Origin: an uncultured Gammaproteobacteria bacterium
GTDB taxonomy: Bacteria; Patescibacteriota; Patescibacteriia; S139-126
Assembly (NCBI GenBank): GCA_964493305.1
Contig: CAZBLW010000002.1
Coordinates: forward strand, 258,521 to 322,520
Length of the DNA: 64,000 nt
Direction: 5' to 3'
Below, in pieces: positions 1-64,000 of the stretch; position 1 is the first letter of the stretch; each line of letters starts with the position of its first letter. Under the pieces are notes generated by a model. The model saw only the letters and a program-made list of their open reading frames with translations. It was not told the DNA's origin and searched no databases. A program made the position numbers and the translations under genes.

Positions 1-1
1 A

Positions 2-2302
2 CGTATCAGGGCCGGTGCCAGCCAAGGGTCAAACAATTTATTTGAAATTCAAGATGCCACGGCCGCTTACGCTTTACTTTTTACTTCAACCCAAGAGTTA
101 CGCGTTTATGCCACCAGCTCCGGGCAGTATGTAGCTATGTTCCATGATGGCACCAATGGTAAAATCATTACCTCCAGTGGTGACTTGGAAATTGGTAGCG
201 GTGGTGGTGACTTACGCGTGTATGATAGTAGTGGAGTTGATTATATCCAAATCACCCATGATGGCACTGATGCCAACCTGGCACTCAATGCCGGAGTATT
301 CCGTATGAGTACCAGTACAGTCACTGATGGCACTATCAAGACTGGTGGTGGCAATGCCCAAGGTTATAACTCTTTTGGTACAGGTAGCCCTGGTCAAGCT
401 GCTATTGCCTCGAGCTCTGATGTTTATGTAGCGGGTGAATTGGAAGTGGATGGCGTAGCTTATCTGTCCGGTGGTACTGCTTGGACACAAGGTGACTTTG
501 CCGAACGAGTAACAATTTTTGAAGCTTCGGCTTTACCTGGTGATTTGATTGTGGCCAATGATTTAGGTGGAGAGGCCAGAGGTAGGTTATCTTATAGTGC
601 CAATTCCAACAAAATATTGGGTGTCATTTCAACAGCGCCAGCAGGAATTTTGAAAAATGATGCGCCCGGTGAACCACTTGCTCTCACTGGAACTGTACCA
701 GTCAAAGTTACTATAGAAAATGGTAATATCCGCCGCGGTGATCAACTAACCTCTTCTGCCAGTGTGCCGGGTGCTGCTATGAAAGCGACTACTTCCTCAG
801 CTGGAACTGTAGGTATTGCTTTGGAAGATTATACAGCAAGCTCTACTGGTTATGTGACTATACTTCTAAATATCAACAATAAGTTTGATCCTATTTCACA
901 ACTGGCTCAAGCTGACAAACAAACTACTACCAGTACTGATAGCACTGCCAGCTCAACCGCATCCACCACCTTGGTTGTTATCAACAATTCCACCACCACG
1001 ATTGCCACTACTACCATTCAAGTCATCAACAACACCACCAACAACAACACGCAAATCGTAGTAATTGATTATGAAGAGTTAGCTAATATCAAAGTAATGG
1101 GCCAAGCAGTCTTTGCCGGTTTAGTAAAAGTAGTGGATGCTGAGTTTTCCGGTCGGGTAATGGTGAAGGGTGACATAATTGTAGCAGGGGACATTGATTT
1201 GTCTGGTGCTGTTACTACTTGGTTCTGGCAAGATATAGCTACTTCTACTTTGGTAACATCTAGCGAACAAATCCAGTTGGGCGATGCCGTAGCGATTATG
1301 GGCGAAAATACAGTGGTGCCAATGTGGGCTAATACTTATGAGTTTAAACCCGCAGTTGGTATAGCTGTGGCCCTTAAACCTTTTGCTTCACTATCGAATG
1401 AAGAAATTGCGGCAATGCCAGAAGGATTGAAAGTAAAATACCAACAAATTTTGGATGAGTTAATAGCGGCAAATACCGCTACTTCCAGTACTTCCACACA
1501 AAACATTGTTATTCGTACTGACAACCCAGCCTTTAGTGATTTCCGAATGGTCAAAGTGGCTATCAGCGGTATAGTTAAAGGTTATCAAAATTTGATTCCA
1601 GGTAGTAGATATTATCTGGCCTTGGATGAAGATATTTCTCGGCAAAAAGCAGTAATAGATACGGGTGATAATGAGTTGATTGATTTGATAAATCAAACCG
1701 AGGCATTACTCAGTGAGGCCAGTGCTTTGACTGGCACTTCAACTACTAGCACTACTGGTACAGTTGCCGGAGAAGAAGAAGTAGTTGATAATAGTTTAGC
1801 CAAAGTCAGTCGCACCATAACATATCTGGAACCAGCCGAGCAGGATGCTAAGTTGCAGGTGATTGGTATTGCCAAATCACGCAGTGAACTACTGATACAG
1901 CCCAGCTTCAATTACTCTACTTACAGAGATGGTTATTTATCCTGGGATTATGGTTCTCTCTCAACTGCCACTGCTACACCAACCAGTTCAACTCCATTTG
2001 TAAACAATCAACCGATTGTGCCGGTTTATATTCCTATTATTACTCCAACTCCTACGCCTACATCCAGCCCGACTAGTACTGCCAGTACCACCACTTCAAC
2101 TACTACTTCTACTACTACATCAACCACTGGCACTTCAACTGAGGAAATAATAGAAGACGTAGTAGTAGATGATAATGCCAACCCAGTTGGAGAAACAACC
2201 AGTATAGAAACCACGACCACCACTGATACAACCAGTAGTACCACTAGTGGTGATTCCAATTTATTGCAACCAGCTGGTGGGGGAATACAGGGAAGTATAT
2301 AA
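2..2302 (+). CDS. 5'-partial gene. The reading frame is open from window position 2, and the first ATG is at 137. Encodes a Ser/Thr-rich, probably secreted cell-surface protein with S/T/N low-complexity linkers.
   Basis: No stop in frame 2 from nt 2 up to the ORF-track start at 137. Long ORF with poly-Thr/Ser linkers (TTTSTDSTASSTASTT, TSTTTSTTTSTTG). Antisense ORFs in this span are low-complexity artefacts. Confidence 0.55.
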   Translation, partial: RIRAGASQGSNNLFEIQDATAAYALLFTSTQELRVYATSSGQYVAMFHDGTNGKIITSSGDLEIGSGGGDLRVYDSSGVDYIQITHDGTDANLALNAGVFRMSTSTVTDGTIKTGGGNAQGYNSFGTGSPGQAAIASSSDVYVAGELEVDGVAYLSGGTAWTQGDFAERVTIFEASALPGDLIVANDLGGEARGRLSYSANSNKILGVISTAPAGILKNDAPGEPLALTGTVPVKVTIENGNIRRGDQLTSSASVPGAAMKATTSSAGTVGIALEDYTASSTGYVTILLNINNKFDPISQLAQADKQTTTSTDSTASSTASTTLVVINNSTTTIATTTIQVINNTTNNNTQIVVIDYEELANIKVMGQAVFAGLVKVVDAEFSGRVMVKGDIIVAGDIDLSGAVTTWFWQDIATSTLVTSSEQIQLGDAVAIMGENTVVPMWANTYEFKPAVGIAVALKPFASLSNEEIAAMPEGLKVKYQQILDELIAANTATSSTSTQNIVIRTDNPAFSDFRMVKVAISGIVKGYQNLIPGSRYYLALDEDISRQKAVIDTGDNELIDLINQTEALLSEASALTGTSTTSTTGTVAGEEEVVDNSLAKVSRTITYLEPAEQDAKLQVIGIAKSRSELLIQPSFNYSTYRDGYLSWDYGSLSTATATPTSSTPFVNNQPIVPVYIPIITPTPTPTSSPTSTASTTTSTTTSTTTSTTGTSTEEIIEDVVVDDNANPVGETTSIETTTTTDTTSSTTSGDSNLLQPAGGGIQGSI

Positions 2303-2352
2303 AAATTATAAATTATAAATTGTAAATTATAAATTAATTATCAAAAAAACAA

Positions 2353-2433
2353 TTGTCATTCTCGTGTAAACGGGAATCTAAAAACAAAAAATTATTTATT
2401 TTTTTGGATTCCTGACTAAATCAGGAATGACAA
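2353..2433. repeat. MITE-like element (TTGTCATTCC...GGAATGACAA termini, two internal hairpins)
   Basis: ttgtcattctcgtgtaaacgggaatctaaaaacaaaaaattatttatttttttggattcctgactaaatcaggaatgacaa. Confidence 0.7.
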
Positions 2434-2460
2434 ATAAAGAAATTTAAAGTTTAGAAAGTA

Positions 2461-2952
2461 ATGTTTTTTTCCAAAAAAAATAAAAAATATATACTAATAG
2501 TTATTCTAGTTCTGATATTTTTATTATCTACATGGCTGATTATTTATTTATTTCCACCAATAAGTAAAAATTTACCACCTCTACCTACAAATCCAGTTTC
2601 CATAAAAACAAGTAATAAAATTTATGATCCAGCCAGTAAACATAGTTGCGAAGTAGTGCCATTTTCCCAATCTTTTACAAATGAACAGATTGTTTACCAG
2701 GTTAATTTATTTCCTTCAAATAAAAATTTTAGTTATCAACTAGAATTAGGAGAGCTACCGTTGGGTATAGTAGGGAATATCAACCCAATTTTAGGTAAAG
2801 GTAAAACGTCTGTAAATTTATATTTAAACAATATAACCAAGCAAACTGAAGGTTCCTTTACCATCCCCTTAGTTTATCATGAATATCAGTTGGGAAAATT
2901 CAAATGGCTGACCAACTATTGTTTGTTCAATGTGATTTTACCGGAAAATTAA
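2461..2952 (+). CDS. hypothetical protein with an N-terminal signal-anchor
   Basis: 163-aa ORF. After the basic start MFFSKKNKK there is a hydrophobic helix ILIVILVLIFLLSTWLIIYLF. It is tightly packed against the next gene. Confidence 0.5.
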   Translation: MFFSKKNKKYILIVILVLIFLLSTWLIIYLFPPISKNLPPLPTNPVSIKTSNKIYDPASKHSCEVVPFSQSFTNEQIVYQVNLFPSNKNFSYQLELGELPLGIVGNINPILGKGKTSVNLYLNNITKQTEGSFTIPLVYHEYQLGKFKWLTNYCLFNVILPEN

Positions 2953-2958
2953 TAAAAT

Positions 2959-3930
2959 ATGATATTTAGTAAAAAGAAAAAAATTACGAAAGATTACATT
3001 TATCTCCTGGTGATATTAGGGTTGGTAATTTTCAATATATTTTGCTTGAGTAGATTATCCAATCCGGAAATTTTTATAGATAAATATGGAAAGTTGTATC
3101 CTTTTATTGATTTTTCCCGCAATTTTATACCGCAAGAGTTTTATTTGTCCAATCTGCAACCTTTGAGAAATAGTTTAAACGAACTAGTCAGCCAAGAACA
3201 GTCCCAAGGCAATCAAGTAAGTATTTATTTTGAGTATTTAAATACCGGCGGCAATATTTCCATCAATCAAAATTTGCAGCTGATTCCGGCCAGTCTCAAT
3301 AAACTACCAGTGGCGATGGCGGCGTTGGATAAAGTGGAAAAGGGTGAATGGTCTCTGACTGACAGGTTGGTATTATTGCCGGAAGATGTGGATTCTAATT
3401 TTGGCACATTACACCAAGAACCACTAAATAGCAGTTTTACCATAGAATTTTTACTGAAAGAGATGTTGCAAAAATCAGACAATACTGCTCTCAATATTTT
3501 ACTGAGAAATGTGACGGTTGACGGGGTGATAAAAATTTTAGATGAAATTGGTTTGCAGGAATTATTTGACGAGCGGGGAAATATTACGGCCAAAGAATAT
3601 TCGCAATTATTTCGTTCTTTATATACGGCAAATTTATTGAACCGCGAGTATTCGCAACTTTTATTGTCCTGGCTGACCCAGACCGAGTTTAATGAGTTTA
3701 TTTCCCATAATATTCCGGCAGAAGTTCCGGTGGCGCATAAGTTTGGTTTGAACATGGATTATTTGGTTTTTGCTGATTCCGGAATTGTCTATTTACCAAA
3801 CCAGCCTTACCTACTGACAGTTTTAGTCAATCCTGAAAACAGTATCACGGCCGATAGTGCTCTTGGGGAAGCTGGAGAAATAATGAATGAAATTTCAGTC
3901 ATTATTTATAAATTTTTAAATGAACAATAA
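2959..3930 (+). CDS. membrane-anchored class A beta-lactamase-like serine hydrolase (PenP/penicillin-binding fold)
   Basis: N-terminal TM helix. Motifs in class A order and spacing: S-x-x-K (ASLNKLPVAMAA), SDN (QKSDNTALNILL, compare SDNTAANLLL in TEM), a Glu-containing omega-loop-like TEFNEF, and KFG in place of KTG (VAHKFGLN). Confidence 0.65.
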   Translation: MIFSKKKKITKDYIYLLVILGLVIFNIFCLSRLSNPEIFIDKYGKLYPFIDFSRNFIPQEFYLSNLQPLRNSLNELVSQEQSQGNQVSIYFEYLNTGGNISINQNLQLIPASLNKLPVAMAALDKVEKGEWSLTDRLVLLPEDVDSNFGTLHQEPLNSSFTIEFLLKEMLQKSDNTALNILLRNVTVDGVIKILDEIGLQELFDERGNITAKEYSQLFRSLYTANLLNREYSQLLLSWLTQTEFNEFISHNIPAEVPVAHKFGLNMDYLVFADSGIVYLPNQPYLLTVLVNPENSITADSALGEAGEIMNEISVIIYKFLNEQ

Positions 3931-6900
3931 TTTCAAAAAAATTAAATATTTTTTTGTTCCGGTATTGGTTTTTTTGATGTTGATTACCGGTATTCCTTTG
4001 GATGTGCAGTTGAATGAGCGCGGGCGCATCGTGGACACCATGTATTTAGCAATGAAAGGCCAAGTCAATTTTTCTGATTTTTATTTTGGTAATACCGCCC
4101 GCGCCGAGACCAAAACCATTATTTTGAATTTTACCCAAACGATTTTGACCGAAGGCAATACCTGGACCGTGCCGCTTGATTGGGATAATGCATCCAATAC
4201 CATAGAAGTAATTGGCGGCGGCGGCGCGGGGTGGACGGATACGGCCGGTACCAATGGCGCTGGCGGCGGTGGCGGTGGGGCATATTCCAAGTCGGTCAAT
4301 GTCACTTTAAGTGCCGGAGCGACTGTTAGTTATAATATAGGTAATGGTGGCAATGTTTATTCAGTAAATGGTGGGGATACTTATTTTTGTAACTCCACCA
4401 CCAATTGTGCTTCTATCGGTGGTAGTGCGGTAGTAGTTGGTGCTAAAGGTGGCTTGGGCGCAATCAATGCCACTGGTGCGCAAGGCGGGGCAACTTCAAC
4501 AGGAGTAGCAACCGGAACTGGCTCTGTAAAATATAAAGGAGGTAATGGTGGAACAGGTAATGGTCGCGGTGATTCTGGTGGTGGTGGAGGTGGGGCCGCA
4601 GGCCCCAATGGCAACGGTGGTAATGGCGGTGATGGTAATAGTAATACTACCTATGGTCATGGCGGCGGCGGCGGCGGAAATGGCGGCGGCGCAAATGGCG
4701 CTTCAGTGAGTGGCAATCCGCCCAGCCCAAATCAAAGTGGTGCCGGGGGAAATAATTATTTAAATACTGGTGGCGGTGCAGGTGTAACTAGTGGTGATGG
4801 TACCAATGGTACAGCTGGCGGTGGCGGTGCAGGTGGTTTTGATTCCAATGACGGAGGCAACGGCGGTGATGGTCAGGAATGGGGAGAAGTTGGCTCTGGC
4901 GGCGGCGGTGGTGGAACCGGGGATACTTCAAGCACAGTTGGTTACGGTGGTGATGCCGGTTTTTACGGCGCGGGTGGTGGTGGCGGACTTATTGGAGGAC
5001 GTGGTGCTCCAGGTATAATTATTATTACTTATGGTTATAACCAACCAACCAAAACTATTTGGACTGTTCCAAGTGATTGGAACAATGCTTCCAACACCAT
5101 AGAAGTAATTGGTGCTGGTGGGGCTGGGTATACAGCAGTTGACAGCGGTGGTGCTGCCGCTGGTGGCGGTGGCGGTTATTCCAAATCTATCAATGTATCT
5201 CTAACTGCTAATACACAAGTAGCTTATCAAATTGGCAATGGTGGTAGAAAAAATGGGCGAGGTAGTGCTATAGCTGGATTGTCAGGAGGTGATACTTATT
5301 TTTGTAATGCTACTTCAAACTGTACAACGATTGCAGGTAGTGCAGTTCGAGTAGGTGCCAAAGGTGGCACGGGTGGTACCAGTGCAACCACTGGCGGAAG
5401 AACTGGTGGTGCAGCTGCTAGTGGAGTTGCTTATGCAAATGAAGTATTAAATGGTAGTGGTAGCCAAAAGTATAGCGGTGGTACGGGAGGAGCTGGTACT
5501 GGTACTGGTGATAATGGTGGTGGCGGTGGTGGTGCAGCTGGCCCCAATGGCAATGCCGGTGCTGGTGGAAGTGGTACCAATACTGCAACTTATGGTGGTG
5601 GTGGTGGTGGTGGTGCTGGTGGCACAGCTTGTAGTGGTTCACCGTGTGCTGGTAGTGGTCCAAATACCACTACAGGTGGTGCGGGAGGTAATGGTCCGGC
5701 TGGTACTGGCGGTGGCGCTGGAGGTAATCCTGGTCAAAATGGTGGTTCTGGTACAGGTGGTGGAGCGGGAGGTGGAAATAATATTTCCGGTGGAGGCTTT
5801 GGTGGCAGTGGAAGTGAGTGGACTATTGCCGGTGCCGGTGGTGGTGGTGGTGGTGTTGGTGATAACTCAGGTGCTGAAACCACTGGTGGTAATGGTGGTT
5901 TGTTTGGTGCTGGTGGCGGTGGTGGTAAATGGGGAGGTTGGGGAGCTAACGGTTTAATAGTTATTACTTATGTGCCCGCCGTATTTAGTCAATCGGCTTA
6001 TCGATTTTTTAACAATACAAATTCTACTGTTGTGGGAGCGCCTTTTACAACTCAAAATACAACCACAACAATTCCTTATAATTCTCAGTTTCGTTTACGT
6101 ATATTGATTCATGTAGCTGATGCACCTTTGGGTACCAGTGGTCGTGATTTTAAGTTACAATTTGTTGATATGGGCACCGGTACTTGTGCTGCTCCTAGCG
6201 GCGGTAGCCCGTCAAGTTATACTGATGTCACTTCTACTACAGCCATAGCTTATTTTAATAACCCCACACCAGTAGATGGAGATGCTTTAACTAGTACCAC
6301 TACCGACCCTACTCATAGTGGACATTCGTTGGTGAATCAAACATATGAAGAAGCTAATAATTTTACCAATTCTCAATCGCAGATTGATCCTGATTCGTAT
6401 GATGGTCTTTGGGATTTTTCTTTAGATGATTATAATGCTGAAATTGGTAAGACTTATTGTTTTCGTGCAGTTGAAGCAAATAGTAAACTTTTATCTAGTT
6501 ATAATATTTATCCTGCTGTGACTTTTATTAATTTCCCTCCTACCATCACGTCTGCTACGGACGCTCCTGATCCAGTGAACGCTGGTTCCAATATTACTTT
6601 TACGGTTGATTGGTCAGATGAAAATGCTGATAATACTCGTTCGTTTATCTGTAAAACCAATTCTTTTACTTCATCAACTCTTACTTGCCCTGGGGGAGCT
6701 TGGGCATCATCAACTTCTTTTGCTACCACTGACCCGGTTGATATGGTATATACCACGCAAGTAGCTGATGGTGGTACCAACAATTACTATGCCTTTACTT
6801 GTGATAATGATAATGCTTGTTCGTCTGGTAGCCCTGGTACTTTTACCGTTAATCGCTACCCAAGTATTACTTCGGTTAATGACGCTCCTGACCCAGTGAA

Positions 6901-7903
6901 CGCTGGTTCCAATATTACTTTTACGGTTGATTGGTCAGATGCTGATGCCGGCGATTTAACCCGTTCGTTTATCTGTAAAACCAATTCCTTTACTTCCTCG
7001 ACACTTACTTGTGATGGTGGTTGGTGGTCATCAAGTACCGCATTCGCTACTACTGATCCGGTAGATGTTATTTATACTACCCAAGGAGGGGATATTGGCA
7101 CCAATAACTACTATGCTTTTACTTGTGATAATGACAATGCCTGTTCGTCTGGCAGTCCTGGTACTTTTGATGTCAATTCAGGTAATTCCGCCCCAACTAT
7201 AAATTCAGCTACTGATTATCCCGACCCAGTCAGTGTTGGCAGTGCAGTTACTTTCACAGTTAATTGGTCAGACGCTGACACTGGTGATTTAACGCGCACT
7301 TTTATTTGTAAAACCAATTCTTTTACTTCATCTACTTTGACTTGTGACGGCGGGTCTTGGGCGTCAAGTACATCTTTTAGCTCTATTAATATAACAGAAG
7401 TTTTCTATACCGCTTTACTAGGTGATTTAGGAACCAAAAACTATTTTGCATTTGTGTGTGATGATAGTAATGCTTGTTCCAATGGTAGTGCTGGTACTTT
7501 TACAGTGGTTAAGAGTGCACCAATTATAAATTCAGTTATTGATGCCCCTGATCCAGTAGTCGCTAGTAATAATATTACCTTTACAGTTAATTGGACTGAT
7601 CCGGAAGGGGACAATGCTAGGTCTTTTATTTGTAAAACCAATGTTATTACCACTTCAACCCTAACTTGTCCAGGTGGTTGGTATGCTTCCAGTACTTCCA
7701 TGGCTGCCACCAATCCAGTGCAAATATCCTATACCGCTCAAGCTGGGGATGCTGGACCTAGGAGTTATTATGCTTTTGTCTGTGATAGTGATAATAAATG
7801 TTCTACAGCTACAGTTGGTTCATTTTTGGTCAACTTAACTAGTTCAGTCAGTGGATATATTGAAGGGATATTCAATATCCTTGGTGATGTATTATTTAGA
7901 TAA
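3920..7903 (+). CDS. giant glycine-rich membrane-anchored surface protein. It has two ~370-aa Gly-rich modules (phage-tail-fibre-like glycine-rich domain) followed by four ~110-aa Cys-containing tandem repeats.
   Basis: 1327-aa ORF with an N-terminal TM. Each Gly-rich module starts WTVPxDWxNASNTIEVIGxGGAG..GGGGG(A)YSKS and ends GAPGIIIITYGY / GANGLIVITYVP. This matches the T-V-P...VIGGGGGG...RIIW architecture I recall for the phage tail-fibre glycine-rich domain. C-terminal repeats: DAPDPVNAGSNITFTVDWSD..RSFICKTNSFTSSTLTC..YYAFTCDNDNACSSGSPGTFTV, four copies. Confidence 0.75.
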   Translation: MNNNFKKIKYFFVPVLVFLMLITGIPLDVQLNERGRIVDTMYLAMKGQVNFSDFYFGNTARAETKTIILNFTQTILTEGNTWTVPLDWDNASNTIEVIGGGGAGWTDTAGTNGAGGGGGGAYSKSVNVTLSAGATVSYNIGNGGNVYSVNGGDTYFCNSTTNCASIGGSAVVVGAKGGLGAINATGAQGGATSTGVATGTGSVKYKGGNGGTGNGRGDSGGGGGGAAGPNGNGGNGGDGNSNTTYGHGGGGGGNGGGANGASVSGNPPSPNQSGAGGNNYLNTGGGAGVTSGDGTNGTAGGGGAGGFDSNDGGNGGDGQEWGEVGSGGGGGGTGDTSSTVGYGGDAGFYGAGGGGGLIGGRGAPGIIIITYGYNQPTKTIWTVPSDWNNASNTIEVIGAGGAGYTAVDSGGAAAGGGGGYSKSINVSLTANTQVAYQIGNGGRKNGRGSAIAGLSGGDTYFCNATSNCTTIAGSAVRVGAKGGTGGTSATTGGRTGGAAASGVAYANEVLNGSGSQKYSGGTGGAGTGTGDNGGGGGGAAGPNGNAGAGGSGTNTATYGGGGGGGAGGTACSGSPCAGSGPNTTTGGAGGNGPAGTGGGAGGNPGQNGGSGTGGGAGGGNNISGGGFGGSGSEWTIAGAGGGGGGVGDNSGAETTGGNGGLFGAGGGGGKWGGWGANGLIVITYVPAVFSQSAYRFFNNTNSTVVGAPFTTQNTTTTIPYNSQFRLRILIHVADAPLGTSGRDFKLQFVDMGTGTCAAPSGGSPSSYTDVTSTTAIAYFNNPTPVDGDALTSTTTDPTHSGHSLVNQTYEEANNFTNSQSQIDPDSYDGLWDFSLDDYNAEIGKTYCFRAVEANSKLLSSYNIYPAVTFINFPPTITSATDAPDPVNAGSNITFTVDWSDENADNTRSFICKTNSFTSSTLTCPGGAWASSTSFATTDPVDMVYTTQVADGGTNNYYAFTCDNDNACSSGSPGTFTVNRYPSITSVNDAPDPVNAGSNITFTVDWSDADAGDLTRSFICKTNSFTSSTLTCDGGWWSSSTAFATTDPVDVIYTTQGGDIGTNNYYAFTCDNDNACSSGSPGTFDVNSGNSAPTINSATDYPDPVSVGSAVTFTVNWSDADTGDLTRTFICKTNSFTSSTLTCDGGSWASSTSFSSINITEVFYTALLGDLGTKNYFAFVCDDSNACSNGSAGTFTVVKSAPIINSVIDAPDPVVASNNITFTVNWTDPEGDNARSFICKTNVITTSTLTCPGGWYASSTSMAATNPVQISYTAQAGDAGPRSYYAFVCDSDNKCSTATVGSFLVNLTSSVSGYIEGIFNILGDVLFR
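6538..7830 (+). repeat. four in-frame tandem repeats (~321-335 bp each) inside the 3920-7903 gene. Repeats 1 and 2 are almost identical at the nucleotide level.
   Basis: 'acgctcctgacccagtgaacgctggttccaatattacttttacggttgattggtcagatg' recurs at 6561 and 6882. Diverged copies start at ~7217 and ~7541. Confidence 0.8.
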
Positions 7904-7906
7904 TTC

Positions 7907-10900
7907 ATGAACAAAAAATTTGTACAATTTATCGCCAATAAATATTTTCTGATTTTGATTTTCATCTTTTTAGTGCTGTCTGGGGCAATTTTTGCCTGGC
8001 AAATTTTTACCAATAACTCACAAATGAGTTTGCAGGTTAGTGTGCCGGACAACTATCAAGATAAGATTGTTTACTCCTACCAAGGACAGTCTTTTGCTAT
8101 TCAACCAATTGCTGCCAGTAGCGTCAATGTGAAAAAGAAATTTTTTGCTGAGGAGTATGATTATCAAGATCCTTATAGTAAGGTTGATGTTAAGCGGTTA
8201 GTATCAGAAACCGGAGTCAAAGAAGATATTGTTTTACGCGAACCAGGACATCCTATGCAGTTTAAGTTTCAGCTTGATTTGGGTGAGTTTGATTATGTCA
8301 AAGATTTGACTGGAAATATTACTTTGACCAGCAAAACAGATAAACTCGAGGAAAAAGATTTACAACGAAAATTTTTCTTGCCCGCACCGTTTTTTATTGA
8401 TGCCGCTGGTAAGCAGAGTGATACTAGTGCAATTGATTTACGAATAGATGATAAAGGTATTATTACTTATACCTTAAATGAGTCGTGGTTAGCGCAAGCT
8501 CAGTACCCAGTTGTACTTGACCCGTCAGTGGAATTGGTAATTTTAAATGTGCACTCTTATCCGCAAACCGGTGATGAATGGGTGGTTGATTTTACCACCC
8601 AAGGCACGGCTGATTTAATCATTTCTCCAGCTGATCAAGCCACGATTGATGATGACAGGTTTGTTGGACTTTATTGTGATGGTGAGGAAAGATTGCCAGA
8701 AATATACAAAAATGACGTAATTTTTTATGCCAATTGGTCGTGTGCTGGTGTGGGTAGAGTAGTTCATTTTACTGAGTATGCTGGTAAACACACTTTAAAG
8801 TTTGAATTTGCAGGACAAGTGGCTTATGCCTACAACTCTGATTGGTGGAATCCGTCTTGGACTAAGCGCAAAAAAATATTTTTTGATACTACTACTTCAG
8901 CTACCACTTCCAATTTGATTGATTTTCCTTTGAGTGTGCAGTTGAATTCTACCAGAGTTGACTATACTGCCACACAAAATAGCGGTCAGGATATTCGGTT
9001 TGTAGATACTGACGGTACCGAACTACCTTATGAAATAGAGTCCTGGAATGAGTCGGGCACTTCTACTTTGTGGGTAAAAGTACCTCAGGTAAATCAAAAC
9101 ACTACGGCCGATTATATGTGGATGTATTATGGTAACTCAACGGCAGCTGATAATTCAACAACTACAGGAGTGTGGGATAATAATTATAAACTAGTGCAAC
9201 ATATGGATAATACCGTTACTAGTACTGACAGCTTTGTTGATTCTACCAAAAATTATAATCACGGTACTGGTTTTGGTGGAGGTTCATTGGCAGCAACTAG
9301 CAGTGGAAAGATAAATGGAGCTTTTAATTTTGACGGTACTGACGATTATGTTGAAGTATCCAATGATAGTAGTCTAAGCGGAATGAATGAACTCAGTATG
9401 TCAGCTTGGATTTATCTTGATCAACTACCTACAACCGTAGCGCATGATGTTGAAATTTTAGTGAAAAGACATAGTACTACCCCTTGGAACTCATATTATT
9501 TTTATATTGTGGGTACAGCTTGTACAAATGATAATGTTATGTATGTCTCATTGAAAAATGAATTGGAAGCAGCGGAATATCGTTGCGCCAGTTCAAGTTT
9601 AGCCGTCGGTCAGTGGTACCATGTTGCGGTTACTTGGGATGGATCAGATCTTCATTTTTATCTAAATGGCTCATATGATGATGAGGGGGCTACCAATTTT
9701 TCTGGTACTAGTGTTTTTTCTTCTGATGGTTCCTTTTATATAAATGGTGAAGATAGTGGGCCGGGTAGAATGGATGGCAAGATTGATGAAGTACGTATAT
9801 CAAGTATTGACCGGGGAGTAAATTGGATAAAATTTGAATATTGTAATCAAACTGATAGTTGTACCACTTATGGAACGGAGGAAACTGATGTGTGGTGGAA
9901 TACCAAGTGGTTGAAGCGGAAAAAGATTATGTTTGATACCACTACCTCAGCTACTACCACTAGTTTAGTAGATTTTCCCGTAGCTGTGCAGTTAAATAGT
10001 TCACGTATTGATTATGCTTATACCAAACCATATGGTGAAGATATTCGTTTTATTGACTCTGATGGCAAAACTTCACTGTCATATGAAATAGAAAAATGGG
10101 ACAAAACCGCCACCTCTACTTTTTGGGTGAAAGTACCAACCATTGATCGCAATTCCAACTCCGATCATATCTGGCTTTATTACAACAATCCTAACGCTTT
10201 GGATAACTCCACTACCACAGGAGTGTGGACCAATGGTTTTGTCGGTGTCTGGCATATGAACAACGCATACAATGCCTCAACCACTGATTCAACCAAAAAT
10301 GCTTTGCATGGCATTTCCAGAAATCTCGCAGCCACTTCTACTTATATGGTTGGTAGTGCTTTACAGTTCAACGGTTCAACTGCTGATGTAAAATTGCCAA
10401 TCAGTACACTACTCAATCCCGAATACACTTTAACCATAGAAGCTTGGGCCAGAACCAATTCATTGTCAGGTGAACAATCAATTCTTGGTCGAACTTTATC
10501 ATATGAACTTTTAGCCATGAGAACTTGGGCGCCAACTGGCAGACCATTGGCTCCAATTTATTATGCTTATGATACCTCAATGGATTTGGAATCAGCTACC
10601 GCACTAACTCCAGGACAGTTTACCTATTTGGCAGCTACTTACAATGGCACTACTACGGGAAAAGCGATTTTATATCAAGATACTATTATTAAACATACTA
10701 TCACTACCACCACCCCAGAAAGTTTATATCAAAATTCGGCTAACACTTATATTGGTGATTCGCAGTGGGATGATAATTCTGGCTTCAGTGGTGTAATTGA
10801 TGAAGTAAGAATTTCTGATACAGACAGAACTAAAAGTTGGATAAATTTTACTTATTGTAATATTAAAGAAACTTGTAATACTTACGGCAAAGAACAAACC

Positions 10901-13900
10901 TATGGTTGGTGGGATACAAGGTGGCAAAAACGAAAACCTATTTATTTTGATACCACCACTTCTGCTACTACTTCAGATTTAGCCAACTTTACTGCTCTAG
11001 TAAGGCTGAATTCCTCGCGGATAAATTATACCTATACCCAAAACAGCGGTCAGGATATTAGGTTTGTAGATGCTGATGGATTGACCGAGCTACCTTATGA
11101 GATTGAAAATTGGAATGAGTCAGGCGAGTCAATTGTCTGGGTGAAAGTGCCAAAGATTGATAAAAATTCTAAGACTGATCATATTTGGATGTACTATGAT
11201 AACCCCTTGGCTAGTGATAATTCTACTACCACTGGTACTTGGAATAGTAACTATGTTATTGTCCAACATTTACAAGAGACAACAACCGGAGCAAGTGATT
11301 TTAAAGATTCAACTAGCTATGGAAATGATTCAGTTGCTGTCACTTTTGGTGGTACTGGTTCTAATCCTGATGCAGTAGGTAAAATAAATGGTGCTATCCA
11401 ATTTGATGGTACTGATGACACTATCAGTTTTGGTGATAGTGATGATTTTAGCGCTACCAATGGAGTAACTGACCGGCCGATATCAGTTTCGTTTTGGGTA
11501 AAACCCGATACATTTGGTGCTGGTGGTCAAGATAGAATTATGCAGAAGTATGATAGTAGTGGAGAGTGGGAAATTTGGAATAGTGACACTGGAGCGGTCA
11601 ATTTTGCCTTCTTTGATCAAACAACCTATGACAACGGTATTGGTCGAGCGGTTGATTTTGCACTTACTGAAGGTCAGTGGGATTATCTGACTATGACCTA
11701 CAATGGTAATGAAACCAATTCCGGGATAAAAATTTTTAGAAATGGTGTAAGAATTGATGATGCTGATTATGCCAACGGCACTTATCCTGGTTCTTCCAAT
11801 ACTGATTCACAATTTAGAATGGGTTGGAATTATGGCTCTGATTATTGGGATGGATTTTTAGATGAAGTAAGAATTGCCAATATAGAATTGGACCCCAATT
11901 GGATTACTTTTGAATATTGTAATATGAATGATGCTTGTGCATCATTTGGTGCTGAAGAAGCTCAAGCTATCAAGATTTATCGCAGTATGGGTTTCAATAA
12001 CACTTCTCCCTTAGCTTCGGGTTCGAGTACGGTTGAGCTTACTATCAGCGGATTTGACGCCACTTTTAGCGCTGGTATGCCAATGAGAGTTGGAGTAGGA
12101 GATGCGATTCAATATGACTCTGATAGTAACGGTTCAGTTGATAGTATTGTATTTATTCATAAAAGAGTTTCTTCAACTCAATATGAAATAAGAACTGCCA
12201 ATGGCACTTCCACACCCACCGCCGTAACGGCTGATAAAGATTGGCGAATTTATCGGGCTTATACAACTTCAGATAATGCGGTTTCGGGAGTGGAAAATAC
12301 CGGTATTGCTTCAGCTTTGAGAAATTTTGATACTTGGTCGTTGGGTGATGATTTAGTTACCAAAAATTACCAATGGAATATCGCTCTCTATGCTGATGCA
12401 GTAGAAGTTGTCACCACCACAAGTCTTATAGATACATCCAATTGGACAACTGGACCAAAAAATTATCTTAGATTTTTTACACCAGTTAATAAAAATGAGG
12501 TTGGTGTATCCCAAAGGCATAATGGACGTCTGACTGACACTGCTTATAAAATATTAATTAATGTCGCGGGTGATTATCAAGATGTATACCAACAGCAAGC
12601 TAATTATATTAGAATCGAAGGTATTCAGTGTGAAATTTCTAGCCCCACTGCTTATATTGGAATACACTGTATAAATTTAAATCGGTCAACCGGCGCAGCT
12701 TATATTAGCGAAAATATTTTTAAAGGAGAAAGCGGGGTAATACCTTACCAAGGAGGTATTAAGTTTTATCATTCTGCTCCAGCAGGCATAACCGCTTATA
12801 TTTGGAATAATATTTTTTATGATTTTAGATATCCATCTGGTACTGAAGCTTATGGAATATCTATTAATCAAGCTGATTCTATAGGTTATGTTTATAACAA
12901 TACTTTTTACAACTGTAACGAAGCAATTCACGGAAGACTTTTGTTAATTCAGATTACTAACAATATCATGCAAAACACAAATACTTGTTATAGTACTTGG
13001 AATGGTTCCAACGCTTATACGGATTATAATATGTGTGACAATAGCAATGGTTCGCCTGGTTCTCATTCTTTAAACAATGTAACAGTAAGTTTTGTCAGTT
13101 CTACTGCCAGTGATTTTCGTCTCAAGTCTAGTGATTCAGTTGCCAGGGATAAGGGTAAAGATATGTCAGGGGACGTTAACTTACCTTTTAACAATGATAT
13201 TGAAAATCAAACTAGACAGGGTCCTTGGGATATTGGTGCTGATGAATATGTTGTCACATCACTTGGTACGCAAGGTTGGTGGCAATCTGCTTGGAAGAAT
13301 CGCATGAAGATAACTATTGATAACTCTTCCCAAAGTGAAACCCTGACCAATTTTCCTTTGGTGGTGACTTTATACTCCAGCAGAATTGATTACACTCAAA
13401 CCCAAAACAGTGGTCAGGATATTAGGTTTGTAGCTTCAGATGGCACGGAACTTCCTTATGAAATTGAAAAATGGGATGAAGCAGCAACTTCTACTGTCTG
13501 GGTGAAAGTACCCCAAATAAATGGTGGGTCAAATGCCGGATATATTTGGATGTATTATGGAAATCCTGATGCTGCTGACAATCAATCTCCCAATGACGTT
13601 TGGGATACGAACTATAAATTTGTTCACCACTTGGAAGAAAGTCCAGATGACACAGTGGCTGGTCATTTTGACTCCACTAGCAACAATGCCACTGGCACAC
13701 CTTACAATTTTCAAACTGGTGGCACGGGTACTACCAACGCCACTGGTAAACTGGATGGCGCGGATTATTTTAGTGTTACTACCAACAATGACTATGTAAC
13801 TATTCCAAGCCTAGCCAGTCAGCAGTTGACTGCTTCTGGTACGTTGGAAGCATGGGTGAAGCCAGATTTAACTACTGGGCGAATAGTTACCCATGGTCAA

Positions 13901-14377
13901 CAAAATGGTTTTTGGTTGGGCTATGTATCTTCTAAGTTTAATGTGAATTTATTTAATGGCGCCTTAAACGCCGCTACAACTTCTTATGTAATTTCAGGTA
14001 CTGATTGGTATTATGTAGTTGGTACATTTGGTTATGATGGTGCAACTAAGTATTTACGTCTTTATGTAAATGGATTACTGCAAGATTCGGTTGCTTTATC
14101 AACCAATAATATTAATTATGAAAGCGCTGATTATAGAAGTTGTATAAATGCTTATGGTGATTGTAGTGGTGGTTTTGGTCAGCATACTATTGATGAAGTT
14201 AGGTTATCAAATGTCACTCGGAGTGCTGATTGGATTAAGTTTTCTTATTGTAATATGAATGATAGTTGTTTGGATTATACCCAAAGTGAAGCATTTGGTG
14301 ATAGTACTGCTAGTAGCGGAGGGTCTAGTAAAGTGAAAGGCGGGATACAGATTAAAGGTGGAATTAGGTTTAAGTAA
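7907..14377 (+). CDS. giant (2156 aa) membrane-anchored surface protein: four DUF2341-like plus LamG-like (Laminin_G_3 / concanavalin-A-like) units and a right-handed parallel beta-helix (pectate-lyase-like) segment
   Basis: N-terminal TM (YFLILIFIFLVLSGAIFAW). Recurrent W(W)NxxWxKRKKIxFDTTTSATT..L.DFP..VQLNS.RIDY....SGQDIRF.D.DG.ELPYEIE.W.E...ST.WVKVP.....T.D.IWMYYGN (DUF2341-like), each followed by a jelly-roll ending IDEVRIS...R...WI.F.YCN (LamG-like). Residues ~1600-1760: NNIFYDFRY..YNNTFYNCNEAIHG..ITNNIMQN...SDFRLKSSDS, typical of PbH1 beta-helix ends. Confidence 0.8.
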   Translation: MNKKFVQFIANKYFLILIFIFLVLSGAIFAWQIFTNNSQMSLQVSVPDNYQDKIVYSYQGQSFAIQPIAASSVNVKKKFFAEEYDYQDPYSKVDVKRLVSETGVKEDIVLREPGHPMQFKFQLDLGEFDYVKDLTGNITLTSKTDKLEEKDLQRKFFLPAPFFIDAAGKQSDTSAIDLRIDDKGIITYTLNESWLAQAQYPVVLDPSVELVILNVHSYPQTGDEWVVDFTTQGTADLIISPADQATIDDDRFVGLYCDGEERLPEIYKNDVIFYANWSCAGVGRVVHFTEYAGKHTLKFEFAGQVAYAYNSDWWNPSWTKRKKIFFDTTTSATTSNLIDFPLSVQLNSTRVDYTATQNSGQDIRFVDTDGTELPYEIESWNESGTSTLWVKVPQVNQNTTADYMWMYYGNSTAADNSTTTGVWDNNYKLVQHMDNTVTSTDSFVDSTKNYNHGTGFGGGSLAATSSGKINGAFNFDGTDDYVEVSNDSSLSGMNELSMSAWIYLDQLPTTVAHDVEILVKRHSTTPWNSYYFYIVGTACTNDNVMYVSLKNELEAAEYRCASSSLAVGQWYHVAVTWDGSDLHFYLNGSYDDEGATNFSGTSVFSSDGSFYINGEDSGPGRMDGKIDEVRISSIDRGVNWIKFEYCNQTDSCTTYGTEETDVWWNTKWLKRKKIMFDTTTSATTTSLVDFPVAVQLNSSRIDYAYTKPYGEDIRFIDSDGKTSLSYEIEKWDKTATSTFWVKVPTIDRNSNSDHIWLYYNNPNALDNSTTTGVWTNGFVGVWHMNNAYNASTTDSTKNALHGISRNLAATSTYMVGSALQFNGSTADVKLPISTLLNPEYTLTIEAWARTNSLSGEQSILGRTLSYELLAMRTWAPTGRPLAPIYYAYDTSMDLESATALTPGQFTYLAATYNGTTTGKAILYQDTIIKHTITTTTPESLYQNSANTYIGDSQWDDNSGFSGVIDEVRISDTDRTKSWINFTYCNIKETCNTYGKEQTYGWWDTRWQKRKPIYFDTTTSATTSDLANFTALVRLNSSRINYTYTQNSGQDIRFVDADGLTELPYEIENWNESGESIVWVKVPKIDKNSKTDHIWMYYDNPLASDNSTTTGTWNSNYVIVQHLQETTTGASDFKDSTSYGNDSVAVTFGGTGSNPDAVGKINGAIQFDGTDDTISFGDSDDFSATNGVTDRPISVSFWVKPDTFGAGGQDRIMQKYDSSGEWEIWNSDTGAVNFAFFDQTTYDNGIGRAVDFALTEGQWDYLTMTYNGNETNSGIKIFRNGVRIDDADYANGTYPGSSNTDSQFRMGWNYGSDYWDGFLDEVRIANIELDPNWITFEYCNMNDACASFGAEEAQAIKIYRSMGFNNTSPLASGSSTVELTISGFDATFSAGMPMRVGVGDAIQYDSDSNGSVDSIVFIHKRVSSTQYEIRTANGTSTPTAVTADKDWRIYRAYTTSDNAVSGVENTGIASALRNFDTWSLGDDLVTKNYQWNIALYADAVEVVTTTSLIDTSNWTTGPKNYLRFFTPVNKNEVGVSQRHNGRLTDTAYKILINVAGDYQDVYQQQANYIRIEGIQCEISSPTAYIGIHCINLNRSTGAAYISENIFKGESGVIPYQGGIKFYHSAPAGITAYIWNNIFYDFRYPSGTEAYGISINQADSIGYVYNNTFYNCNEAIHGRLLLIQITNNIMQNTNTCYSTWNGSNAYTDYNMCDNSNGSPGSHSLNNVTVSFVSSTASDFRLKSSDSVARDKGKDMSGDVNLPFNNDIENQTRQGPWDIGADEYVVTSLGTQGWWQSAWKNRMKITIDNSSQSETLTNFPLVVTLYSSRIDYTQTQNSGQDIRFVASDGTELPYEIEKWDEAATSTVWVKVPQINGGSNAGYIWMYYGNPDAADNQSPNDVWDTNYKFVHHLEESPDDTVAGHFDSTSNNATGTPYNFQTGGTGTTNATGKLDGADYFSVTTNNDYVTIPSLASQQLTASGTLEAWVKPDLTTGRIVTHGQQNGFWLGYVSSKFNVNLFNGALNAATTSYVISGTDWYYVVGTFGYDGATKYLRLYVNGLLQDSVALSTNNINYESADYRSCINAYGDCSGGFGQHTIDEVRLSNVTRSADWIKFSYCNMNDSCLDYTQSEAFGDSTASSGGSSKVKGGIQIKGGIRFK

Positions 14378-14465
14378 TTATAATGATTTAAGATTTAAGA
14401 ATAAAGATTTAAGAATTTACCCTTATTTAATTGCCTTGCACCTTAGACAGAAATTAAAAATAAAA

Positions 14466-14650
14466 TGTTTTACCTCTATTTTTTGTCAGTCCCGCGGACG
14501 CGGGATAGCAAAAACTGCCGACCAGCGCTTCCGTTCAGGTAAAATTGCCAACCGTTCGCGCGCCTCTCAAAATCTCTTACGCTTTAGTTGAGAGGCGTAA
14601 CCGCTCACTACTTGGCAATATTTACACTTCAGGAAGCGGAAGGTCGGAAA
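14466..14650. ncRNA. candidate structured RNA / conserved structured element, copy A
   Basis: Second copy at 44052-44250. Shared T-rich leader, GC hairpin, outer stem CCGACC...GGTCGG, conserved stem aattgccaa...ttggcaat, inner stem gcctctcaa...ttgagaggc. Confidence 0.35.
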
Positions 14651-14725
14651 GAAATTCAAAATAAAAATTATAAAATTAAAAAATTCATTAGTTATTAGTA
14701 ATTAGAAATTAGTAATTAAAATATT

Positions 14726-14814
14726 TGTCATTCCGTGCTTGACACGGAATCCAGAAACAAAAATAGATTCCTGCTCGAGTTTATCCCGCACTTGATGCGG
14801 GACAGGAATGACAA
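14726..14814. repeat. MITE-like element, full copy
   Basis: tgtcattccgtgcttgacacggaatccagaaacaaaaatagattcctgctcgagtttatcccgcacttgatgcgggacaggaatgacaa. Confidence 0.7.
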
Positions 14815-14897
14815 GGATAAAAGTTTAAAAATTCAGATTTATTTAAAAATTACAAAATTAAAAATTAAAAAATTCATTAGTTATTAGTAATTAAAAA

Positions 14898-15004
14898 ATG
14901 AAGTTTTCTTTTCCCCAACTAAATATATTAAAGTCCTTAAAACGAGTTCCAGGTAACAAGGAATATAATTGTCATTCCGAACTTGTTTCGGAATCTAAAA
15001 AATA
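14898..15004 (+). pseudogene. orphan duplicated 5' end (about 21 codons, out of frame) of the giant-protein gene family, interrupted by a half MITE
   Basis: atgaagttttcttttccccaactaaatatattaaagtccttaaaacga encodes MKFSFPQLNILKSLKR, homologous to the N-termini at 15005 (MKLKFSKLNIVKTLKR) and 20946 (MHFSFPQLNILNALKR). It is followed by ttgtcattccgaacttgtttcggaatc and a stop, then the real start at 15005. 15005 minus 14898 is not a multiple of 3. Confidence 0.5.
14970..15000. repeat. MITE half-element (first hairpin only)
   Basis: ttgtcattccgaacttgtttcggaatctaaaaaat. Confidence 0.6.
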
Positions 15005-18000
15005 ATGAAATTAAAATTTTCAAAACTAAATATAGTAAAGACCCTGAAAAGATTTCAGGGTGACAAGCGGACTTGGTTAGCTGTATTGGCCGTAGTGGTT
15101 TTGGCAATGGCTGCGTCATTTTATTTTTTCCGCAATCAGTCACCAGAGGCAGTAGCCGGGTGGTGGGATGAGGATTGGCATTATCGGATGAAAATGACAG
15201 TTGATGCCACCAAGATTGACTCTGATTTAACCAATTTTCCTGTAGCCATAGTTTTGACCACTAGTAACTTCACTTATGCCAATGCACAAAGTGCTGGACA
15301 AGATATAAGGTTTACTGACGCCAATGGCAATACCTTATATCACGAAATAGAAAAATGGAACTCTAGTGCTACTTCAACTATTTGGGTAAAAGTACCAATG
15401 GTTGATGATACAACTGATACCACTTTATATATGTATTATGGCAATTTAGCTGTGGCTGACGGGCAAAATAAAACTGCGGTGTGGGATGAGGGTTTTGTCA
15501 TGGTCCAGCATATGAACAATACCGCTACTGGCACAGATAGTTTTGTTGATGCAACCAAATACAATAATCACGGTACAGGGGCTGGTAGTGGTACATCTTT
15601 AGTTGCTACCAGTAGTGGTATAATAGATGGGGCTTTTGAAGTTGACGGAATTGATGACCGCGTGGAAGTGCCTAATGATAGTAGTCTTAGTGGCATGTCC
15701 CAATTAACTATGTCTGGTTGGGTATATTTTGATCAGCTGCCATCAGTTATTGGTCATGAAGGTTTATTGATGGTAAAAAGGCATGAGGGTGAACCTTATG
15801 ATTCATATTATTTGGATATTGTGGGGTCTTCAGGTTGTGCTAGTCCCAATGTAATGTTGGCGACAATAAAAAATCAAGTAGAAGGTACAGATTATAAGTG
15901 TGCTAACACTAGTTTGACTGCCAACCAATGGTACTATATAGCTTCTACTTGGGACGGTTCAAATATTCATTTTTATCTCAACGGAGTCAATGATGATTAT
16001 GGTGATACCACTTTTAGTGGAACTAGTGTATTTGTTTCTGATGGTATTTTATATATCAATTCCGATGATAGTACTGGTGGCAGAATTGATGGCAAGATTG
16101 ATGATGTACGAATTTCCAAAATTGCTAGACCAGCCGCTTGGTTGAGAGCGGATTATTACAACGGGATAAATAATTTATTAACCTTAGCAGCCGAAGAAAA
16201 AGGCCCGGGTCCAGTGGCGTATTGGGGTTTTGAAGAAGGTTATGGTAATAGTATCGCTGATTTGAGTGGCAATGGACACACCTTAACCGCCAGTAGTACG
16301 GTTTGGAAAACAGATAGTGAATGTTTGCGCGGTAAGTGTTTGTATTTTGATGGAACTACCAGTGTGGCGACTACCACCAATACCAATGCTTTGAATATTT
16401 CTGGCAGTGAGATTACTCTAACTTCTTGGTTTAAGCCAATTACTTTTTCTGGAAAAAAAATGCTGCTGGATAAAGGTTCTTATGCGGTGCACTGGAATTA
16501 TGGATTTGGCTTGAATAATTCAGGGTTATTGATGCGTCACAATAACGGTGATAAAACAACTAACAATGTAACCTTAGGTTTAAATGAATGGCATCAATTC
16601 ACAGCAGTGTATTCGGGTGGAAATGATTATTTTTATATTGATGGTGTACTGGTGGAAAGCATGTCAGATACGAGTTGGTCAGAAAATACAGGGACACAAC
16701 AATTAACCTTAGGCGCCGCTTGGCAAGACGGAGTAGGGTATAGTGAATTTTTTCACGGCTATTTAGATGAGGTTAAAGTTTACAATTATGCCAAGACCGC
16801 TGATCAAGTAAAAACTGATTACAATAAAAATATGGCCGTTATGTTAGGCACTAATGAGTATACTAGTTTGTCGGATGGATTATTGCTACAGTGGCAGATG
16901 GACGAACAAACTTGGAACGGAACAAGTGGTGAGGTAAAAGATTCTTCTGGTTCTGGCAATCACGGCACAGCCGATAGTGCTTTGGCCACTTCAACTGCCA
17001 AATTCAATCGAGCGGGAAATTTGGATGGTGATACAGACATGGTAAATATTAATCCAGCTGGAACAAATTTAGCTAATCTTGCAACATCAAGCGTTACGAT
17101 GTCAATCTGGCTTAAAACCAATACAGTCGTCAAAAGTTTTGCGGATATTTCTAATACTGGTGGTTCAACACAATTCTTACATTTAGTTAATGATCACGAT
17201 ATTGTTCGTGCTTATTTTTATTTAAATGGTGATGGTACTCAAAAAGTACTTGAATCTGATTCAGGTTCTATTACTGTTGGTCAGTGGTATCATATGGCAG
17301 TAACCAGAGATTATCAAACCGGGGATACTATATTATATTTAGACGGGGTAGAAGTGGACCGCTTGCAGGCAATTGGTACAACTGGTTATGCCCCGACAAA
17401 TATAGGTTTGGGAAATGGTAGTAATTATTGTTTTGACGGACAGTTGGATGATTTTCGTATTTACAACCGCGCCTTGTCACCTGATGAAGTCAGACGCTTG
17501 TCTGAATGGGCACCGGGACCAGTGACTCATTGGAAAATGGATGAGACAAGTTGGAACGGAACGACTAACGAAGTCAAAGATAGTTCAGTAAATGGTTTAC
17601 ACGGTGAATCTACAGGTAGTGGTACTTATGTATCACCACTTGGTAAATATGGTAGTGCTGGATATTTTGATGGCACTAGTTATCTGGATTTTGGCAATCC
17701 TAGCGGTGAAGTTTTGGATCCAGGCATGCGTAATTTTACTTTTTCAACTTGGATAAAAACCAGCAATACAGCCAATGCCAGAATTTTTGAAAAGAGAGCT
17801 AGCGGATATGACGGGTTCGAATTTGGTATTGGGACAGGGGGTAATTGGATGTATTTTATAGGTGATAATACCAATAGAAGTTGGAGTGATAGTTTAGGAA
17901 CAGCCGGTATTTTATCAGATGACCAGTGGCATCATGTGGCTTATGTGGTTGATAGAAAAAATAGCATAATATCTTTTTATAAAGATGGTATTTTAAATAC

Positions 18001-20806
18001 TACTTCCAGTATTTCTATTGTGACTGGTCATGTGTCATCTACGGCTAATTTTATTTTGGGCACAGGTTTTACCAATGATTATATCGGTAAACTTGATGAT
18101 GTTAGAATTTATAATTATGCGCGCAATCAGCGGCAAATACTTGAAGACATGAATGCTGGGCGAAAAAACAATCCGATTGGGTATTGGAGTTTTGATGAAG
18201 GACAGGGAGGTACAGCACATGATAGTAGTTATTTAGCTGCACTTGGTTCGGGAAATAATGGTACATTGATTAATATGACAACCAGTGGCCCAAGTTCTGT
18301 TTGGTCGCCAAGTGGTAAAGCTGGCAAAGCTTTGCAGTTTGATGGGTCAGATGATGTTGTAACCATAACCAATAATAACATTACCAACTATAATCAAAGT
18401 CGTTCAGTTAGTTTGTGGTTTAAAACAAATACTTTAGGCAGTCAAAAAGGTATAATTGGCACAGGCAATACAGTTTTAGAATCTGCGCCTTTTTGGTTAC
18501 TTACTCAAAGTGATAGTAATAAAATATCACTTTATCATTCAGGCTATTATGATGGGACTACTACTTTAGAAAGAAACAAGTGGTATCATTTGGTTTATAC
18601 TTACGATCGCCCTAGAAATTATTTGGTTTTGTATTTAGATGGGAAAGTTGAATATGCAGGCACTGCGAATGAAGCTGATAATAATAAAAATAATATTTAT
18701 ATTGGTGGGGGCTGGGGAGGGTATTTCAATGGCCAGATTGATGAAGTGAAAATATACAATTATCCCATCACTGTTGATGAAATCAGACAAAATTACAATG
18801 TTGGTCAGCAGATTGTTTTGTCACGTAGTGCCAATGACAATTTGACCGACGGACTACTGGCTTATTGGCCGATGGATGGTGACCTGACTGATGCCAGTGG
18901 CAATGGCAATACGGGAACAGCTTCAGGAGCAACAGCAACAACTTCAGCCATGTTTGGCCAAGCTTATGCAATCAATGCTGGGACAAATTATATTTCAGTT
19001 CCCACTTCTGCTTCACTTGATTCCTATACTGATAAATTAACAGTGTCAGGGTGGTATTATTTTAATACCCTTGCTCCTACCCAGCAATGGTTATTTGATA
19101 AAGGTTTAAATTATTATTTACGAGTAACCAGCGCCGGTGGATTTACCAACTATCTATTTGGTATCAACAATGAAGATTATTGGTCAACTCAAAATAGTTT
19201 AGTTACAGCTGGTGAGTGGTATTATATTGTTTTTACTTATGATGGCCAGGAACGAAAATTGTATATTAATGGTGAATTAAAAGAGAGTAAAGCAGATACT
19301 GGCACTATAGATAACGGTGGTAATTTGACTATTGGCAATCGTGCTGGGCATAGTGAGCCAATGGACGGGCAGGTAGATGATATAAAAATTTATAATCGCG
19401 TACTGTCAGCTGATGAAATTGCGCAAAATTATGTAAATACTCCAGGACCGGTGGCTTATTGGAAAATGGATGAAGGAACAGGGCAAACGTCAAATGATAG
19501 TAGTAATTACAATAATACTTTACGACTCGGTTTGGATAGCCGCAGCCCAAGTTGGCAACCAATAGGTAAAATTGGTAGCGCTTTAAATTTCAATGATGCC
19601 AATCCCGAAGATTGGGCTGGTGCATCAAGTACTGATAGTTTGAATATTGCCGGGAAAATTACTTTGGAGGCTTGGGTACGTTTACGAAGTTATGATGGCT
19701 ATTTTATGGATGTTGTCTCCAAAGACAATAGTTCCAATTTTTCTTATTGGCTGGGGATTGATAATGTTACTGCTCGACCGATGATGATATTGACCAATGA
19801 TGGTTCTACTCAGTACCAAGCTTATGGCGCAGAGGCATTGGAAGAAAATAAATGGTATCATCTGGCCGGTGTTTATGATGGTTCGCAAATGAGAGTTTAT
19901 GTAAATGGAGTTTTAGCTTCCAACGGCTCTAGCAATCCCAGATCATATTCATCTGGTATTTATCAAAATGTCAATTCAGATGTCAATGTTGGTTACAGTC
20001 AATCATGGGCGAATAACGGTTGGGATGGTGATATTGATGAGGTAAAAATTTACAATTATGCTCGTACGCAGCGGCAAATTTTGGAAGATATGAATGCTGG
20101 TCGAAAAAATAACCCAGTTGCCTATTGGAAATTTGATGAGGGTTCAGGAGAAGTAATTCATGATTTTTCTGGCAACAGTCACAATGGTACTTTGATAGTA
20201 GGCAGTGGTGGCACTCAGTCAGCTACCAGTTCCATTTGGACCAATGGTTTATCAGGTAAAATAAATGGTTCACTTAATTTTGATGGTACTGACGATATTG
20301 TCAATATGGGAACAAGTACAGCATTCAATATTGCCACTGGTACTGTATCGGTTTGGTTTAATTTAAATAGCCACACTATACTTGATAAAACAATTATTGG
20401 TAAAGATTTAAGTGGAGGTAATAATGGTGATTTTAATTTACGAGTAGCTGAATCTGATGATGCCACCAATCCCAGTAAGATAGAATTTAAGACTGAGAAT
20501 GGTGGCTCAAGTTATTATGTTGCCAGTGATAATATTGCCCCTACCAATGAATGGGTTCATGTGGCTGTTTTGTTTGGTGATGGTGGGATGAGAATGTATG
20601 TTAATGGAATTTTACAAAAATCTACTGCCTCACAAGTTTATGGTATGACTAATGCTTCTGCAAATTTATTTATAAGTGCTTCAGCTACCGGTAATACTGA
20701 TTATTTTAATGGTAAAATAGATGAAGCGAAGATTTACAATTATCATCTTACCCCTGAAGAAATCAAACAAGAATACAATGGGGGGTTTAGTAGTTATTTT
20801 AGATAA
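15005..20806 (+). CDS. giant (1933 aa) membrane-anchored surface protein: DUF2341-like module plus about nine LamG-like jelly-roll modules
   Basis: N-terminal TM (WLAVLAVVVLAMAASFYFF), then WWDEDWHYRMKMTVDATKIDSDLTNFPVAIVL (DUF2341-like). Repeated LamG hallmark endings: YLDEVKVYNYAKTADQV, LDDFRIYNRALSPDEVRRLSEW, LDDVRIYNYARNQRQILEDM, IDEVKIYNY, VDDIKIYNRVLSADEIAQNY, IDEAKIYNYHLTPEEIKQEY. Confidence 0.8.
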   Translation: MKLKFSKLNIVKTLKRFQGDKRTWLAVLAVVVLAMAASFYFFRNQSPEAVAGWWDEDWHYRMKMTVDATKIDSDLTNFPVAIVLTTSNFTYANAQSAGQDIRFTDANGNTLYHEIEKWNSSATSTIWVKVPMVDDTTDTTLYMYYGNLAVADGQNKTAVWDEGFVMVQHMNNTATGTDSFVDATKYNNHGTGAGSGTSLVATSSGIIDGAFEVDGIDDRVEVPNDSSLSGMSQLTMSGWVYFDQLPSVIGHEGLLMVKRHEGEPYDSYYLDIVGSSGCASPNVMLATIKNQVEGTDYKCANTSLTANQWYYIASTWDGSNIHFYLNGVNDDYGDTTFSGTSVFVSDGILYINSDDSTGGRIDGKIDDVRISKIARPAAWLRADYYNGINNLLTLAAEEKGPGPVAYWGFEEGYGNSIADLSGNGHTLTASSTVWKTDSECLRGKCLYFDGTTSVATTTNTNALNISGSEITLTSWFKPITFSGKKMLLDKGSYAVHWNYGFGLNNSGLLMRHNNGDKTTNNVTLGLNEWHQFTAVYSGGNDYFYIDGVLVESMSDTSWSENTGTQQLTLGAAWQDGVGYSEFFHGYLDEVKVYNYAKTADQVKTDYNKNMAVMLGTNEYTSLSDGLLLQWQMDEQTWNGTSGEVKDSSGSGNHGTADSALATSTAKFNRAGNLDGDTDMVNINPAGTNLANLATSSVTMSIWLKTNTVVKSFADISNTGGSTQFLHLVNDHDIVRAYFYLNGDGTQKVLESDSGSITVGQWYHMAVTRDYQTGDTILYLDGVEVDRLQAIGTTGYAPTNIGLGNGSNYCFDGQLDDFRIYNRALSPDEVRRLSEWAPGPVTHWKMDETSWNGTTNEVKDSSVNGLHGESTGSGTYVSPLGKYGSAGYFDGTSYLDFGNPSGEVLDPGMRNFTFSTWIKTSNTANARIFEKRASGYDGFEFGIGTGGNWMYFIGDNTNRSWSDSLGTAGILSDDQWHHVAYVVDRKNSIISFYKDGILNTTSSISIVTGHVSSTANFILGTGFTNDYIGKLDDVRIYNYARNQRQILEDMNAGRKNNPIGYWSFDEGQGGTAHDSSYLAALGSGNNGTLINMTTSGPSSVWSPSGKAGKALQFDGSDDVVTITNNNITNYNQSRSVSLWFKTNTLGSQKGIIGTGNTVLESAPFWLLTQSDSNKISLYHSGYYDGTTTLERNKWYHLVYTYDRPRNYLVLYLDGKVEYAGTANEADNNKNNIYIGGGWGGYFNGQIDEVKIYNYPITVDEIRQNYNVGQQIVLSRSANDNLTDGLLAYWPMDGDLTDASGNGNTGTASGATATTSAMFGQAYAINAGTNYISVPTSASLDSYTDKLTVSGWYYFNTLAPTQQWLFDKGLNYYLRVTSAGGFTNYLFGINNEDYWSTQNSLVTAGEWYYIVFTYDGQERKLYINGELKESKADTGTIDNGGNLTIGNRAGHSEPMDGQVDDIKIYNRVLSADEIAQNYVNTPGPVAYWKMDEGTGQTSNDSSNYNNTLRLGLDSRSPSWQPIGKIGSALNFNDANPEDWAGASSTDSLNIAGKITLEAWVRLRSYDGYFMDVVSKDNSSNFSYWLGIDNVTARPMMILTNDGSTQYQAYGAEALEENKWYHLAGVYDGSQMRVYVNGVLASNGSSNPRSYSSGIYQNVNSDVNVGYSQSWANNGWDGDIDEVKIYNYARTQRQILEDMNAGRKNNPVAYWKFDEGSGEVIHDFSGNSHNGTLIVGSGGTQSATSSIWTNGLSGKINGSLNFDGTDDIVNMGTSTAFNIATGTVSVWFNLNSHTILDKTIIGKDLSGGNNGDFNLRVAESDDATNPSKIEFKTENGGSSYYVASDNIAPTNEWVHVAVLFGDGGMRMYVNGILQKSTASQVYGMTNASANLFISASATGNTDYFNGKIDEAKIYNYHLTPEEIKQEYNGGFSSYFR

Positions 20807-20862
20807 AAAATGTTAATTATAAATTGTAAATTTTAAATTATAAATGAATTATAAAATTACAA

Positions 20863-20882
20863 CCTGCCTGCCGGCAGGCAGG
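20863..20882. repeat. perfect 20-bp palindrome cctgcctgccggcaggcagg in the intergenic region between two giant genes
   Basis: Read directly from the sequence. Related to the second hairpin of the MITE (gattcctgc...gcaggaatc). Confidence 0.6.
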
Positions 20883-20945
20883 AATTAAAAATTATAAAAT
20901 TAGTAATTCATTAGTTATTAGTAATTAGTCATTAGTAATTTATCC

Positions 20946-23900
20946 ATGCATTTTTCTTTTCCCCAACTAAATATATTAAATGCCTTAAAACGAACCAAAG
21001 TTAACAAAGGTACTTGGTTGGCTATTTTTGCAGTAGTGGTTTTGGTTTTGGCTAGTTCTTTTTACTTCTTTCGTAAAGATTCCCCAGAAGCAGAAGCTTC
21101 TTGGTGGGATGAAGGTTGGTATTATCGTAAAGCCTTAGTAGTTGACTATACCAAAGTAGATAGTGAATTAACCAACTTTCCCATAGCTGTCCAGTTTAAC
21201 ACCACCAACAATATCTATAATAATACCAATAGTGATGGCTCTGATCTTAGGTTTACTGATAACAATGGTAATCTCTTAAACTATGAGATAGAAAAGTGGA
21301 ATGAATCAGGCACTTCTACTGTTTGGGTAAAACTACCCACTGTTTATGCTACTGCTTCTACTACTTTTTATATCTACTATGGCAATCCTACTGCCACTGA
21401 TGCTCAAACACCTACTGAAGTCTGGGATGATAACTTTGTGGGGGTGTGGCATATGGCGCAAGATCCATCAATTGCTGGTGCCAGTATTTTAGATTCTACC
21501 AGCAAGCAAAGCAACGGCTCACCCCTGGGGTCGATGACTACTGATGATTTGATAGATGGCCAGTTGGGTCAAGCTTTGGATTTTGATGGTTCAAATGACA
21601 CAATCAATTTTGGCAATGGAACTGATTTCAATTTGACTAGTGAATATACTTTTTCAGCGTGGATAAATTATAAACGAACCCTACTTCAAACTTTATTTGC
21701 CAAAAGTAGTTCTTATCGTTGCCGCGTACAAGCTACTAGTGATACTTTGAGTATTTACAATTTTACCGATACGACCGATACCAATGTCAATGCCATATTG
21801 ACCGTACCAAAAAACGAATGGTCATATGTGTCTTGTGTTTATGATAGTACCAATGGTGGTAAAGCATATTTAAACACCAGCACCAACACCGGACCTACTC
21901 CAGGCAGTGGTAATCTTGATCAAACAAGCGAAAATGTTTATTTAGCTTCTTTGAACAATAGTAGTAGGTTTATGCAAGCCTTTATAGATGAGGCTAGACT
22001 TTCCAAAGTCAGAAGAAGTGATGCCTGGATAAAAGCCGATTATTATAGCGGTTTAGGTACACTTTATACCCAATTGTCTGAAGAACAAGGTCCAGGGCCG
22101 GTGGCTTATTGGAGTTTTGATGAAGGGTATGGGACTACTGCCAATGACTATTCAACTGGCGGTAATAACGGCACTATCACCGGCGCTACTTGGAAAGATA
22201 GTTCAGAGTGCGTAAAAGGTAAATGTTTATTTTTTAATGACAACGGCTATGTTCAGATGAATACTACCACGACATTGGCAAAAAACAATTTTACGATTTC
22301 AGCATGGTTTAAAACTGATAGCACTGCTGATGATAAGATTATTTCTTTTGGTACATCATACCATCCTTTGCAGATTTTAAATGGCAATTTTCGTGTTTGT
22401 ATGAATGGTTGCTCAGTTGGCACTCGTATATTTAATGATAATATATGGCATCACGCACTTATTGTCGGAGATCAATCTTCTATCCGAGTATATGTTGATG
22501 GACAATTAGAAATAACTCAAGGGGTAACAAGTGGTGATATGGCTGGTATTTTACGTATTGGTGCTGTCGGTGCAGATGGTGGTGGTACGAGTCCTACTTA
22601 TTATTTTAAAGGTTATATTGATGAAGTAAAAGTTTATAACTACGCTCGCAGTGCTGATCAAATCAGACAAGATTACAATAAAGGTTTTAACATCGCTTTA
22701 GGACAAGCCAATCAATACAATAGTTTGTCAGATGGTTTGGTTGGGTGGTGGCCCATGGATGAACAAACTTGGAATGGAACCTCTGGTGAAGTACTTGATA
22801 TGAGTGGCAATAACACCACCGGTACAGCTACCAATGCCAATACCACATCCACCGCTAGATTTGGTAGAGCTGGAAGTTTTGATGGTGATAGTGATTATGT
22901 TGAGTTGAATAATAATTCTAAAATTGCCAATTTAAACTCATCTAGCTTCACTATGGCTGGCTGGATTAGAACCACTGATATTACAAAAGAATGGCAAGGT
23001 ATTTTTGGTACTGACAACAGTCTTAGTTTTTTCGCAATTTATTTGCAAAGTGATGTCTATGCCTATACCTATATGGATGGACAGGTTGGAAATATTCGTA
23101 CACTTCACTCTGGCGCCAATTCTATAAAAAATAATACTTGGTATCATATTGCCGCCACCAGAGATTATCAAACTGGAGTTACTAATTTGTATTTAGACGG
23201 TAAATTGGTAGATACTTTTACAGCTTTAGGTAATGCTGGTGATCCACAAAATGGACTATATTTGTCTGTGGATGGTGCCAATAGCTTCAAAGGACAACTT
23301 GATGATATGCGTATATATAACCGCGCACTATCAGCTGATGAAGTCAGGCGTTTGTCTGAGTGGGCACCAGGGCCAGTATTATATATGCCTTTAGATGAAG
23401 CATCTGGAAGTAGTGTGTATGATAAAAGTGGAAATAATTTAAGTACAACGACAATCGGTTCACCAACTTGGTTAGACGGAAAATATGGTTCAGCTTTGCA
23501 TTTCAATGGTTCTACCCAAAAAATTGATTTAGGTAATAGTTCAAATTTACAATTAACAAATGGAACAGTTGAAGCCTGGATTAAAACCAGTGATGCCGGA
23601 ACGACGTATCGAGGTATTGTGGCCAAACAAAATGCCTATGGTATGTTTTTAAATGATAATGTTTTTGGAATATATGATTGGGGTGGAAGTGGGTGGCACA
23701 CGTCTGGCGTTAGTTTAAATGATAATCAGTGGCACCATGTCGCTTTTTCTTTTCAGAGTGGAATTGCCAGCGGTACTATTTTATATATCGATGGTATTCC
23801 TAAGTTGATAACAACAATGACAGTATCCAATCAAACTGCTTCATTGCAAATTGGTGAAGCAAATTCTAATCAGTATTTTGCAGGAGAAATTGATGATATA

Positions 23901-25949
23901 AAAATATACAATTATGTTCGTAACCAGCGGCAGATACTTGAAGATATGAACGCTGGTCGACCAAACAATCCGGTAGCGTATTGGAGTTTTGATGAAGGTC
24001 AAGGAAGTTATGCTAATGACTATAGTGGTTATAATCATCGAGGGACTTTAGGTTGCTCAGGTACAGGTTGTTCGTTACCTGAATGGAAAACTGGTGTAAG
24101 AAATACTGCTTTTTACTCAGATCCAGCAACAACTACAGAAAAACAATGCGTCTCACTTACTACTACAAATTTGAATATTTCTAGTGCTACCGGGACATCT
24201 GTTAGTATGTCGGTTTGGTTGAATGCTTCCACAACTCAGATAAGTAGTGGTGGGGGTTGGGTGCTTCGTCGGGGTTCAGGAACTGATGAAAATTATAGTA
24301 TGATTTTAGTTGCCAGTGGAGGAAAATATAAAGTTAAGCTGGAAGGTTATGATGGTATTACCTTTAGAAGCGGAACTTCCAATGGTGCTTATATAACACC
24401 TGGCGAGTGGACTCATGTCGTGATGATTTATAAACAAGGGATTGGTTTTGATCTGTATATCAATGGTGTATTTAAGGAAACTGTCAGTTATCCCTATATC
24501 AATTTGACTGGCACAAGTTTTGCGATTGCTTGTGGTGGTGGTAGTAATCAGTCTTACAATGGTTATATTGATGAATTGAAAATATATTTGTATGAGCTGA
24601 CCATGGATGAAATCAGAAAAGATTATAATTTTGGTTTACAAAATGTTTTAAGTCAGCCAGCGGTAAATACTCAAAGTGCTCCGACTTCTTCTTTAGCATA
24701 TTGGAAGTTTGATGATATGACAGGAACTACAGCTGTGGATAGTACTGGTAATGGTAAAAGTGGTAATTTTGGTGGTAGTCCGACGTGGACAGTTGAAGGT
24801 AAAAATGGCGGTGCTTTGTCTTTCAATGGCAGTAGTGATTATGTATCAGTCACAAATGATAGCGATTTAAATTTTGGTACCAGCAGTTTCTCAATAAGTT
24901 ATTGGACCAAATCAAATTATCCTTCAGGCACCAGAGGTTTTATTCAAAAAGGATCTGGACCTTTCAATACTGCTGGCACTGGTTGGCAACTGCGTCAAAA
25001 TGGAACTTTATTTGAATTTGCCCGTAATAATGGTGGTGCTAATCCAACCCGTTTATCAACCAGTTTATCTGCCTGGTCAGGCAAATGGGTAAATGTAATT
25101 GTGACTTACAATTATAGTACTGGTGATGCCAAGCTTTATGTCAATGGAAGTTATATTGATACAGTAAATTATACTGGTGACTATGTAGATTCTTATAATT
25201 TAGAAATAGGGCGAGGTAATGATGGATATTTCAGTGGCATGATTGATGATGTAAAACTTTATAACTATGTTTTAACTGACAGAGATATTATTATGGAATA
25301 CAATGGTGGCGCGCCAGTGGGTTATTGGAGTTTTGATGAAGGTCAAGGCGAAACCGTATTTGATAGGAGCGGCAATGGCAATAATGGCACATTAATTGTG
25401 GGTTCAGGTGGCACTCAGTCAGCTACTAGTTCCGCCTGGGCCAATGGCGTGGCAGGTAAAATAAATAGTTCTCTTAGTTTTGATGGTAGTAATGATGAAG
25501 TTATAATGCAAGGTCCTGAGCTATCTGTTAATGCTACTATAAGTGGATGGTTTTATTGGGTGGGTGGTGTCACTAGTTTAATAAGAGATAACACTGGAGG
25601 TAATGGTTGGATATTGGGTTATAACAGTGGTGATATTTTAAGATATCGGGTTGGTGGGATTGAGTTTAACACCAATATAAATGTTAGTAGCTTGCAAAAT
25701 AAATGGGTTCATTATGCTGTTACAAAAAATGCGAGTACAACAAATTATTATATTGATGGTGTTTTAAAATTTACAGGAACAACCGCAGCTAATGTTACTA
25801 GTACTATGCCATGGCATATAATGAGAAATGGCACAATTGCAAGTTATATATCTGGTAAAGCAGACGAAATAAAAATTTGGAATTATGCCTTAACTTCAGA
25901 TGAAATCAAACAAGAGTATAATGGAGGGTTTAGTAGTTTTTTTAGATAA
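20946..25949 (+). CDS. giant (1667 aa) membrane-anchored surface protein, paralog of the 15005-20806 gene (DUF2341-like plus about eight LamG-like modules)
   Basis: N-terminus, linker peptides (YNYARSADQIRQDYNKGF; NRALSADEVRRLSEWAPGPV; NYVRNQRQILEDMNAGRPNNPVAYWSFDEGQG) and the C-terminal ..EIKQEYNGGFSSFFR are near-identical to the previous gene. The two share stretches of DNA identity. Confidence 0.8.
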   Translation: MHFSFPQLNILNALKRTKVNKGTWLAIFAVVVLVLASSFYFFRKDSPEAEASWWDEGWYYRKALVVDYTKVDSELTNFPIAVQFNTTNNIYNNTNSDGSDLRFTDNNGNLLNYEIEKWNESGTSTVWVKLPTVYATASTTFYIYYGNPTATDAQTPTEVWDDNFVGVWHMAQDPSIAGASILDSTSKQSNGSPLGSMTTDDLIDGQLGQALDFDGSNDTINFGNGTDFNLTSEYTFSAWINYKRTLLQTLFAKSSSYRCRVQATSDTLSIYNFTDTTDTNVNAILTVPKNEWSYVSCVYDSTNGGKAYLNTSTNTGPTPGSGNLDQTSENVYLASLNNSSRFMQAFIDEARLSKVRRSDAWIKADYYSGLGTLYTQLSEEQGPGPVAYWSFDEGYGTTANDYSTGGNNGTITGATWKDSSECVKGKCLFFNDNGYVQMNTTTTLAKNNFTISAWFKTDSTADDKIISFGTSYHPLQILNGNFRVCMNGCSVGTRIFNDNIWHHALIVGDQSSIRVYVDGQLEITQGVTSGDMAGILRIGAVGADGGGTSPTYYFKGYIDEVKVYNYARSADQIRQDYNKGFNIALGQANQYNSLSDGLVGWWPMDEQTWNGTSGEVLDMSGNNTTGTATNANTTSTARFGRAGSFDGDSDYVELNNNSKIANLNSSSFTMAGWIRTTDITKEWQGIFGTDNSLSFFAIYLQSDVYAYTYMDGQVGNIRTLHSGANSIKNNTWYHIAATRDYQTGVTNLYLDGKLVDTFTALGNAGDPQNGLYLSVDGANSFKGQLDDMRIYNRALSADEVRRLSEWAPGPVLYMPLDEASGSSVYDKSGNNLSTTTIGSPTWLDGKYGSALHFNGSTQKIDLGNSSNLQLTNGTVEAWIKTSDAGTTYRGIVAKQNAYGMFLNDNVFGIYDWGGSGWHTSGVSLNDNQWHHVAFSFQSGIASGTILYIDGIPKLITTMTVSNQTASLQIGEANSNQYFAGEIDDIKIYNYVRNQRQILEDMNAGRPNNPVAYWSFDEGQGSYANDYSGYNHRGTLGCSGTGCSLPEWKTGVRNTAFYSDPATTTEKQCVSLTTTNLNISSATGTSVSMSVWLNASTTQISSGGGWVLRRGSGTDENYSMILVASGGKYKVKLEGYDGITFRSGTSNGAYITPGEWTHVVMIYKQGIGFDLYINGVFKETVSYPYINLTGTSFAIACGGGSNQSYNGYIDELKIYLYELTMDEIRKDYNFGLQNVLSQPAVNTQSAPTSSLAYWKFDDMTGTTAVDSTGNGKSGNFGGSPTWTVEGKNGGALSFNGSSDYVSVTNDSDLNFGTSSFSISYWTKSNYPSGTRGFIQKGSGPFNTAGTGWQLRQNGTLFEFARNNGGANPTRLSTSLSAWSGKWVNVIVTYNYSTGDAKLYVNGSYIDTVNYTGDYVDSYNLEIGRGNDGYFSGMIDDVKLYNYVLTDRDIIMEYNGGAPVGYWSFDEGQGETVFDRSGNGNNGTLIVGSGGTQSATSSAWANGVAGKINSSLSFDGSNDEVIMQGPELSVNATISGWFYWVGGVTSLIRDNTGGNGWILGYNSGDILRYRVGGIEFNTNINVSSLQNKWVHYAVTKNASTTNYYIDGVLKFTGTTAANVTSTMPWHIMRNGTIASYISGKADEIKIWNYALTSDEIKQEYNGGFSSFFR

Positions 25950-25990
25950 AAAAAATGAACACTGATTTATAACAGATAAACACGGATATT

Positions 25991-26401
25991 ATGACAGAAT
26001 TACTATATGAAGAGTTGAGTTATAAAATTAGAGGATGTTGTTTTACTATTTATAATACTCTTGGCTTTGGTCATAAAGAAGATATATATCAAAAAGCCTT
26101 AGAGATTGAATTAGCTAAACAAAAAGTTAGATATGAAGCACAAAAAAGTTTAGCTATATATTATGATGATAAAAAAGTTGGCAACTATAGACCAGATTTA
26201 ATTATTGATGATAAAATAATTATTGAAATTAAAGCAGTTGAGTTTATTCCAAAAAAGTTTGAACAACAGTTAATATATTATTTAAGGGGAATTAATTTCA
26301 AACTTGGATTTTTAGTAAATTTTGGAAGTTCAAAACTATATATTAAACGTCTTATTTGGTCGACAAATTATCAGCGTAAATCTGCCATTAATCCGTTGTA
26401 A
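25991..26401 (+). CDS. GxxExxY family protein (PD-(D/E)xK-like small protein)
   Basis: 136 aa. N-terminal LSYKIRGCCFTIYNTLGFGHKEDIYQKALEIEL carries the G-H-K-E-D-I-Y (GxxExxY) signature and the ALxxEL helix typical of TIGR04256-like proteins. Confidence 0.75.
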   Translation: MTELLYEELSYKIRGCCFTIYNTLGFGHKEDIYQKALEIELAKQKVRYEAQKSLAIYYDDKKVGNYRPDLIIDDKIIIEIKAVEFIPKKFEQQLIYYLRGINFKLGFLVNFGSSKLYIKRLIWSTNYQRKSAINPL

Positions 26402-26406
26402 CTATT

Positions 26407-27519
26407 ATGAAGTTGAGTAGAAAAAAAATATTATTTATTATAATCGCAATTGTTTGGGCTATCCCAGCTCTAGCAGATGACTATGCCTCTTCTACTTACA
26501 TCATCCGTGATCCGATTATTAGTGAGGGTGGAACACATTATTCTTCCTCAACCAATTTTGAAGTCAGATCAACTATTGGTGGTGTTGAAGCAATTGGAGT
26601 TTCCACTAGTACCAGTTATGAGGTAAGAAGTGGTTTTCAGTATTATGATGACTCTGGTCCGGATATAACAGCAGCAGTAGTTAATGATGGACCAGGAGCT
26701 GATCTTGATCAGCAGTCATCAATCAATACTTTAAGTGCCAATTGGTCAGGATTTGTTGACAATGAGTCAGGCCTACGGCCAACCAATACTTATGCTTATG
26801 CTCTCAGGCGAACACCTGACAATTATTATTGGAACGCTACTACCACCACCTGGCAAGCAGGTGAGGCTTGGTATTATACCAGCAATGCTTATGCCACGGT
26901 TACACCGGTATATTTGCGTACCTCCCAAACTTTTTATGTTTCAGTCAAAGCCTACAACAATTTAGATATTGCTTCACTGCCAGTCAATTCTGACGGAGTA
27001 AAGGTAATTGAAACTTTGACATTTTCTTTGAGTTCGTTTTCCGCTAGTTTCAATACTTTGGATCCGGGAAATAATTTTACGGCACTCAGTTACACTACTA
27101 CTACCGTTTCCACCAATGCCTACAATGGTTATGTAATAACTGCCTGGGAAACAGGCCCGATGACCCACCAAATCAATAACTTTTTTACTATTTCTGATTG
27201 GCCAGGTACCAATGCCGTGCCCACCGCCTGGGCGGGGACCTGTCAGGGAAATGATGAGTGCGGTTTTGGTTACAAAACTAGTGATACTAGCTTGTCCGGT
27301 GGAACTGCCAATCGGTTCGCCAGTGGCAATGATTATGCGGGTTTTGTCCAAACCGGAGCGGGAGACCCGGTAGCTGATCACACTGCCAATATCGACGGTT
27401 CTACAGGTGAAGTCGTAAATCAGCAGTTTTTGATAACTTATAAAATTTCTTCCAATGCCAGTCAAGCAGCTGGTCCATATGCTACTACCGTGGTGTATGT
27501 AGCAACGGCAAATTATTAG
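26407..27519 (+). CDS. secreted protein (type A of an A/B paralog pair). Signal peptide, internally duplicated SSTNFEVRSTIGG / STSYEVRSGF motif, Cys-pair region.
   Basis: 370 aa with a signal peptide (IIIAIVWAIPALA). The C-terminus (QAAGPYATTVVYVATANY) and the C..C..F..YxxFASG block are shared with the 28788 protein (SGDYSNTVVYITTAQFD; HTCFGLDCVGAYSSGTNYRQFAS). Confidence 0.6.
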   Translation: MKLSRKKILFIIIAIVWAIPALADDYASSTYIIRDPIISEGGTHYSSSTNFEVRSTIGGVEAIGVSTSTSYEVRSGFQYYDDSGPDITAAVVNDGPGADLDQQSSINTLSANWSGFVDNESGLRPTNTYAYALRRTPDNYYWNATTTTWQAGEAWYYTSNAYATVTPVYLRTSQTFYVSVKAYNNLDIASLPVNSDGVKVIETLTFSLSSFSASFNTLDPGNNFTALSYTTTTVSTNAYNGYVITAWETGPMTHQINNFFTISDWPGTNAVPTAWAGTCQGNDECGFGYKTSDTSLSGGTANRFASGNDYAGFVQTGAGDPVADHTANIDGSTGEVVNQQFLITYKISSNASQAAGPYATTVVYVATANY

Positions 27520-27520
27520 A

Positions 27521-27590
27521 ATAAGATTTAAGATGTAAGATTTAAGAATTAAGAATTCATAAATCATACTTCATAAATCAGAAATCATTT
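27521..27590. repeat. 'gatttaagatttaagaat ... attcataaatcatacttcata' intergenic repeat. Second copy at 59048-59118, partial copy at 14381-14420.
   Basis: The 21-mer attcataaatcatacttcata is present at 27545 and 59086, both preceded by gatttaag iterations. Confidence 0.6.
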
Positions 27591-27594
27591 TTAG

Positions 27595-28653
27595 ATGAAA
27601 AAAATTTTTTTTCTAATTATTACTACGTTTTTACTTTGGCCTGTTTTAACCAGCGCCCAAGTCAAAGAAGCACCGACTATTACCGTCAGTCCTGGTACTT
27701 TTGAACTTGATGTTTTGGGGGGAGAGAGTATAACTAGAGAAATTTTATTACGCAACGAAACCAACCTACCCCTACCGATAAAAGTTAAAACGATTACCTT
27801 TGATGCGGCTGATGAAACTGGTGGTATGACTTTTTTTGATGACACCAGTGCTGGTGAGTTATCAGCACAAAATTGGCTGAAACCAGACAGAAAAGAATTT
27901 ATCCTGGATGCTAAGCAAACAATTTTTTTACCAGTCACCGTTGCAGTTCCCACTGAAGCTTTGCCGGGCGGACATTATGTAGTGATGTTGTTTGAACCAC
28001 AACTACCTTCATTTTATTTTGCCGACAATGCCACCAAAGTAGTGCCAGTGGTTGGGGTGTTGTTTTTATTTAACGTACAAAAAGATTCCTTGAGTCGGCA
28101 GGTGGGTGATTTTTTATCCATTGTTAGTATTAACTGGCAAGACCAAACCGCTGATTTTTTACAAGGTTTGTCTAGGGTTTTAGAAAAATCTCTGGCCTGG
28201 TTATTACCCCAAAGAGTACTGGCTGCTGCCAATCCCATGGTTTATATTGACCCGCCAGAAGAGTTTGTAATGCGTCTGAAAAACAATCAGTTATGGCATA
28301 TCAAGCCCAGTGGCTATGTGAGAGTGCATAATATTTTCAACCATCTAGTAACTGAGACTGAAGTAAAACAATTTACTATTCTACCGGGTAGAATTAGGGA
28401 AGTCCCAGTGACTTTAGGTTGGAAAAATTTGGATAATTTTTGGCCACACGTTTTTGGCCGCTATGTGGTAGAAGTATCACTTAGCACCAAAGAAGGTTAT
28501 GTTTTCAACCAGTGGCAGGTTTTGTGGATCTTACCCTGGCAGTATATGTTATCCACATTTATTTTAGCTGGACTTTTCTTGTTTTTTGTGTTACAATTTA
28601 AAGGTAGAATAAGGAGATTTTTAATGGTTTTATTCACAGGCAAGACAGAATAG
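27595..28653 (+). CDS. cell-surface protein with N-terminal signal and C-terminal TM anchor (type B; DUF916/DUF3324-like topology as in the Firmicute WxL-locus protein CscA)
   Basis: 352 aa with a signal peptide and a beta-rich ectodomain carrying ..LPVTVAVPTEALPGGHYVVMLFEP (compare the GxYLGGI block of DUF916). C-terminal TM LSTFILAGLFLFFVLQF followed by the basic tail KGRIRRF. Paralog of 29977. Confidence 0.55.
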   Translation: MKKIFFLIITTFLLWPVLTSAQVKEAPTITVSPGTFELDVLGGESITREILLRNETNLPLPIKVKTITFDAADETGGMTFFDDTSAGELSAQNWLKPDRKEFILDAKQTIFLPVTVAVPTEALPGGHYVVMLFEPQLPSFYFADNATKVVPVVGVLFLFNVQKDSLSRQVGDFLSIVSINWQDQTADFLQGLSRVLEKSLAWLLPQRVLAAANPMVYIDPPEEFVMRLKNNQLWHIKPSGYVRVHNIFNHLVTETEVKQFTILPGRIREVPVTLGWKNLDNFWPHVFGRYVVEVSLSTKEGYVFNQWQVLWILPWQYMLSTFILAGLFLFFVLQFKGRIRRFLMVLFTGKTE

Positions 28654-28787
28654 AGAATTACGAATTAGGTATTACGAATTAAGAATAAATGAAAAATCCT
28701 TATAAATTAGTCATTTTTATCAGTAATTAGTTATTAGTAATTAGTCATTAATTAATATATTCCCCATTAATAAAATTAATCAAACAT

Positions 28788-29924
28788 ATGAAACTTAGAA
28801 AATTTTTCATGCCCAACTGGTATAAATGTCGACGTAATTTATACTTAGTTTTGGTTTTAGTTTTGTTGTTTACCACTTGGATGGTACAACCAGCCCGAGC
28901 TGATTTGACCAATGTCAAAGACACTTTGTCTGATTCCAGGCCCAGCCTTGGTGCCAATCATACTATCCAGTTTACCTTGTCTGGTGCCAACAATATCTCT
29001 ACTTCAGATACTATTGTAGTGACTTTTCCCGCAGGTTTTACAATTGGCTCAGTTGATTATACTGATATAGATCTTTCTGGATCAAGTGCCAGTGAACAAA
29101 CTTTGGCGGCCTCAGCTACTGCTTCTGATTGGGGAGCGGTTTTTTCCGGACAAGTGCTAACTTTGACTGCTCCGTCTGGTGCTGGACCTTTTATTGCCGG
29201 TGGTGAAACTGTGACCATCGAGATTGGCACCAATGCCACAGCTGGAGCTACGGGTGATCAACAAATACAAAATCCGACCGCTGCTAGTTATACAATTAGC
29301 ATAGCCGCCAATGGTGATAGTGCCGAAACCGGTGCTTTGGTGGTTGCTATAATTTCTGGGGTGACAGTGTCAGCTACTATTGCTGAATCTTTGACTTTTT
29401 CAATTACTGGTGTGAGCAACACCGCTTGTACTTTGGGTAATGCCGTAACTGCTGTGACAACTACAGCCACCGCCGTTCCTTTTGCTTCAATGAATGCCAA
29501 TACCTTTAAAAAAGGTTGTCAGATTTTGACAGTCAATACCAACGCCGGTGATGGTTATACTATGACCTCACAAGAAACTGATCAATTGACCAATGCTGGT
29601 TCACAAACTATTCCGGATACTACTTGTGATACTGGTACTTGTACCGAAAGCACAGCTGCTGCTTGGGCAACAGCCACTGCCAACCATGGACTTGGTCATA
29701 CTTGCTTTGGTCTTGATTGTGTAGGTGCTTATTCTTCCGGTACCAATTATCGCCAGTTTGCTTCAATTGCCGATACAGAAACCGCGCAAACTATTATGTC
29801 TTCATCAACGCCGGTAACCAATTCTACTTCTACCGTAGTTTATCAATTATCTGTTTCAGGATCACAATCATCTGGTGACTATTCCAATACCGTTGTCTAT
29901 ATCACTACTGCTCAATTTGATTGA
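28788..29924 (+). CDS. secreted protein (type A', paralog of 26407)
   Basis: 378 aa with a signal peptide (LVLVLVLLFTTWMVQPARA). Ala/Thr/Ser/Gly-rich, beta-rich. Shares the C-terminal blocks of the 26407 protein. Confidence 0.6.
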   Translation: MKLRKFFMPNWYKCRRNLYLVLVLVLLFTTWMVQPARADLTNVKDTLSDSRPSLGANHTIQFTLSGANNISTSDTIVVTFPAGFTIGSVDYTDIDLSGSSASEQTLAASATASDWGAVFSGQVLTLTAPSGAGPFIAGGETVTIEIGTNATAGATGDQQIQNPTAASYTISIAANGDSAETGALVVAIISGVTVSATIAESLTFSITGVSNTACTLGNAVTAVTTTATAVPFASMNANTFKKGCQILTVNTNAGDGYTMTSQETDQLTNAGSQTIPDTTCDTGTCTESTAAAWATATANHGLGHTCFGLDCVGAYSSGTNYRQFASIADTETAQTIMSSSTPVTNSTSTVVYQLSVSGSQSSGDYSNTVVYITTAQFD

Positions 29925-29976
29925 TCATTTTAGCAATCGAAAAATGTAAATTCACCCAAGTAGAATTTGGTCATGC

Positions 29977-30966
29977 TTGGGTGATATTTTTGCTCATATT
30001 AATGATTCCTTTGTGAAAAAATTTCGTAACAATTTAGTACGAATTATTAGCTTAGTATTTTTATTAGTTGTTGGATTGAATATACCTTTTGGTCAAGCCC
30101 AAGAGTTGTCCGATGATACACGTTCAATTACTATTTCACCTTTAACCTATGAACTTTCCGCCAACCCCGGTGAGCAAATTAGCAATAAAATTAAAGTAAT
30201 AAATACCAGTCCGCAGCCGATATTTGTCACTATGGAAGTAGAGGATTTTACCGCTGTTGGTGAAGGTGGTGGAGTGGTGGTCCAAGAACAGGATAATCAA
30301 ACTTTTTCTTTGGCTAGTTGGGTGGCTTTGTCGGAAACTCAGTTTACCTTAGCACCAGCTGAACAAAAAATTATTGATTTTACCGTGAGTGTTCCAGCAG
30401 ATGGGGAGCCGGGCGGTCATTATGGTTCTATTTTGGCAGTGGTATCACCACCTGATGTTTTAGCCGGTGGTGGTAGTGGCGTAGCTCAAAAGGTTGGTTC
30501 ACTTTTACTTTTGTCAGTTGCCGGAGAAGTCAAAGAAAATCTAATAGTCAAAGAATTTTCCGCACCAGTATTTTTTGAAAAACCACCAATTGATTTTATA
30601 TTACGTTTTGAAAACAAAGGCACCGTGCACGTAAGACCCAGGGGTTTTGTGTCCATAACCAATATGTTCGGAAAAAAAGAAGTAGATATTCCATTTCCCC
30701 AGAAAAATGTTTTGCCTGCATCGATCAGAAAAGTAGATGTCAGGTGGGATCCATCCTTGGCAATTGGTAAATATACTGCTACTTTGGTTGCCAATTATGG
30801 CACCGAAAATACCCCGCTGGTTTCCAGTTTTGTTTTTTGGGTATTTCCTTGGAAATTAGCTTTACTGGTATTTGTGGGATTGGTTATTGTTATTACTTTA
30901 CTTATCAAATCACGCCGGCGTTTGCGACTGGCTTTACGTATATTGTTTAGAGGAGATAAATCATAA
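29977..30966 (+). CDS. cell-surface protein with signal peptide and C-terminal TM anchor (type B', paralog of 27595; DUF916-like)
   Basis: 329 aa. ITISPLTYELSANPGEQISNKIKVINTSPQPIFV...VSVPADGEPGGHYGSILAVVSPP parallels the 27595 protein. C-terminal TM LALLVFVGLVIVITLLI followed by KSRRRLRL. Confidence 0.55.
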   Translation: MGDIFAHINDSFVKKFRNNLVRIISLVFLLVVGLNIPFGQAQELSDDTRSITISPLTYELSANPGEQISNKIKVINTSPQPIFVTMEVEDFTAVGEGGGVVVQEQDNQTFSLASWVALSETQFTLAPAEQKIIDFTVSVPADGEPGGHYGSILAVVSPPDVLAGGGSGVAQKVGSLLLLSVAGEVKENLIVKEFSAPVFFEKPPIDFILRFENKGTVHVRPRGFVSITNMFGKKEVDIPFPQKNVLPASIRKVDVRWDPSLAIGKYTATLVANYGTENTPLVSSFVFWVFPWKLALLVFVGLVIVITLLIKSRRRLRLALRILFRGDKS

Positions 30967-30975
30967 ATTAAATCC

Positions 30976-32070
30976 ATGCATAGTTGGGTAAAACTAGCGT
31001 GGATAATCTTGATTGGAATTATTTTAATTCCAATTTTTGTATTGGCCCAAACCACTACCGTTACTTCTACTAGAAATATCATCGTTTCGGTGCAAGTGAT
31101 TGGCCCACAAGTTTGTGGCAATAATTACATCGAACCACCCGAAGAGTGTGATGATGGCAATTTGGTAAATGGTGATGGTTGTTCGGATCAATGTTTATTG
31201 GAACAGATTTGTGGTGATGGTATAGTGCAAACACCCGAAGAATGCGATGATGGCAATTTGGTAAATGGCGATGGTTGTTCGGATCAATGTTTACTGGAAC
31301 AGATTACGCCAACCAGTACACCACCAGTAGGTTGGAGTGGTGGCAAAACCCTGACTACGGTTGAGTTTTTTGGTGTGACTTCTCCTTCTGCTCTGGTTAG
31401 TCTTACCAAATTTGGTCGAGTAGTGGCCATCACCCAAGCAGATCAGACGGGAAATTTTGTTTTTAGATTGTCCGCTTTGCCGATTGGTACTTATGATTTT
31501 GGTTTGTTTGCTGAGGATAGATTTGGTAGATATACCCTAACCACCAATTTTAGTCTGAGCTTGGTTGCCCGTAGCATCACTACTGTTGAGAATATATTTC
31601 TTACTCCGACAATATCAATTTCTCGTCGCGATATAATTCCTGGGCAAAAAATGATGGTTTTTGGTGAGACTGCTCCCAATGCTTTGGTGGAGGTTTATTT
31701 AGGCAGTACTCGTCTAGATCAAGTGGTTTATAGTGACGCTAACGGTTTTTGGCAACTAGAGCTAGATTCAACCAATCTACCGGCTGGTCCACAAAGTATC
31801 AAAACTAAGGCCTTGACTAGCGATGGATTGGAGAGTAATTTTTCCGAAAGTTTATATTTTGAGGTAGTACCGGCGCCAATTCCTCAAGGTCAGTGTGCTG
31901 GGCCGGATTTAAATTTTGATGGTTGGGTAAATATCTTTGATTTATCAATTTTACTAAATTATTGGCGACAAACTAACCCCGAGTTTGTCTGTGCTGATAT
32001 CAATCAAGACGGCATAGTGGATATAGTTGATTTTTCCATCATGCTGTATTGGTGGAGTGAAAGTTTTTAG
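30976..32070 (+). CDS. secreted protein with two Myxococcus-type cysteine-rich repeats and a C-terminal type-I dockerin domain
   Basis: Signal peptide. CGNNYIEPPEECDDGNLVNGDGCSDQCLLEQI occurs twice (CxxGxxEECDDGNxxxGDGCSxxC). C-terminus has two Ca-binding dockerin segments: DLNFDGWVNIFDLSILLNYW and DINQDGIVDIVDFSIMLYWW (DxNxDGxVNxxD + helix). Confidence 0.7.
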   Translation: MHSWVKLAWIILIGIILIPIFVLAQTTTVTSTRNIIVSVQVIGPQVCGNNYIEPPEECDDGNLVNGDGCSDQCLLEQICGDGIVQTPEECDDGNLVNGDGCSDQCLLEQITPTSTPPVGWSGGKTLTTVEFFGVTSPSALVSLTKFGRVVAITQADQTGNFVFRLSALPIGTYDFGLFAEDRFGRYTLTTNFSLSLVARSITTVENIFLTPTISISRRDIIPGQKMMVFGETAPNALVEVYLGSTRLDQVVYSDANGFWQLELDSTNLPAGPQSIKTKALTSDGLESNFSESLYFEVVPAPIPQGQCAGPDLNFDGWVNIFDLSILLNYWRQTNPEFVCADINQDGIVDIVDFSIMLYWWSESF

Positions 32071-32175
32071 TTAAAGCATTTCACTAATTATCGATTTTAT
32101 TGTATAATATAGGCAGGCATATACAGATGTCATGGCCGTCTTTTGTTGTATTAAGCTATTATCTTTATTTCAAAT

Positions 32176-33309
32176 TTGAAGTTCCTTTTCGGTATGTTTA
32201 AAAAATTTTTATTTTTATTCGTTCTACTTGTTTTATTTTTTCCTCTTGCCAGTAAAGCAGCGGAACTTTATTTATGGCCTCAAGGTTTAGCAGTCAGCCA
32301 ACAGGAAACATTTTTGGTTGATTTGCGTATCAATAGTTCAGATCCGATCAATGCTCTTGACACGGAAGTGTTTTGGTTACCCGAAGAATTGGAACTTGTG
32401 TCAGTTAGTACTGGTGACAGTGTATTTGATTTATGGGTATCTGATCCCAATAAATTTTCTTTGGGTAGTATTAGACTTATAGCTGGCGCCAGCAAACCCT
32501 GGCAAGGCAATGGGGGAAAAGTAGTAACTTTTTTATTTAAAGCCCTAGTCAGTCGCGAACAAGTGCAGATTGGTATTGATGATGATACTAAATTGGTCGG
32601 TTACGGTGGTAGTGGCGAAGAGTTGCCAGTTGATTTATTACCAACCAACGTAGCTGTCAATCCCACCGGTCAGGGAGAACCGGTGCTTAGTTCAACCAGG
32701 ATACCCGATGAAGATTCGTGGTATGCGGTCAATGTATTTGATATCAATTGGGAAGTTAAACCAAACCTGGAGTATAGTTATCTCCTGACCATGGATCCCA
32801 CGCAATTACCTGATGACAATCCAGAATCGCTCCTAGCTAATATTCAATACGAAGGATTAGCTGACGGGATTTATTATTTTGTTTTACGCTATCGACCACA
32901 AGGAGGTGATTGGCAGGGAAAAGTCATGCGCCGAGCAATGATTGACACCACTCCGCCAACTTTCAATGAGCTAAGGCTAATTGAAAAAAGTGATGCTTAT
33001 GGTTTGGAACAGAATTTATTTTTTGCCGCCACTGACAATGCTGCGGGTATTTCCGAGTATACTTTGAGTATCAACGGACAATTGCCACAAATCGTGACTA
33101 GTCCTTGGCGTGTTCCCAAGCGCTGGTTGGTGAGTCAAAATTTAGAAATCAGAGCTATTGATGCGGCAGGTAATTGGCAAAGCAAAAGTTTGACTTTGTC
33201 GGCAGTCATACCACTATGGGTCTGGCTGATCGTCTTATTTATCATTATAATTATTATAGGTTTGTATTTGTACCGTTTATGGAGAGTAAAAAAACCAAAA
33301 TCATCTTAA
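32176..33309 (+). CDS. type-I membrane protein with an N-terminal cohesin-like domain (putative dockerin receptor)
   Basis: Signal peptide, then AELYLWPQGLAVSQQETFLVDLRINSSDPINALDTEVFWLPEELELVSVSTGDSVFD...GKVVTFLFKALVSREQVQIGI. This resembles the cohesin beta-sandwich signature (..sgdtvtvpv...dlkyDpsvLe.v.v..G......gtlatltFkaka.G). C-terminal TM IPLWVWLIVLFIIIIIIGLYLY followed by RLWRVKK. Confidence 0.55.
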   Translation: MKFLFGMFKKFLFLFVLLVLFFPLASKAAELYLWPQGLAVSQQETFLVDLRINSSDPINALDTEVFWLPEELELVSVSTGDSVFDLWVSDPNKFSLGSIRLIAGASKPWQGNGGKVVTFLFKALVSREQVQIGIDDDTKLVGYGGSGEELPVDLLPTNVAVNPTGQGEPVLSSTRIPDEDSWYAVNVFDINWEVKPNLEYSYLLTMDPTQLPDDNPESLLANIQYEGLADGIYYFVLRYRPQGGDWQGKVMRRAMIDTTPPTFNELRLIEKSDAYGLEQNLFFAATDNAAGISEYTLSINGQLPQIVTSPWRVPKRWLVSQNLEIRAIDAAGNWQSKSLTLSAVIPLWVWLIVLFIIIIIIGLYLYRLWRVKKPKSS

Positions 33310-34739
33310 TAGCACTTTTGACATTACTGATTGTTTTACCAGCTAGGGCGGGTGAATTTAGTTTTGGTTTTGCACCCTCGCAAAAAAGCGTTTTAGTCGG
33401 AGAAGAGTTTAGTGTAGATTTTGTAATTAGTGCCACCGAAAATATCAATGCCGCCAGGTCACAATATACTTTTGATAGTGACTATTTGGAACTGCTAAAT
33501 TTAACTACTTCTGATTCACTATTTACTCAGTGGCCAGCTAAACCCCAAGTCACTGGCAGTAGGATAGAATTTTCTGGTGGTCTACCTGATCCAGGATTTA
33601 CCGGGGATAATGGCAAGATATTAACGATGTTATTTCGGGCAAAAAAACCCGGTAGTGCTAAATTGCAATTTATTTCTGGTTCACTACATGCCAATGACGG
33701 TCAAGGTACCAATGTTTTAACTGGTATGAATGGTGCAATTTTTATGATTCAACCGCCTGGTACTTTGCCAGAAGGTATTTCCGCTGAAGAGTTGACCGCC
33801 ACACTGCCGGCAGCTACAATTTCTTCACCAACTCATCCTGATCAAACAGCCTGGTATCGGCAGTCACAGACAGTTTTTACTTGGCAACTGCCCCAACGAG
33901 CTGATCGATTATACTATGAAATAGACAGTAAACCCAATACCTATCCACAAAAATTACTTAGCTCACCACTCAACTATAGCCATTCGTTTTTAGAAAATGG
34001 TATTTGGTATTTCCATTTGCGTTATGAAAGCGGAACTGAGCGCAGTCGTACGGCTCATTTTAAAGTCCAGTTTGACGATACGCCACCGCGAGATTTTAAA
34101 ATTGAAATAACCAAGGATGATAAAACCGGTGCTTACAACATGTCTTTTCCCACTCAGGATGATTTGTCAGGAGTGAATTACTATGAAGTAAGTATTGATG
34201 ATGATAAGTATTTTATCCGTACCTCGCAAGCCAGTTATGAAATTGCCACTTTACCAACCGGTTCGCATCCGATTGTAGTTAGTGCCGTTGATAAAGCGGG
34301 GAACAATCGGGCGGTGAGAGCGGTGGTGGATGTAGAAACTTTGACTTTTGCTCCGCAAGTTTTGGTTAAAATGTTTTCACCTGATATTTTACCGTTGGAA
34401 ATGCGATTGTCGTTTTATTATGGTTTGATGTTTTTGGTATTTTTGTTTTTACTTTTGTTTATCATTTTGTGGTTTAGAAGAGCCAAACGCAGACAAGACA
34501 GAAAATTTTCTCAAGAGGTGGGGGAACTTGCAGCCAGTGTTGATTTTGGTTTCCAGACCCTGAGGCGAGATATTTTAGTGCAGATTGAAGAGATTTACAA
34601 AAAACAAAAAGCCATTGGTTTAGACGATAAGGAAAAGGACAACTTGAAAAAATTGGAAGCTGATCTTGATATTATTGAAACTTATATTAAAAAAGAACTG
34701 AAAGACGTCTCTGATTTTGATAAATATAAAACGAAATAG
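33279..34739 (+). CDS. type-I membrane protein with an N-terminal cohesin-like domain and a ~90-aa cytoplasmic coiled-coil tail. Start chosen at the internal ATG, MESKKTKII.
   Basis: The ORF track starts at 33174 and overlaps the previous gene by 136 nt. The ATG at 33279 gives a clean signal peptide (KIILIALLTLLIVLPARAGEF). Cohesin-like block FSFGFAPSQKSVLVGEEFSVDFVIS...YTFDSDYLELLNLTTSDSLF...GKILTMLFRAKKPGSAKLQFISG. TM MFLVFLFLLLFIILWF followed by RRAKRR and a K/E-rich tail. Confidence 0.55.
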   Translation: MESKKTKIILIALLTLLIVLPARAGEFSFGFAPSQKSVLVGEEFSVDFVISATENINAARSQYTFDSDYLELLNLTTSDSLFTQWPAKPQVTGSRIEFSGGLPDPGFTGDNGKILTMLFRAKKPGSAKLQFISGSLHANDGQGTNVLTGMNGAIFMIQPPGTLPEGISAEELTATLPAATISSPTHPDQTAWYRQSQTVFTWQLPQRADRLYYEIDSKPNTYPQKLLSSPLNYSHSFLENGIWYFHLRYESGTERSRTAHFKVQFDDTPPRDFKIEITKDDKTGAYNMSFPTQDDLSGVNYYEVSIDDDKYFIRTSQASYEIATLPTGSHPIVVSAVDKAGNNRAVRAVVDVETLTFAPQVLVKMFSPDILPLEMRLSFYYGLMFLVFLFLLLFIILWFRRAKRRQDRKFSQEVGELAASVDFGFQTLRRDILVQIEEIYKKQKAIGLDDKEKDNLKKLEADLDIIETYIKKELKDVSDFDKYKTK

Positions 34740-35011
34740 AATAAAGAATTAAGAAGTAAGAATAAAGTATAAATTCCAAATTCAAAACACTAAATACTAA
34801 ACAAATTCAAAATTATAAAATCAAATGTTCAAAATATTTTAGTTAGTTTTGATTTAAAAAATTTGAATTTAGATATTATTTAGAATTTAGGGTTTAGTGC
34901 TTAGGATTTATTTTTATTGTGGATAATTAATTTGCCAAAAATTAAAATATATTTTAATCTCAAGCTCAAGTAAGAGCTTTTTTGTTTTTTAATAATTATA
35001 TAGGAGGAATC

Positions 35012-35194
35012 ATGTTTGGTTTAAATGAAATAGTAGCTATCAACAATATACCTGAGGCAAAAACAAAATTTATGAAAGGTGGCCTTAATGCCACACTCAA
35101 TATGGGCTTCGGCTCGAAAACTTATCCAGAAGGATTAAAAAAAGACCAACCCAAAAAAGAAAAAATTAAAAATAAGCAAATAAAACCCGAATAA
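35012..35194 (+). CDS. small (60 aa) Lys-rich protein of unknown function, with a strong RBS and an intrinsic terminator
   Basis: taggaggaatcATG at 35012. The ORF-track start at 34982 lacks an RBS. The stop codon sits inside the loop of the terminator hairpin aaacccgaaTAActtcgggttttttt. Confidence 0.4.
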   Translation: MFGLNEIVAINNIPEAKTKFMKGGLNATLNMGFGSKTYPEGLKKDQPKKEKIKNKQIKPE

Positions 35195-35208
35195 CTTCGG
35201 GTTTTTTT
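35183..35208 (+). terminator. rho-independent terminator
   Basis: aaacccgaa-taa-cttcgggttt stem followed by a T7 run. Confidence 0.7.
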
Positions 35209-35283
35209 ATTGTTGAATTTATGATAAAATAAAAATATCCAAATCATGCCGATTGGTTAATTATTAAGTGTCAATATTTCCCC

Positions 35284-37026
35284 ATGCAAACCAATGACTT
35301 TAACTGGAAAATAGGTGGTGAAGCCGGTTTTGGTATTATGTCATCAGGAATGATGTTTGCCAAAATTTGTACCCGATCAGGACTATTTATCCATGATTAT
35401 AGTGAATATCCCTCATTGATCAGAGGTGGACACAATACTTATCAAGTTTATGTAAATAGTAAACATATCCATAGCCAACGACGAGTGGTTAATTTGTTAG
35501 TTGCCCTAAATACCCAAACGATTACTGAGCACCTGGCTGAGTTGGTTGCGGGTAGCGGTTTGATTTGTGATAGTTCTCGGGTCCAAGTGCCTAAAGCAGT
35601 ACTGCAAAAGAAAAAAATTGAACTCTATGATTTACCGCTCAACAATATTGCCAAAGAAGTGGGTGGTGATGAAGTTATGCGTAATACTGTTGCTCTTGGT
35701 GCAACTATGGCCTTGATCAAACTGGAGTTTAAAATTTTGGAAAATATTATCAAGGAACAATTTGCCCACAAAGACGAACAGGTGGCGGTACAAAATATCA
35801 AAGCAGCTAAAAGTGGTTATGAATATATCAAGTCCCATTACCAAGTAGATAATTTTGGTTTTAAATTGCAGGCACAAACAAATAAAGAGCAGATTGTGTT
35901 GACCGCCAATGACGCAGCAGCTCTCGGAGCAATTGCTGCTGGTTGTAAATTTTATGCTGCCTATCCCATGACACCGGCTTCATCCATTTTGCACACCTTA
36001 GCAGAGATAGGTCCGAAATACGGGATGGTAGTTAGACATGCTGAAGATGAAATATCAGTTATCAATATGGTAGCTGGTGCTGCGACAGCTGGAGTGAGAG
36101 CGATGTTGGGAACTTCTGGTGGTGGTTGGGCATTGATGAACGAAGGTTATTCGTTGGCCGGTATTACAGAAACGCCTATGGTGATTATTATGTCCCAACG
36201 ACCGGGTCCAGCTACTGGACTACCAACTTGGACTGAACAGGGGGATTTGAAATTTATCTTAAATTCTGGTCACGGTGAATTTCCTCGTATTGTCCTAACA
36301 CCCGGTGATCAGGAAGAGGCGTTTTATTTAACACAACTTGCTTTCAATCTAGCTGAGCTTATTCAGAATCCAGTGATAGTGTTGTTGGATAAATATTTAT
36401 CCGAAAGTCATATTTCTTGCCCACCATTTGTTTGGCAAAAATTACCAATTAAGCGAGGTAAAATCTTAACCAATGTCGAGGCTAAAAAGCTAGGTGATAA
36501 ATATCGTCGTTTTAAAGTAACAGCCGATGGCATCTCACCCCGGGCATTACCCGGCCAAGCTGGACCGATTGTTTTTATCAATTCTGATGAACATGATGAA
36601 ATGGGTTTTAGTGAAGAATCAGCAGAAAATCGTATTAAGCAAGTAGAAAAAAGAGCCAAGAAAATAAAATCTATAAGTAAAGATTTGCCTCAAGCTAAAG
36701 TCTATGGTCCAAAATCAGCTCCTTTGACTTTAGTAGGTTGGGGCAGTGTTAAGGGCCCAGTTTTGGATGCACTACAAAGTCAAAAGTTGAGAAACAAATT
36801 AAATTTTATCCATCTTCCTTTATTGTCACCTCTGCCCAGCAACGCAACTAAATTATTGAAAGCTAGTAAACGTTTAGTATTGGTGGAAAACAATTCCACT
36901 GGACAGTTGGCAGATATTTTACGTGCCAATTTTAGTGTTGAATTTAAGCATAAAATATTGCGTTACGACGGCAGACCTTTTTATAGTGAAGATTTGGTTA
37001 CAGAGATAAATAAAATTAAATTATAA
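35284..37026 (+). CDS. korA: 2-oxoacid:ferredoxin oxidoreductase, alpha subunit (fused gamma/alpha type)
   Basis: 580 aa. Family-typical blocks GGEAGFGIMSSG, AAYPMTPAS, GxxGGGWALMNEG. Immediately followed by the TPP-binding beta subunit. Confidence 0.8.
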   Translation: MQTNDFNWKIGGEAGFGIMSSGMMFAKICTRSGLFIHDYSEYPSLIRGGHNTYQVYVNSKHIHSQRRVVNLLVALNTQTITEHLAELVAGSGLICDSSRVQVPKAVLQKKKIELYDLPLNNIAKEVGGDEVMRNTVALGATMALIKLEFKILENIIKEQFAHKDEQVAVQNIKAAKSGYEYIKSHYQVDNFGFKLQAQTNKEQIVLTANDAAALGAIAAGCKFYAAYPMTPASSILHTLAEIGPKYGMVVRHAEDEISVINMVAGAATAGVRAMLGTSGGGWALMNEGYSLAGITETPMVIIMSQRPGPATGLPTWTEQGDLKFILNSGHGEFPRIVLTPGDQEEAFYLTQLAFNLAELIQNPVIVLLDKYLSESHISCPPFVWQKLPIKRGKILTNVEAKKLGDKYRRFKVTADGISPRALPGQAGPIVFINSDEHDEMGFSEESAENRIKQVEKRAKKIKSISKDLPQAKVYGPKSAPLTLVGWGSVKGPVLDALQSQKLRNKLNFIHLPLLSPLPSNATKLLKASKRLVLVENNSTGQLADILRANFSVEFKHKILRYDGRPFYSEDLVTEINKIKL

Positions 37027-37093
37027 ATTATCAATCATAAATTATAAATCAATTTTTAAAATTTAAAATTTAAAATTTATAATTAATACAACT

Positions 37094-37951
37094 ATGTCCA
37101 CTGATAATAATTTTATAACTTCCTATGATCCTACCTGGTGTCCGGGGTGTGGCAACTACGGACTTTGGGGTGCTTTGAAAAAAACTTTAGCCGAAATTGA
37201 TATTCCGCGTGAACAGATCATGGCTGTTTATGGTATCGGTTGTAGTGGCAATGGTTTCAATTTTACGAAAGTAAATGCCTTCCATGGCTTACACGGCCGA
37301 GCGCTACCAGTAGCTGAAGGACTAAAACTAGCCAATCATAAATTAACAGTTATTGCTTTAGGGGGTGATGGTGATGGTTATGGCGAAGGAGGAAATCATT
37401 TTTTACATGCCTGTCGGGCCAATCATGATATTGCTTATTTTGTCCACAACAACCAAACCTATGGACTTACTACCGGTCAAACTTCACCCACATCTGAACA
37501 AGGAATTAAATCAAAATCCAATCCTACCGGTGGAGTTGATAAACCCGTCAATCCGGTCGCGCTAGCCATTACTGCCGGGGCAACTTTTGTAGCCCGAGGG
37601 TTTACTGGCGATATTAACCATTTATCCGAAATGATGAAGTTAGCTATCAAACATAAAGGTTTTGCTTTGTTGGATATTTTGCAACCTTGCTTTACTTTCA
37701 ATAAGCACAATACTTATCAGTATTTTAGGCAAAGAATATATAAACCCGACAATCATCAAGCAAACGATTGGGAAGCTGCATTGCATTTGGCGTGGCAGTG
37801 GGAAAGGGAAGATAAAATTCCTTTGGGAGTAATTTATCAAACTGAAGATCGGCCGGCGTTTCATGAAAATTTTCCTCAAATTGAAAAACAGGTTTTGAAA
37901 GACCAACCATTAAAACACAACTTAACGGCTGATTTAAAAAGTTTCGTTTAA
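37094..37951 (+). CDS. korB: 2-oxoacid:ferredoxin oxidoreductase, beta subunit (TPP-binding)
   Basis: TWCPGCGNYG Cys motif, GIGCSGNG, GGDGDGYGEGGNH TPP-binding loop. 285 aa. Confidence 0.85.
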   Translation: MSTDNNFITSYDPTWCPGCGNYGLWGALKKTLAEIDIPREQIMAVYGIGCSGNGFNFTKVNAFHGLHGRALPVAEGLKLANHKLTVIALGGDGDGYGEGGNHFLHACRANHDIAYFVHNNQTYGLTTGQTSPTSEQGIKSKSNPTGGVDKPVNPVALAITAGATFVARGFTGDINHLSEMMKLAIKHKGFALLDILQPCFTFNKHNTYQYFRQRIYKPDNHQANDWEAALHLAWQWEREDKIPLGVIYQTEDRPAFHENFPQIEKQVLKDQPLKHNLTADLKSFV

Positions 37952-37957
37952 TCGTAT

Positions 37958-38425
37958 ATGAAATTGACCATTCTAGTAGTTGGTAAGACCAAACAACAAT
38001 TTTTACAAACCGGGGAGGGGATTTATTTGAAAAAAATATCCCCTTTTTTTCAGGTGGAGATTAAAACAATTAAATCTTTGGCTGATATAAAAAATCAAAC
38101 TAAAGATAAAATCGTGGTCAAAGAAGGCGAACTAATTATGCAAAAAATTTCTCCCTTGTCCCACGTAGTCTCTTTGGATAGAACCGGCAAAAAAATAAAT
38201 TCCGAACAAATGGCGAGACAAATCGCCACTTGGTTAAGTTTAGGTAAAGATATCACAATAGTAATTGGCGGGGCTTTTGGTTTGTCCGAACAAGTAAAAA
38301 AAAGATCACAAGTAATTTTAAGTTTGTCAGATCTAACCTTTACTCACGAAATGGTGCGTTTAATACTTCTTGAGCAGCTTTACCGTGGTTTTACAATTAT
38401 CAAGGGCGTTCCTTATCATTATTAA
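37958..38425 (+). CDS. rlmH: 23S rRNA (pseudouridine1915-N3)-methyltransferase RlmH (SPOUT family)
   Basis: 155 aa. C-terminal HEMVRLILLEQLYRGFTIIKGVPYH matches the RlmH signature (..H.laR..L.EQlYRa..I..g.PYH). Confidence 0.85.
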   Translation: MKLTILVVGKTKQQFLQTGEGIYLKKISPFFQVEIKTIKSLADIKNQTKDKIVVKEGELIMQKISPLSHVVSLDRTGKKINSEQMARQIATWLSLGKDITIVIGGAFGLSEQVKKRSQVILSLSDLTFTHEMVRLILLEQLYRGFTIIKGVPYHY

Positions 38426-38428
38426 AAA

Positions 38429-38455
38429 AACTGTCTCGAGAGACAGTTTAAAATT
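38429..38455. terminator. bidirectional intrinsic terminator between convergent rlmH (+) and a small basic-protein gene (-)
   Basis: aactgtctcgagagacagtt palindrome flanked by an A-run on the left and a T-run on the right. Confidence 0.65.
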
Positions 38456-38457
38456 TT

Positions 38458-38634
38458 TTAGTTATCAATTGGTTTAACCTTGGGGTTAGTGTTGCAGGAT
38501 TTATGAGTGATTTTTCTTCGGATAATAATTTTGCCTTTACGGGGAGTGTGATTGTTTAATTTTTTGTTTTGATTGCTGATAACACCTTGGTTATGATTTT
38601 TTACGGAAAGAAATTTGGTGAAGAGACTGATCAT
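38458..38634 (-). CDS. small (58 aa) very basic protein, possibly a ribosomal or nucleic-acid-binding small protein. Start chosen at the internal ATG that has a consensus RBS.
   Basis: Minus-strand atcaggaggttacaaATG (AGGAGG RBS). Product MISLFTKFLSVKNHNQGVISNQNKKLNNHTPRKGKIIIRRKITHKSCNTNPKVKPIDN. I could not assign it to a known r-protein family by eye. Confidence 0.4.
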   Translation of the reverse strand: MISLFTKFLSVKNHNQGVISNQNKKLNNHTPRKGKIIIRRKITHKSCNTNPKVKPIDN

Positions 38635-38797
38635 TTGTAACCTCCTGATAATTAATAAGAATAAATTATTTAAGAACAATTTATTTAATATAAGCTAAAT
38701 TATCTATTTTGTCAAGGTTATTTTGATTAAAGATTTAAGTTGTAAGTTATAAGTCGTAATTCGTAATTATTAATTCCTAATTCCTAATTCTATTTAC

Positions 38798-40186
38798 ATG
38801 AAACTAACATTTTACGGAGCAGCCAAAGAAGTTACCGGGTCCAAACACTTATTGGAAGTAAAAGGAAAAAAAATACTACTGGATTGTGGTATGTTTCAAG
38901 GACACCGTAAAGAAGCGGAAAAGAAAAATAGAGAGTTACCTTTTCGGGCGGCAGAAATTGATGCTGTAATTTTGTCGCACGCTCATTTAGATCACTGTGG
39001 TAGCTTACCAACTATGTGGTCGCAAGGTTTTCGAGGAAAAGTGTATTGTACACCAGCTACCAGAGATGTGACTGAGTTGATATTGCTTGATAGTGCTCAT
39101 GTCCAGGAATCAGACAATACTCATATCGCTCAAGTAAAAAATCAAATTGAACCAGAATTGCCACTTTATACCGAGAAGGAAGTTTATGCGGTTTTACAAC
39201 AATTTGTCACCGTACCTTATCACCAAGAGTTTACTTTGTTTAATAATGTCAAAGCAAAATTTAGCGATGCCGGTCATATTTTAGGATCAGCCCAAATTGA
39301 ACTGACTGTCAAAGATTTATGGCGACAAGTAAAAATTGGTTTTACCGGTGATCTAGGTAGATATCAGATGCCTATTTTAAAAGATCCTGAACAGATGCAG
39401 GATTTGGATATTTTAATAACCGAATCAACTTATGGCAATAGAACCCACGAAAGTTTTATTGAGGCTAAGAGAATTATAAAAAAATATATACTGACCGCGG
39501 TCGAACGTCAAGCCAAAATTGTTGTACCATCTTTTGCCTTGGGTCGTACTCAAGAGCTGGTCTATTTGTTACACGAGCTAACCGACGCTGGTGAAATACC
39601 CAGATTTCCTATTTATGTTGATTCGCCTTTAGCGATAAATTTAACCAATATATTTAAAAACCATCCGGAGTGTTTTGACAAGGAAACTTTTTTGACCTTT
39701 AGCGCCAGTGACAACCCGTTTGGTTTTAGAAATTTGACCTATACCTATACTACCGCTGATTCGATTGCCCTCAACAACAAACCAGGGCCTATGATGATTA
39801 TCTCTGCAGCTGGTATGTGTGAAGGTGGGCGTATTAGACATCATTTGAAAAATACCTTAGAAAATCGTAATAACATGATTTTGGTTACTGGTTTTATGGC
39901 CAAACACACCTTGGGTAGAAAAATTGTTGAGCAAGAACCAATGATAAAAATATTTGATAATATGTACCGTCTGCAAGCCCAAGTAGTAGTAGTCAATGCC
40001 CTGTCTGCACACGCTGATTCAGTTGATTTGCTCAATTATGTTGAAAGGGTGGGAGAGCGTTTGCAAAAGGTTTTTATTGTTCACGGCGAAGAGACACAAA
40101 GCGCGGTTTTTCAAGGAAGAATCAAAGAGAGATTTCAGTCACTGCAGGCAATTATCCCAGATTTTGCGCAATCATTTAAAATATAA
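38798..40186 (+). CDS. metallo-beta-lactamase / beta-CASP family ribonuclease (RNase J-like)
   Basis: HAHLDHCGSLP (HxHxDH motif 2), preceded by a D-C-G block, with downstream beta-CASP-like Asp/His motifs. 462 aa. Confidence 0.75.
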   Translation: MKLTFYGAAKEVTGSKHLLEVKGKKILLDCGMFQGHRKEAEKKNRELPFRAAEIDAVILSHAHLDHCGSLPTMWSQGFRGKVYCTPATRDVTELILLDSAHVQESDNTHIAQVKNQIEPELPLYTEKEVYAVLQQFVTVPYHQEFTLFNNVKAKFSDAGHILGSAQIELTVKDLWRQVKIGFTGDLGRYQMPILKDPEQMQDLDILITESTYGNRTHESFIEAKRIIKKYILTAVERQAKIVVPSFALGRTQELVYLLHELTDAGEIPRFPIYVDSPLAINLTNIFKNHPECFDKETFLTFSASDNPFGFRNLTYTYTTADSIALNNKPGPMMIISAAGMCEGGRIRHHLKNTLENRNNMILVTGFMAKHTLGRKIVEQEPMIKIFDNMYRLQAQVVVVNALSAHADSVDLLNYVERVGERLQKVFIVHGEETQSAVFQGRIKERFQSLQAIIPDFAQSFKI

Positions 40187-40207
40187 AAGCTCACCGTATG
40201 GGGTGAG

Positions 40208-40498
40208 CTAAAGGTAATCTGCTTGTAGTTCTTCTTTGATTTTTTGGATAATTTCCTTGAGAGTATATAATTTCATTTTAAAGAAAAGACTGGCTAAAGT
40301 TATTAGTATTAGGCAAATAATTATTTGCGAGACAATATTGGGATGAGGTTTTATTTGAATAATAACAATAGCGCTAATAGCAGCAAAGAAGGTAATGACT
40401 GATAAGGTCGCAAAAAAATAGTATCTCATAGTTATCCATTTTGTTATTGAATTTTTAAAGTAGATATATATTATAAGGAGGGTTTGTCCTTTTGTCAA
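40208..40498 (-). CDS. small two-TM membrane protein, hypothetical
   Basis: 96-aa ORF with hydrophobic helices (FFATLSVITFFAAISAIVII; IIICLILITLASLFF). Confidence 0.4.
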   Translation of the reverse strand: MTKGQTLLIIYIYFKNSITKWITMRYYFFATLSVITFFAAISAIVIIQIKPHPNIVSQIIICLILITLASLFFKMKLYTLKEIIQKIKEELQADYL

Positions 40499-40707
40499 TA
40501 GAAATTTTATCCAGGACGGGTTATTGAGAAAAAAATCAGATAATTATTTATTATCGTGATCTCAAATTTATGGTTAAACGGGTTATTTTGGATCCTCCGC
40601 GTAGAACCGCAAACGCCTTAGATGCGTTTTCTCAACCAAGATAATTGATCGTTTTTTGGGGTTGAGATACCCCTGCCAACTGTCCTGATAATTTTTAAAT
40701 TAATTCT

Positions 40708-40734
40708 AAAACCACTCTAAAAGAGTGGTTTTTT
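40708..40734. terminator. palindromic intrinsic terminator adjacent to the tRNA
   Basis: aaaccactctaaaagagtggtttttt. Confidence 0.55.
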
Positions 40735-40753
40735 ATTGAGCAAAAATTTAATC

Positions 40754-40830
40754 TGGTCGGGGTGAGAGGACTTGAACCTCCGACCTCGTCGTCCCGAACG
40801 ACGCGCGCTAGCCAACTGCGCTACACCCCG
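40754..40830 (-). tRNA. tRNA-Pro (anticodon CGG), with encoded CCA
   Basis: Reverse complement CGGGGTG-TA-GCGC-AGTTGGCTA-GCGC-G-CGTCG-TTCGGGA-CGACG-AGGTC-GGAGG-TTCAAGT-CCTCT-CACCCCG-ACCA. Cloverleaf with a 7-bp acceptor, T-loop TTCAAGT, anticodon loop uuCGGga with G37. Confidence 0.85.
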
Positions 40831-40912
40831 TTGATTTTTAAAAATATTTTAATCCGCACTAGCCAGCCCCGGGCCTATGGTCCCCGGGCCTAATGGCCCG
40901 TTAGGGCCAGGC

Positions 40913-40927
40913 CTGCGCTACACCCCG
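40913..40927 (-). repeat. 15-nt duplicate of the tRNA-Pro 5' end (ctgcgctacaccccg), preceded by GC-rich hairpins (40853-40912)
   Basis: Exact 15-mer match to 40816-40830. The adjacent ccccgggcctatgg / ccccgggcctaatgg / ggcccgttagggcc form stems. It does not fold into a complete tRNA. Confidence 0.5.
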
Positions 40928-41046
40928 ATTAGACAATTATAAATTGTAAATTATAAATTGTAAATTATTAATTTATTTTAATTCTTAATTTATGATACTT
41001 TATTCCAATTTAGCCTTTCTTTTTTGTCAAATTTATGGTATAATAT

Positions 41047-41574
41047 TTGTATATGAAAAAACTTTTTTGGGGAAAGAAAATAAAAGTCTTAAGTGAAAAA
41101 TATGAAGGCTTACGTTTTAGTTTATATATAGCCAGTTTTTTGCTGGTGATATTTTTATTGGTGGAAATGGTATTGTTGTTATATTGGTCAATGTTGTCAT
41201 TTTATTCTCCAGGAGAATTGGAAAAATCAGCCAATTTTCAATCAGCCCCAGTAACCATGACCAATAGTCCGCAAAGATTGAAAATAAATTATTTAACCCA
41301 AATTGAAACTTTGACCAACAATTTAAATCAAGCTGATTTGGATATCTCTAATTATCAAACAATCAAAGCTGATTTGTTAGAAATTTATGTGCCTAAAGAA
41401 TATTTAGATTGGCATTTTCGATTGGTAGTCGCAGTTGATAAGATTCTTGAGTTTATGATTTTACAATCATCTTCTCCCAGTTTGGAACACGAACAATTGG
41501 TATCCAGTCAAGCAGCTTATATTAGTCAATATTTAACTACTATCAATCATGTCACTAGCGGCACTAATGAATAG
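41047..41574 (+). CDS. hypothetical membrane-anchored protein
   Basis: 175 aa with an N-terminal TM (LYIASFLLVIFLLVEMVLLLYW). Confidence 0.45.
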   Translation: MYMKKLFWGKKIKVLSEKYEGLRFSLYIASFLLVIFLLVEMVLLLYWSMLSFYSPGELEKSANFQSAPVTMTNSPQRLKINYLTQIETLTNNLNQADLDISNYQTIKADLLEIYVPKEYLDWHFRLVVAVDKILEFMILQSSSPSLEHEQLVSSQAAYISQYLTTINHVTSGTNE

Positions 41575-42337
41575 TAAAATCATTTCTCAGGTCACTATAG
41601 TTGTCTATTTATTGTGTTTGGCAGCTTTTGGTTGGTGGGCTTCAAGTTATCCGCAGTGGTTACTGCCGGTTGCCTTGGTTTTGTTTTTGGGATTGATACT
41701 GCTTATTAAATTTATTGTTGTTTTATCCTGGCGCGATGTAAATTTTTATAAACAGTTGGTTGCCCCAGGATTTTTTTTGCTGGGATCTATTTTATTTTAT
41801 GTATTTTTCAACACGCTAGTTTTGCAAAAGATATTTTGGATACTAGTCTGTTTAGCTTTGTATTTTTATTTGTATAATTTGTGGCTTTTTTATCGCAATC
41901 CCGCCAATTATCAAGCTTTTACTTTGGAAAATTTTTCTTGGTATTTACACTTGGCTGGCGGTTGGTTTATGGTCAGTTCTATTTATGGATTGATTATATT
42001 TATTGATTTCAAATTATATTATGCCTTACCTCTGCTTTTAGGCTATGTTAGTTTGGTTTTTTGGCAGATGTGGTGGATTCAGAAGTTAGAGCACCGATTT
42101 AAATGGTGGTGGTATGTTACTTTATTGATGGTTTGTTTTCAAGCATTTGTTACTTTGTTGCTACTGCCTTTGAGTTTTTATTTATTGGGTTTTTGGTGGA
42201 TAGTAATTTGGTATCTAGCTACTACTTTTATCTTTCAGAACATCAAGGAAACTTTTATTTGGAAAAAATATCTATCTACCGCTGGGATTATTTTACTGGT
42301 GGCGATTGGACTTACCTTTAGTGCAAAAATATTTTGA
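41549..42337 (+). CDS. polytopic integral membrane protein, hypothetical
   Basis: 262 aa with 7-8 hydrophobic helices. Overlaps the previous gene by 26 nt. Confidence 0.5.
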   Translation: MSLAALMNSKIISQVTIVVYLLCLAAFGWWASSYPQWLLPVALVLFLGLILLIKFIVVLSWRDVNFYKQLVAPGFFLLGSILFYVFFNTLVLQKIFWILVCLALYFYLYNLWLFYRNPANYQAFTLENFSWYLHLAGGWFMVSSIYGLIIFIDFKLYYALPLLLGYVSLVFWQMWWIQKLEHRFKWWWYVTLLMVCFQAFVTLLLLPLSFYLLGFWWIVIWYLATTFIFQNIKETFIWKKYLSTAGIILLVAIGLTFSAKIF

Positions 42338-42353
42338 TTATTAATTTTTATAT

Positions 42354-43649
42354 ATGGCCAAAAATAAAACTACCAACGAAACTGAAACAATCGGTCAAAC
42401 CACGACCGAAGGTATTGAAGATTTTTATGAAAAAGAACCCACTGTATTTAAGCGTCCTTTGTTGGAACATTTAGGATTTATTCGGGTTTATTATTTTTTA
42501 GTTTGTTTGATCGTTGGTATAGCTGGTGGTATTTTAGGTGAATTATTTGTCAACAATTATTTTTCCTCACAGGGACTGACATTGACTGCTTTGTGGCAAC
42601 CAGCTAGTGAAATCAGCAACAATGACAAACAACAAGTAATAATCTTGCGAACCAATGAAATCAATCAACCCGAATCAACTGCCATAGGTAGTTTGGTGGA
42701 AGCGGCTGGAGCTAGTGTGGTAGGTATTTTTCCCAAAAAAGAAACCAATGAAACTATTTGGGATACAATTTATTTACCCCAAGAACAACTTGGCAATGGT
42801 TTAATTTTGACAGCCGACGGTTGGATAGTAACCTCCAATCAAGTGGTAAATACTGATAGCAAAGATTTGGTGGTGGTGATGTCAGATAAATCTATCGCTG
42901 ATGTGGAATCAATAGTAACTGATCCAGCCTCGGGCGCGGTTTTTATCAAAGCCAAAGCTCAAGGTTTAAAAGTAGTTAAATTTGGCACCAACCAAATCTG
43001 GTCTCCGGGCGAGCAATTATTGGTACTGGCTAACTCTGTTACCAATGGCGGATATAAAACAATTTTGACCAATTTAGAAAAGCTTAATTATCAATCCTTA
43101 ACCAAAGGTCAAGATCTTTTGCAAAATACCGAAAGTTATAAAAAACGTATATTATTGAAAGACAGTTTAAGCAAAGAATTTTTTGGTAGTCCAGCAGTGA
43201 ATCTCAAAGGTGAGATTATCGGTATCTTATATGGTGGCGCTGATGGCAATATTTTGTTGCCCGAAAGTTATTTTTCTCAAGCCATGAAAAGTTTATTAGC
43301 CAACGGTCAGGTGGACAGACCTTATTTGGGAGTCAATTATCTGGATTTGGCTCACGTGGTGGGACTTGATAGTGCTATTAGTGAGGGGAGACAGTTTGGG
43401 GCGGTGCTTTATGGTGAAAAAGGAACTCTACCAGCAGTAATAGCTTCTAGCCCAGCAGCCAAAGCAGGGCTTAAGGCTGGTGATATAATCATCAAAGTAA
43501 ACAACGAACCAATCGATGCCAATCACTCACTGACTGAATTAATTCAACAATACAAAGTAGGGGATGTAGTAAAATTGACTGTTGTATTTCAGGGAACAGA
43601 AAGAGAGGTTGAAGCTGCTTTGGAAACCAAGCCAGCAGTCAAAGAATAG
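42354..43649 (+). CDS. HtrA/DegP-like PDZ-domain protein with N-terminal TM. The trypsin-like domain appears to lack the catalytic His (and possibly Asp), so it may be a pseudoprotease.
   Basis: ILTADGWIVTSNQVV aligns to DegP ..YVVTNNHVV with H replaced by Q. FFGSPAVNLKGEIIGI aligns to GNSGGPLVNLNGEVIGI. C-terminal PDZ: LGVNYLDL...AAKAGLKAGDIIIKVNNEPI. Confidence 0.65.
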   Translation: MAKNKTTNETETIGQTTTEGIEDFYEKEPTVFKRPLLEHLGFIRVYYFLVCLIVGIAGGILGELFVNNYFSSQGLTLTALWQPASEISNNDKQQVIILRTNEINQPESTAIGSLVEAAGASVVGIFPKKETNETIWDTIYLPQEQLGNGLILTADGWIVTSNQVVNTDSKDLVVVMSDKSIADVESIVTDPASGAVFIKAKAQGLKVVKFGTNQIWSPGEQLLVLANSVTNGGYKTILTNLEKLNYQSLTKGQDLLQNTESYKKRILLKDSLSKEFFGSPAVNLKGEIIGILYGGADGNILLPESYFSQAMKSLLANGQVDRPYLGVNYLDLAHVVGLDSAISEGRQFGAVLYGEKGTLPAVIASSPAAKAGLKAGDIIIKVNNEPIDANHSLTELIQQYKVGDVVKLTVVFQGTEREVEAALETKPAVKE

Positions 43650-43677
43650 AATTTAAAATCTATAGTCTTCAAAATAT

Positions 43678-43706
43678 AAAACCTCGGCATTTGCCGAGGT
43701 TTTTTA
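43678..43706 (+). terminator. rho-independent terminator
   Basis: aaacctcggcatttgccgaggtttttt. Confidence 0.75.
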
Positions 43707-43846
43707 GGGGATAGATTTGAGTAAGAAATAGGAAAGAATAATTACCAATTATTAATAACTAATTACTAAGCAATGATTAAATTTAAAAATTATCTAATTA
43801 GTAATTCATTAGTTATTAGTAATTAGAAATTAGTAATTAAAATATT

Positions 43847-43913
43847 TGTCATTCCGTGCTTGACACGGAATCTAAAAAATAAAAATGGATTCCTGCTTTC
43901 GCAGGAATGACAA
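43847..43913. repeat. MITE-like element, full copy
   Basis: tgtcattccgtgcttgacacggaatctaaaaaataaaaatggattcctgctttcgcaggaatgacaa. Confidence 0.7.
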
Positions 43914-44006
43914 TGATAAAAATTTAAAAATTTAGATTTATTTACAAATTTAAAAAATTTAAAATTGATTAGTTATTAGTAATTAGTCATTAGTAATTAA
44001 AACAGT

Positions 44007-44040
44007 TGTCATTCCTGATTTAGTCAGGAATCCAGAAACA
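44007..44040. repeat. MITE half-element
   Basis: tgtcattcctgatttagtcaggaatccagaaaca. Confidence 0.6.
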
Positions 44041-44051
44041 AAAATAAAAAT

Positions 44052-44250
44052 TTTATCTCTACTTTTTTGTTAACCTGCCTCGTCGGCAAGGCGGGCAAAA
44101 AAGTAACAAAAAATTGCGGCCAGTGCTTTGGTTCAGGCAAAATTGCCAATTCGCTCGTGTGTCTCTCAAAATCGCTAAACGCTTGAGTTGAGAGACTAAA
44201 TTCACTCGCTCCTTGGCAATATTTGCACTTCACAAATCAAATGGCCGAAT
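44052..44250. ncRNA. candidate structured RNA / conserved structured element, copy B
   Basis: Outer stem CGGCC...GGCCG. Inner stem gtctctcaa...ttgagagac, compensatory to copy A. The same aattgccaa...ttggcaat stem. Confidence 0.35.
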
Positions 44251-44359
44251 AAAAATAATAAGTTTTGAATTTAAATATTTGAATTTAGATATTATTTAGT
44301 ATTTAGTGCTTCGAATTTATAATTTCTTACATCTAGATTCAATATTCAAACTTCTAAAT

Positions 44360-44647
44360 TCAAGATTCACTTTCTTTTTCCACCAGCTCTTGGGAGGGGG
44401 AATATTTACGATTACGAATTTTCCACAAGTCAGAATACTGTCCCAGACCCTGTGTATAAAATTGGTTTTTACGACGGGTGCTTTTTTGCGACCATTCGAG
44501 AACTGAGGAAAAGTTTAATTTATATCTTCCTCTTACCACAATATATTTTATCTCTTGGTTTTTAATTGCCTGGCGGATGGTCTTACCGCTTACCCCAAAG
44601 AGGTGAGAAGCTTGGGTAATTGAAATACGAATAATTTTTTCTGTCAT
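44360..44647 (-). CDS. small helix-turn-helix DNA-binding protein (excisionase/MerR-like HTH)
   Basis: ITQASHLFGVSGKTIRQAIKNQEIKYIVVRGRYKL is the classic HTH_17/Xis-like arrangement. 95 aa. Confidence 0.5.
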   Translation of the reverse strand: MTEKIIRISITQASHLFGVSGKTIRQAIKNQEIKYIVVRGRYKLNFSSVLEWSQKSTRRKNQFYTQGLGQYSDLWKIRNRKYSPSQELVEKESES

Positions 44648-45030
44648 ATAAGTTATAGAATATTCTATACTTTATTGTATATTTTATACTTATTTTAGTC
44701 AAGATTTGTTACTTTTTTTTATAAAATTCGTATTTATGGTTAGGAGCGTTTAATATTTAAATCCCGTATTCTAAACATTATTTAATTTAATAATTAAATA
44801 ATTACTAATTCATTAGTAATTAATCATTAGTAATTAGTTATTATTCAGGGGCTATTTACATTTCCCAAACTATTAGCTAGTATAAGTTTATGCTAAATTT
44901 AGACTAATTTTCCCGAAAATTTATATAGTTTGTAGGGTTAATTAGTTTTTTTTATGGTTAATTTTATTTATTACTTGTAAATATTAAGCTTATTTAGTGT
45001 AATATATATTCCTTTTCTTCGTCTTATTAT

Positions 45031-45594
45031 ATGAACGCATTTAAAAAAATAAGAGAATCACTACTGCTGGAGCGGTTAAAAAACGGCGATCAAGACGCTT
45101 TTTCTCAAGTGTATGACCAGTATGTAGATCATATTTATCGTTATATTTTTTTCAAGGTTTCTGACCAGCATTTAGCCGAAGATCTGACCAGTAATACTTT
45201 TTTGAAATGTTGGGAGTATATCAGAGATGAGCAAAAAATGATTGATAATATCCGGGCATTTTTGTATCGAGTCGCTCGCAATTTAGTGATTGACCACTAT
45301 CGTACTAGGACGGATACTACTGATTTGACAACCGTAGCGGGACTGGATGATCAACAATTGCCCTTGCCGGATGAACTGATATCAATTAGTCAGGATAGCA
45401 AAATATTGATTAAAGATTTGGCCAAGCTACCTGATGATTACAACGATATTATTACCTTGCGTTATATTGAAGAATATTCAGTCAAAGAAATATCTAACCT
45501 TTTGGGTAAAACCGAAAACAATGTTCGTGTAACCTTGCACCGAGCCATACAAGCTTTGAAAAATAAAACCAATCTACCAACTGATAAAAAATAA
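45031..45594 (+). CDS. RNA polymerase sigma-70 family (ECF-type) sigma factor
   Basis: Region 2 (FLKCWEYIRDE, YRVARNLVIDHYR) and region 4 HTH (YIEEYSVKEISNLLGKTENNVRVTLHRAIQALK). 187 aa. Confidence 0.8.
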   Translation: MNAFKKIRESLLLERLKNGDQDAFSQVYDQYVDHIYRYIFFKVSDQHLAEDLTSNTFLKCWEYIRDEQKMIDNIRAFLYRVARNLVIDHYRTRTDTTDLTTVAGLDDQQLPLPDELISISQDSKILIKDLAKLPDDYNDIITLRYIEEYSVKEISNLLGKTENNVRVTLHRAIQALKNKTNLPTDKK

Positions 45595-46598
45595 TGGACC
45601 AATTGAAAAACAATTTAAAGAGCTTACAACAGATTAAAATGGACCAACGAGCCAAAGATTTGGGTCGGGAAGTTTTGCTTAGTAGCTTACCAAAAGAAAC
45701 TCAATCATATTCTTCTTTTCGGTATTTTGTATCTCATCCTTTAGTATTGAAACCGCTTACCTATATAGTAGCGGTAGTTTTGGTAATGTTGGCTGGTTCT
45801 TCTTATACTTTTTCAGCAACCCTGTCGGCTCTGCCTGGCAATGCTTTTTATCCGGTGAAATTGCAACTAGAAAAGTTGCAAGTTACTATGAGTGCTGATC
45901 AATTATCCAAGACCAAAAAACAGATTGAATATACTGACAGAAGATGGCAAGAATTTCAAACTGTGTCTGAGTTGGCAACTGACAATATGGATAAACCGGA
46001 ACAAGTAGCTCGTGCCGCTAGGCATTTCAATGAATCTTTGCAGGTTATAAAAAATAGTTTAAACGAGGTTAATAATCAAGAGCAAGTTGTCAGTGAGCAA
46101 GCAATCGATATTGCTAAAATGGTCAATGATAAAACCAGTCAGTATGAACAAAAGCTAGCTGGTGAGTATGTTGATTTACCCACCTCGGTTAAATCAGTGA
46201 TAGCCCAAGAAGTTGAGGAAATAAAGTTTCAGTCATTGGAGATGCTAGTAGCTAAATACGTGCAAGGTAGTGGTGGTATTTCTCAAGAGGTTTTAGAGAC
46301 TCAGTTGCAAAATAAATTAATGTCCTTGGTAGAAAAAGCTAGTGCTATGTCTGACGAGCAACAAAAGTTGGCCTTGGTACAACTAGATAAAATACAGGAA
46401 GCATTTGAAAATAAAAAATATTCTGAAGTTGTAGGTTTGATAAAAAATTACGAACAATGGTTAGCTGAGGAAAAAGCCAAAGCTGAAGCTGAAATTGAAG
46501 ATTCCAGTAGCACAGGTGAAGTTTTGGGCGAAGAAGAAGTGGTAGAGTCAGTAACTGATGTTAGTAACAATACTTCCACGGAGAAAACAATTGAGTAA
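45594..46598 (+). CDS. putative anti-sigma factor: single-TM protein with a coiled-coil extracytoplasmic domain, translationally coupled to the sigma factor
   Basis: The start codon overlaps the sigma-factor stop (taATGg). TM LTYIVAVVLVMLAG. Gene order is typical of ECF sigma / anti-sigma pairs. Confidence 0.5.
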   Translation: MDQLKNNLKSLQQIKMDQRAKDLGREVLLSSLPKETQSYSSFRYFVSHPLVLKPLTYIVAVVLVMLAGSSYTFSATLSALPGNAFYPVKLQLEKLQVTMSADQLSKTKKQIEYTDRRWQEFQTVSELATDNMDKPEQVARAARHFNESLQVIKNSLNEVNNQEQVVSEQAIDIAKMVNDKTSQYEQKLAGEYVDLPTSVKSVIAQEVEEIKFQSLEMLVAKYVQGSGGISQEVLETQLQNKLMSLVEKASAMSDEQQKLALVQLDKIQEAFENKKYSEVVGLIKNYEQWLAEEKAKAEAEIEDSSSTGEVLGEEEVVESVTDVSNNTSTEKTIE

Positions 46599-46730
46599 AA
46601 TTATAAATTATCAATTTTAAATTATAAATAAATTATAAATTTAAAATTAAAAAATTCATTAAAAATTTACAATTTATAATTTAAAATTACTTTCCCTGGT
46701 ATTCTGAAAATAGTATTTAAAAAAATGTAT

Positions 46731-46795
46731 TGTCATTCCCGCGTAGGCGGGAATCCAGAAACAAAAATAGATTCCTGCTTTCGCAGGAATGACAA
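46731..46795. repeat. MITE-like element, full copy
   Basis: tgtcattcccgcgtaggcgggaatccagaaacaaaaatagattcctgctttcgcaggaatgacaa. Confidence 0.7.
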
Positions 46796-47177
46796 GAATA
46801 AATGTTTAAAAATTTTAAATGTTTGAAATTTGTAGATTTAAGTCTACAGCTTTCAGACTTTTAAAGTCTGTGTCCCGCGCACGCGGGATAAAGTAGATCT
46901 TTGTTAGAACTTTGAATCATTTGGCCCTTCGTGTTATTTCACGTTTGGGGACTTTGGCGGAAGTGAACAAGCAGACGATTCCAGGTCAGCCTAGAAATAG
47001 GCTAGACAGGCTGCTTGTTCTAGACGGGTAGCCAGCGGAAAAATTTGTTTAGTTCGCTTGCACACCGCTTTTTGTCAAAGGTCGGACCGGCGTTATTGGT
47101 AACCAAGACCAGCCAGTTGGTTCTTTCGTTGCAATGAGTTCTAGCAAGACCTAATTATTAAAAAACACAAACACTGT

Positions 47178-50100
47178 ATGAAAAAGTTTTTGATCGGCAG
47201 TTTGACAGTCATGACCGTAGTTTGGGCCATGGGTTTGTCTGCTTTTGTAGCAACCCCAGCCTCAGCTGCAGTTGGTGATCTTGTTAAATCTGCTTCATCT
47301 AGCACAGTCTATGTAGTAAAGGCAGACGGTGTCACTATTTGTCAGTTCCCACATGCCAATGTTTACAAGTCATGGGGATACCCATCAAATTTCAGCACCG
47401 TTATGACTAAGGACCTCTCCAGCTACACTGTAGGATCTAACATCGAATTTAGAGATGCTTCCTTAGTGAAGGGAGATGGTCCAGCTGTATACCTCGTATA
47501 CAACAACATGAAGAGACCTATCATTTCTGATGTGGTCTTCTTGGGTTTAGGTTATGACTGGGATGATATTACCTGGTTATCCGATGCATTTTTAGCTGAT
47601 TACACCACTGGCGCTGTAGTTGATTCTTCAACTATGCACCCAGACGGTCAAATTGTTAAATATGCTGGTAGCCCAGCAGTTTATCTCATTGATAACGGTA
47701 TGAAGCGCCCGTTCGCTTCAGGTGCGGCTTTTGAAGCCAATCGTTATTCTTGGGGTGATATTATCACTATCCCTGATACCGAAACCTATCCAAATGGCTC
47801 AGCCATTTCTGGATATGAACAAGCTTTATCCTTACCAAATTGTATTGGTACATCAGCTGTTCCAGCTGGTAGTGGTTTGACCGTAGCTTTGTCTCCTTCA
47901 ACCCCAATGGCTGGCAGTATTATTACTGATTCTTCCAATGGTGGTCAGGCTTTAGCTGCTTTCACCACTGTTAACTTCACTGCCTCTTCAGACGGTGATG
48001 TTAAAGTAACCAATTTGAAATTCAAGAGAACAGGTGTATCATCTGATACTTCACTTGATAACATGTATCTCTATGATGGTAATACCAAACTAACTGATGG
48101 TGGTTCACTATCCAGTGGTATGGTTACCTTCAACAATGCTAATGGTTTATTCACAGTTCCAGCCGGCACTACCAAGTCCATTACTGTCAAAGGTGATGTG
48201 TCTACCACTGCTACCGCTGGTCAAACTATTGGTTTTGAATTATCCGGTTCTGCTTGGGTCACCACCAACGGTGCATCCGTCATGGGTAGTTTCCCAGCCA
48301 CTGGTAATTTAATGACCGTAGCTTCTGTGTCAGATTTGGCCAAAGTTGGTGTCGCTACAACTTCTGTAGCAACAACTGTTGATCCTGACTCCACTGATGT
48401 AGTGGTCTGGCAGGGTACAGTTTATACCACCAACCAAACTGTGGCTTTGCACTATGTCAAGTTTACTTCTTTGGGCAGTATTCAATATGATGACTTGAAA
48501 AACTTCAAGTTATATGATGGTGGCACTTTGGTTTCCTCAGTTGCCAGCATGACTTCTGACCGACAAGTAATGTTTGATTTAGGTAGCAGCCCAGTAAATT
48601 TCACAGTTGGTCAATCCAAGACTTTCAAAGTTATGGCTGATGTAGTCAAGGGTTCTACCCGCACTTATAATTTCACTATCCAAGAAGCTACTGATGTAGT
48701 TGCCAAGGATACCAATTATAATGTGTATGTTACTTCCAAAGTAACTAGCTCTTATGCCAATTGGGTAGTCTTGAAGATGAATTCTGATACTACTATCAAT
48801 TCCGGTGATTTAACTATTACCAAAGCCAATACCTCACCAACTGGCAATGTGGCTCAAAATGGTACCAATGTAAAAGTTGCTACCTTTGAACTAAAAGCTA
48901 CTGGTGAAGATATGAAGGTAAAAGATTTGAACGTCAAGGCTGATTTCTCTTCAGGTTATGAAGGTGGTCTTGACAATGGTAAAGTATTCTTCAATGGCGT
49001 CCAAGTTGGTTCTACCAAGGACTTAACTGAAGCTGGTACCATCAACTTTACCTTTGGTTCAAGTTTGATCGTTACAGCCGGTACTACTGGTGTATTAGAT
49101 ATCTATGCTGACATTCGTTCAGCTACAGGTACCACAATCACCGATGGTTCTGACGTTACTGTTTCTTTGGAGGCAGGTAGTTCCAATGTCCAAAAGATGT
49201 CATCTCTTGGCTATACTAGTGCTCCAAGTGCTTCAGTTCCAGCTAATAGCTTAAATGTAACTGCTGGATCATTAAGTATTTCTGAATATTCGGCTTATAC
49301 TAACCAAACTATGGTTGCTGGTAGCAATAACGTCAAAGTTGGTAGTGCTGTCTTTACAGCTGGTTCAGCTGAAGGCGTCAACGTGACTTCTATCACTGTT
49401 GATTTGTCAGCTGCTGAAGCTGGTAGTTCCACCAACATGTATTTGATGAAGGATGGTGTACAAATTGGTGTTACCAAGCCAACCTTGTCAACTTCCAACA
49501 TTTTCTCAGTCAATTTCAGCATTCCAGCTTCTGGCAGTCAGATTATTGATCTATATGCTAGTTTGAAGAGTAATGCTGGTATGGGAACATGGGAAGCCAC
49601 CATGTCAGCTGAAGGTGTCGGTTTAGTTACCAACAATACCGTAACTGCCTCATCTCAAGCTCTACAAGATATCACTATTGGTACTGGTTCATTAACTGCT
49701 ACAGCTGATGCTTCCAAACCAGATGCTGATATTATCTTAGCTGGCACAACTAAAGTCTTCATGAATGCTGTTAAGTTTACTGCTCAATATGAAGACTTCA
49801 ATGTCCAAGAATTAACCTTTATTGCTGATTCCGGCATTCAACCACATACTGGTGCTGTCACTTTAGAATATCCAGTACAAGGTGGTGGTACAGGAACTGC
49901 AATTGGTTATATGGCTTCAGGTGCAGTTACCTTCACTAATCTAAACATGTATGTAGCTAGAGACACTTCAGCCGTGTTGAAAGTTTATATTGATGTTCCA
50001 ACATTATCTTCCGGTACCATCTCAGGTGGTACAGGTGGTATTGATTGGGATGTTTCTGCCACTTATAAGCATGTTGGACTTGGTTCTGGTTTAACTGGAA

Positions 50101-50675
50101 CTACTGGTACAGCTGTTTCAGCATCAGACGTTACCGGTAATAATATGATTGTCCGCAAGACCAGACCAACAGTAACCTTAGTTTCTTTACCAGCTACTAC
50201 TTTGACTGCTGGTGATAAGACTATTTCCAAGTTTACTGTAGCCGCTGATGCTAAGGGTTCAATTGAACTCTTTGAATTGAATTGGGACGTTGCCACCTCA
50301 GGTGTAGCATTTACTAGCCCGAGATTGTACAACGATGCCAATCCAAGCACAGTGCTAACTGCTTCTGGTACCCCAGTATTTACAACTACTGGACTTGAGT
50401 ATAAACTCAACACCCCAGAACAGATTGCTGCTGGATCAAGTAAGACTTATATCTTAGTTGGTTTAGCCGGCGCTGTATCTAATCCAGCTAGTATTTCTAC
50501 CAACTTGGATGCTGATTCAAGTGGTGATACTAACGACCTTGACAGTTTATCTGCTACCTTTATTTGGTCAGATATGTCAGCGGTTCCACATGTCCTAGGC
50601 TCAGCTGATTGGGCAGGTGGTCTATATGTGAAGACTTTGCCATCTGGCACTCAAACATTATATTATCCTAATTAA
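47178..50675 (+). CDS. very large (1165 aa) secreted S-layer-like / surface array protein
   Basis: Signal peptide (MTVVWAMGLSAFVATPASA). No Cys, rich in T/S/G/V/A, with repeated ~100-aa beta-rich modules (..TV.GD.S..AT.GQTI.F.LSG..). Long structured 5' leader and two tandem terminators downstream. Confidence 0.65.
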   Translation: MKKFLIGSLTVMTVVWAMGLSAFVATPASAAVGDLVKSASSSTVYVVKADGVTICQFPHANVYKSWGYPSNFSTVMTKDLSSYTVGSNIEFRDASLVKGDGPAVYLVYNNMKRPIISDVVFLGLGYDWDDITWLSDAFLADYTTGAVVDSSTMHPDGQIVKYAGSPAVYLIDNGMKRPFASGAAFEANRYSWGDIITIPDTETYPNGSAISGYEQALSLPNCIGTSAVPAGSGLTVALSPSTPMAGSIITDSSNGGQALAAFTTVNFTASSDGDVKVTNLKFKRTGVSSDTSLDNMYLYDGNTKLTDGGSLSSGMVTFNNANGLFTVPAGTTKSITVKGDVSTTATAGQTIGFELSGSAWVTTNGASVMGSFPATGNLMTVASVSDLAKVGVATTSVATTVDPDSTDVVVWQGTVYTTNQTVALHYVKFTSLGSIQYDDLKNFKLYDGGTLVSSVASMTSDRQVMFDLGSSPVNFTVGQSKTFKVMADVVKGSTRTYNFTIQEATDVVAKDTNYNVYVTSKVTSSYANWVVLKMNSDTTINSGDLTITKANTSPTGNVAQNGTNVKVATFELKATGEDMKVKDLNVKADFSSGYEGGLDNGKVFFNGVQVGSTKDLTEAGTINFTFGSSLIVTAGTTGVLDIYADIRSATGTTITDGSDVTVSLEAGSSNVQKMSSLGYTSAPSASVPANSLNVTAGSLSISEYSAYTNQTMVAGSNNVKVGSAVFTAGSAEGVNVTSITVDLSAAEAGSSTNMYLMKDGVQIGVTKPTLSTSNIFSVNFSIPASGSQIIDLYASLKSNAGMGTWEATMSAEGVGLVTNNTVTASSQALQDITIGTGSLTATADASKPDADIILAGTTKVFMNAVKFTAQYEDFNVQELTFIADSGIQPHTGAVTLEYPVQGGGTGTAIGYMASGAVTFTNLNMYVARDTSAVLKVYIDVPTLSSGTISGGTGGIDWDVSATYKHVGLGSGLTGTTGTAVSASDVTGNNMIVRKTRPTVTLVSLPATTLTAGDKTISKFTVAADAKGSIELFELNWDVATSGVAFTSPRLYNDANPSTVLTASGTPVFTTTGLEYKLNTPEQIAAGSSKTYILVGLAGAVSNPASISTNLDADSSGDTNDLDSLSATFIWSDMSAVPHVLGSADWAGGLYVKTLPSGTQTLYYPN

Positions 50676-50719
50676 TCTTTGAGTTTAGTTAGATAGTAAA
50701 AAGTACTTCATAACGCTTT

Positions 50720-50757
50720 CCACCCCCTGTTCCTATGGCAGGGGGTGGATTGTTTTT
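50720..50757 (+). terminator. rho-independent terminator (first of two in tandem)
   Basis: ccaccccctgttcctatggcagggggtgg followed by a T-run. Confidence 0.75.
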
Positions 50758-50783
50758 AGCTCCGCTAAAAATAATATTTTGCT

Positions 50784-50815
50784 AAAAACCCCGCCGCATG
50801 GCGGGGTATTTGGGC
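50784..50815 (+). terminator. second hairpin/terminator
   Basis: aaaaaccccgccgcatggcggggtattt. Confidence 0.55.
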
Positions 50816-51139
50816 AGGATTTAGGAAATAGGATAAAGGGTAGAGGGTAGATAAAATTATTACCATATCCTAACTCCTATATCCTCAAACCCATCTCTAA
50901 TTAGTATTTTTTATTGGTTTTTGTTATAATTTTTATAGTTTATTTATAATTTTTAGCTGGTATTTGTTATTTAGATTATTGAACAAAAGGTTAAAAAAGT
51001 TTTATTATTTGTTATTTATAAGAAATTTTGTAATTTTTTAATTTTGTAATTTTATAAACAAAAGAATATAAATTTTTAAACATTTGAAATTAAAAATTAT
51101 TTAAAAATTAGAAAATTTAAAAATTAAAAATTATATAAT

Positions 51140-51943
51140 ATGAACAACCAACCAGACAATATTCAAACTAATCAGCCGGTGAGTGAAAATAAAAACCAAA
51201 ACCGTATTTGGTATTTGCTGATAATTATCGTAGTTTTGGCAATAGTTTCTTGGTTAGTTTATAACAACACCAAAGATAAAACCCCAACAGTCAGTGAAGA
51301 GCCAACCAATGGACAAGTATTGGTGGGTGGGCAAGATTTGTCACAATATTTCAAAAACGAAGACAAAAAACTATCTCCCGATGTATTACCACCAGAGGAA
51401 ATAAAGGCCAGATTTGAAGCTGATTTGGCAGCAGCGCGTCAGTATATAATTGATGAAGAGGCTAAAGGAGATGGCAATGAGTATCAGGGGTATATGGGAG
51501 TAGCCAATTCTTTACGTGCTTTGGGTGATTATCCTGCAGCTGAGCAAGCTTATTTTGATATGATAGCTAAATATCCGGATGATGAACTTATTTATCACAA
51601 CTTGGGTGTTTTGTATGAAGATATGCATCAGTATTTGGAGGCAGCTAAGGCCTATACAACTTCAATTGCCAAAAAACCAGAAGAGCTTATTGCTTATCTG
51701 AAACTAGCAGATCTTTATGTTAAACATTCAAGTCAGTCTGCCAAAGCCAAAGAAGTTTATCTCAAAGCCTTGGAAGCAACCAACAATCATCCGGAAATGT
51801 TGAAAGCTTATGCTAGTTATTTAGAAAATGATGAAAAAAATTTGCCTGAAGCTTTACTGTATTGGCAAGAAGTGTTGAAAGTAAATCCCGATAATCAAGC
51901 GGTGAAGGAGAGAGTGGAAGAGTTGGAAAAAAAGTTGAATTAA
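51140..51943 (+). CDS. TPR-repeat protein with N-terminal TM
   Basis: TM WYLLIIIVVLAIVSWLVY. TPR-like helical repeats (ANSLRALGDYPAAEQAYFDMIAKYPDDELIYHNLGVLYEDMHQYLEAAKAY...). Confidence 0.6.
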   Translation: MNNQPDNIQTNQPVSENKNQNRIWYLLIIIVVLAIVSWLVYNNTKDKTPTVSEEPTNGQVLVGGQDLSQYFKNEDKKLSPDVLPPEEIKARFEADLAAARQYIIDEEAKGDGNEYQGYMGVANSLRALGDYPAAEQAYFDMIAKYPDDELIYHNLGVLYEDMHQYLEAAKAYTTSIAKKPEELIAYLKLADLYVKHSSQSAKAKEVYLKALEATNNHPEMLKAYASYLENDEKNLPEALLYWQEVLKVNPDNQAVKERVEELEKKLN

Positions 51944-52415
51944 TTTTAAATTATAAATTATAAATTTTAAATCAATTTTTTAATTTTTAAATCAAAATAT
52001 ATGAGAGGAGAGAGTCATATTTTTGACCTTGAAGAAAGGACAGCTAAATTTGGCGAAGATGTATTGAAATTTTTAAAAGAAATAAAAGTAACAGTTAAAA
52101 ATCAGTCAATTATTAATCAACTTATAAAGTCAGCTACTTCCATTGGCGCCAATTATATGGAGGCAACAGGTGCAGAGTCAAAAAAAGACTTTAAACACAA
52201 AATTGGTATATGCAAAAAAGAAACCAGAGAAACAAAGCATTGGCTAAGGATGATTGCAATTTTCCAACCTGATAGCAAACCCCAAATTAAAACACTCTGG
52301 CAGGAAGCACATGAACTTATTTTAATATTTTCTAAGATAATCAGAACTTGTAAAAATTAAATAATTTATAATTAAGTTTTCATTTATAATTTAAAATTTA
52401 TAATTTATAATTTAA
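51937..52415 (+). repeat. ~480-bp direct repeat, copy 1 (carries the four-helix-bundle gene plus ATAAATT-tract flanks)
   Basis: Essentially identical to 54607-55085 including the ORF and both AT-rich flanks. The two copies bracket the 52422-54614 gene. Confidence 0.85.
52001..52360 (+). CDS. four-helix-bundle protein (TIGR02436 / 23S-rRNA-intervening-sequence protein family), copy 1
   Basis: 119 aa. SIGANYMEATGAESKKDFKHKIGICKKETRETKHWLRM matches the S-I-x-AN-I-A-EG...E..YWL signature of the family. Confidence 0.8.
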   Translation: MRGESHIFDLEERTAKFGEDVLKFLKEIKVTVKNQSIINQLIKSATSIGANYMEATGAESKKDFKHKIGICKKETRETKHWLRMIAIFQPDSKPQIKTLWQEAHELILIFSKIIRTCKN

Positions 52416-52421
52416 AACCCA

Positions 52422-54614
52422 ATGTCCCAAAATACCTTAAAACGAATTATTCAATCAGGACTAGCTGCAGTGCTGTTTGTACCAATATTAATTAGCGGAA
52501 AATTTTTGTTTCCTTATATCCATCTCAAAAATGCCTCATTTCGAGTGATTGTGACAGTACTTCTGGTGCTTGCGATTTGGTATTTGTGGCGACAAGGCGA
52601 GATTTATGGACGGAAAAATTATGTACTGTATGCATTTACGGGTATTTTTTTGGTAGAAATTATTGCTGGTATTTTTGGGCTAAATCCTTATAACAGTTTT
52701 TGGAGTAATTATGAGCGGATGGATGGGATTGTGCTGTTTTTCCATCTACTGCTTTATTTGTGGTTGTTGATACAATTTTTTCAAACCAAAGATGAGTGGT
52801 TATGGTTATTGCGTTCATCACTGGTAGTAGCTCTGATTTTATCGATTTATGGACTGGCCCAACGAGCAGGGGTAAGTAATGCTTGGATTTTGCCCAATGA
52901 CGCTCCTCGGATTGCTTCTACTATAGGTAACCCAGCTTATTTTGGTGGGTATTTACTGTTTCATGTATTTTTTTCGGGTATTTTACTTTATTTAGACCGT
53001 GTCAGATGGCGACAGGTGATTTATGCTTTGGGGGTAATATTTTTTACCTATATGATGTATGCCACTGGAACCCGCGGTCCTTTTTTGGGTTTTGTGGTGG
53101 GACTGGCTGTCATGGGGGCAATGTATTTTAAACATGCTGGTCAAAAACTAAAAATTGGCATAGCTATTGGTCTACTACTCATACCTTTGTCTGGAATATT
53201 TTTGTATACACAAAGAAACTCTGAGTGGTTGAAAAATTATTCTACTTTTCATCGTATTGCCAATATCAACTTGAAAGATTTGACTACCATTGATCGTATC
53301 AATACCTATGTGACTTCCTGGCATGCTTATACTGACCGGCCATTGTTTGGCTATGGACCAGAAAATTATCGTTATGGTTTCAATAAATATTACAATCCGG
53401 ATTTACATGAACAATGGTTTGACCGAGCGCACAATGTAATTTTTGATTATCTAAATTTAGGCGGACCCCTGGCATTGCTATTTTATCTGTCACTACTTGG
53501 AGCAGCAGTGTATTATCTTTGGCAGGCAAGAGGAGATGATTATTTTTTAAGTGTTTTGCTAATCAGTTTAGTATCAGCTTATTTTTTCCAAAATTTATTT
53601 GTCTTTGATTCTTTAAACACTTATTTGCCGCTTTTAGTAACTCTAGCTATGTCAGCTTGGCTTTATTTGCGCAATCAAAAGCATAGTTGGCAATTGTCTA
53701 ATAGTGCCCGAGCGTGGCAAATGCCACTAGTTGCAGCTAGTATAATTTTTGTTCTACTTAGTAATTATTTTATTGTTATCAAACCAGCGCAAGCCAATCT
53801 TATATCAATTGAAGCTTTTCGCTACACCCAAGCTGATCCCGCTAAATCTTTGGAACTTTTCGAGCAAGCAATCGATATGAATACTTATGGCAGTAGGGAA
53901 ATCATGTTACAACTTAATAATTTTGCTTCTGCAATAGTGCGTGATCAAAATCAAACTCAGGAATTACGGCAAAATGTTTTTAATACCAATCGGCGTTATG
54001 CCTTGGCGCATCTAGAAAAAGATCCTGGTGATATCCAATTTCGCATGTTGCTGGCAAATACTTATTTGAATTACTCGTCTATAGATAGTAGTTATTTACA
54101 AAAAACCGTTGATTTGTTGGAACCACATATTGCTGACTCACCGGATAGGTTGGAGTTGTATTTTACTTTGGTGCAGGCCTATCTGGGGATGAACAATTTA
54201 GACAAAGCCGGACTTTATGCCAAGACTGCTTTTTCCAAAACCCAAAGTAAGCCCTCAGTGTATCTCAATTTGATGAATTACTATGCGGCAGCCAAAGATG
54301 GTGATAATTTTATGAAAACCGCTGATGAGTATGAAACCAAATTTGATTTAGGACTGGCTGATTGGCAGCAGTTGGCTGAGTTTTATTACAACGTTGGATT
54401 GTATGATCGGGCTGAGCGTATTTTAAGAGATAAAATAATTGCGCAAGATCCTAACAATTTACAAAATTATGCAGGTCTAGTGGCGGTTCTGCGTGGACAA
54501 GGTAGATTGGATGAGGCGATTGCCTTATTGGAGCAGTTAAAACAAGCCTTTCCAGCAGCTGCCAAAGATATAGAAAGTTATCAGAAACAGCTGGAAACAG
54601 AGATGGGTAATTAA
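52422..54614 (+). CDS. O-antigen-ligase-like (Wzy_C) polytopic membrane protein with a C-terminal TPR domain
   Basis: About 12 TM helices, with ATGTRGPFLGFVVGLAVMG in the Wzy_C-like periplasmic loop region. C-terminal ~280 aa are TPR-like (LANTYLNY..., AEFYYNVGLYDRAERIL, LVAVLRGQGRLDEAIALL). Confidence 0.65.
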   Translation: MSQNTLKRIIQSGLAAVLFVPILISGKFLFPYIHLKNASFRVIVTVLLVLAIWYLWRQGEIYGRKNYVLYAFTGIFLVEIIAGIFGLNPYNSFWSNYERMDGIVLFFHLLLYLWLLIQFFQTKDEWLWLLRSSLVVALILSIYGLAQRAGVSNAWILPNDAPRIASTIGNPAYFGGYLLFHVFFSGILLYLDRVRWRQVIYALGVIFFTYMMYATGTRGPFLGFVVGLAVMGAMYFKHAGQKLKIGIAIGLLLIPLSGIFLYTQRNSEWLKNYSTFHRIANINLKDLTTIDRINTYVTSWHAYTDRPLFGYGPENYRYGFNKYYNPDLHEQWFDRAHNVIFDYLNLGGPLALLFYLSLLGAAVYYLWQARGDDYFLSVLLISLVSAYFFQNLFVFDSLNTYLPLLVTLAMSAWLYLRNQKHSWQLSNSARAWQMPLVAASIIFVLLSNYFIVIKPAQANLISIEAFRYTQADPAKSLELFEQAIDMNTYGSREIMLQLNNFASAIVRDQNQTQELRQNVFNTNRRYALAHLEKDPGDIQFRMLLANTYLNYSSIDSSYLQKTVDLLEPHIADSPDRLELYFTLVQAYLGMNNLDKAGLYAKTAFSKTQSKPSVYLNLMNYYAAAKDGDNFMKTADEYETKFDLGLADWQQLAEFYYNVGLYDRAERILRDKIIAQDPNNLQNYAGLVAVLRGQGRLDEAIALLEQLKQAFPAAAKDIESYQKQLETEMGN

Positions 54615-55085
54615 TTTTAAATTATAAATTATAAATTTTAAATCAATTTTTTAATTTTTAAATCAAAATATATGAGAGGAGAGAGTCATATTTTTGACCT
54701 TGAAGAAAGGACAGCTAAATTTGGCGAAGATGTATTGAAATTTTTAAAAGAAATAAAAGTAACAGTTAAAAATCAGTCAATTATTAATCAACTTATAAAG
54801 TCAGCTACTTCCATTGGCGCCAATTATATGGAGGCAACAGGTGCAGAGTCAAAAAAAGACTTTAAACACAAAATTGGTATATGCAAAAAAGAAACCAGAG
54901 AAACAAAGCATTGGCTAAGGATGATTGCAATTTTCCAACCTGATAGCAAACCCCAAATTAAAACACTCTGGCAGGAAGCACATGAACTTATTTTAATATT
55001 TTCTAAGATAATCAGAACTTGTAAAAATTAAATAATTTATAATTAAGTTTTCATTTATAATTTACAATTTATAATTTATAATTAA
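54607..55085 (+). repeat. ~480-bp direct repeat, copy 2
   Basis: Identical to 51937-52415. Confidence 0.85.
54672..55031 (+). CDS. four-helix-bundle protein, copy 2 (identical to 52001-52360)
   Basis: 100% identical ORF. Confidence 0.8.
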   Translation: MRGESHIFDLEERTAKFGEDVLKFLKEIKVTVKNQSIINQLIKSATSIGANYMEATGAESKKDFKHKIGICKKETRETKHWLRMIAIFQPDSKPQIKTLWQEAHELILIFSKIIRTCKN

Positions 55086-55258
55086 ACAAAAAGTTATCCC
55101 CTTGCCAGATATAAAATATTTTTTATAATAAAAACAAAGTTAATTTGAACTAGGAAGGAGGGATAATTAGTAAAAAGTTTACCCTGTTAAATTGCTTTCG
55201 CACCGCCTGTGGCGGATTTAACAAGGGTTAAAGTTTATAAAGTAAAAAGTATAAAGTA

Positions 55259-55347
55259 TTGTCATTCCGCACTTGATGCGGAATCTAAAAACAAAAACAA
55301 AAATATTATTTATTTTTTTGGATTTCTGACTAAATCAGGAATGACAA
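55259..55347. repeat. MITE-like element, full copy (second half near-identical to the 2353-2433 copy)
   Basis: tgtcattccgcacttgatgcggaatctaaaaacaaaaacaaaaatattatttatttttttggatttctgactaaatcaggaatgacaa. Confidence 0.7.
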
Positions 55348-55401
55348 AATTCTTAAATCTTAATTCGTAATTCCTAATACTTAATACTTAATTCTAAAAA
55401 A

Positions 55402-57807
55402 ATGAGGAGAGAGAAACAAAACTTATTTTTGGTTTGTTTGGGTTATTTATTAGCCCGGATAAAGCTGTGTGTCCCAATTGTTGTTGGGATTTTTTTATTT
55501 TTGGCGGTAGCACCACCTGCTGAGGCTCAGTTTTTACCTCTAGTGACCATCACCGGGCAAGTAACAGATATAAATAGTGACAAACCACTATATAAAGCCA
55601 AGGTTATGGTGGTGCAACCTTGGGAAACTGAAGATTGTTTGACAGGTAATTATACAATTTTTGGTTGTTGGCAGGATAAACATGTAATTTCCGGCCTGGC
55701 TTATACAGATTTACAAGGCAATTATAAAGTTTATACTCATGATGCTTGGGTTGATATTTGGTTGATTGTTGAAATTTATGGTTATGATACTTATCAGGAA
55801 ACCAAAAATTATAACAATTATAACCATCTACTTGATATTGCTATGACTAAAAATCCGGAAATTTTAGATCCAGTGTTAATTGTGCCGGGGATTATGGCCA
55901 GTTGGAATCGGAACCTTTTAGATAAAAATTTAGAATACGCTGATGAGTGGGAGCTTGATCCGCATTTTCATACTTATGACGGTTTAATTGCTGATTTGGA
56001 AAATTATGGTGGCTATGTACAGGGTGAAACCTTGTTTACTTTTCCTTATGATTGGCGAAAATCAAATATTTTTACGGCCGAACTATTGCACGGTGAGATT
56101 CAAAAAATAAAAAATCAGACAGGCTCTCCTAGGGTTGATGTGGTAGCTCACTCGATGGGAGGATTAATAGCCAGACAGTATATCAGTACTAATTTATACC
56201 AATATGATATTGATCAGCTTATTTTCATCGCCACGCCCCAGCGTGGCGCGCCCAAAGCGTATTTGGCCTGGGAAGGAGGGTATTTGGGTACCACGGTAGT
56301 GTCAGACTTTATCAAAGAACTGTTGGTGGCAAAAATTGCCAAAACCGACGGGTACTGTGATTCTATTTTAGAAAGAAACAGGTGTGTTTATAACTATGTC
56401 CGAGGTTATCCCGTGTCAGCTTTGCACCAACTACTGCCGGACTATGACTATTTGCAATCAGGTATCACTGGAGAAGTATTTTCCTATCCGTCTAAACATC
56501 CTTATAGTAGTTTATTGTCAACGCTCAATGCCTGGTACAGTTTAGCTAAATTTTACAACTCCGGAGTAGAAGTAAGTACGATTTATAATTCTACTCCCAA
56601 TAGTACGGTCGGTACGATCCAAGTACTACCCAGAACTGATGAGCAAAAACCTTTTTGGTACTATGGTTATCCGGATGGGTTTTCTAGTTTGTTTCGGGAT
56701 AATGGCATGGTTTATACAGATGGTGATGAAACCGTTCCTTATTCCAGTGCGACTTTTATAAATAGTGAAAGATTTATTGCTAAATTAGATACAGATCATA
56801 CAAGAATAGTAAATAAATCTTCTAAGAATATATTAGAAATACTAAATAATCAATTTATTGATATCCAAGTAGTTGATCAGCCGGATGAATATATAATCGT
56901 GCAAGTGCATTCACCAGTGGATATTTTGGTCACTACACCCAGTGGCAAAAAAATCGGATATAATGCTCAGACCAATACTGATACCAATGAAATTAGCGGA
57001 GCGTATTATTCAGGATCAAGGGCTAGTAATGAATATATTCTGTTACCTGGTAAGGAAGCGGGGAATTATCAACTAGATTTAGTGGGTACTGGTGAAGGGG
57101 AATATCAGGTAGATATTAGTTTGGTTTCAGACAACGGTTTCGTAAGTCAGATTGTAGCTAGCACAACTCATATTGGTGAACAAACTAGAGTAGGAGCAAA
57201 ATTTGATTCAGGAGGTGTAGAAATAGTTGATTTGACTGATACTACTCCACCAGAGATAGTTATTAACTCCCCACAAAGTTTTGGCGAGTATGAAGCTCAT
57301 TTAGTACTGCCAATTGAGGTAAATGTAAGCGATGAAAATAGTGGGGTAGGTGAGGTAAAAATTTTAATTGATGGACAAGAGTATTTATCAGCAACTATTA
57401 ATCTATGGGATTGGTCATTTGAGAGACATGATTTGCAAGTAGTAGCGACTGATCTTGCAGGCAATCAGGCCGTCAAAGAAATACCTTTTTGGGTTTATGC
57501 CAATTTCAACAGTTTACGTGGCAGTATTGATAGATTGTGGCAAAGCGGTGATATAATAAATGAAGAAGTCAAGAATAAATTGTTATTGGAAGTTGATTGG
57601 TTGTATCGTTCTAAAGAGTTGGAAAAGTTGTTGGAAGAAAAAAATGAACCCCAAGGTGATAGTGTGTCAAATTGGCGCACCAGTATGTCAGATTATTTGA
57701 CTGATAAGTTAGTCAATCAAATGTATAATAAGAGTTATATTTCCCAGTTTGCTAAAGAAATTTTACTTAAACAATTTTATTTTGTAACTCGTAATATAAA
57801 ATTATGA
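55402..57807 (+). CDS. secreted alpha/beta-hydrolase (lipase / LCAT-PGAP1-like esterase) with an N-terminal CarboxypepD_reg-like beta-sandwich and C-terminal beta-rich domains
   Basis: Signal anchor. ITGQVTDINSDKPLYKAKVMVVQ (carboxypeptidase regulatory-like). Nucleophile elbow VDVVAHSMGGLIARQY (GHSMGG). 801 aa. Confidence 0.65.
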   Translation: MRREKQNLFLVCLGYLLARIKLCVPIVVGIFLFLAVAPPAEAQFLPLVTITGQVTDINSDKPLYKAKVMVVQPWETEDCLTGNYTIFGCWQDKHVISGLAYTDLQGNYKVYTHDAWVDIWLIVEIYGYDTYQETKNYNNYNHLLDIAMTKNPEILDPVLIVPGIMASWNRNLLDKNLEYADEWELDPHFHTYDGLIADLENYGGYVQGETLFTFPYDWRKSNIFTAELLHGEIQKIKNQTGSPRVDVVAHSMGGLIARQYISTNLYQYDIDQLIFIATPQRGAPKAYLAWEGGYLGTTVVSDFIKELLVAKIAKTDGYCDSILERNRCVYNYVRGYPVSALHQLLPDYDYLQSGITGEVFSYPSKHPYSSLLSTLNAWYSLAKFYNSGVEVSTIYNSTPNSTVGTIQVLPRTDEQKPFWYYGYPDGFSSLFRDNGMVYTDGDETVPYSSATFINSERFIAKLDTDHTRIVNKSSKNILEILNNQFIDIQVVDQPDEYIIVQVHSPVDILVTTPSGKKIGYNAQTNTDTNEISGAYYSGSRASNEYILLPGKEAGNYQLDLVGTGEGEYQVDISLVSDNGFVSQIVASTTHIGEQTRVGAKFDSGGVEIVDLTDTTPPEIVINSPQSFGEYEAHLVLPIEVNVSDENSGVGEVKILIDGQEYLSATINLWDWSFERHDLQVVATDLAGNQAVKEIPFWVYANFNSLRGSIDRLWQSGDIINEEVKNKLLLEVDWLYRSKELEKLLEEKNEPQGDSVSNWRTSMSDYLTDKLVNQMYNKSYISQFAKEILLKQFYFVTRNIKL

Positions 57808-58166
57808 AAAAAATATTTAAATTTATAGTAGTTTATTTAGTGATTATTGGCTTGGCAATAATTACTACTACTATAGGCAAAAATATTTACGGTTTATTTT
57901 TTCCGAGGCAATTAATGGCGGGTTGGGGCACATTTTTTACCCCAGGAATTATAGAAGGATTTGTTTTCATGTATTTATTTTGGCTAAGCACAGTATTTGT
58001 GCCGGTGTTTAAACAAAAGTGGTGGCAGTATGCTTTAGCACCGGGATTAATTGTTTGGTTACCAGTTGCACTGTTTTGGCCGGTAGGTTTGGTGGGGGTG
58101 ATATTTTGTGGAGTGGGGGTGGGATTGGGATATCTGGCGCTTTGGTTAAAGAGAAAAATAAGTTAA
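57804..58166 (+). CDS. small polytopic membrane protein, hypothetical. Overlaps the lipase gene stop (ATGA).
   Basis: 120 aa with 3-4 TM helices, translationally coupled. Confidence 0.5.
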   Translation: MKKIFKFIVVYLVIIGLAIITTTIGKNIYGLFFPRQLMAGWGTFFTPGIIEGFVFMYLFWLSTVFVPVFKQKWWQYALAPGLIVWLPVALFWPVGLVGVIFCGVGVGLGYLALWLKRKIS

Positions 58167-58198
58167 AAGTTTGTAAAATAATAAAGTTTATAAAGTAT

Positions 58199-58282
58199 TG
58201 TCATCCCTGACTTAATCAGGGATCCAGAAAAAAAATAAGATGGACTCTTGATATTTCGCTGACGCAAAATTCAGGAATGACA
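58199..58282. repeat. MITE-like element, degenerate second half
   Basis: tgtcatccctgacttaatcagggatccagaaaaaaaataagatggactcttgatatttcgctgacgcaaaattcaggaatgaca. Confidence 0.6.
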
Positions 58283-58301
58283 CTTAGAATAAAATAAAAA
58301 A

Positions 58302-58589
58302 ATGAAAGAGTATTTTGTATATATTATGGCCAGTAATAAAAATGGCACATTGTATATAGGTGTAACTTCAGATTTGAAGAAAAGGATATATGAACATAAA
58401 AATGATTTAGTACCAGGTTTTACCAATAGATATAAAGTACACAATTTGGTTTATTTTGAAGTAATCAATGACATCAGAGAAGCATTACTTAGAGAAAAAA
58501 GATTAAAAAAATGGAAAAGAGAATGGAAGATTAAGTTAATTGAAAAAAATAACCCAAGTTGGAAAGATTTATATGAAGGTTTATTTTAG
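58302..58589 (+). CDS. GIY-YIG nuclease-superfamily small protein (UPF0213/YhbQ-like)
   Basis: YFVYIMASNKNGTLYIGVTSDLKKRIYEHKN (G-T-L-Y-I-G ... R...H). 95 aa. Confidence 0.8.
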   Translation: MKEYFVYIMASNKNGTLYIGVTSDLKKRIYEHKNDLVPGFTNRYKVHNLVYFEVINDIREALLREKRLKKWKREWKIKLIEKNNPSWKDLYEGLF

Positions 58590-58596
58590 ATTTTTT

Positions 58597-58745
58597 GGAT
58601 TCCTGCCTACGCAGGAATGACAAGGAAAGAACTTATTGTCATTCCGTGCTTGACACGGAATCTAAAAAAATAAAAATGGATTCCTGCCTACGCAGGAATG
58701 ACATGGGAGAATGGATTTCTGCTGAAGTTTATCCCGCACTTGATG
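58597..58745. repeat. cluster of MITE pieces: a second-half fragment (58597-58623), a full copy (58637-58703) and a truncated fragment (58704-58745)
   Basis: ggattcctgcctacgcaggaatgaca ... ttgtcattccgtgcttgacacggaatctaaaaaaataaaaatggattcctgcctacgcaggaatgaca ... ggatttctgctgaagtttatcccgcacttgatg. Confidence 0.65.
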
Positions 58746-58860
58746 TCAAAATGAAAATTTCATTTAATTAGGATTTGTTTATAAAATTAGAAAATTTATT
58801 TACAACTTGTGATTTGGAAATTCTAATTTTTTTGAAAAATTAGACCTGTGGATAACTTTA

Positions 58861-58890
58861 TTGCCTTACGTTAAAATTAATTGCTATAAT
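58861..58890 (+). promoter_or_regulatory. sigma-70-like promoter (TTGCCT, 18 nt spacer, TATAAT) driving a short transcript
   Basis: ttgccttacgttaaaattaattgctataat. Confidence 0.45.
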
Positions 58891-58896
58891 ATTAGC

Positions 58897-58979
58897 GTAA
58901 AAGTGGATTTAATATTGAGTGAGAGTTTCACATATACTCTTAGGGGAGAGGAACGCCGCGCTGCAGCACGGCGTTTTTT
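58897..58979 (+). ncRNA. candidate ~83-nt small RNA bounded by a promoter and an intrinsic terminator
   Basis: No ORF. Internal gagtgagag / ctcttagg pairing. Terminator acgccgcgctgcagcacggcgtttttt at 58953-58979. Confidence 0.35.
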
Positions 58980-59149
58980 GATACAAAAAAAACAGACAGA
59001 CGTCTGATTTAGTTAAAAGTTAGTAAAGTTTGTAAAGTTAGAAAGTATAGATGATTTAAGATTTAAGATTTATGATTTAAGAATATTCATAAATCATACT
59101 TCATATGTCATAAATCTGGTAAATTATTTATAATTTACAATTTATAATT

Positions 59150-60292
59150 TTACCGAAGGTATATTTCTTTGGTTTTACTAATCATATTCTCGATATTGAT
59201 TTGTTTTCTCACTCGAGAAAGTTGTTGTTCATCAAGTGGGGTTTGATTGATAAGTTCAGAAATGGTTTGGGTAAGTGCCGCGGTGTCATTTGGTTCTACG
59301 AGGCGATAATGAGTTTGCGGATAAAATTCCAGCATTTCAAAAATACCTCCCACCCGGGTGGCTACAATCGGTAACCCTTGAGCCATAGCCTCCAGTAGAG
59401 TATAAGGTAAACCTTCTTTGACTGAAGGTAAAACAAAGATATCAAAAGCCGAAAGATAGTTTTTGGCATTTTGTATACTACCCAGTAAAAAAACTTTACT
59501 TTCCAGTTTTTTTTGCTTGATCATAACTTGTAAATTTTTCTTTTCCGGGCCTTCACCAATGATGGTAAAGATAGTATCAGAATTTGTTTTAATAATTGTC
59601 TCTGCAGCGGTAATCAGGGCTGGGAGATTTTTGGTGGGATAAAGGTTGGCTATGGAGCCAATGAAGAATTTGGCAGTTGCTAGTTGTAAATTTCCCGATA
59701 TAGATAATAGTTTTTCTCTGGCTAGTTGTTTGGTAAGATTGGAAGTATGGTTGATATCAATACCGTTGTGAATTGTCACAATCTTTGCCATGGGAAATTT
59801 ATTGAGCCGGGCGGCGGAGCGATCGTATTCTGATACACAGATTACTTTGTTTTTATGAAGCGCAGAAAATTTCTCTGCCCAGAGATATAGTTTTTTCAAA
59901 CCTTCAGCAATTGGTTCCAAAAATACCCAACCGTGGGCAGTGTAGATAACTTTTTTATTTAAGCCCCAAGCGGCTAGCGATCCTAAAATACTTATCTTAC
60001 TGCTATTTAAATGGATAATATCAGGATTTAGGTTTTTGATTAGCTTTCTAATCTCAAATATTGCCAGCAAGTCAAAATGAGGTAAAATTGAACGTTTAAC
60101 ATATTTCAGTTGATACCAAGGAATTGAGTTGTCTTTCAATTTCAAAGGTAGCCAATCAGTATTGATTCCACCCGAGGCAACTGAGATATCAAGCTCATCT
60201 TTTAAGTGAGTAGCTAAATCAAGTACATAAGCTTGGGCGCCACCTGCTTCGGGTAAAGTAATCAAGTATAAGATTTTATTTTTTGTTGACAC
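59150..60292 (-). CDS. glycosyltransferase family 4 (GT-B, retaining)
   Basis: EGLPYTLLEAMAQGLPIVATRVGG (E-x7-E motif region) and N-terminal GGAQAYVLDLA. 380 aa. Confidence 0.8.
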   Translation of the reverse strand: MSTKNKILYLITLPEAGGAQAYVLDLATHLKDELDISVASGGINTDWLPLKLKDNSIPWYQLKYVKRSILPHFDLLAIFEIRKLIKNLNPDIIHLNSSKISILGSLAAWGLNKKVIYTAHGWVFLEPIAEGLKKLYLWAEKFSALHKNKVICVSEYDRSAARLNKFPMAKIVTIHNGIDINHTSNLTKQLAREKLLSISGNLQLATAKFFIGSIANLYPTKNLPALITAAETIIKTNSDTIFTIIGEGPEKKNLQVMIKQKKLESKVFLLGSIQNAKNYLSAFDIFVLPSVKEGLPYTLLEAMAQGLPIVATRVGGIFEMLEFYPQTHYRLVEPNDTAALTQTISELINQTPLDEQQLSRVRKQINIENMISKTKEIYLR

Positions 60293-60396
60293 AAAAATTA
60301 ATTATAAATTATTAATTGTAAATTATAAATGAATTTTCAATTATTCAATTCAAAAATTTTATAATTGATTTAAAATTGATAATTTAAAATTTAAAA
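60293..60396. repeat. AT-only tandem tract of ATAAATT / TTATAAATT units (representative of about 13 such intergenic tracts)
   Basis: aattaattataaattattaattgtaaattataaatgaatttt.... Similar tracts at 2298-2340, 20815-20860, 37024-37092, 40935-40975, 46598-46690, 51944-51990, 52360-52420, 54610-54660, 55030-55080, 59130-59160, 61168-61282, 62965-63000. Confidence 0.7.
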
Positions 60397-61167
60397 TTAT
60401 TTTAGTAATTTCTTAACTAGATATCTAACTACGCGACGTAAGTAAGCACCCAAAAATCCAGAATAATCTTTTCTGTATTTCACAATCAAACTGATATTCA
60501 TCTTCATCATAGCAAGGATTTTTTGCTTGGTCACGTTGCTAGAGTGCTTTCGGTATTTGGTCATATATTCTGGCAGATTGCCAATTTTCCACATCACTGC
60601 CATCCGTAACCACAGATCATAATCTTCCAAAAAAGGTAAACTCTCATCATAACCTTTCAAATGATCAATTCCAGCCGTACGCATCAAAACACTTGAGTGG
60701 GCCAGAGGATTTTTGTAGAGAATTGATTGTTTAATTTTTGCTGAATCGGTTTGGTTTTGGTAGCGGTTTATTTCCTGGCTTTGTTCATCAATTACAATCA
60801 CGCCGGTGCCAACCACCGCACAATCAGGGTGAGTGTCTAGATATTCAATTTGTTTAGCAAGTTTTTCTTGGTCAGACCATAAGTCATCACTATCAAGTAC
60901 TGCTAAAAATTCTCCTTTGGCAGCTTTTAGGCCGATGTTGCGCGCGGCACTAATACCAGGATCGGTTTCATTTTTGATATAAATAAAACGTTTATCATCT
61001 TTGGCTAATTCGGTGATGATTTTTTCATTAGCATCATAATCACCATTGTCCACGACAATAAGTTCCCAATCAGTCAGGGTTTGATTTTTTACACTTTGAA
61101 TCATCTCAGGGAGGAATTTTTCCCGCCCTTGGTGGGTAAGGGTGATAATGGAAACCTTGGGTAACAT
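60397..61167 (-). CDS. glycosyltransferase family 2
   Basis: VSIITLTHQGREKFLPEMIQSVKNQT..ELIVVDNGDYD..LAVLDSDD (GT-A DxD). 256 aa. Confidence 0.8.
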   Translation of the reverse strand: MLPKVSIITLTHQGREKFLPEMIQSVKNQTLTDWELIVVDNGDYDANEKIITELAKDDKRFIYIKNETDPGISAARNIGLKAAKGEFLAVLDSDDLWSDQEKLAKQIEYLDTHPDCAVVGTGVIVIDEQSQEINRYQNQTDSAKIKQSILYKNPLAHSSVLMRTAGIDHLKGYDESLPFLEDYDLWLRMAVMWKIGNLPEYMTKYRKHSSNVTKQKILAMMKMNISLIVKYRKDYSGFLGAYLRRVVRYLVKKLLK

Positions 61168-61282
61168 AAAATAATTTTGTAATTTTATAATTTTGTAATT
61201 TTTAAATAATTTTTAATTTTAAATGTTTAAAAATTTAAGTTTATGATTTATTTATAAAATTCAATAATTAAAAATTAAAAAT

Positions 61283-62122
61283 TTATAAAACATCCCATTC
61301 TTGCGGTAGTAGATGCTGGTAGTGCCCCTGGTATTTATTGTTCCATTTTTTGGGAGCAATGACAATTTTATTTGTATTTTGGTTTAAGTAAGCTGCCCAC
61401 CAGGAAAAAGTACTATTTGATATAATTTGGTGCTGGCATTGGCTCATCAATATCAACTCTTGTGTAGCTTCACTATTTTTTTCCGGTGAAACATATATAT
61501 TCTGTCCGTTGGTTTTTAAATTTGTTTTAACCCAAGCAATGTCATCTGAAAAAATGAAGAATATAGGATTTGTTATTTTTGTATTTATTAACTCCAGTGC
61601 TTTTTTAAAATAATCAATATTTATGGTTTGGTGAATCGATTTTATTTTTTGATTGTCAGCAAAGTCACCCCGTCTGATGTGGATAGCAACTGAATTTGAA
61701 TTTTTTATTTGACTGCTAATTTGTTGATAATAATCAGTAAACGGATTTTTCAAAGTGATTTCTTGTAGTAATTTATCTTTGATAGGATCAAGATATAGAT
61801 AGCTTTGCCAGTAGCCTTCAAAATAGTTTTTTTGCGAAGTTAACAAATGCGGTTGCCAACCAATATTAAATTCACGAAATATTTTTTGTTTGAAAAATCT
61901 GGCAAAAGCCGAGGGTGCGTACTTTTGTATTTCCTCTGTACTAGCAATTCCTGTTTTAATATTAAATTTATCCAAAACATACTTTCGTTTGGTATCTTTG
62001 GCACTTCCCATAGAAGATATATCCAATTTGAGTTGCTCGTTTCTTTTATTTGCTAAAAACCTTCCAAAGCCGTATTGGAAGAGTTGATTACCTAAACCTC
62101 CTTTTAATTTTACAATTAACAT
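61283..62122 (-). CDS. alpha-1,2-fucosyltransferase (GT11 family)
   Basis: The N-terminal LKGGLGNQLFQYGFG matches the GT11 signature (GGLGNQMFQYA). HxRRGD-like IHIRRGDF motif present. 279 aa. Confidence 0.75.
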   Translation of the reverse strand: MLIVKLKGGLGNQLFQYGFGRFLANKRNEQLKLDISSMGSAKDTKRKYVLDKFNIKTGIASTEEIQKYAPSAFARFFKQKIFREFNIGWQPHLLTSQKNYFEGYWQSYLYLDPIKDKLLQEITLKNPFTDYYQQISSQIKNSNSVAIHIRRGDFADNQKIKSIHQTINIDYFKKALELINTKITNPIFFIFSDDIAWVKTNLKTNGQNIYVSPEKNSEATQELILMSQCQHQIISNSTFSWWAAYLNQNTNKIVIAPKKWNNKYQGHYQHLLPQEWDVL

Positions 62123-62155
62123 ATTTGGTTAGCTTATAGCTGTCAGCTTTTAATT

Positions 62156-62881
62156 TTATTTAATAAACCAAAAACACCCGCAATCATAATTTCCTAATCT
62201 CAAATTATTAACATCAGGATTTTTTAGCATTGGACCATGGTATTCGGGGATAAGGCTAAATTCATGCAAACTTAAATCAGAAAATAGATTTTTTATCATT
62301 TCATAAGTATAAATCCGGTGGGCATTGAACATAATTTTTGCCTTTTTGCCAATAGGAACAACAAAGAGTAAATTTCCCCCAGGTGCTAAAACCCTGACCA
62401 ACTCTTTGATCGCTTTAATATCACCTTCAGGATCAAGTTGATCACCATAACGCCTTAAGCCAATATGTTCCACTGTGTGCATACAAGAAAGGGAGGAGAC
62501 ACTATTATCAGGCCAAGGAAGTTTCGTAATATCAATAGATTTAGTATTGAGATTTGAAAGTTGTAAATCAGCCGGTCTATAGTCATAGAAATCAACTGGC
62601 ACAAAAGCTGAAACAATTCCAGAAAAGTATAAGCTAGAAGCAATATCAATATGTTTTACCGGATTGATTTCTTTGACACATCTTGCTGCCCAAGCGGTGT
62701 GATAAATATAATGTCTATCAAAACCAGTAAGTATAGTTTTATCAAACGGTTGGGGATAGAAGTCTTTTAGTTGTGTAGAAAACCTTTTTTCCTTGTCTAT
62801 ATTTTTGAAATTTTTAAAATCCTGCCAAATCAAAGGAGTCAGCAACGTGTTTCTAATTAGTTTGTAGAGTTTTTTTAACAT
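62156..62881 (-). CDS. putative SAM-dependent methyltransferase-like protein (DUF268-like), in the glycan operon
   Basis: 241 aa. Rossmann-like stretch VRVLAPGGNLLFVVPIG. Assignment to DUF268 is from memory and tentative. Confidence 0.35.
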   Translation of the reverse strand: MLKKLYKLIRNTLLTPLIWQDFKNFKNIDKEKRFSTQLKDFYPQPFDKTILTGFDRHYIYHTAWAARCVKEINPVKHIDIASSLYFSGIVSAFVPVDFYDYRPADLQLSNLNTKSIDITKLPWPDNSVSSLSCMHTVEHIGLRRYGDQLDPEGDIKAIKELVRVLAPGGNLLFVVPIGKKAKIMFNAHRIYTYEMIKNLFSDLSLHEFSLIPEYHGPMLKNPDVNNLRLGNYDCGCFWFIK

Positions 62882-62889
62882 TTTTTTCT

Positions 62890-62962
62890 TGTCATTCTCG
62901 CGTAAGCGGGAATCCAGAAAGAATTTTTTATTTCTAGATTCCGTATCAAGTACGGAATGACA
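62890..62962. repeat. MITE-like element inside the minus-strand glycan operon (between two co-directional genes)
   Basis: tgtcattctcgcgtaagcgggaatccagaaagaattttttatttctagattccgtatcaagtacggaatgaca. Confidence 0.65.
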
Positions 62963-62985
62963 GTTAATTTATTTATAATTTAAAA

Positions 62986-63885
62986 TTAATAATTTATAAT
63001 TTTAAGGAATTTTTCAGCACTCTTTTTGTGCGTAAAATTTTCTAAAGCGTATTCACGTGGACTAAAGCTTTTTAAATTATTTAACATTTGTTCTAGCTTT
63101 ATTCCAAATTCTTCAATAGAACTAAAAAATATTCCACATTTATCAGTCAAGTAGGGACTGGAAATTTTTTTATCAGTCCAGCTGTATTCATTGTACTGCC
63201 ATTTGCCTGGATTCCAAACCAGTGTGGTTACATCACATATCCAGGCTTCTTGCTGGGCAATGCCTTGGCTTTCTGATTGAGTAAGAAATATGGCTAGTTT
63301 TGTTTGTTTTAATTTATTAAAATAGTCAGTTTGTTTGTATTTACCGTAAGTTATAATATCAATTTTATTATTTTCAATTTTTAATTTTTGGATAATTTTA
63401 TTTAACAGATCATTCGGTGCGTTTTTTTGATAAATCAAAATAGTGTCACGTTTATTAATCGGAGTTGGTTCACCTGGATTATCAACGCCAGCTGGCCAAA
63501 TATATATTTTATTTTGTAAAACAGGGGATTGACTGAGCCAAAAATCTTTAACCCATTGCGAAGGTACTAAAATTTTATCTATCAATGGATTGGTTGATAA
63601 ATTCCCAAAATCATTTGGTGTAACAGCAATATTTGGTCCAGCTAGAAGCTGTTTGATTTTCCCTTGTTTTTTTTGATCAATCGCATAACTTAGTGCTTTG
63701 GGATTTTGTAAAACAGCTACTGTATCAGTAAAATAGTTTGGATTAAATAGATAATTAAAATTCAATTCAGCTAATCCTTTTTGTAAACTTGTAGCTACCA
63801 TCTGAGGACCTCGCGCTGGTCTTAAGATCTCCTTTATATAATCAATTGGGGATAATGGTGGTTTAGTTAGTAGGGTGAGATCCAT
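62986..63885 (-). CDS. hypothetical protein of the surface-glycan operon (possibly a glycosyltransferase-associated protein)
   Basis: 299-aa ORF, co-directional and tightly linked with the GT genes. No motif recognised. Confidence 0.45.
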   Translation of the reverse strand: MDLTLLTKPPLSPIDYIKEILRPARGPQMVATSLQKGLAELNFNYLFNPNYFTDTVAVLQNPKALSYAIDQKKQGKIKQLLAGPNIAVTPNDFGNLSTNPLIDKILVPSQWVKDFWLSQSPVLQNKIYIWPAGVDNPGEPTPINKRDTILIYQKNAPNDLLNKIIQKLKIENNKIDIITYGKYKQTDYFNKLKQTKLAIFLTQSESQGIAQQEAWICDVTTLVWNPGKWQYNEYSWTDKKISSPYLTDKCGIFFSSIEEFGIKLEQMLNNLKSFSPREYALENFTHKKSAEKFLKIINY

Positions 63886-64000
63886 AAAATTTTTCTAAAG
63901 ATTCATCTATCCAAGTTTCAAATTTATTTATATTATTTTCTATCAGAAAAAGCTTGTCAGCTTTGGCTTTAGCTATTTTCCCCATTTCAACCAGTTCTCC
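63851..64000 (-). CDS. 3' end of a further minus-strand gene that runs off the window end (partial)
   Basis: Open frame on the minus strand from 64000 down to the TAA at ~63851 (..GELVEMGKIAKAKADKLFLIENNINKFETWIDESLEKFYGSHPTN*), overlapping the next gene's start. Confidence 0.3.

What the first reader, a model, noticed from the sequence alone, without database searches (positions are those of the whole stretch)
58861..58979. Stand-alone promoter-to-terminator unit encoding a candidate ~83-nt sRNA
Seen: TTGCCT, 18 nt spacer, TATAAT at 58861-58890. About 83 nt downstream there is a strong intrinsic terminator (acgccg-cgctgcagca-cggcgt + T6) at 58953-58979. There is no ORF in between (gtaaaagtggatttaatattgagtgagagtttcacatatactcttaggggagaggaacgccg...). 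It lies in a repeat-rich gap between the GIY-YIG gene and the 3' end of the convergent glycosyltransferase operon.
Basis: seen in the sequence. Interest (0 to 1): 0.55.

Follow-up and report, generated by a model that had tools for sequence, protein, structure and literature searches.

The report
Conserved orphan small-RNA gene in Patescibacteria
A short promoter-to-terminator unit with no protein-coding potential sits between two converging operons of an uncultivated Patescibacteria (CPR) bacterium and is kept in the same place in four related lineages, so it is most likely a lineage-specific ~83-nt small RNA gene of unknown target; this is a solid but ordinary kind of find.

Summary
An extended -10 promoter (TGCTATAAT, 58882-58890; weak -35 TTGCCT) lies about 60 nt upstream of a strong hairpin plus T6 (58953-58979), with no conserved ORF between them.

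None of these motifs exceeds chance in this AT-rich DNA on its own. Comparison with relatives supplies the evidence. The unit is present at the same syntenic position, just past the 3' end of the convergent GT4 glycosyltransferase gene, in 7 loci representing 5 lineages, including Ca. Paceibacter sp.

Conservation has the shape of a transcription unit. TTGnTATAAT is kept and only n varies. The start region GCGwAAAAG, the 3' body UAUAACUCUU-GGRGAGAGG and the terminator are 0.89-0.97 identical. The promoter spacer and the RNA 5' half are at the neutral level (0.47-0.55).

The terminator shows one compensatory C-G to U-A change. A second hairpin followed by T8 on the minus strand terminates the glycosyltransferase operon.

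No Rfam family matches. No copy was found in metagenome or viral scans, and no target was found. More distant relatives have only a terminator.

A DnaA-box-like element (CTGTGGATAAC) sits at about -45. The same box plus TGGTATAAT precedes secreted-protein genes in two distant Patescibacteria.

Verdict: a real, conserved candidate sRNA gene; expression and function are untested. It is a new member of a known kind.

The parts
58844..58856 (+). Upstream box ACCTGTGGATAAC, about -53 to -41. It contains a perfect DnaA-box 9-mer (TTATCCACA on the minus strand, 58847-58855). Probable transcription-factor site.
   Evidence: Mean pairwise identity is 0.89 across 5 lineages. The 9-mer is TGTGGATAA in 5 loci and TGTGGAAAA in 2. 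CTGTGGATAAC-N28-TGGTATAAT also precedes secreted-protein genes in L032 and L039. Only 3 perfect DnaA boxes occur in the window and they are not clustered.
58861..58866 (+). -35-like hexamer TTGCCT, 18-nt spacer to the -10.
   Evidence: Weakly conserved: TTGCTG, TTGTCG and TTATTC in relatives. The spacer region is 0.55 identical.
58882..58890 (+). Extended -10 promoter element TGCTATAAT.
   Evidence: TTGnTATAAT is invariant in 7 loci; only n varies (C/T/G). Block identity is 0.93.
58895..58903 (+). Conserved start region GCGTAAAAG. The predicted transcription start is at G58895-G58897.
   Evidence: ATTAGCGwAAAAG is conserved in all loci, identity 0.89. The start position is inferred from its distance to the -10.
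58897..58979 (+). Predicted non-coding RNA of about 83 nt.
   Evidence: Covariance model R1 finds exactly 7 instances (95-104 bits) in 0.98 Mb of Patescibacteria DNA and none elsewhere. No Rfam family matches. There is no conserved ORF.
58904..58931 (+). Variable 5' half of the RNA. At least four sequence types exist among lineages, and no conserved structure is predicted.
   Evidence: Identity is 0.47. MFE folds differ between lineages. In L099 vs L112 the patch is 0.55 identical against 0.91 in the flanks, p = 1.4e-6.
58932..58953 (+). Conserved 3' body AUAUACUCUU-AGGGGAGAGGAA. A small hairpin is possible: CUCU(U)/(G)AGAG around 58937-58950.
   Evidence: The hairpin can form in all 7 loci. 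The 'covariation' reported for it is a register slide of a CU/AG repeat, not real covariation.
58953..58979 (+). Intrinsic terminator of the plus strand: hairpin 1 (58953-58974) plus T6 (58974-58979).
   Evidence: Energy is -17 to -21 kcal/mol in all loci. Identity is 0.92. There is a compensatory C-G to U-A change in L112/L113, and C.A becomes U-A in L007.
58980..58992 (.). GATAC plus A8 spacer between the two hairpins. The A8 is the T8 tract of the minus-strand terminator.
   Evidence: The T-run, GATAC and A-run block is 0.97 identical, the most conserved block of the region.
58993..59006 (-). Hairpin 2 (CAGACGTCTGTCTG on the minus strand) followed by T8: the terminator of the convergent glycosyltransferase operon.
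   Evidence: The sequence varies while pairing is kept. In 4 of 8 loci an A.C mismatch on the plus strand is a G.U pair on the minus strand, so it folds better on the minus strand (-4.3 against -1.3 kcal/mol).

Best explanation
This is an independent gene for a small non-coding RNA of about 83 nt, specific to a narrow Patescibacteria clade (Ca. Paceibacter and relatives).

Proposed working:
- An extended -10 promoter (TGnTATAAT) starts transcription at about 58895-58897. It probably receives input from a factor bound to the CTGTGGATAAC box at about -45.
- The strong hairpin plus U tract at 58953-58979 stops transcription before it can run into the converging glycosyltransferase operon. That operon has its own terminator (hairpin 2 plus T8) on the other strand.
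- The RNA has an AU-rich, fast-evolving 5' half and a conserved 3' module (UAUAACUCUU, the purine tract GGRGAGAGG, then the terminator hairpin).
- I take it to act in trans as a regulatory RNA. The conserved, largely unpaired UAUAACUCUU/GGAGAGG segment would be the functional surface, either base-pairing with mRNAs or binding a protein.

Shown: the sequence elements, their conservation pattern, non-coding status, and the strand assignment of the two terminators.
Inferred: promoter activity, the start site, the RNA's existence in cells, and all of its mode of action.
For: 1. The elements are present.
2. The unit keeps the same syntenic position in 7 loci from 5 lineages whose adjacent GT4 proteins are only 79-84% identical. 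Fourfold-degenerate sites in that gene are 0.34-0.55 identical, which is near saturation.
3. Block identities follow promoter logic. The box is 0.89, the spacer 0.55, TTGnTATAAT 0.93 with only n varying, and the start region 0.89. The 5' half is 0.47, the terminator 0.92 and the inter-hairpin spacer 0.97. The spacer and the 5' half serve as internal neutral controls.
4. The terminator has one true compensatory pair and one mismatch-to-pair change.
5. Hairpin 2 is selected as a minus-strand RNA structure, so hairpin 1 with T6 is a dedicated plus-strand terminator.
6. The unit stays attached to the end of the GT operon whatever is inserted upstream: GIY-YIG, an IVP gene, an HTH/toxin pair or repeats. 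It is therefore not just the terminator of one particular upstream gene.
7. The same box plus TGGTATAAT lies in front of real genes in L032 and L039, which supports a genuine promoter architecture.
8. There is no conserved ORF: 1-nt indels occur and the start codon is not conserved.
9. The reverse-strand -10-like hexamers are not conserved in L006 (read directly from the sequence).
Against: - There is no expression evidence of any kind.
- Apart from the terminator there is no real covariation, so no RNA structure is proven.
- Half of the RNA body is unconserved.
- No target complementarity was found in the 64-kb window or conserved across loci.
- The family is tiny. Relatives with 69-72% GT identity lack the promoter and have only a terminator directly after the 119-aa gene.
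- The intergenic region is a recombination mosaic. Flanks are 0.84 identical between the window and L007, and 0.91 between L099 and L112. Part of the 'conservation' may therefore be recent exchange rather than selection.
- Only five lineages are available.
Confidence: 0.55

Rival explanations
1. A terminator module with an incidental promoter. The selected function is the back-to-back pair of terminators that insulates two converging operons. The short plus-strand transcript is then a by-product with no function of its own, or the promoter serves only as a local transcriptional barrier.
For: - The most conserved blocks are hairpin 1 and the T6-GATAC-A8 spacer, at 0.92-0.97.
- More distant relatives (L104, L106, L107) have only a conserved hairpin preceded by GGAGAG and flanked by A/T runs between the same genes, with no promoter.
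- The purine tract pairs with the U tract like the A tract of a bidirectional terminator.
- In 4 loci hairpin 1 is equally good or slightly better on the minus strand, where C.A becomes G.U.
Against: - This reading does not explain the conservation of TTGnTATAAT with only n varying, of the box, or of the start region, while the spacer between them drifts to 0.55.
- On the minus strand hairpin 1 is followed by UUCCUCUCC, a poor U tract, and that strand already has its own hairpin 2 plus T8.
- The segment UAUAACUCUU upstream of the terminator is also conserved.
Confidence: 0.25
2. A cis-acting antisense or interference element. The promoter fires towards the glycosyltransferase operon, and regulated read-through of hairpin 1 produces antisense RNA or colliding polymerases that tune the operon. 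The short RNA is the terminated default product, as with lambda oop or the PR'-tR' StxS transcript.
For: - The orientation is convergent and the linkage to the GT operon's 3' end is constant in all 7 loci.
- Hairpin 2 is a weak structure on the plus strand and is not followed by a T run there, so a read-through transcript would continue.
- PMC7547250 describes a short terminated transcript that doubles as a regulatory RNA (listed; abstract only read).
Against: - Hairpin 1 is strong (-17 to -21 kcal/mol with U5-6).
- There is no upstream sequence complementary to its 5' arm, so no antiterminator structure can form (read directly from the sequence).
- The terminated RNA does not overlap the GT coding region or its terminator.
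Confidence: 0.08
3. A DNA-level element rather than a gene. Candidates are a DnaA or other protein-binding site, a recombination or insertion target at a convergence point that may be the replication terminus, or the border of a small mobile element.
For: - The conserved box contains a perfect DnaA-box 9-mer.
- Gene orientation switches exactly here, and GC skew is positive up to about 60 kb and near 0 after.
- The spot just upstream is an insertion hot spot and the region is a recombination mosaic.
Against: - DnaA boxes are not clustered: there are 3 perfect ones in 64 kb, and 32 with up to 1 mismatch against 25.3 expected.
- No dif-like 28-mer lies in or next to this intergenic region; the best matches to four known dif sites (at most 20 of 28) are elsewhere in the window.
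- The partial palindrome around the -10 is not conserved, because its variable position is the n of TGn.
- The unit is single-copy in the window and in 0.98 Mb of loci.
- Similarity between the two ends of the unit is weak (read directly from the sequence).
Confidence: 0.07
4. A very small protein or leaderless micro-ORF is encoded between the promoter and the terminator.
For: - A mechanical ORF exists (58861-59007), and a GTG at 58903 is in frame with it.
- This genome does not use Shine-Dalgarno sequences, so the absence of one is not an argument against an ORF.
Against: - The start codon is not conserved: GTG in the window is GTA, GAA or GTT in relatives.
- Single-nucleotide indels occur within the region.
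- The ORF would have to read through the terminator hairpin.
Confidence: 0.02

Closest known systems
Stand-alone, Rho-independently terminated trans-acting sRNAs of about 70-110 nt with a regulated promoter. Envelope-linked examples recalled from my own knowledge: RybB, MicA, OmrA/B.
   Same: Own promoter with an upstream factor site, a body of about 55 nt, a GC-rich terminator hairpin plus U tail, non-coding, intergenic, and conserved only within a narrow clade. The location next to envelope (glycosyltransferase and surface-protein) genes also fits.
   Different: There is no sequence or structure homology to any Rfam family. In the classic cases the seed is the best-conserved part; here the 5' half is the least conserved. 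No chaperone or target is known. The host is a Patescibacteria genome with no Shine-Dalgarno usage, so the usual occlusion of the ribosome-binding site may not apply.
Phage lambda oop RNA and the PR'-tR' short transcript StxS (PMC7547250).
   Same: A promoter followed almost at once by a strong terminator yields a transcript of about 80 nt, oriented against or next to a neighbouring gene.
   Different: oop overlaps its target gene; this RNA ends about 170 nt before the GT coding region, and the operon's own terminator lies between them. No antitermination apparatus or phage context is present (no hit in the viral-contig scan or the phage collection).
Back-to-back or bidirectional intrinsic terminators between convergent operons.
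   Same: Hairpin 1 plus T6 on the plus strand and hairpin 2 plus T8 on the minus strand, separated by GATAC. More distant relatives have a single A/T-flanked hairpin at the same place.
   Different: A plain terminator does not explain the conserved promoter, start region and pre-terminator segment 60-130 nt upstream.
Weak Rfam hits over the region: Leu_leader (RF00512), SorY (RF02651), RefA1 (RF02842).
   Same: Only the terminator-like hairpin plus U tract is shared.
   Different: Scores are 20.9, 18.0 and 14.1 bits against gathering scores of 50, 111 and 94. These are chance-level terminator matches, not membership.

Membership tests
Any Rfam 15 RNA family | Covariance-model score at or above the family's gathering threshold | tested here: not met
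   The only gathering-level hit in the window is tRNA-Pro at 40757-40830. The best hit over the unit is Leu_leader at 20.9 bits against a threshold of 50. There are no hits in the six related loci.
Intrinsic (Rho-independent) terminator | GC-rich stem, short loop, and an immediately following U tract on the transcribed strand | tested here: met
   The stem has 8 pairs and a TGCA loop and runs into T6, at -17.3 kcal/mol. It is conserved with one compensatory change. Termination activity itself is not testable here.
Sigma-70-type extended -10 promoter | TGn immediately upstream of a TATAAT-like hexamer; the -35 is dispensable | tested here: met
   TGCTATAAT lies at 58882-58890. TTGnTATAAT is invariant in 7 loci except for n. 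Promoter activity is not testable with these tools.
Trans-acting base-pairing sRNA | Independent, non-coding transcript conserved in relatives | tested here: met
   The non-coding and conserved criteria are met. Existence of the transcript was not testable.
Trans-acting base-pairing sRNA | Conserved seed with complementarity to target mRNAs | tested here: inconclusive
   No convincing or conserved complementarity was found in the window or in the relatives' loci. Only 64 kb of the genome, and 4-13 kb per relative, could be searched.
Trans-acting base-pairing sRNA | Dependence on an RNA chaperone (Hfq, ProQ or similar) | not tested
CsrA/RsmA-sequestering RNA | Several GGA motifs presented in loops or single-stranded regions, in a genome that has CsrA | tested here: inconclusive
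   There are 2-3 GGA motifs in the GGRGAGAGGA tract, one of them in the loop of the small hairpin in L007 and L099. That is far fewer than in known sponges. The presence of csrA was not tested.
Small-protein or type I toxin gene | An ORF with a conserved start and reading frame | tested here: not met
   The start codon is not conserved and frame-breaking 1-nt indels occur.
Chromosomal dif site or replication-terminus element | A 28-bp XerC/XerD site with two inverted arms around a 6-bp centre | tested here: not met
   No dif-like 28-mer lies in or next to this intergenic region. The best matches to four known dif sequences (at most 20 of 28) are elsewhere in the window. The partial palindrome around the -10 is not conserved.

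The most novel reading that the evidence does not exclude
The unit belongs to a Patescibacteria-specific regulon defined by a DnaA-box-like operator (CTGTGGATAAC) about 45 nt upstream of extended -10 promoters. This regulon would co-control major secreted or surface proteins (as in L032 and L039) and this small RNA. The RNA would combine a conserved 3' scaffold with a rapidly exchanged 5' 'specificity' segment (four allele types, with at least one allele swap between otherwise 91%-identical loci). In a translation system that lacks Shine-Dalgarno sequences, it would act by a mechanism other than classic occlusion of the ribosome-binding site.
Probability: 0.1. Interest if true: 0.6.

Novelty: new member of a known kind. 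Interest (0 to 1): 0.35.

Why it matters
My literature searches found nothing on promoters, transcription start sites or regulatory RNAs in Patescibacteria/CPR. These are ultra-small, mostly uncultivated episymbionts with few recognisable regulators. A comparatively validated orphan sRNA gene would give metatranscriptome studies a concrete, testable locus. So would a recurring promoter architecture, an operator-like box plus an extended -10. The finding also gives a first handle on gene regulation around the envelope-glycosylation and surface-protein loci that mediate host contact. The RNA is confined to a few species and its function is unknown, so the immediate impact is modest.

Tried and rejected
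- **Rfam.** I scanned the window at gathering thresholds, the region with permissive E-values, and six related loci. Nothing matched.
- **Metagenome scan.** The pattern GGAGAGG-N0-2-ACGCCG-N9-13-CGGCGTTTT gave 13 hits, all GC-rich chance matches.
- **Viral and phage searches.** The viral-contig scan for the 25-mer and the blastn search of the phage collection found nothing.
- **Same-strain contigs.** L003-L005 are 100% identical to the window and therefore uninformative.
- **Small-ORF hypothesis.** Rejected because of indels and the non-conserved start.
- **Shine-Dalgarno decoy or anti-SD seed.** This looks unlikely because none of 35 ORFs has a Shine-Dalgarno sequence.
- **Target searches.** I tried RNAduplex against 35 start regions, exact 10-mer complementarity, conserved-block complements across loci, and cognate-locus complementarity of the variable segment. 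They gave only AT-rich chance matches and no orthologous sites.
- **dif or terminus site.** No dif-like 28-mer lies in or next to this intergenic region; the best matches to four known dif sites are weak and elsewhere in the window.
- **oriC.** Rejected: the genes converge here and DnaA boxes are not clustered.
- **Mobile element with terminal inverted repeats.** The two ends of the unit resemble each other only weakly (read directly from the sequence).
- **Conserved 5' hairpin.** MFE folds differ between lineages. Only AU-rich pairings that could arise by chance are shared.
- **Covariation in the small CUCU/AGAG hairpin.** This is an alignment-register artefact.
- **Secreted proteins behind the box promoter.** The window holds no homologue of the L032/L039 proteins.

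Full report
**1. The observation**

- TTGCCT lies at 58861-58866. After 18 nt comes TATAAT at 58885-58890. The TATAAT is preceded by TGC, so the element is an extended -10 (TGCTATAAT, 58882-58890).
- The terminator is ACGCCGCGC-TGCA-GCACGGCGT (58953-58974), running into T6 (58974-58979).
- It folds at -17.3 kcal/mol. G-U and A-U pairs between the preceding purine tract and the U tract extend the stem.
- A start about 7 nt after the -10 gives an RNA of about 83 nt.
- The only ORF here is mechanical: a TTG start inside the -35 box, 48 aa, reading through the terminator.

Taken alone, none of these motifs exceeds chance in this 34%-GC DNA.
- Promoter-like sites: 33 against 25.8 +/- 5.0 expected.
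- Terminator-like sites: 8 against 3.8 +/- 1.8.
- TGNTATAAT: 10 against 6.7 +/- 2.8.

**2. Organism and context**

The closest genomes are Patescibacteria/CPR MAGs.
- One is Ca. Paceibacter sp. DYGA01 (L006); the other is CAZUKA01 (L007). Both carry a GT4 glycosyltransferase about 82-83% identical to the window's.
- Upstream on the plus strand are an LCAT-like alpha/beta hydrolase (55402-57807), a 120-aa membrane protein (57804-58166) and a GIY-YIG gene (58302-58589), followed by hairpin repeats.
- Downstream on the minus strand is a GT4-GT2-GT11-methyltransferase operon.
- Short-read assemblies of the same strain break at the repeats and are 100% identical over the unit.

**3. Relatives**

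I took homologues of the GT4 protein and of the 120-aa protein and fetched their contigs.
- The unit is present in 7 distinct loci from 5 lineages: the window, L007, L099, L006/L101 and L112/L113. It always lies just past the 3' end of the GT4 gene and converges on it.
- An eighth contig, L103, ends inside hairpin 1.
- What lies upstream differs between lineages. L007 has GIY-YIG plus a split HigB-like ORF and an XRE/HigA-like gene. L099, L112 and L113 have a 23S_rRNA_IVP-family gene. L006 and L101 have only hairpin repeats.
- The unit therefore travels with the end of the GT operon, not with any one upstream gene.

**4. Footprint**

In the adjacent GT4 gene, fourfold-degenerate sites are only 0.34-0.55 identical between lineages, which is near saturation. 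Within the unit, mean pairwise identities over five lineages are as follows.

| Block | Identity |
|---|---|
| CCCTGTGGATAA box | 0.89 |
| -35 region and spacer | 0.55 |
| TTGnTATAAT | 0.93 |
| ATTAGCGwAAAAG | 0.89 |
| RNA 5' half | 0.47 |
| TATAACTCTT | 0.78 (lowered by a 1-nt misalignment) |
| Hairpin 1 | 0.92 |
| T6-GATAC-A7/8 | 0.97 |
| Hairpin 2 | 0.83 |
| Downstream | 0.48 |

- In TTGnTATAAT the only variable base is n (C, T or G). That is what a TGn extended -10 under selection should show.
- The spacer and the 5' half act as internal neutral controls, so the conserved blocks are under constraint.
- The -10-like hexamers on the reverse strand are not conserved in L006. This fixes the orientation as plus.

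**5. Structure**

- RNAalifold and covariance model R1 support only a small CUCU/AGAG hairpin and the terminator.
- The terminator has one genuine compensatory change (C-G to U-A in L112/L113). In L007 a C.A mismatch becomes U-A.
- The 'double changes' reported for the small hairpin come from a register slide of a CU/AG repeat. I discount them.
- The 5' half folds differently in each lineage.
- R1 finds the 7 known instances at 95-104 bits. It finds nothing else in 0.98 Mb of Patescibacteria loci or in the rest of the window.

**6. Two terminators, one per strand**

- Hairpin 2 (58993-59006) varies in sequence while keeping its pairing.
- In four loci it has an A.C mismatch on the plus strand, which is a G.U pair on the minus strand. 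It is followed by T7-8 on the minus strand. It is therefore the terminator of the GT operon.
- Hairpin 1 plus T6 is then a dedicated plus-strand terminator.

**7. What more distant relatives show**

- In L104/L105, L106 and L107 (GT 69-72% identical) the same gene pair converges, but there is no promoter and no RNA body.
- They carry only a conserved AAAAGGAGAGAnAAAAAG-GTCCCGCCAACCAGCGGGA hairpin with T runs, directly after the 119-aa gene or a GIY-YIG gene.
- The likely history is that an ancestral inter-operon terminator, already preceded by GGAGAG, gained a promoter and a body of about 55 nt in the Paceibacter-like clade. This history is an inference.
- It also keeps alive the rival reading that the terminator is the main selected function.

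**8. The promoter box**

- The conserved box contains a perfect DnaA-box 9-mer, TTATCCACA, on the minus strand.
- DnaA boxes are not clustered here and the genes converge, so this is not an origin of replication.
- The same CTGTGGATAAC followed by 28 nt and TGGTATAAT occurs in two distant Patescibacteria (L032, L039). There it lies after a terminator and a palindrome, and 150-190 nt upstream of a gene for a signal-peptide protein.
- In the window the distance is 25 nt.
- This supports a genuine, factor-controlled promoter architecture. It rests on only two independent promoter families.

**9. Function**

- The unit is non-coding, because relatives lack the start codon and carry 1-nt indels.
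- This genome shows no Shine-Dalgarno sequence upstream of any of 35 ORFs. The purine tract GGRGAGAGG is therefore neither an ordinary ribosome-binding site nor an obvious decoy for one.
- Searches for targets found nothing convincing or orthologous. I searched the window, the relatives' loci and the cognate loci of each variable allele.
- I therefore commit only to 'independently transcribed small regulatory RNA, probably trans-acting through its conserved 3' module', at 0.55.
- The rivals are a terminator module with a by-product transcript (0.25), cis antisense or read-through control of the GT operon (0.08), a DNA-level element (0.07) and a micro-ORF (0.02).

**10. An unexplained feature**

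- The intergenic region is a recombination mosaic.
- L099 and L112 are 0.91 identical over 395 flanking columns but only 0.55 identical in the RNA 5' half (Fisher p = 1.4e-6). The L112 allele resembles the window's allele.
- L112 and L113 are identical up to hairpin 2. They then differ for about 100 nt of the GT 3' UTR.
- One allele swap does not prove diversifying selection. It is the basis of the more novel 'specificity segment' reading, to which I give 0.1.

**11. Comparison and novelty**

- In architecture this is a classic stand-alone sRNA gene with a Rho-independent terminator.
- It belongs to no Rfam family. It has no counterpart in the viral contigs, in the phage collection or in the one metagenome scan I was allowed.
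- The literature library held nothing on Patescibacteria promoters or sRNAs.
- I rate it a new member of a known kind, with interest 0.35.

Noticed in passing
window 58904-58931; L099 and L112 (alignment): The RNA 5' half is a mosaic patch. L099 and L112 are 0.55 identical there but 0.91 identical over 395 flanking columns (p = 1.4e-6). The L112 allele resembles the window's. L112 and L113 are identical up to hairpin 2, then differ for about 100 nt of the GT 3' UTR. The intergenic region exchanges short cassettes between lineages.
   Followed up: partly
L032 9879-9926 (-) and L039 9192-9239 (-): The same CTGTGGATAAC box, 28 nt and TGGTATAAT recur in two distant Patescibacteria. The motif lies downstream of a terminator and a palindrome, and 150-190 nt upstream of a gene for a signal-peptide, Thr/Gly/Ala-rich secreted protein. 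This may be a shared operator-plus-extended -10 promoter type in the phylum.
   Followed up: partly
window 58720-58771 (ORF 58595-58771); L007 7498-7788 (-): The window keeps only the last ~50 nt (...ALDVKMKISFN*) of an XRE/HigA-like HTH gene. That gene is intact (96 aa) in L007, next to a HigB-like toxin split into two ORFs. A toxin-antitoxin pair has been eroded here.
   Followed up: partly
window 58170-58300, 58596-58706 and 43849-43913: The GIY-YIG gene is embedded in short hairpin repeats (GTCATTCC...GGAATGAC type). A 65-nt block at 58639-58703 recurs nearly identically at 43849-43913. Short-read contigs of the same strain end exactly in these repeats. One repeat gives a sub-threshold Rfam hit to Francisella FtrB (32.6 bits against a gathering score of 66).
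   Followed up: partly
between the 120-aa gene and the box, in the window, L007, L099, L101, L106, L112 and L113: This spot is an insertion hot spot. It holds GIY-YIG genes, 23S_rRNA_IVP/bAvd-like four-helix-bundle genes, a toxin-antitoxin pair or only hairpin repeats, depending on the lineage. The RNA unit stays fixed next to the GT operon throughout.
   Followed up: partly
window, 22 nt upstream of 35 ORF starts: No Shine-Dalgarno-like sequence precedes any ORF. At least one gene (ATG 41054) sits about 10 nt after a TGGTATAAT and so looks leaderless. The GGRGAGAGG tract in the RNA is thus one of very few SD-like strings in the region.
   Followed up: partly
window 1-64000, switch at 58600-59150: All ORFs of at least 120 aa from 137 to 58166, and the 95-aa GIY-YIG gene after them, are on the plus strand apart from a few that lie inside or overlap longer plus-strand ORFs. 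All from 59150 to 63885 are on the minus strand. GC skew is positive up to about 60 kb and near zero after. This could be the replication terminus. No dif-like site lies in or next to the switch region.
   Followed up: partly
L104 4123-4313, L106 1770-1996, L107 4012-4250 (reverse strand): More distant relatives share a perfectly conserved AAAAGGAGAGAnAAAAAG + GTCCCGCCAACCAGCGGGA hairpin + T run, preceded by TGAT(n)AAATT. It could be a bidirectional terminator, or a very short (~40-nt) transcript of its own.
   Followed up: no
window 59007-59142: An AT-rich stretch lies between hairpin 2 and the GT stop codon. It contains a 32-nt imperfect inverted repeat (59053-59116). It is about 88% identical in L007 and partly so in L103, far above the synonymous-site identity of the adjacent gene. 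The other lineages have an unrelated AT-rich 'TTAGTAATTA'-type sequence in its place.
   Followed up: no
window 4001-6000 (inside ORF 3920-7903): A compositional outlier: GC 0.52 and GC skew 0.335, against about 0.37 and 0.1 elsewhere.
   Followed up: no
window 43650-45030: A 1.4-kb gene-poor intergenic region with hairpin repeats, a GC-rich stretch at 44060-44240 and a small minus-strand ORF. No Rfam hit reached gathering level.
   Followed up: no
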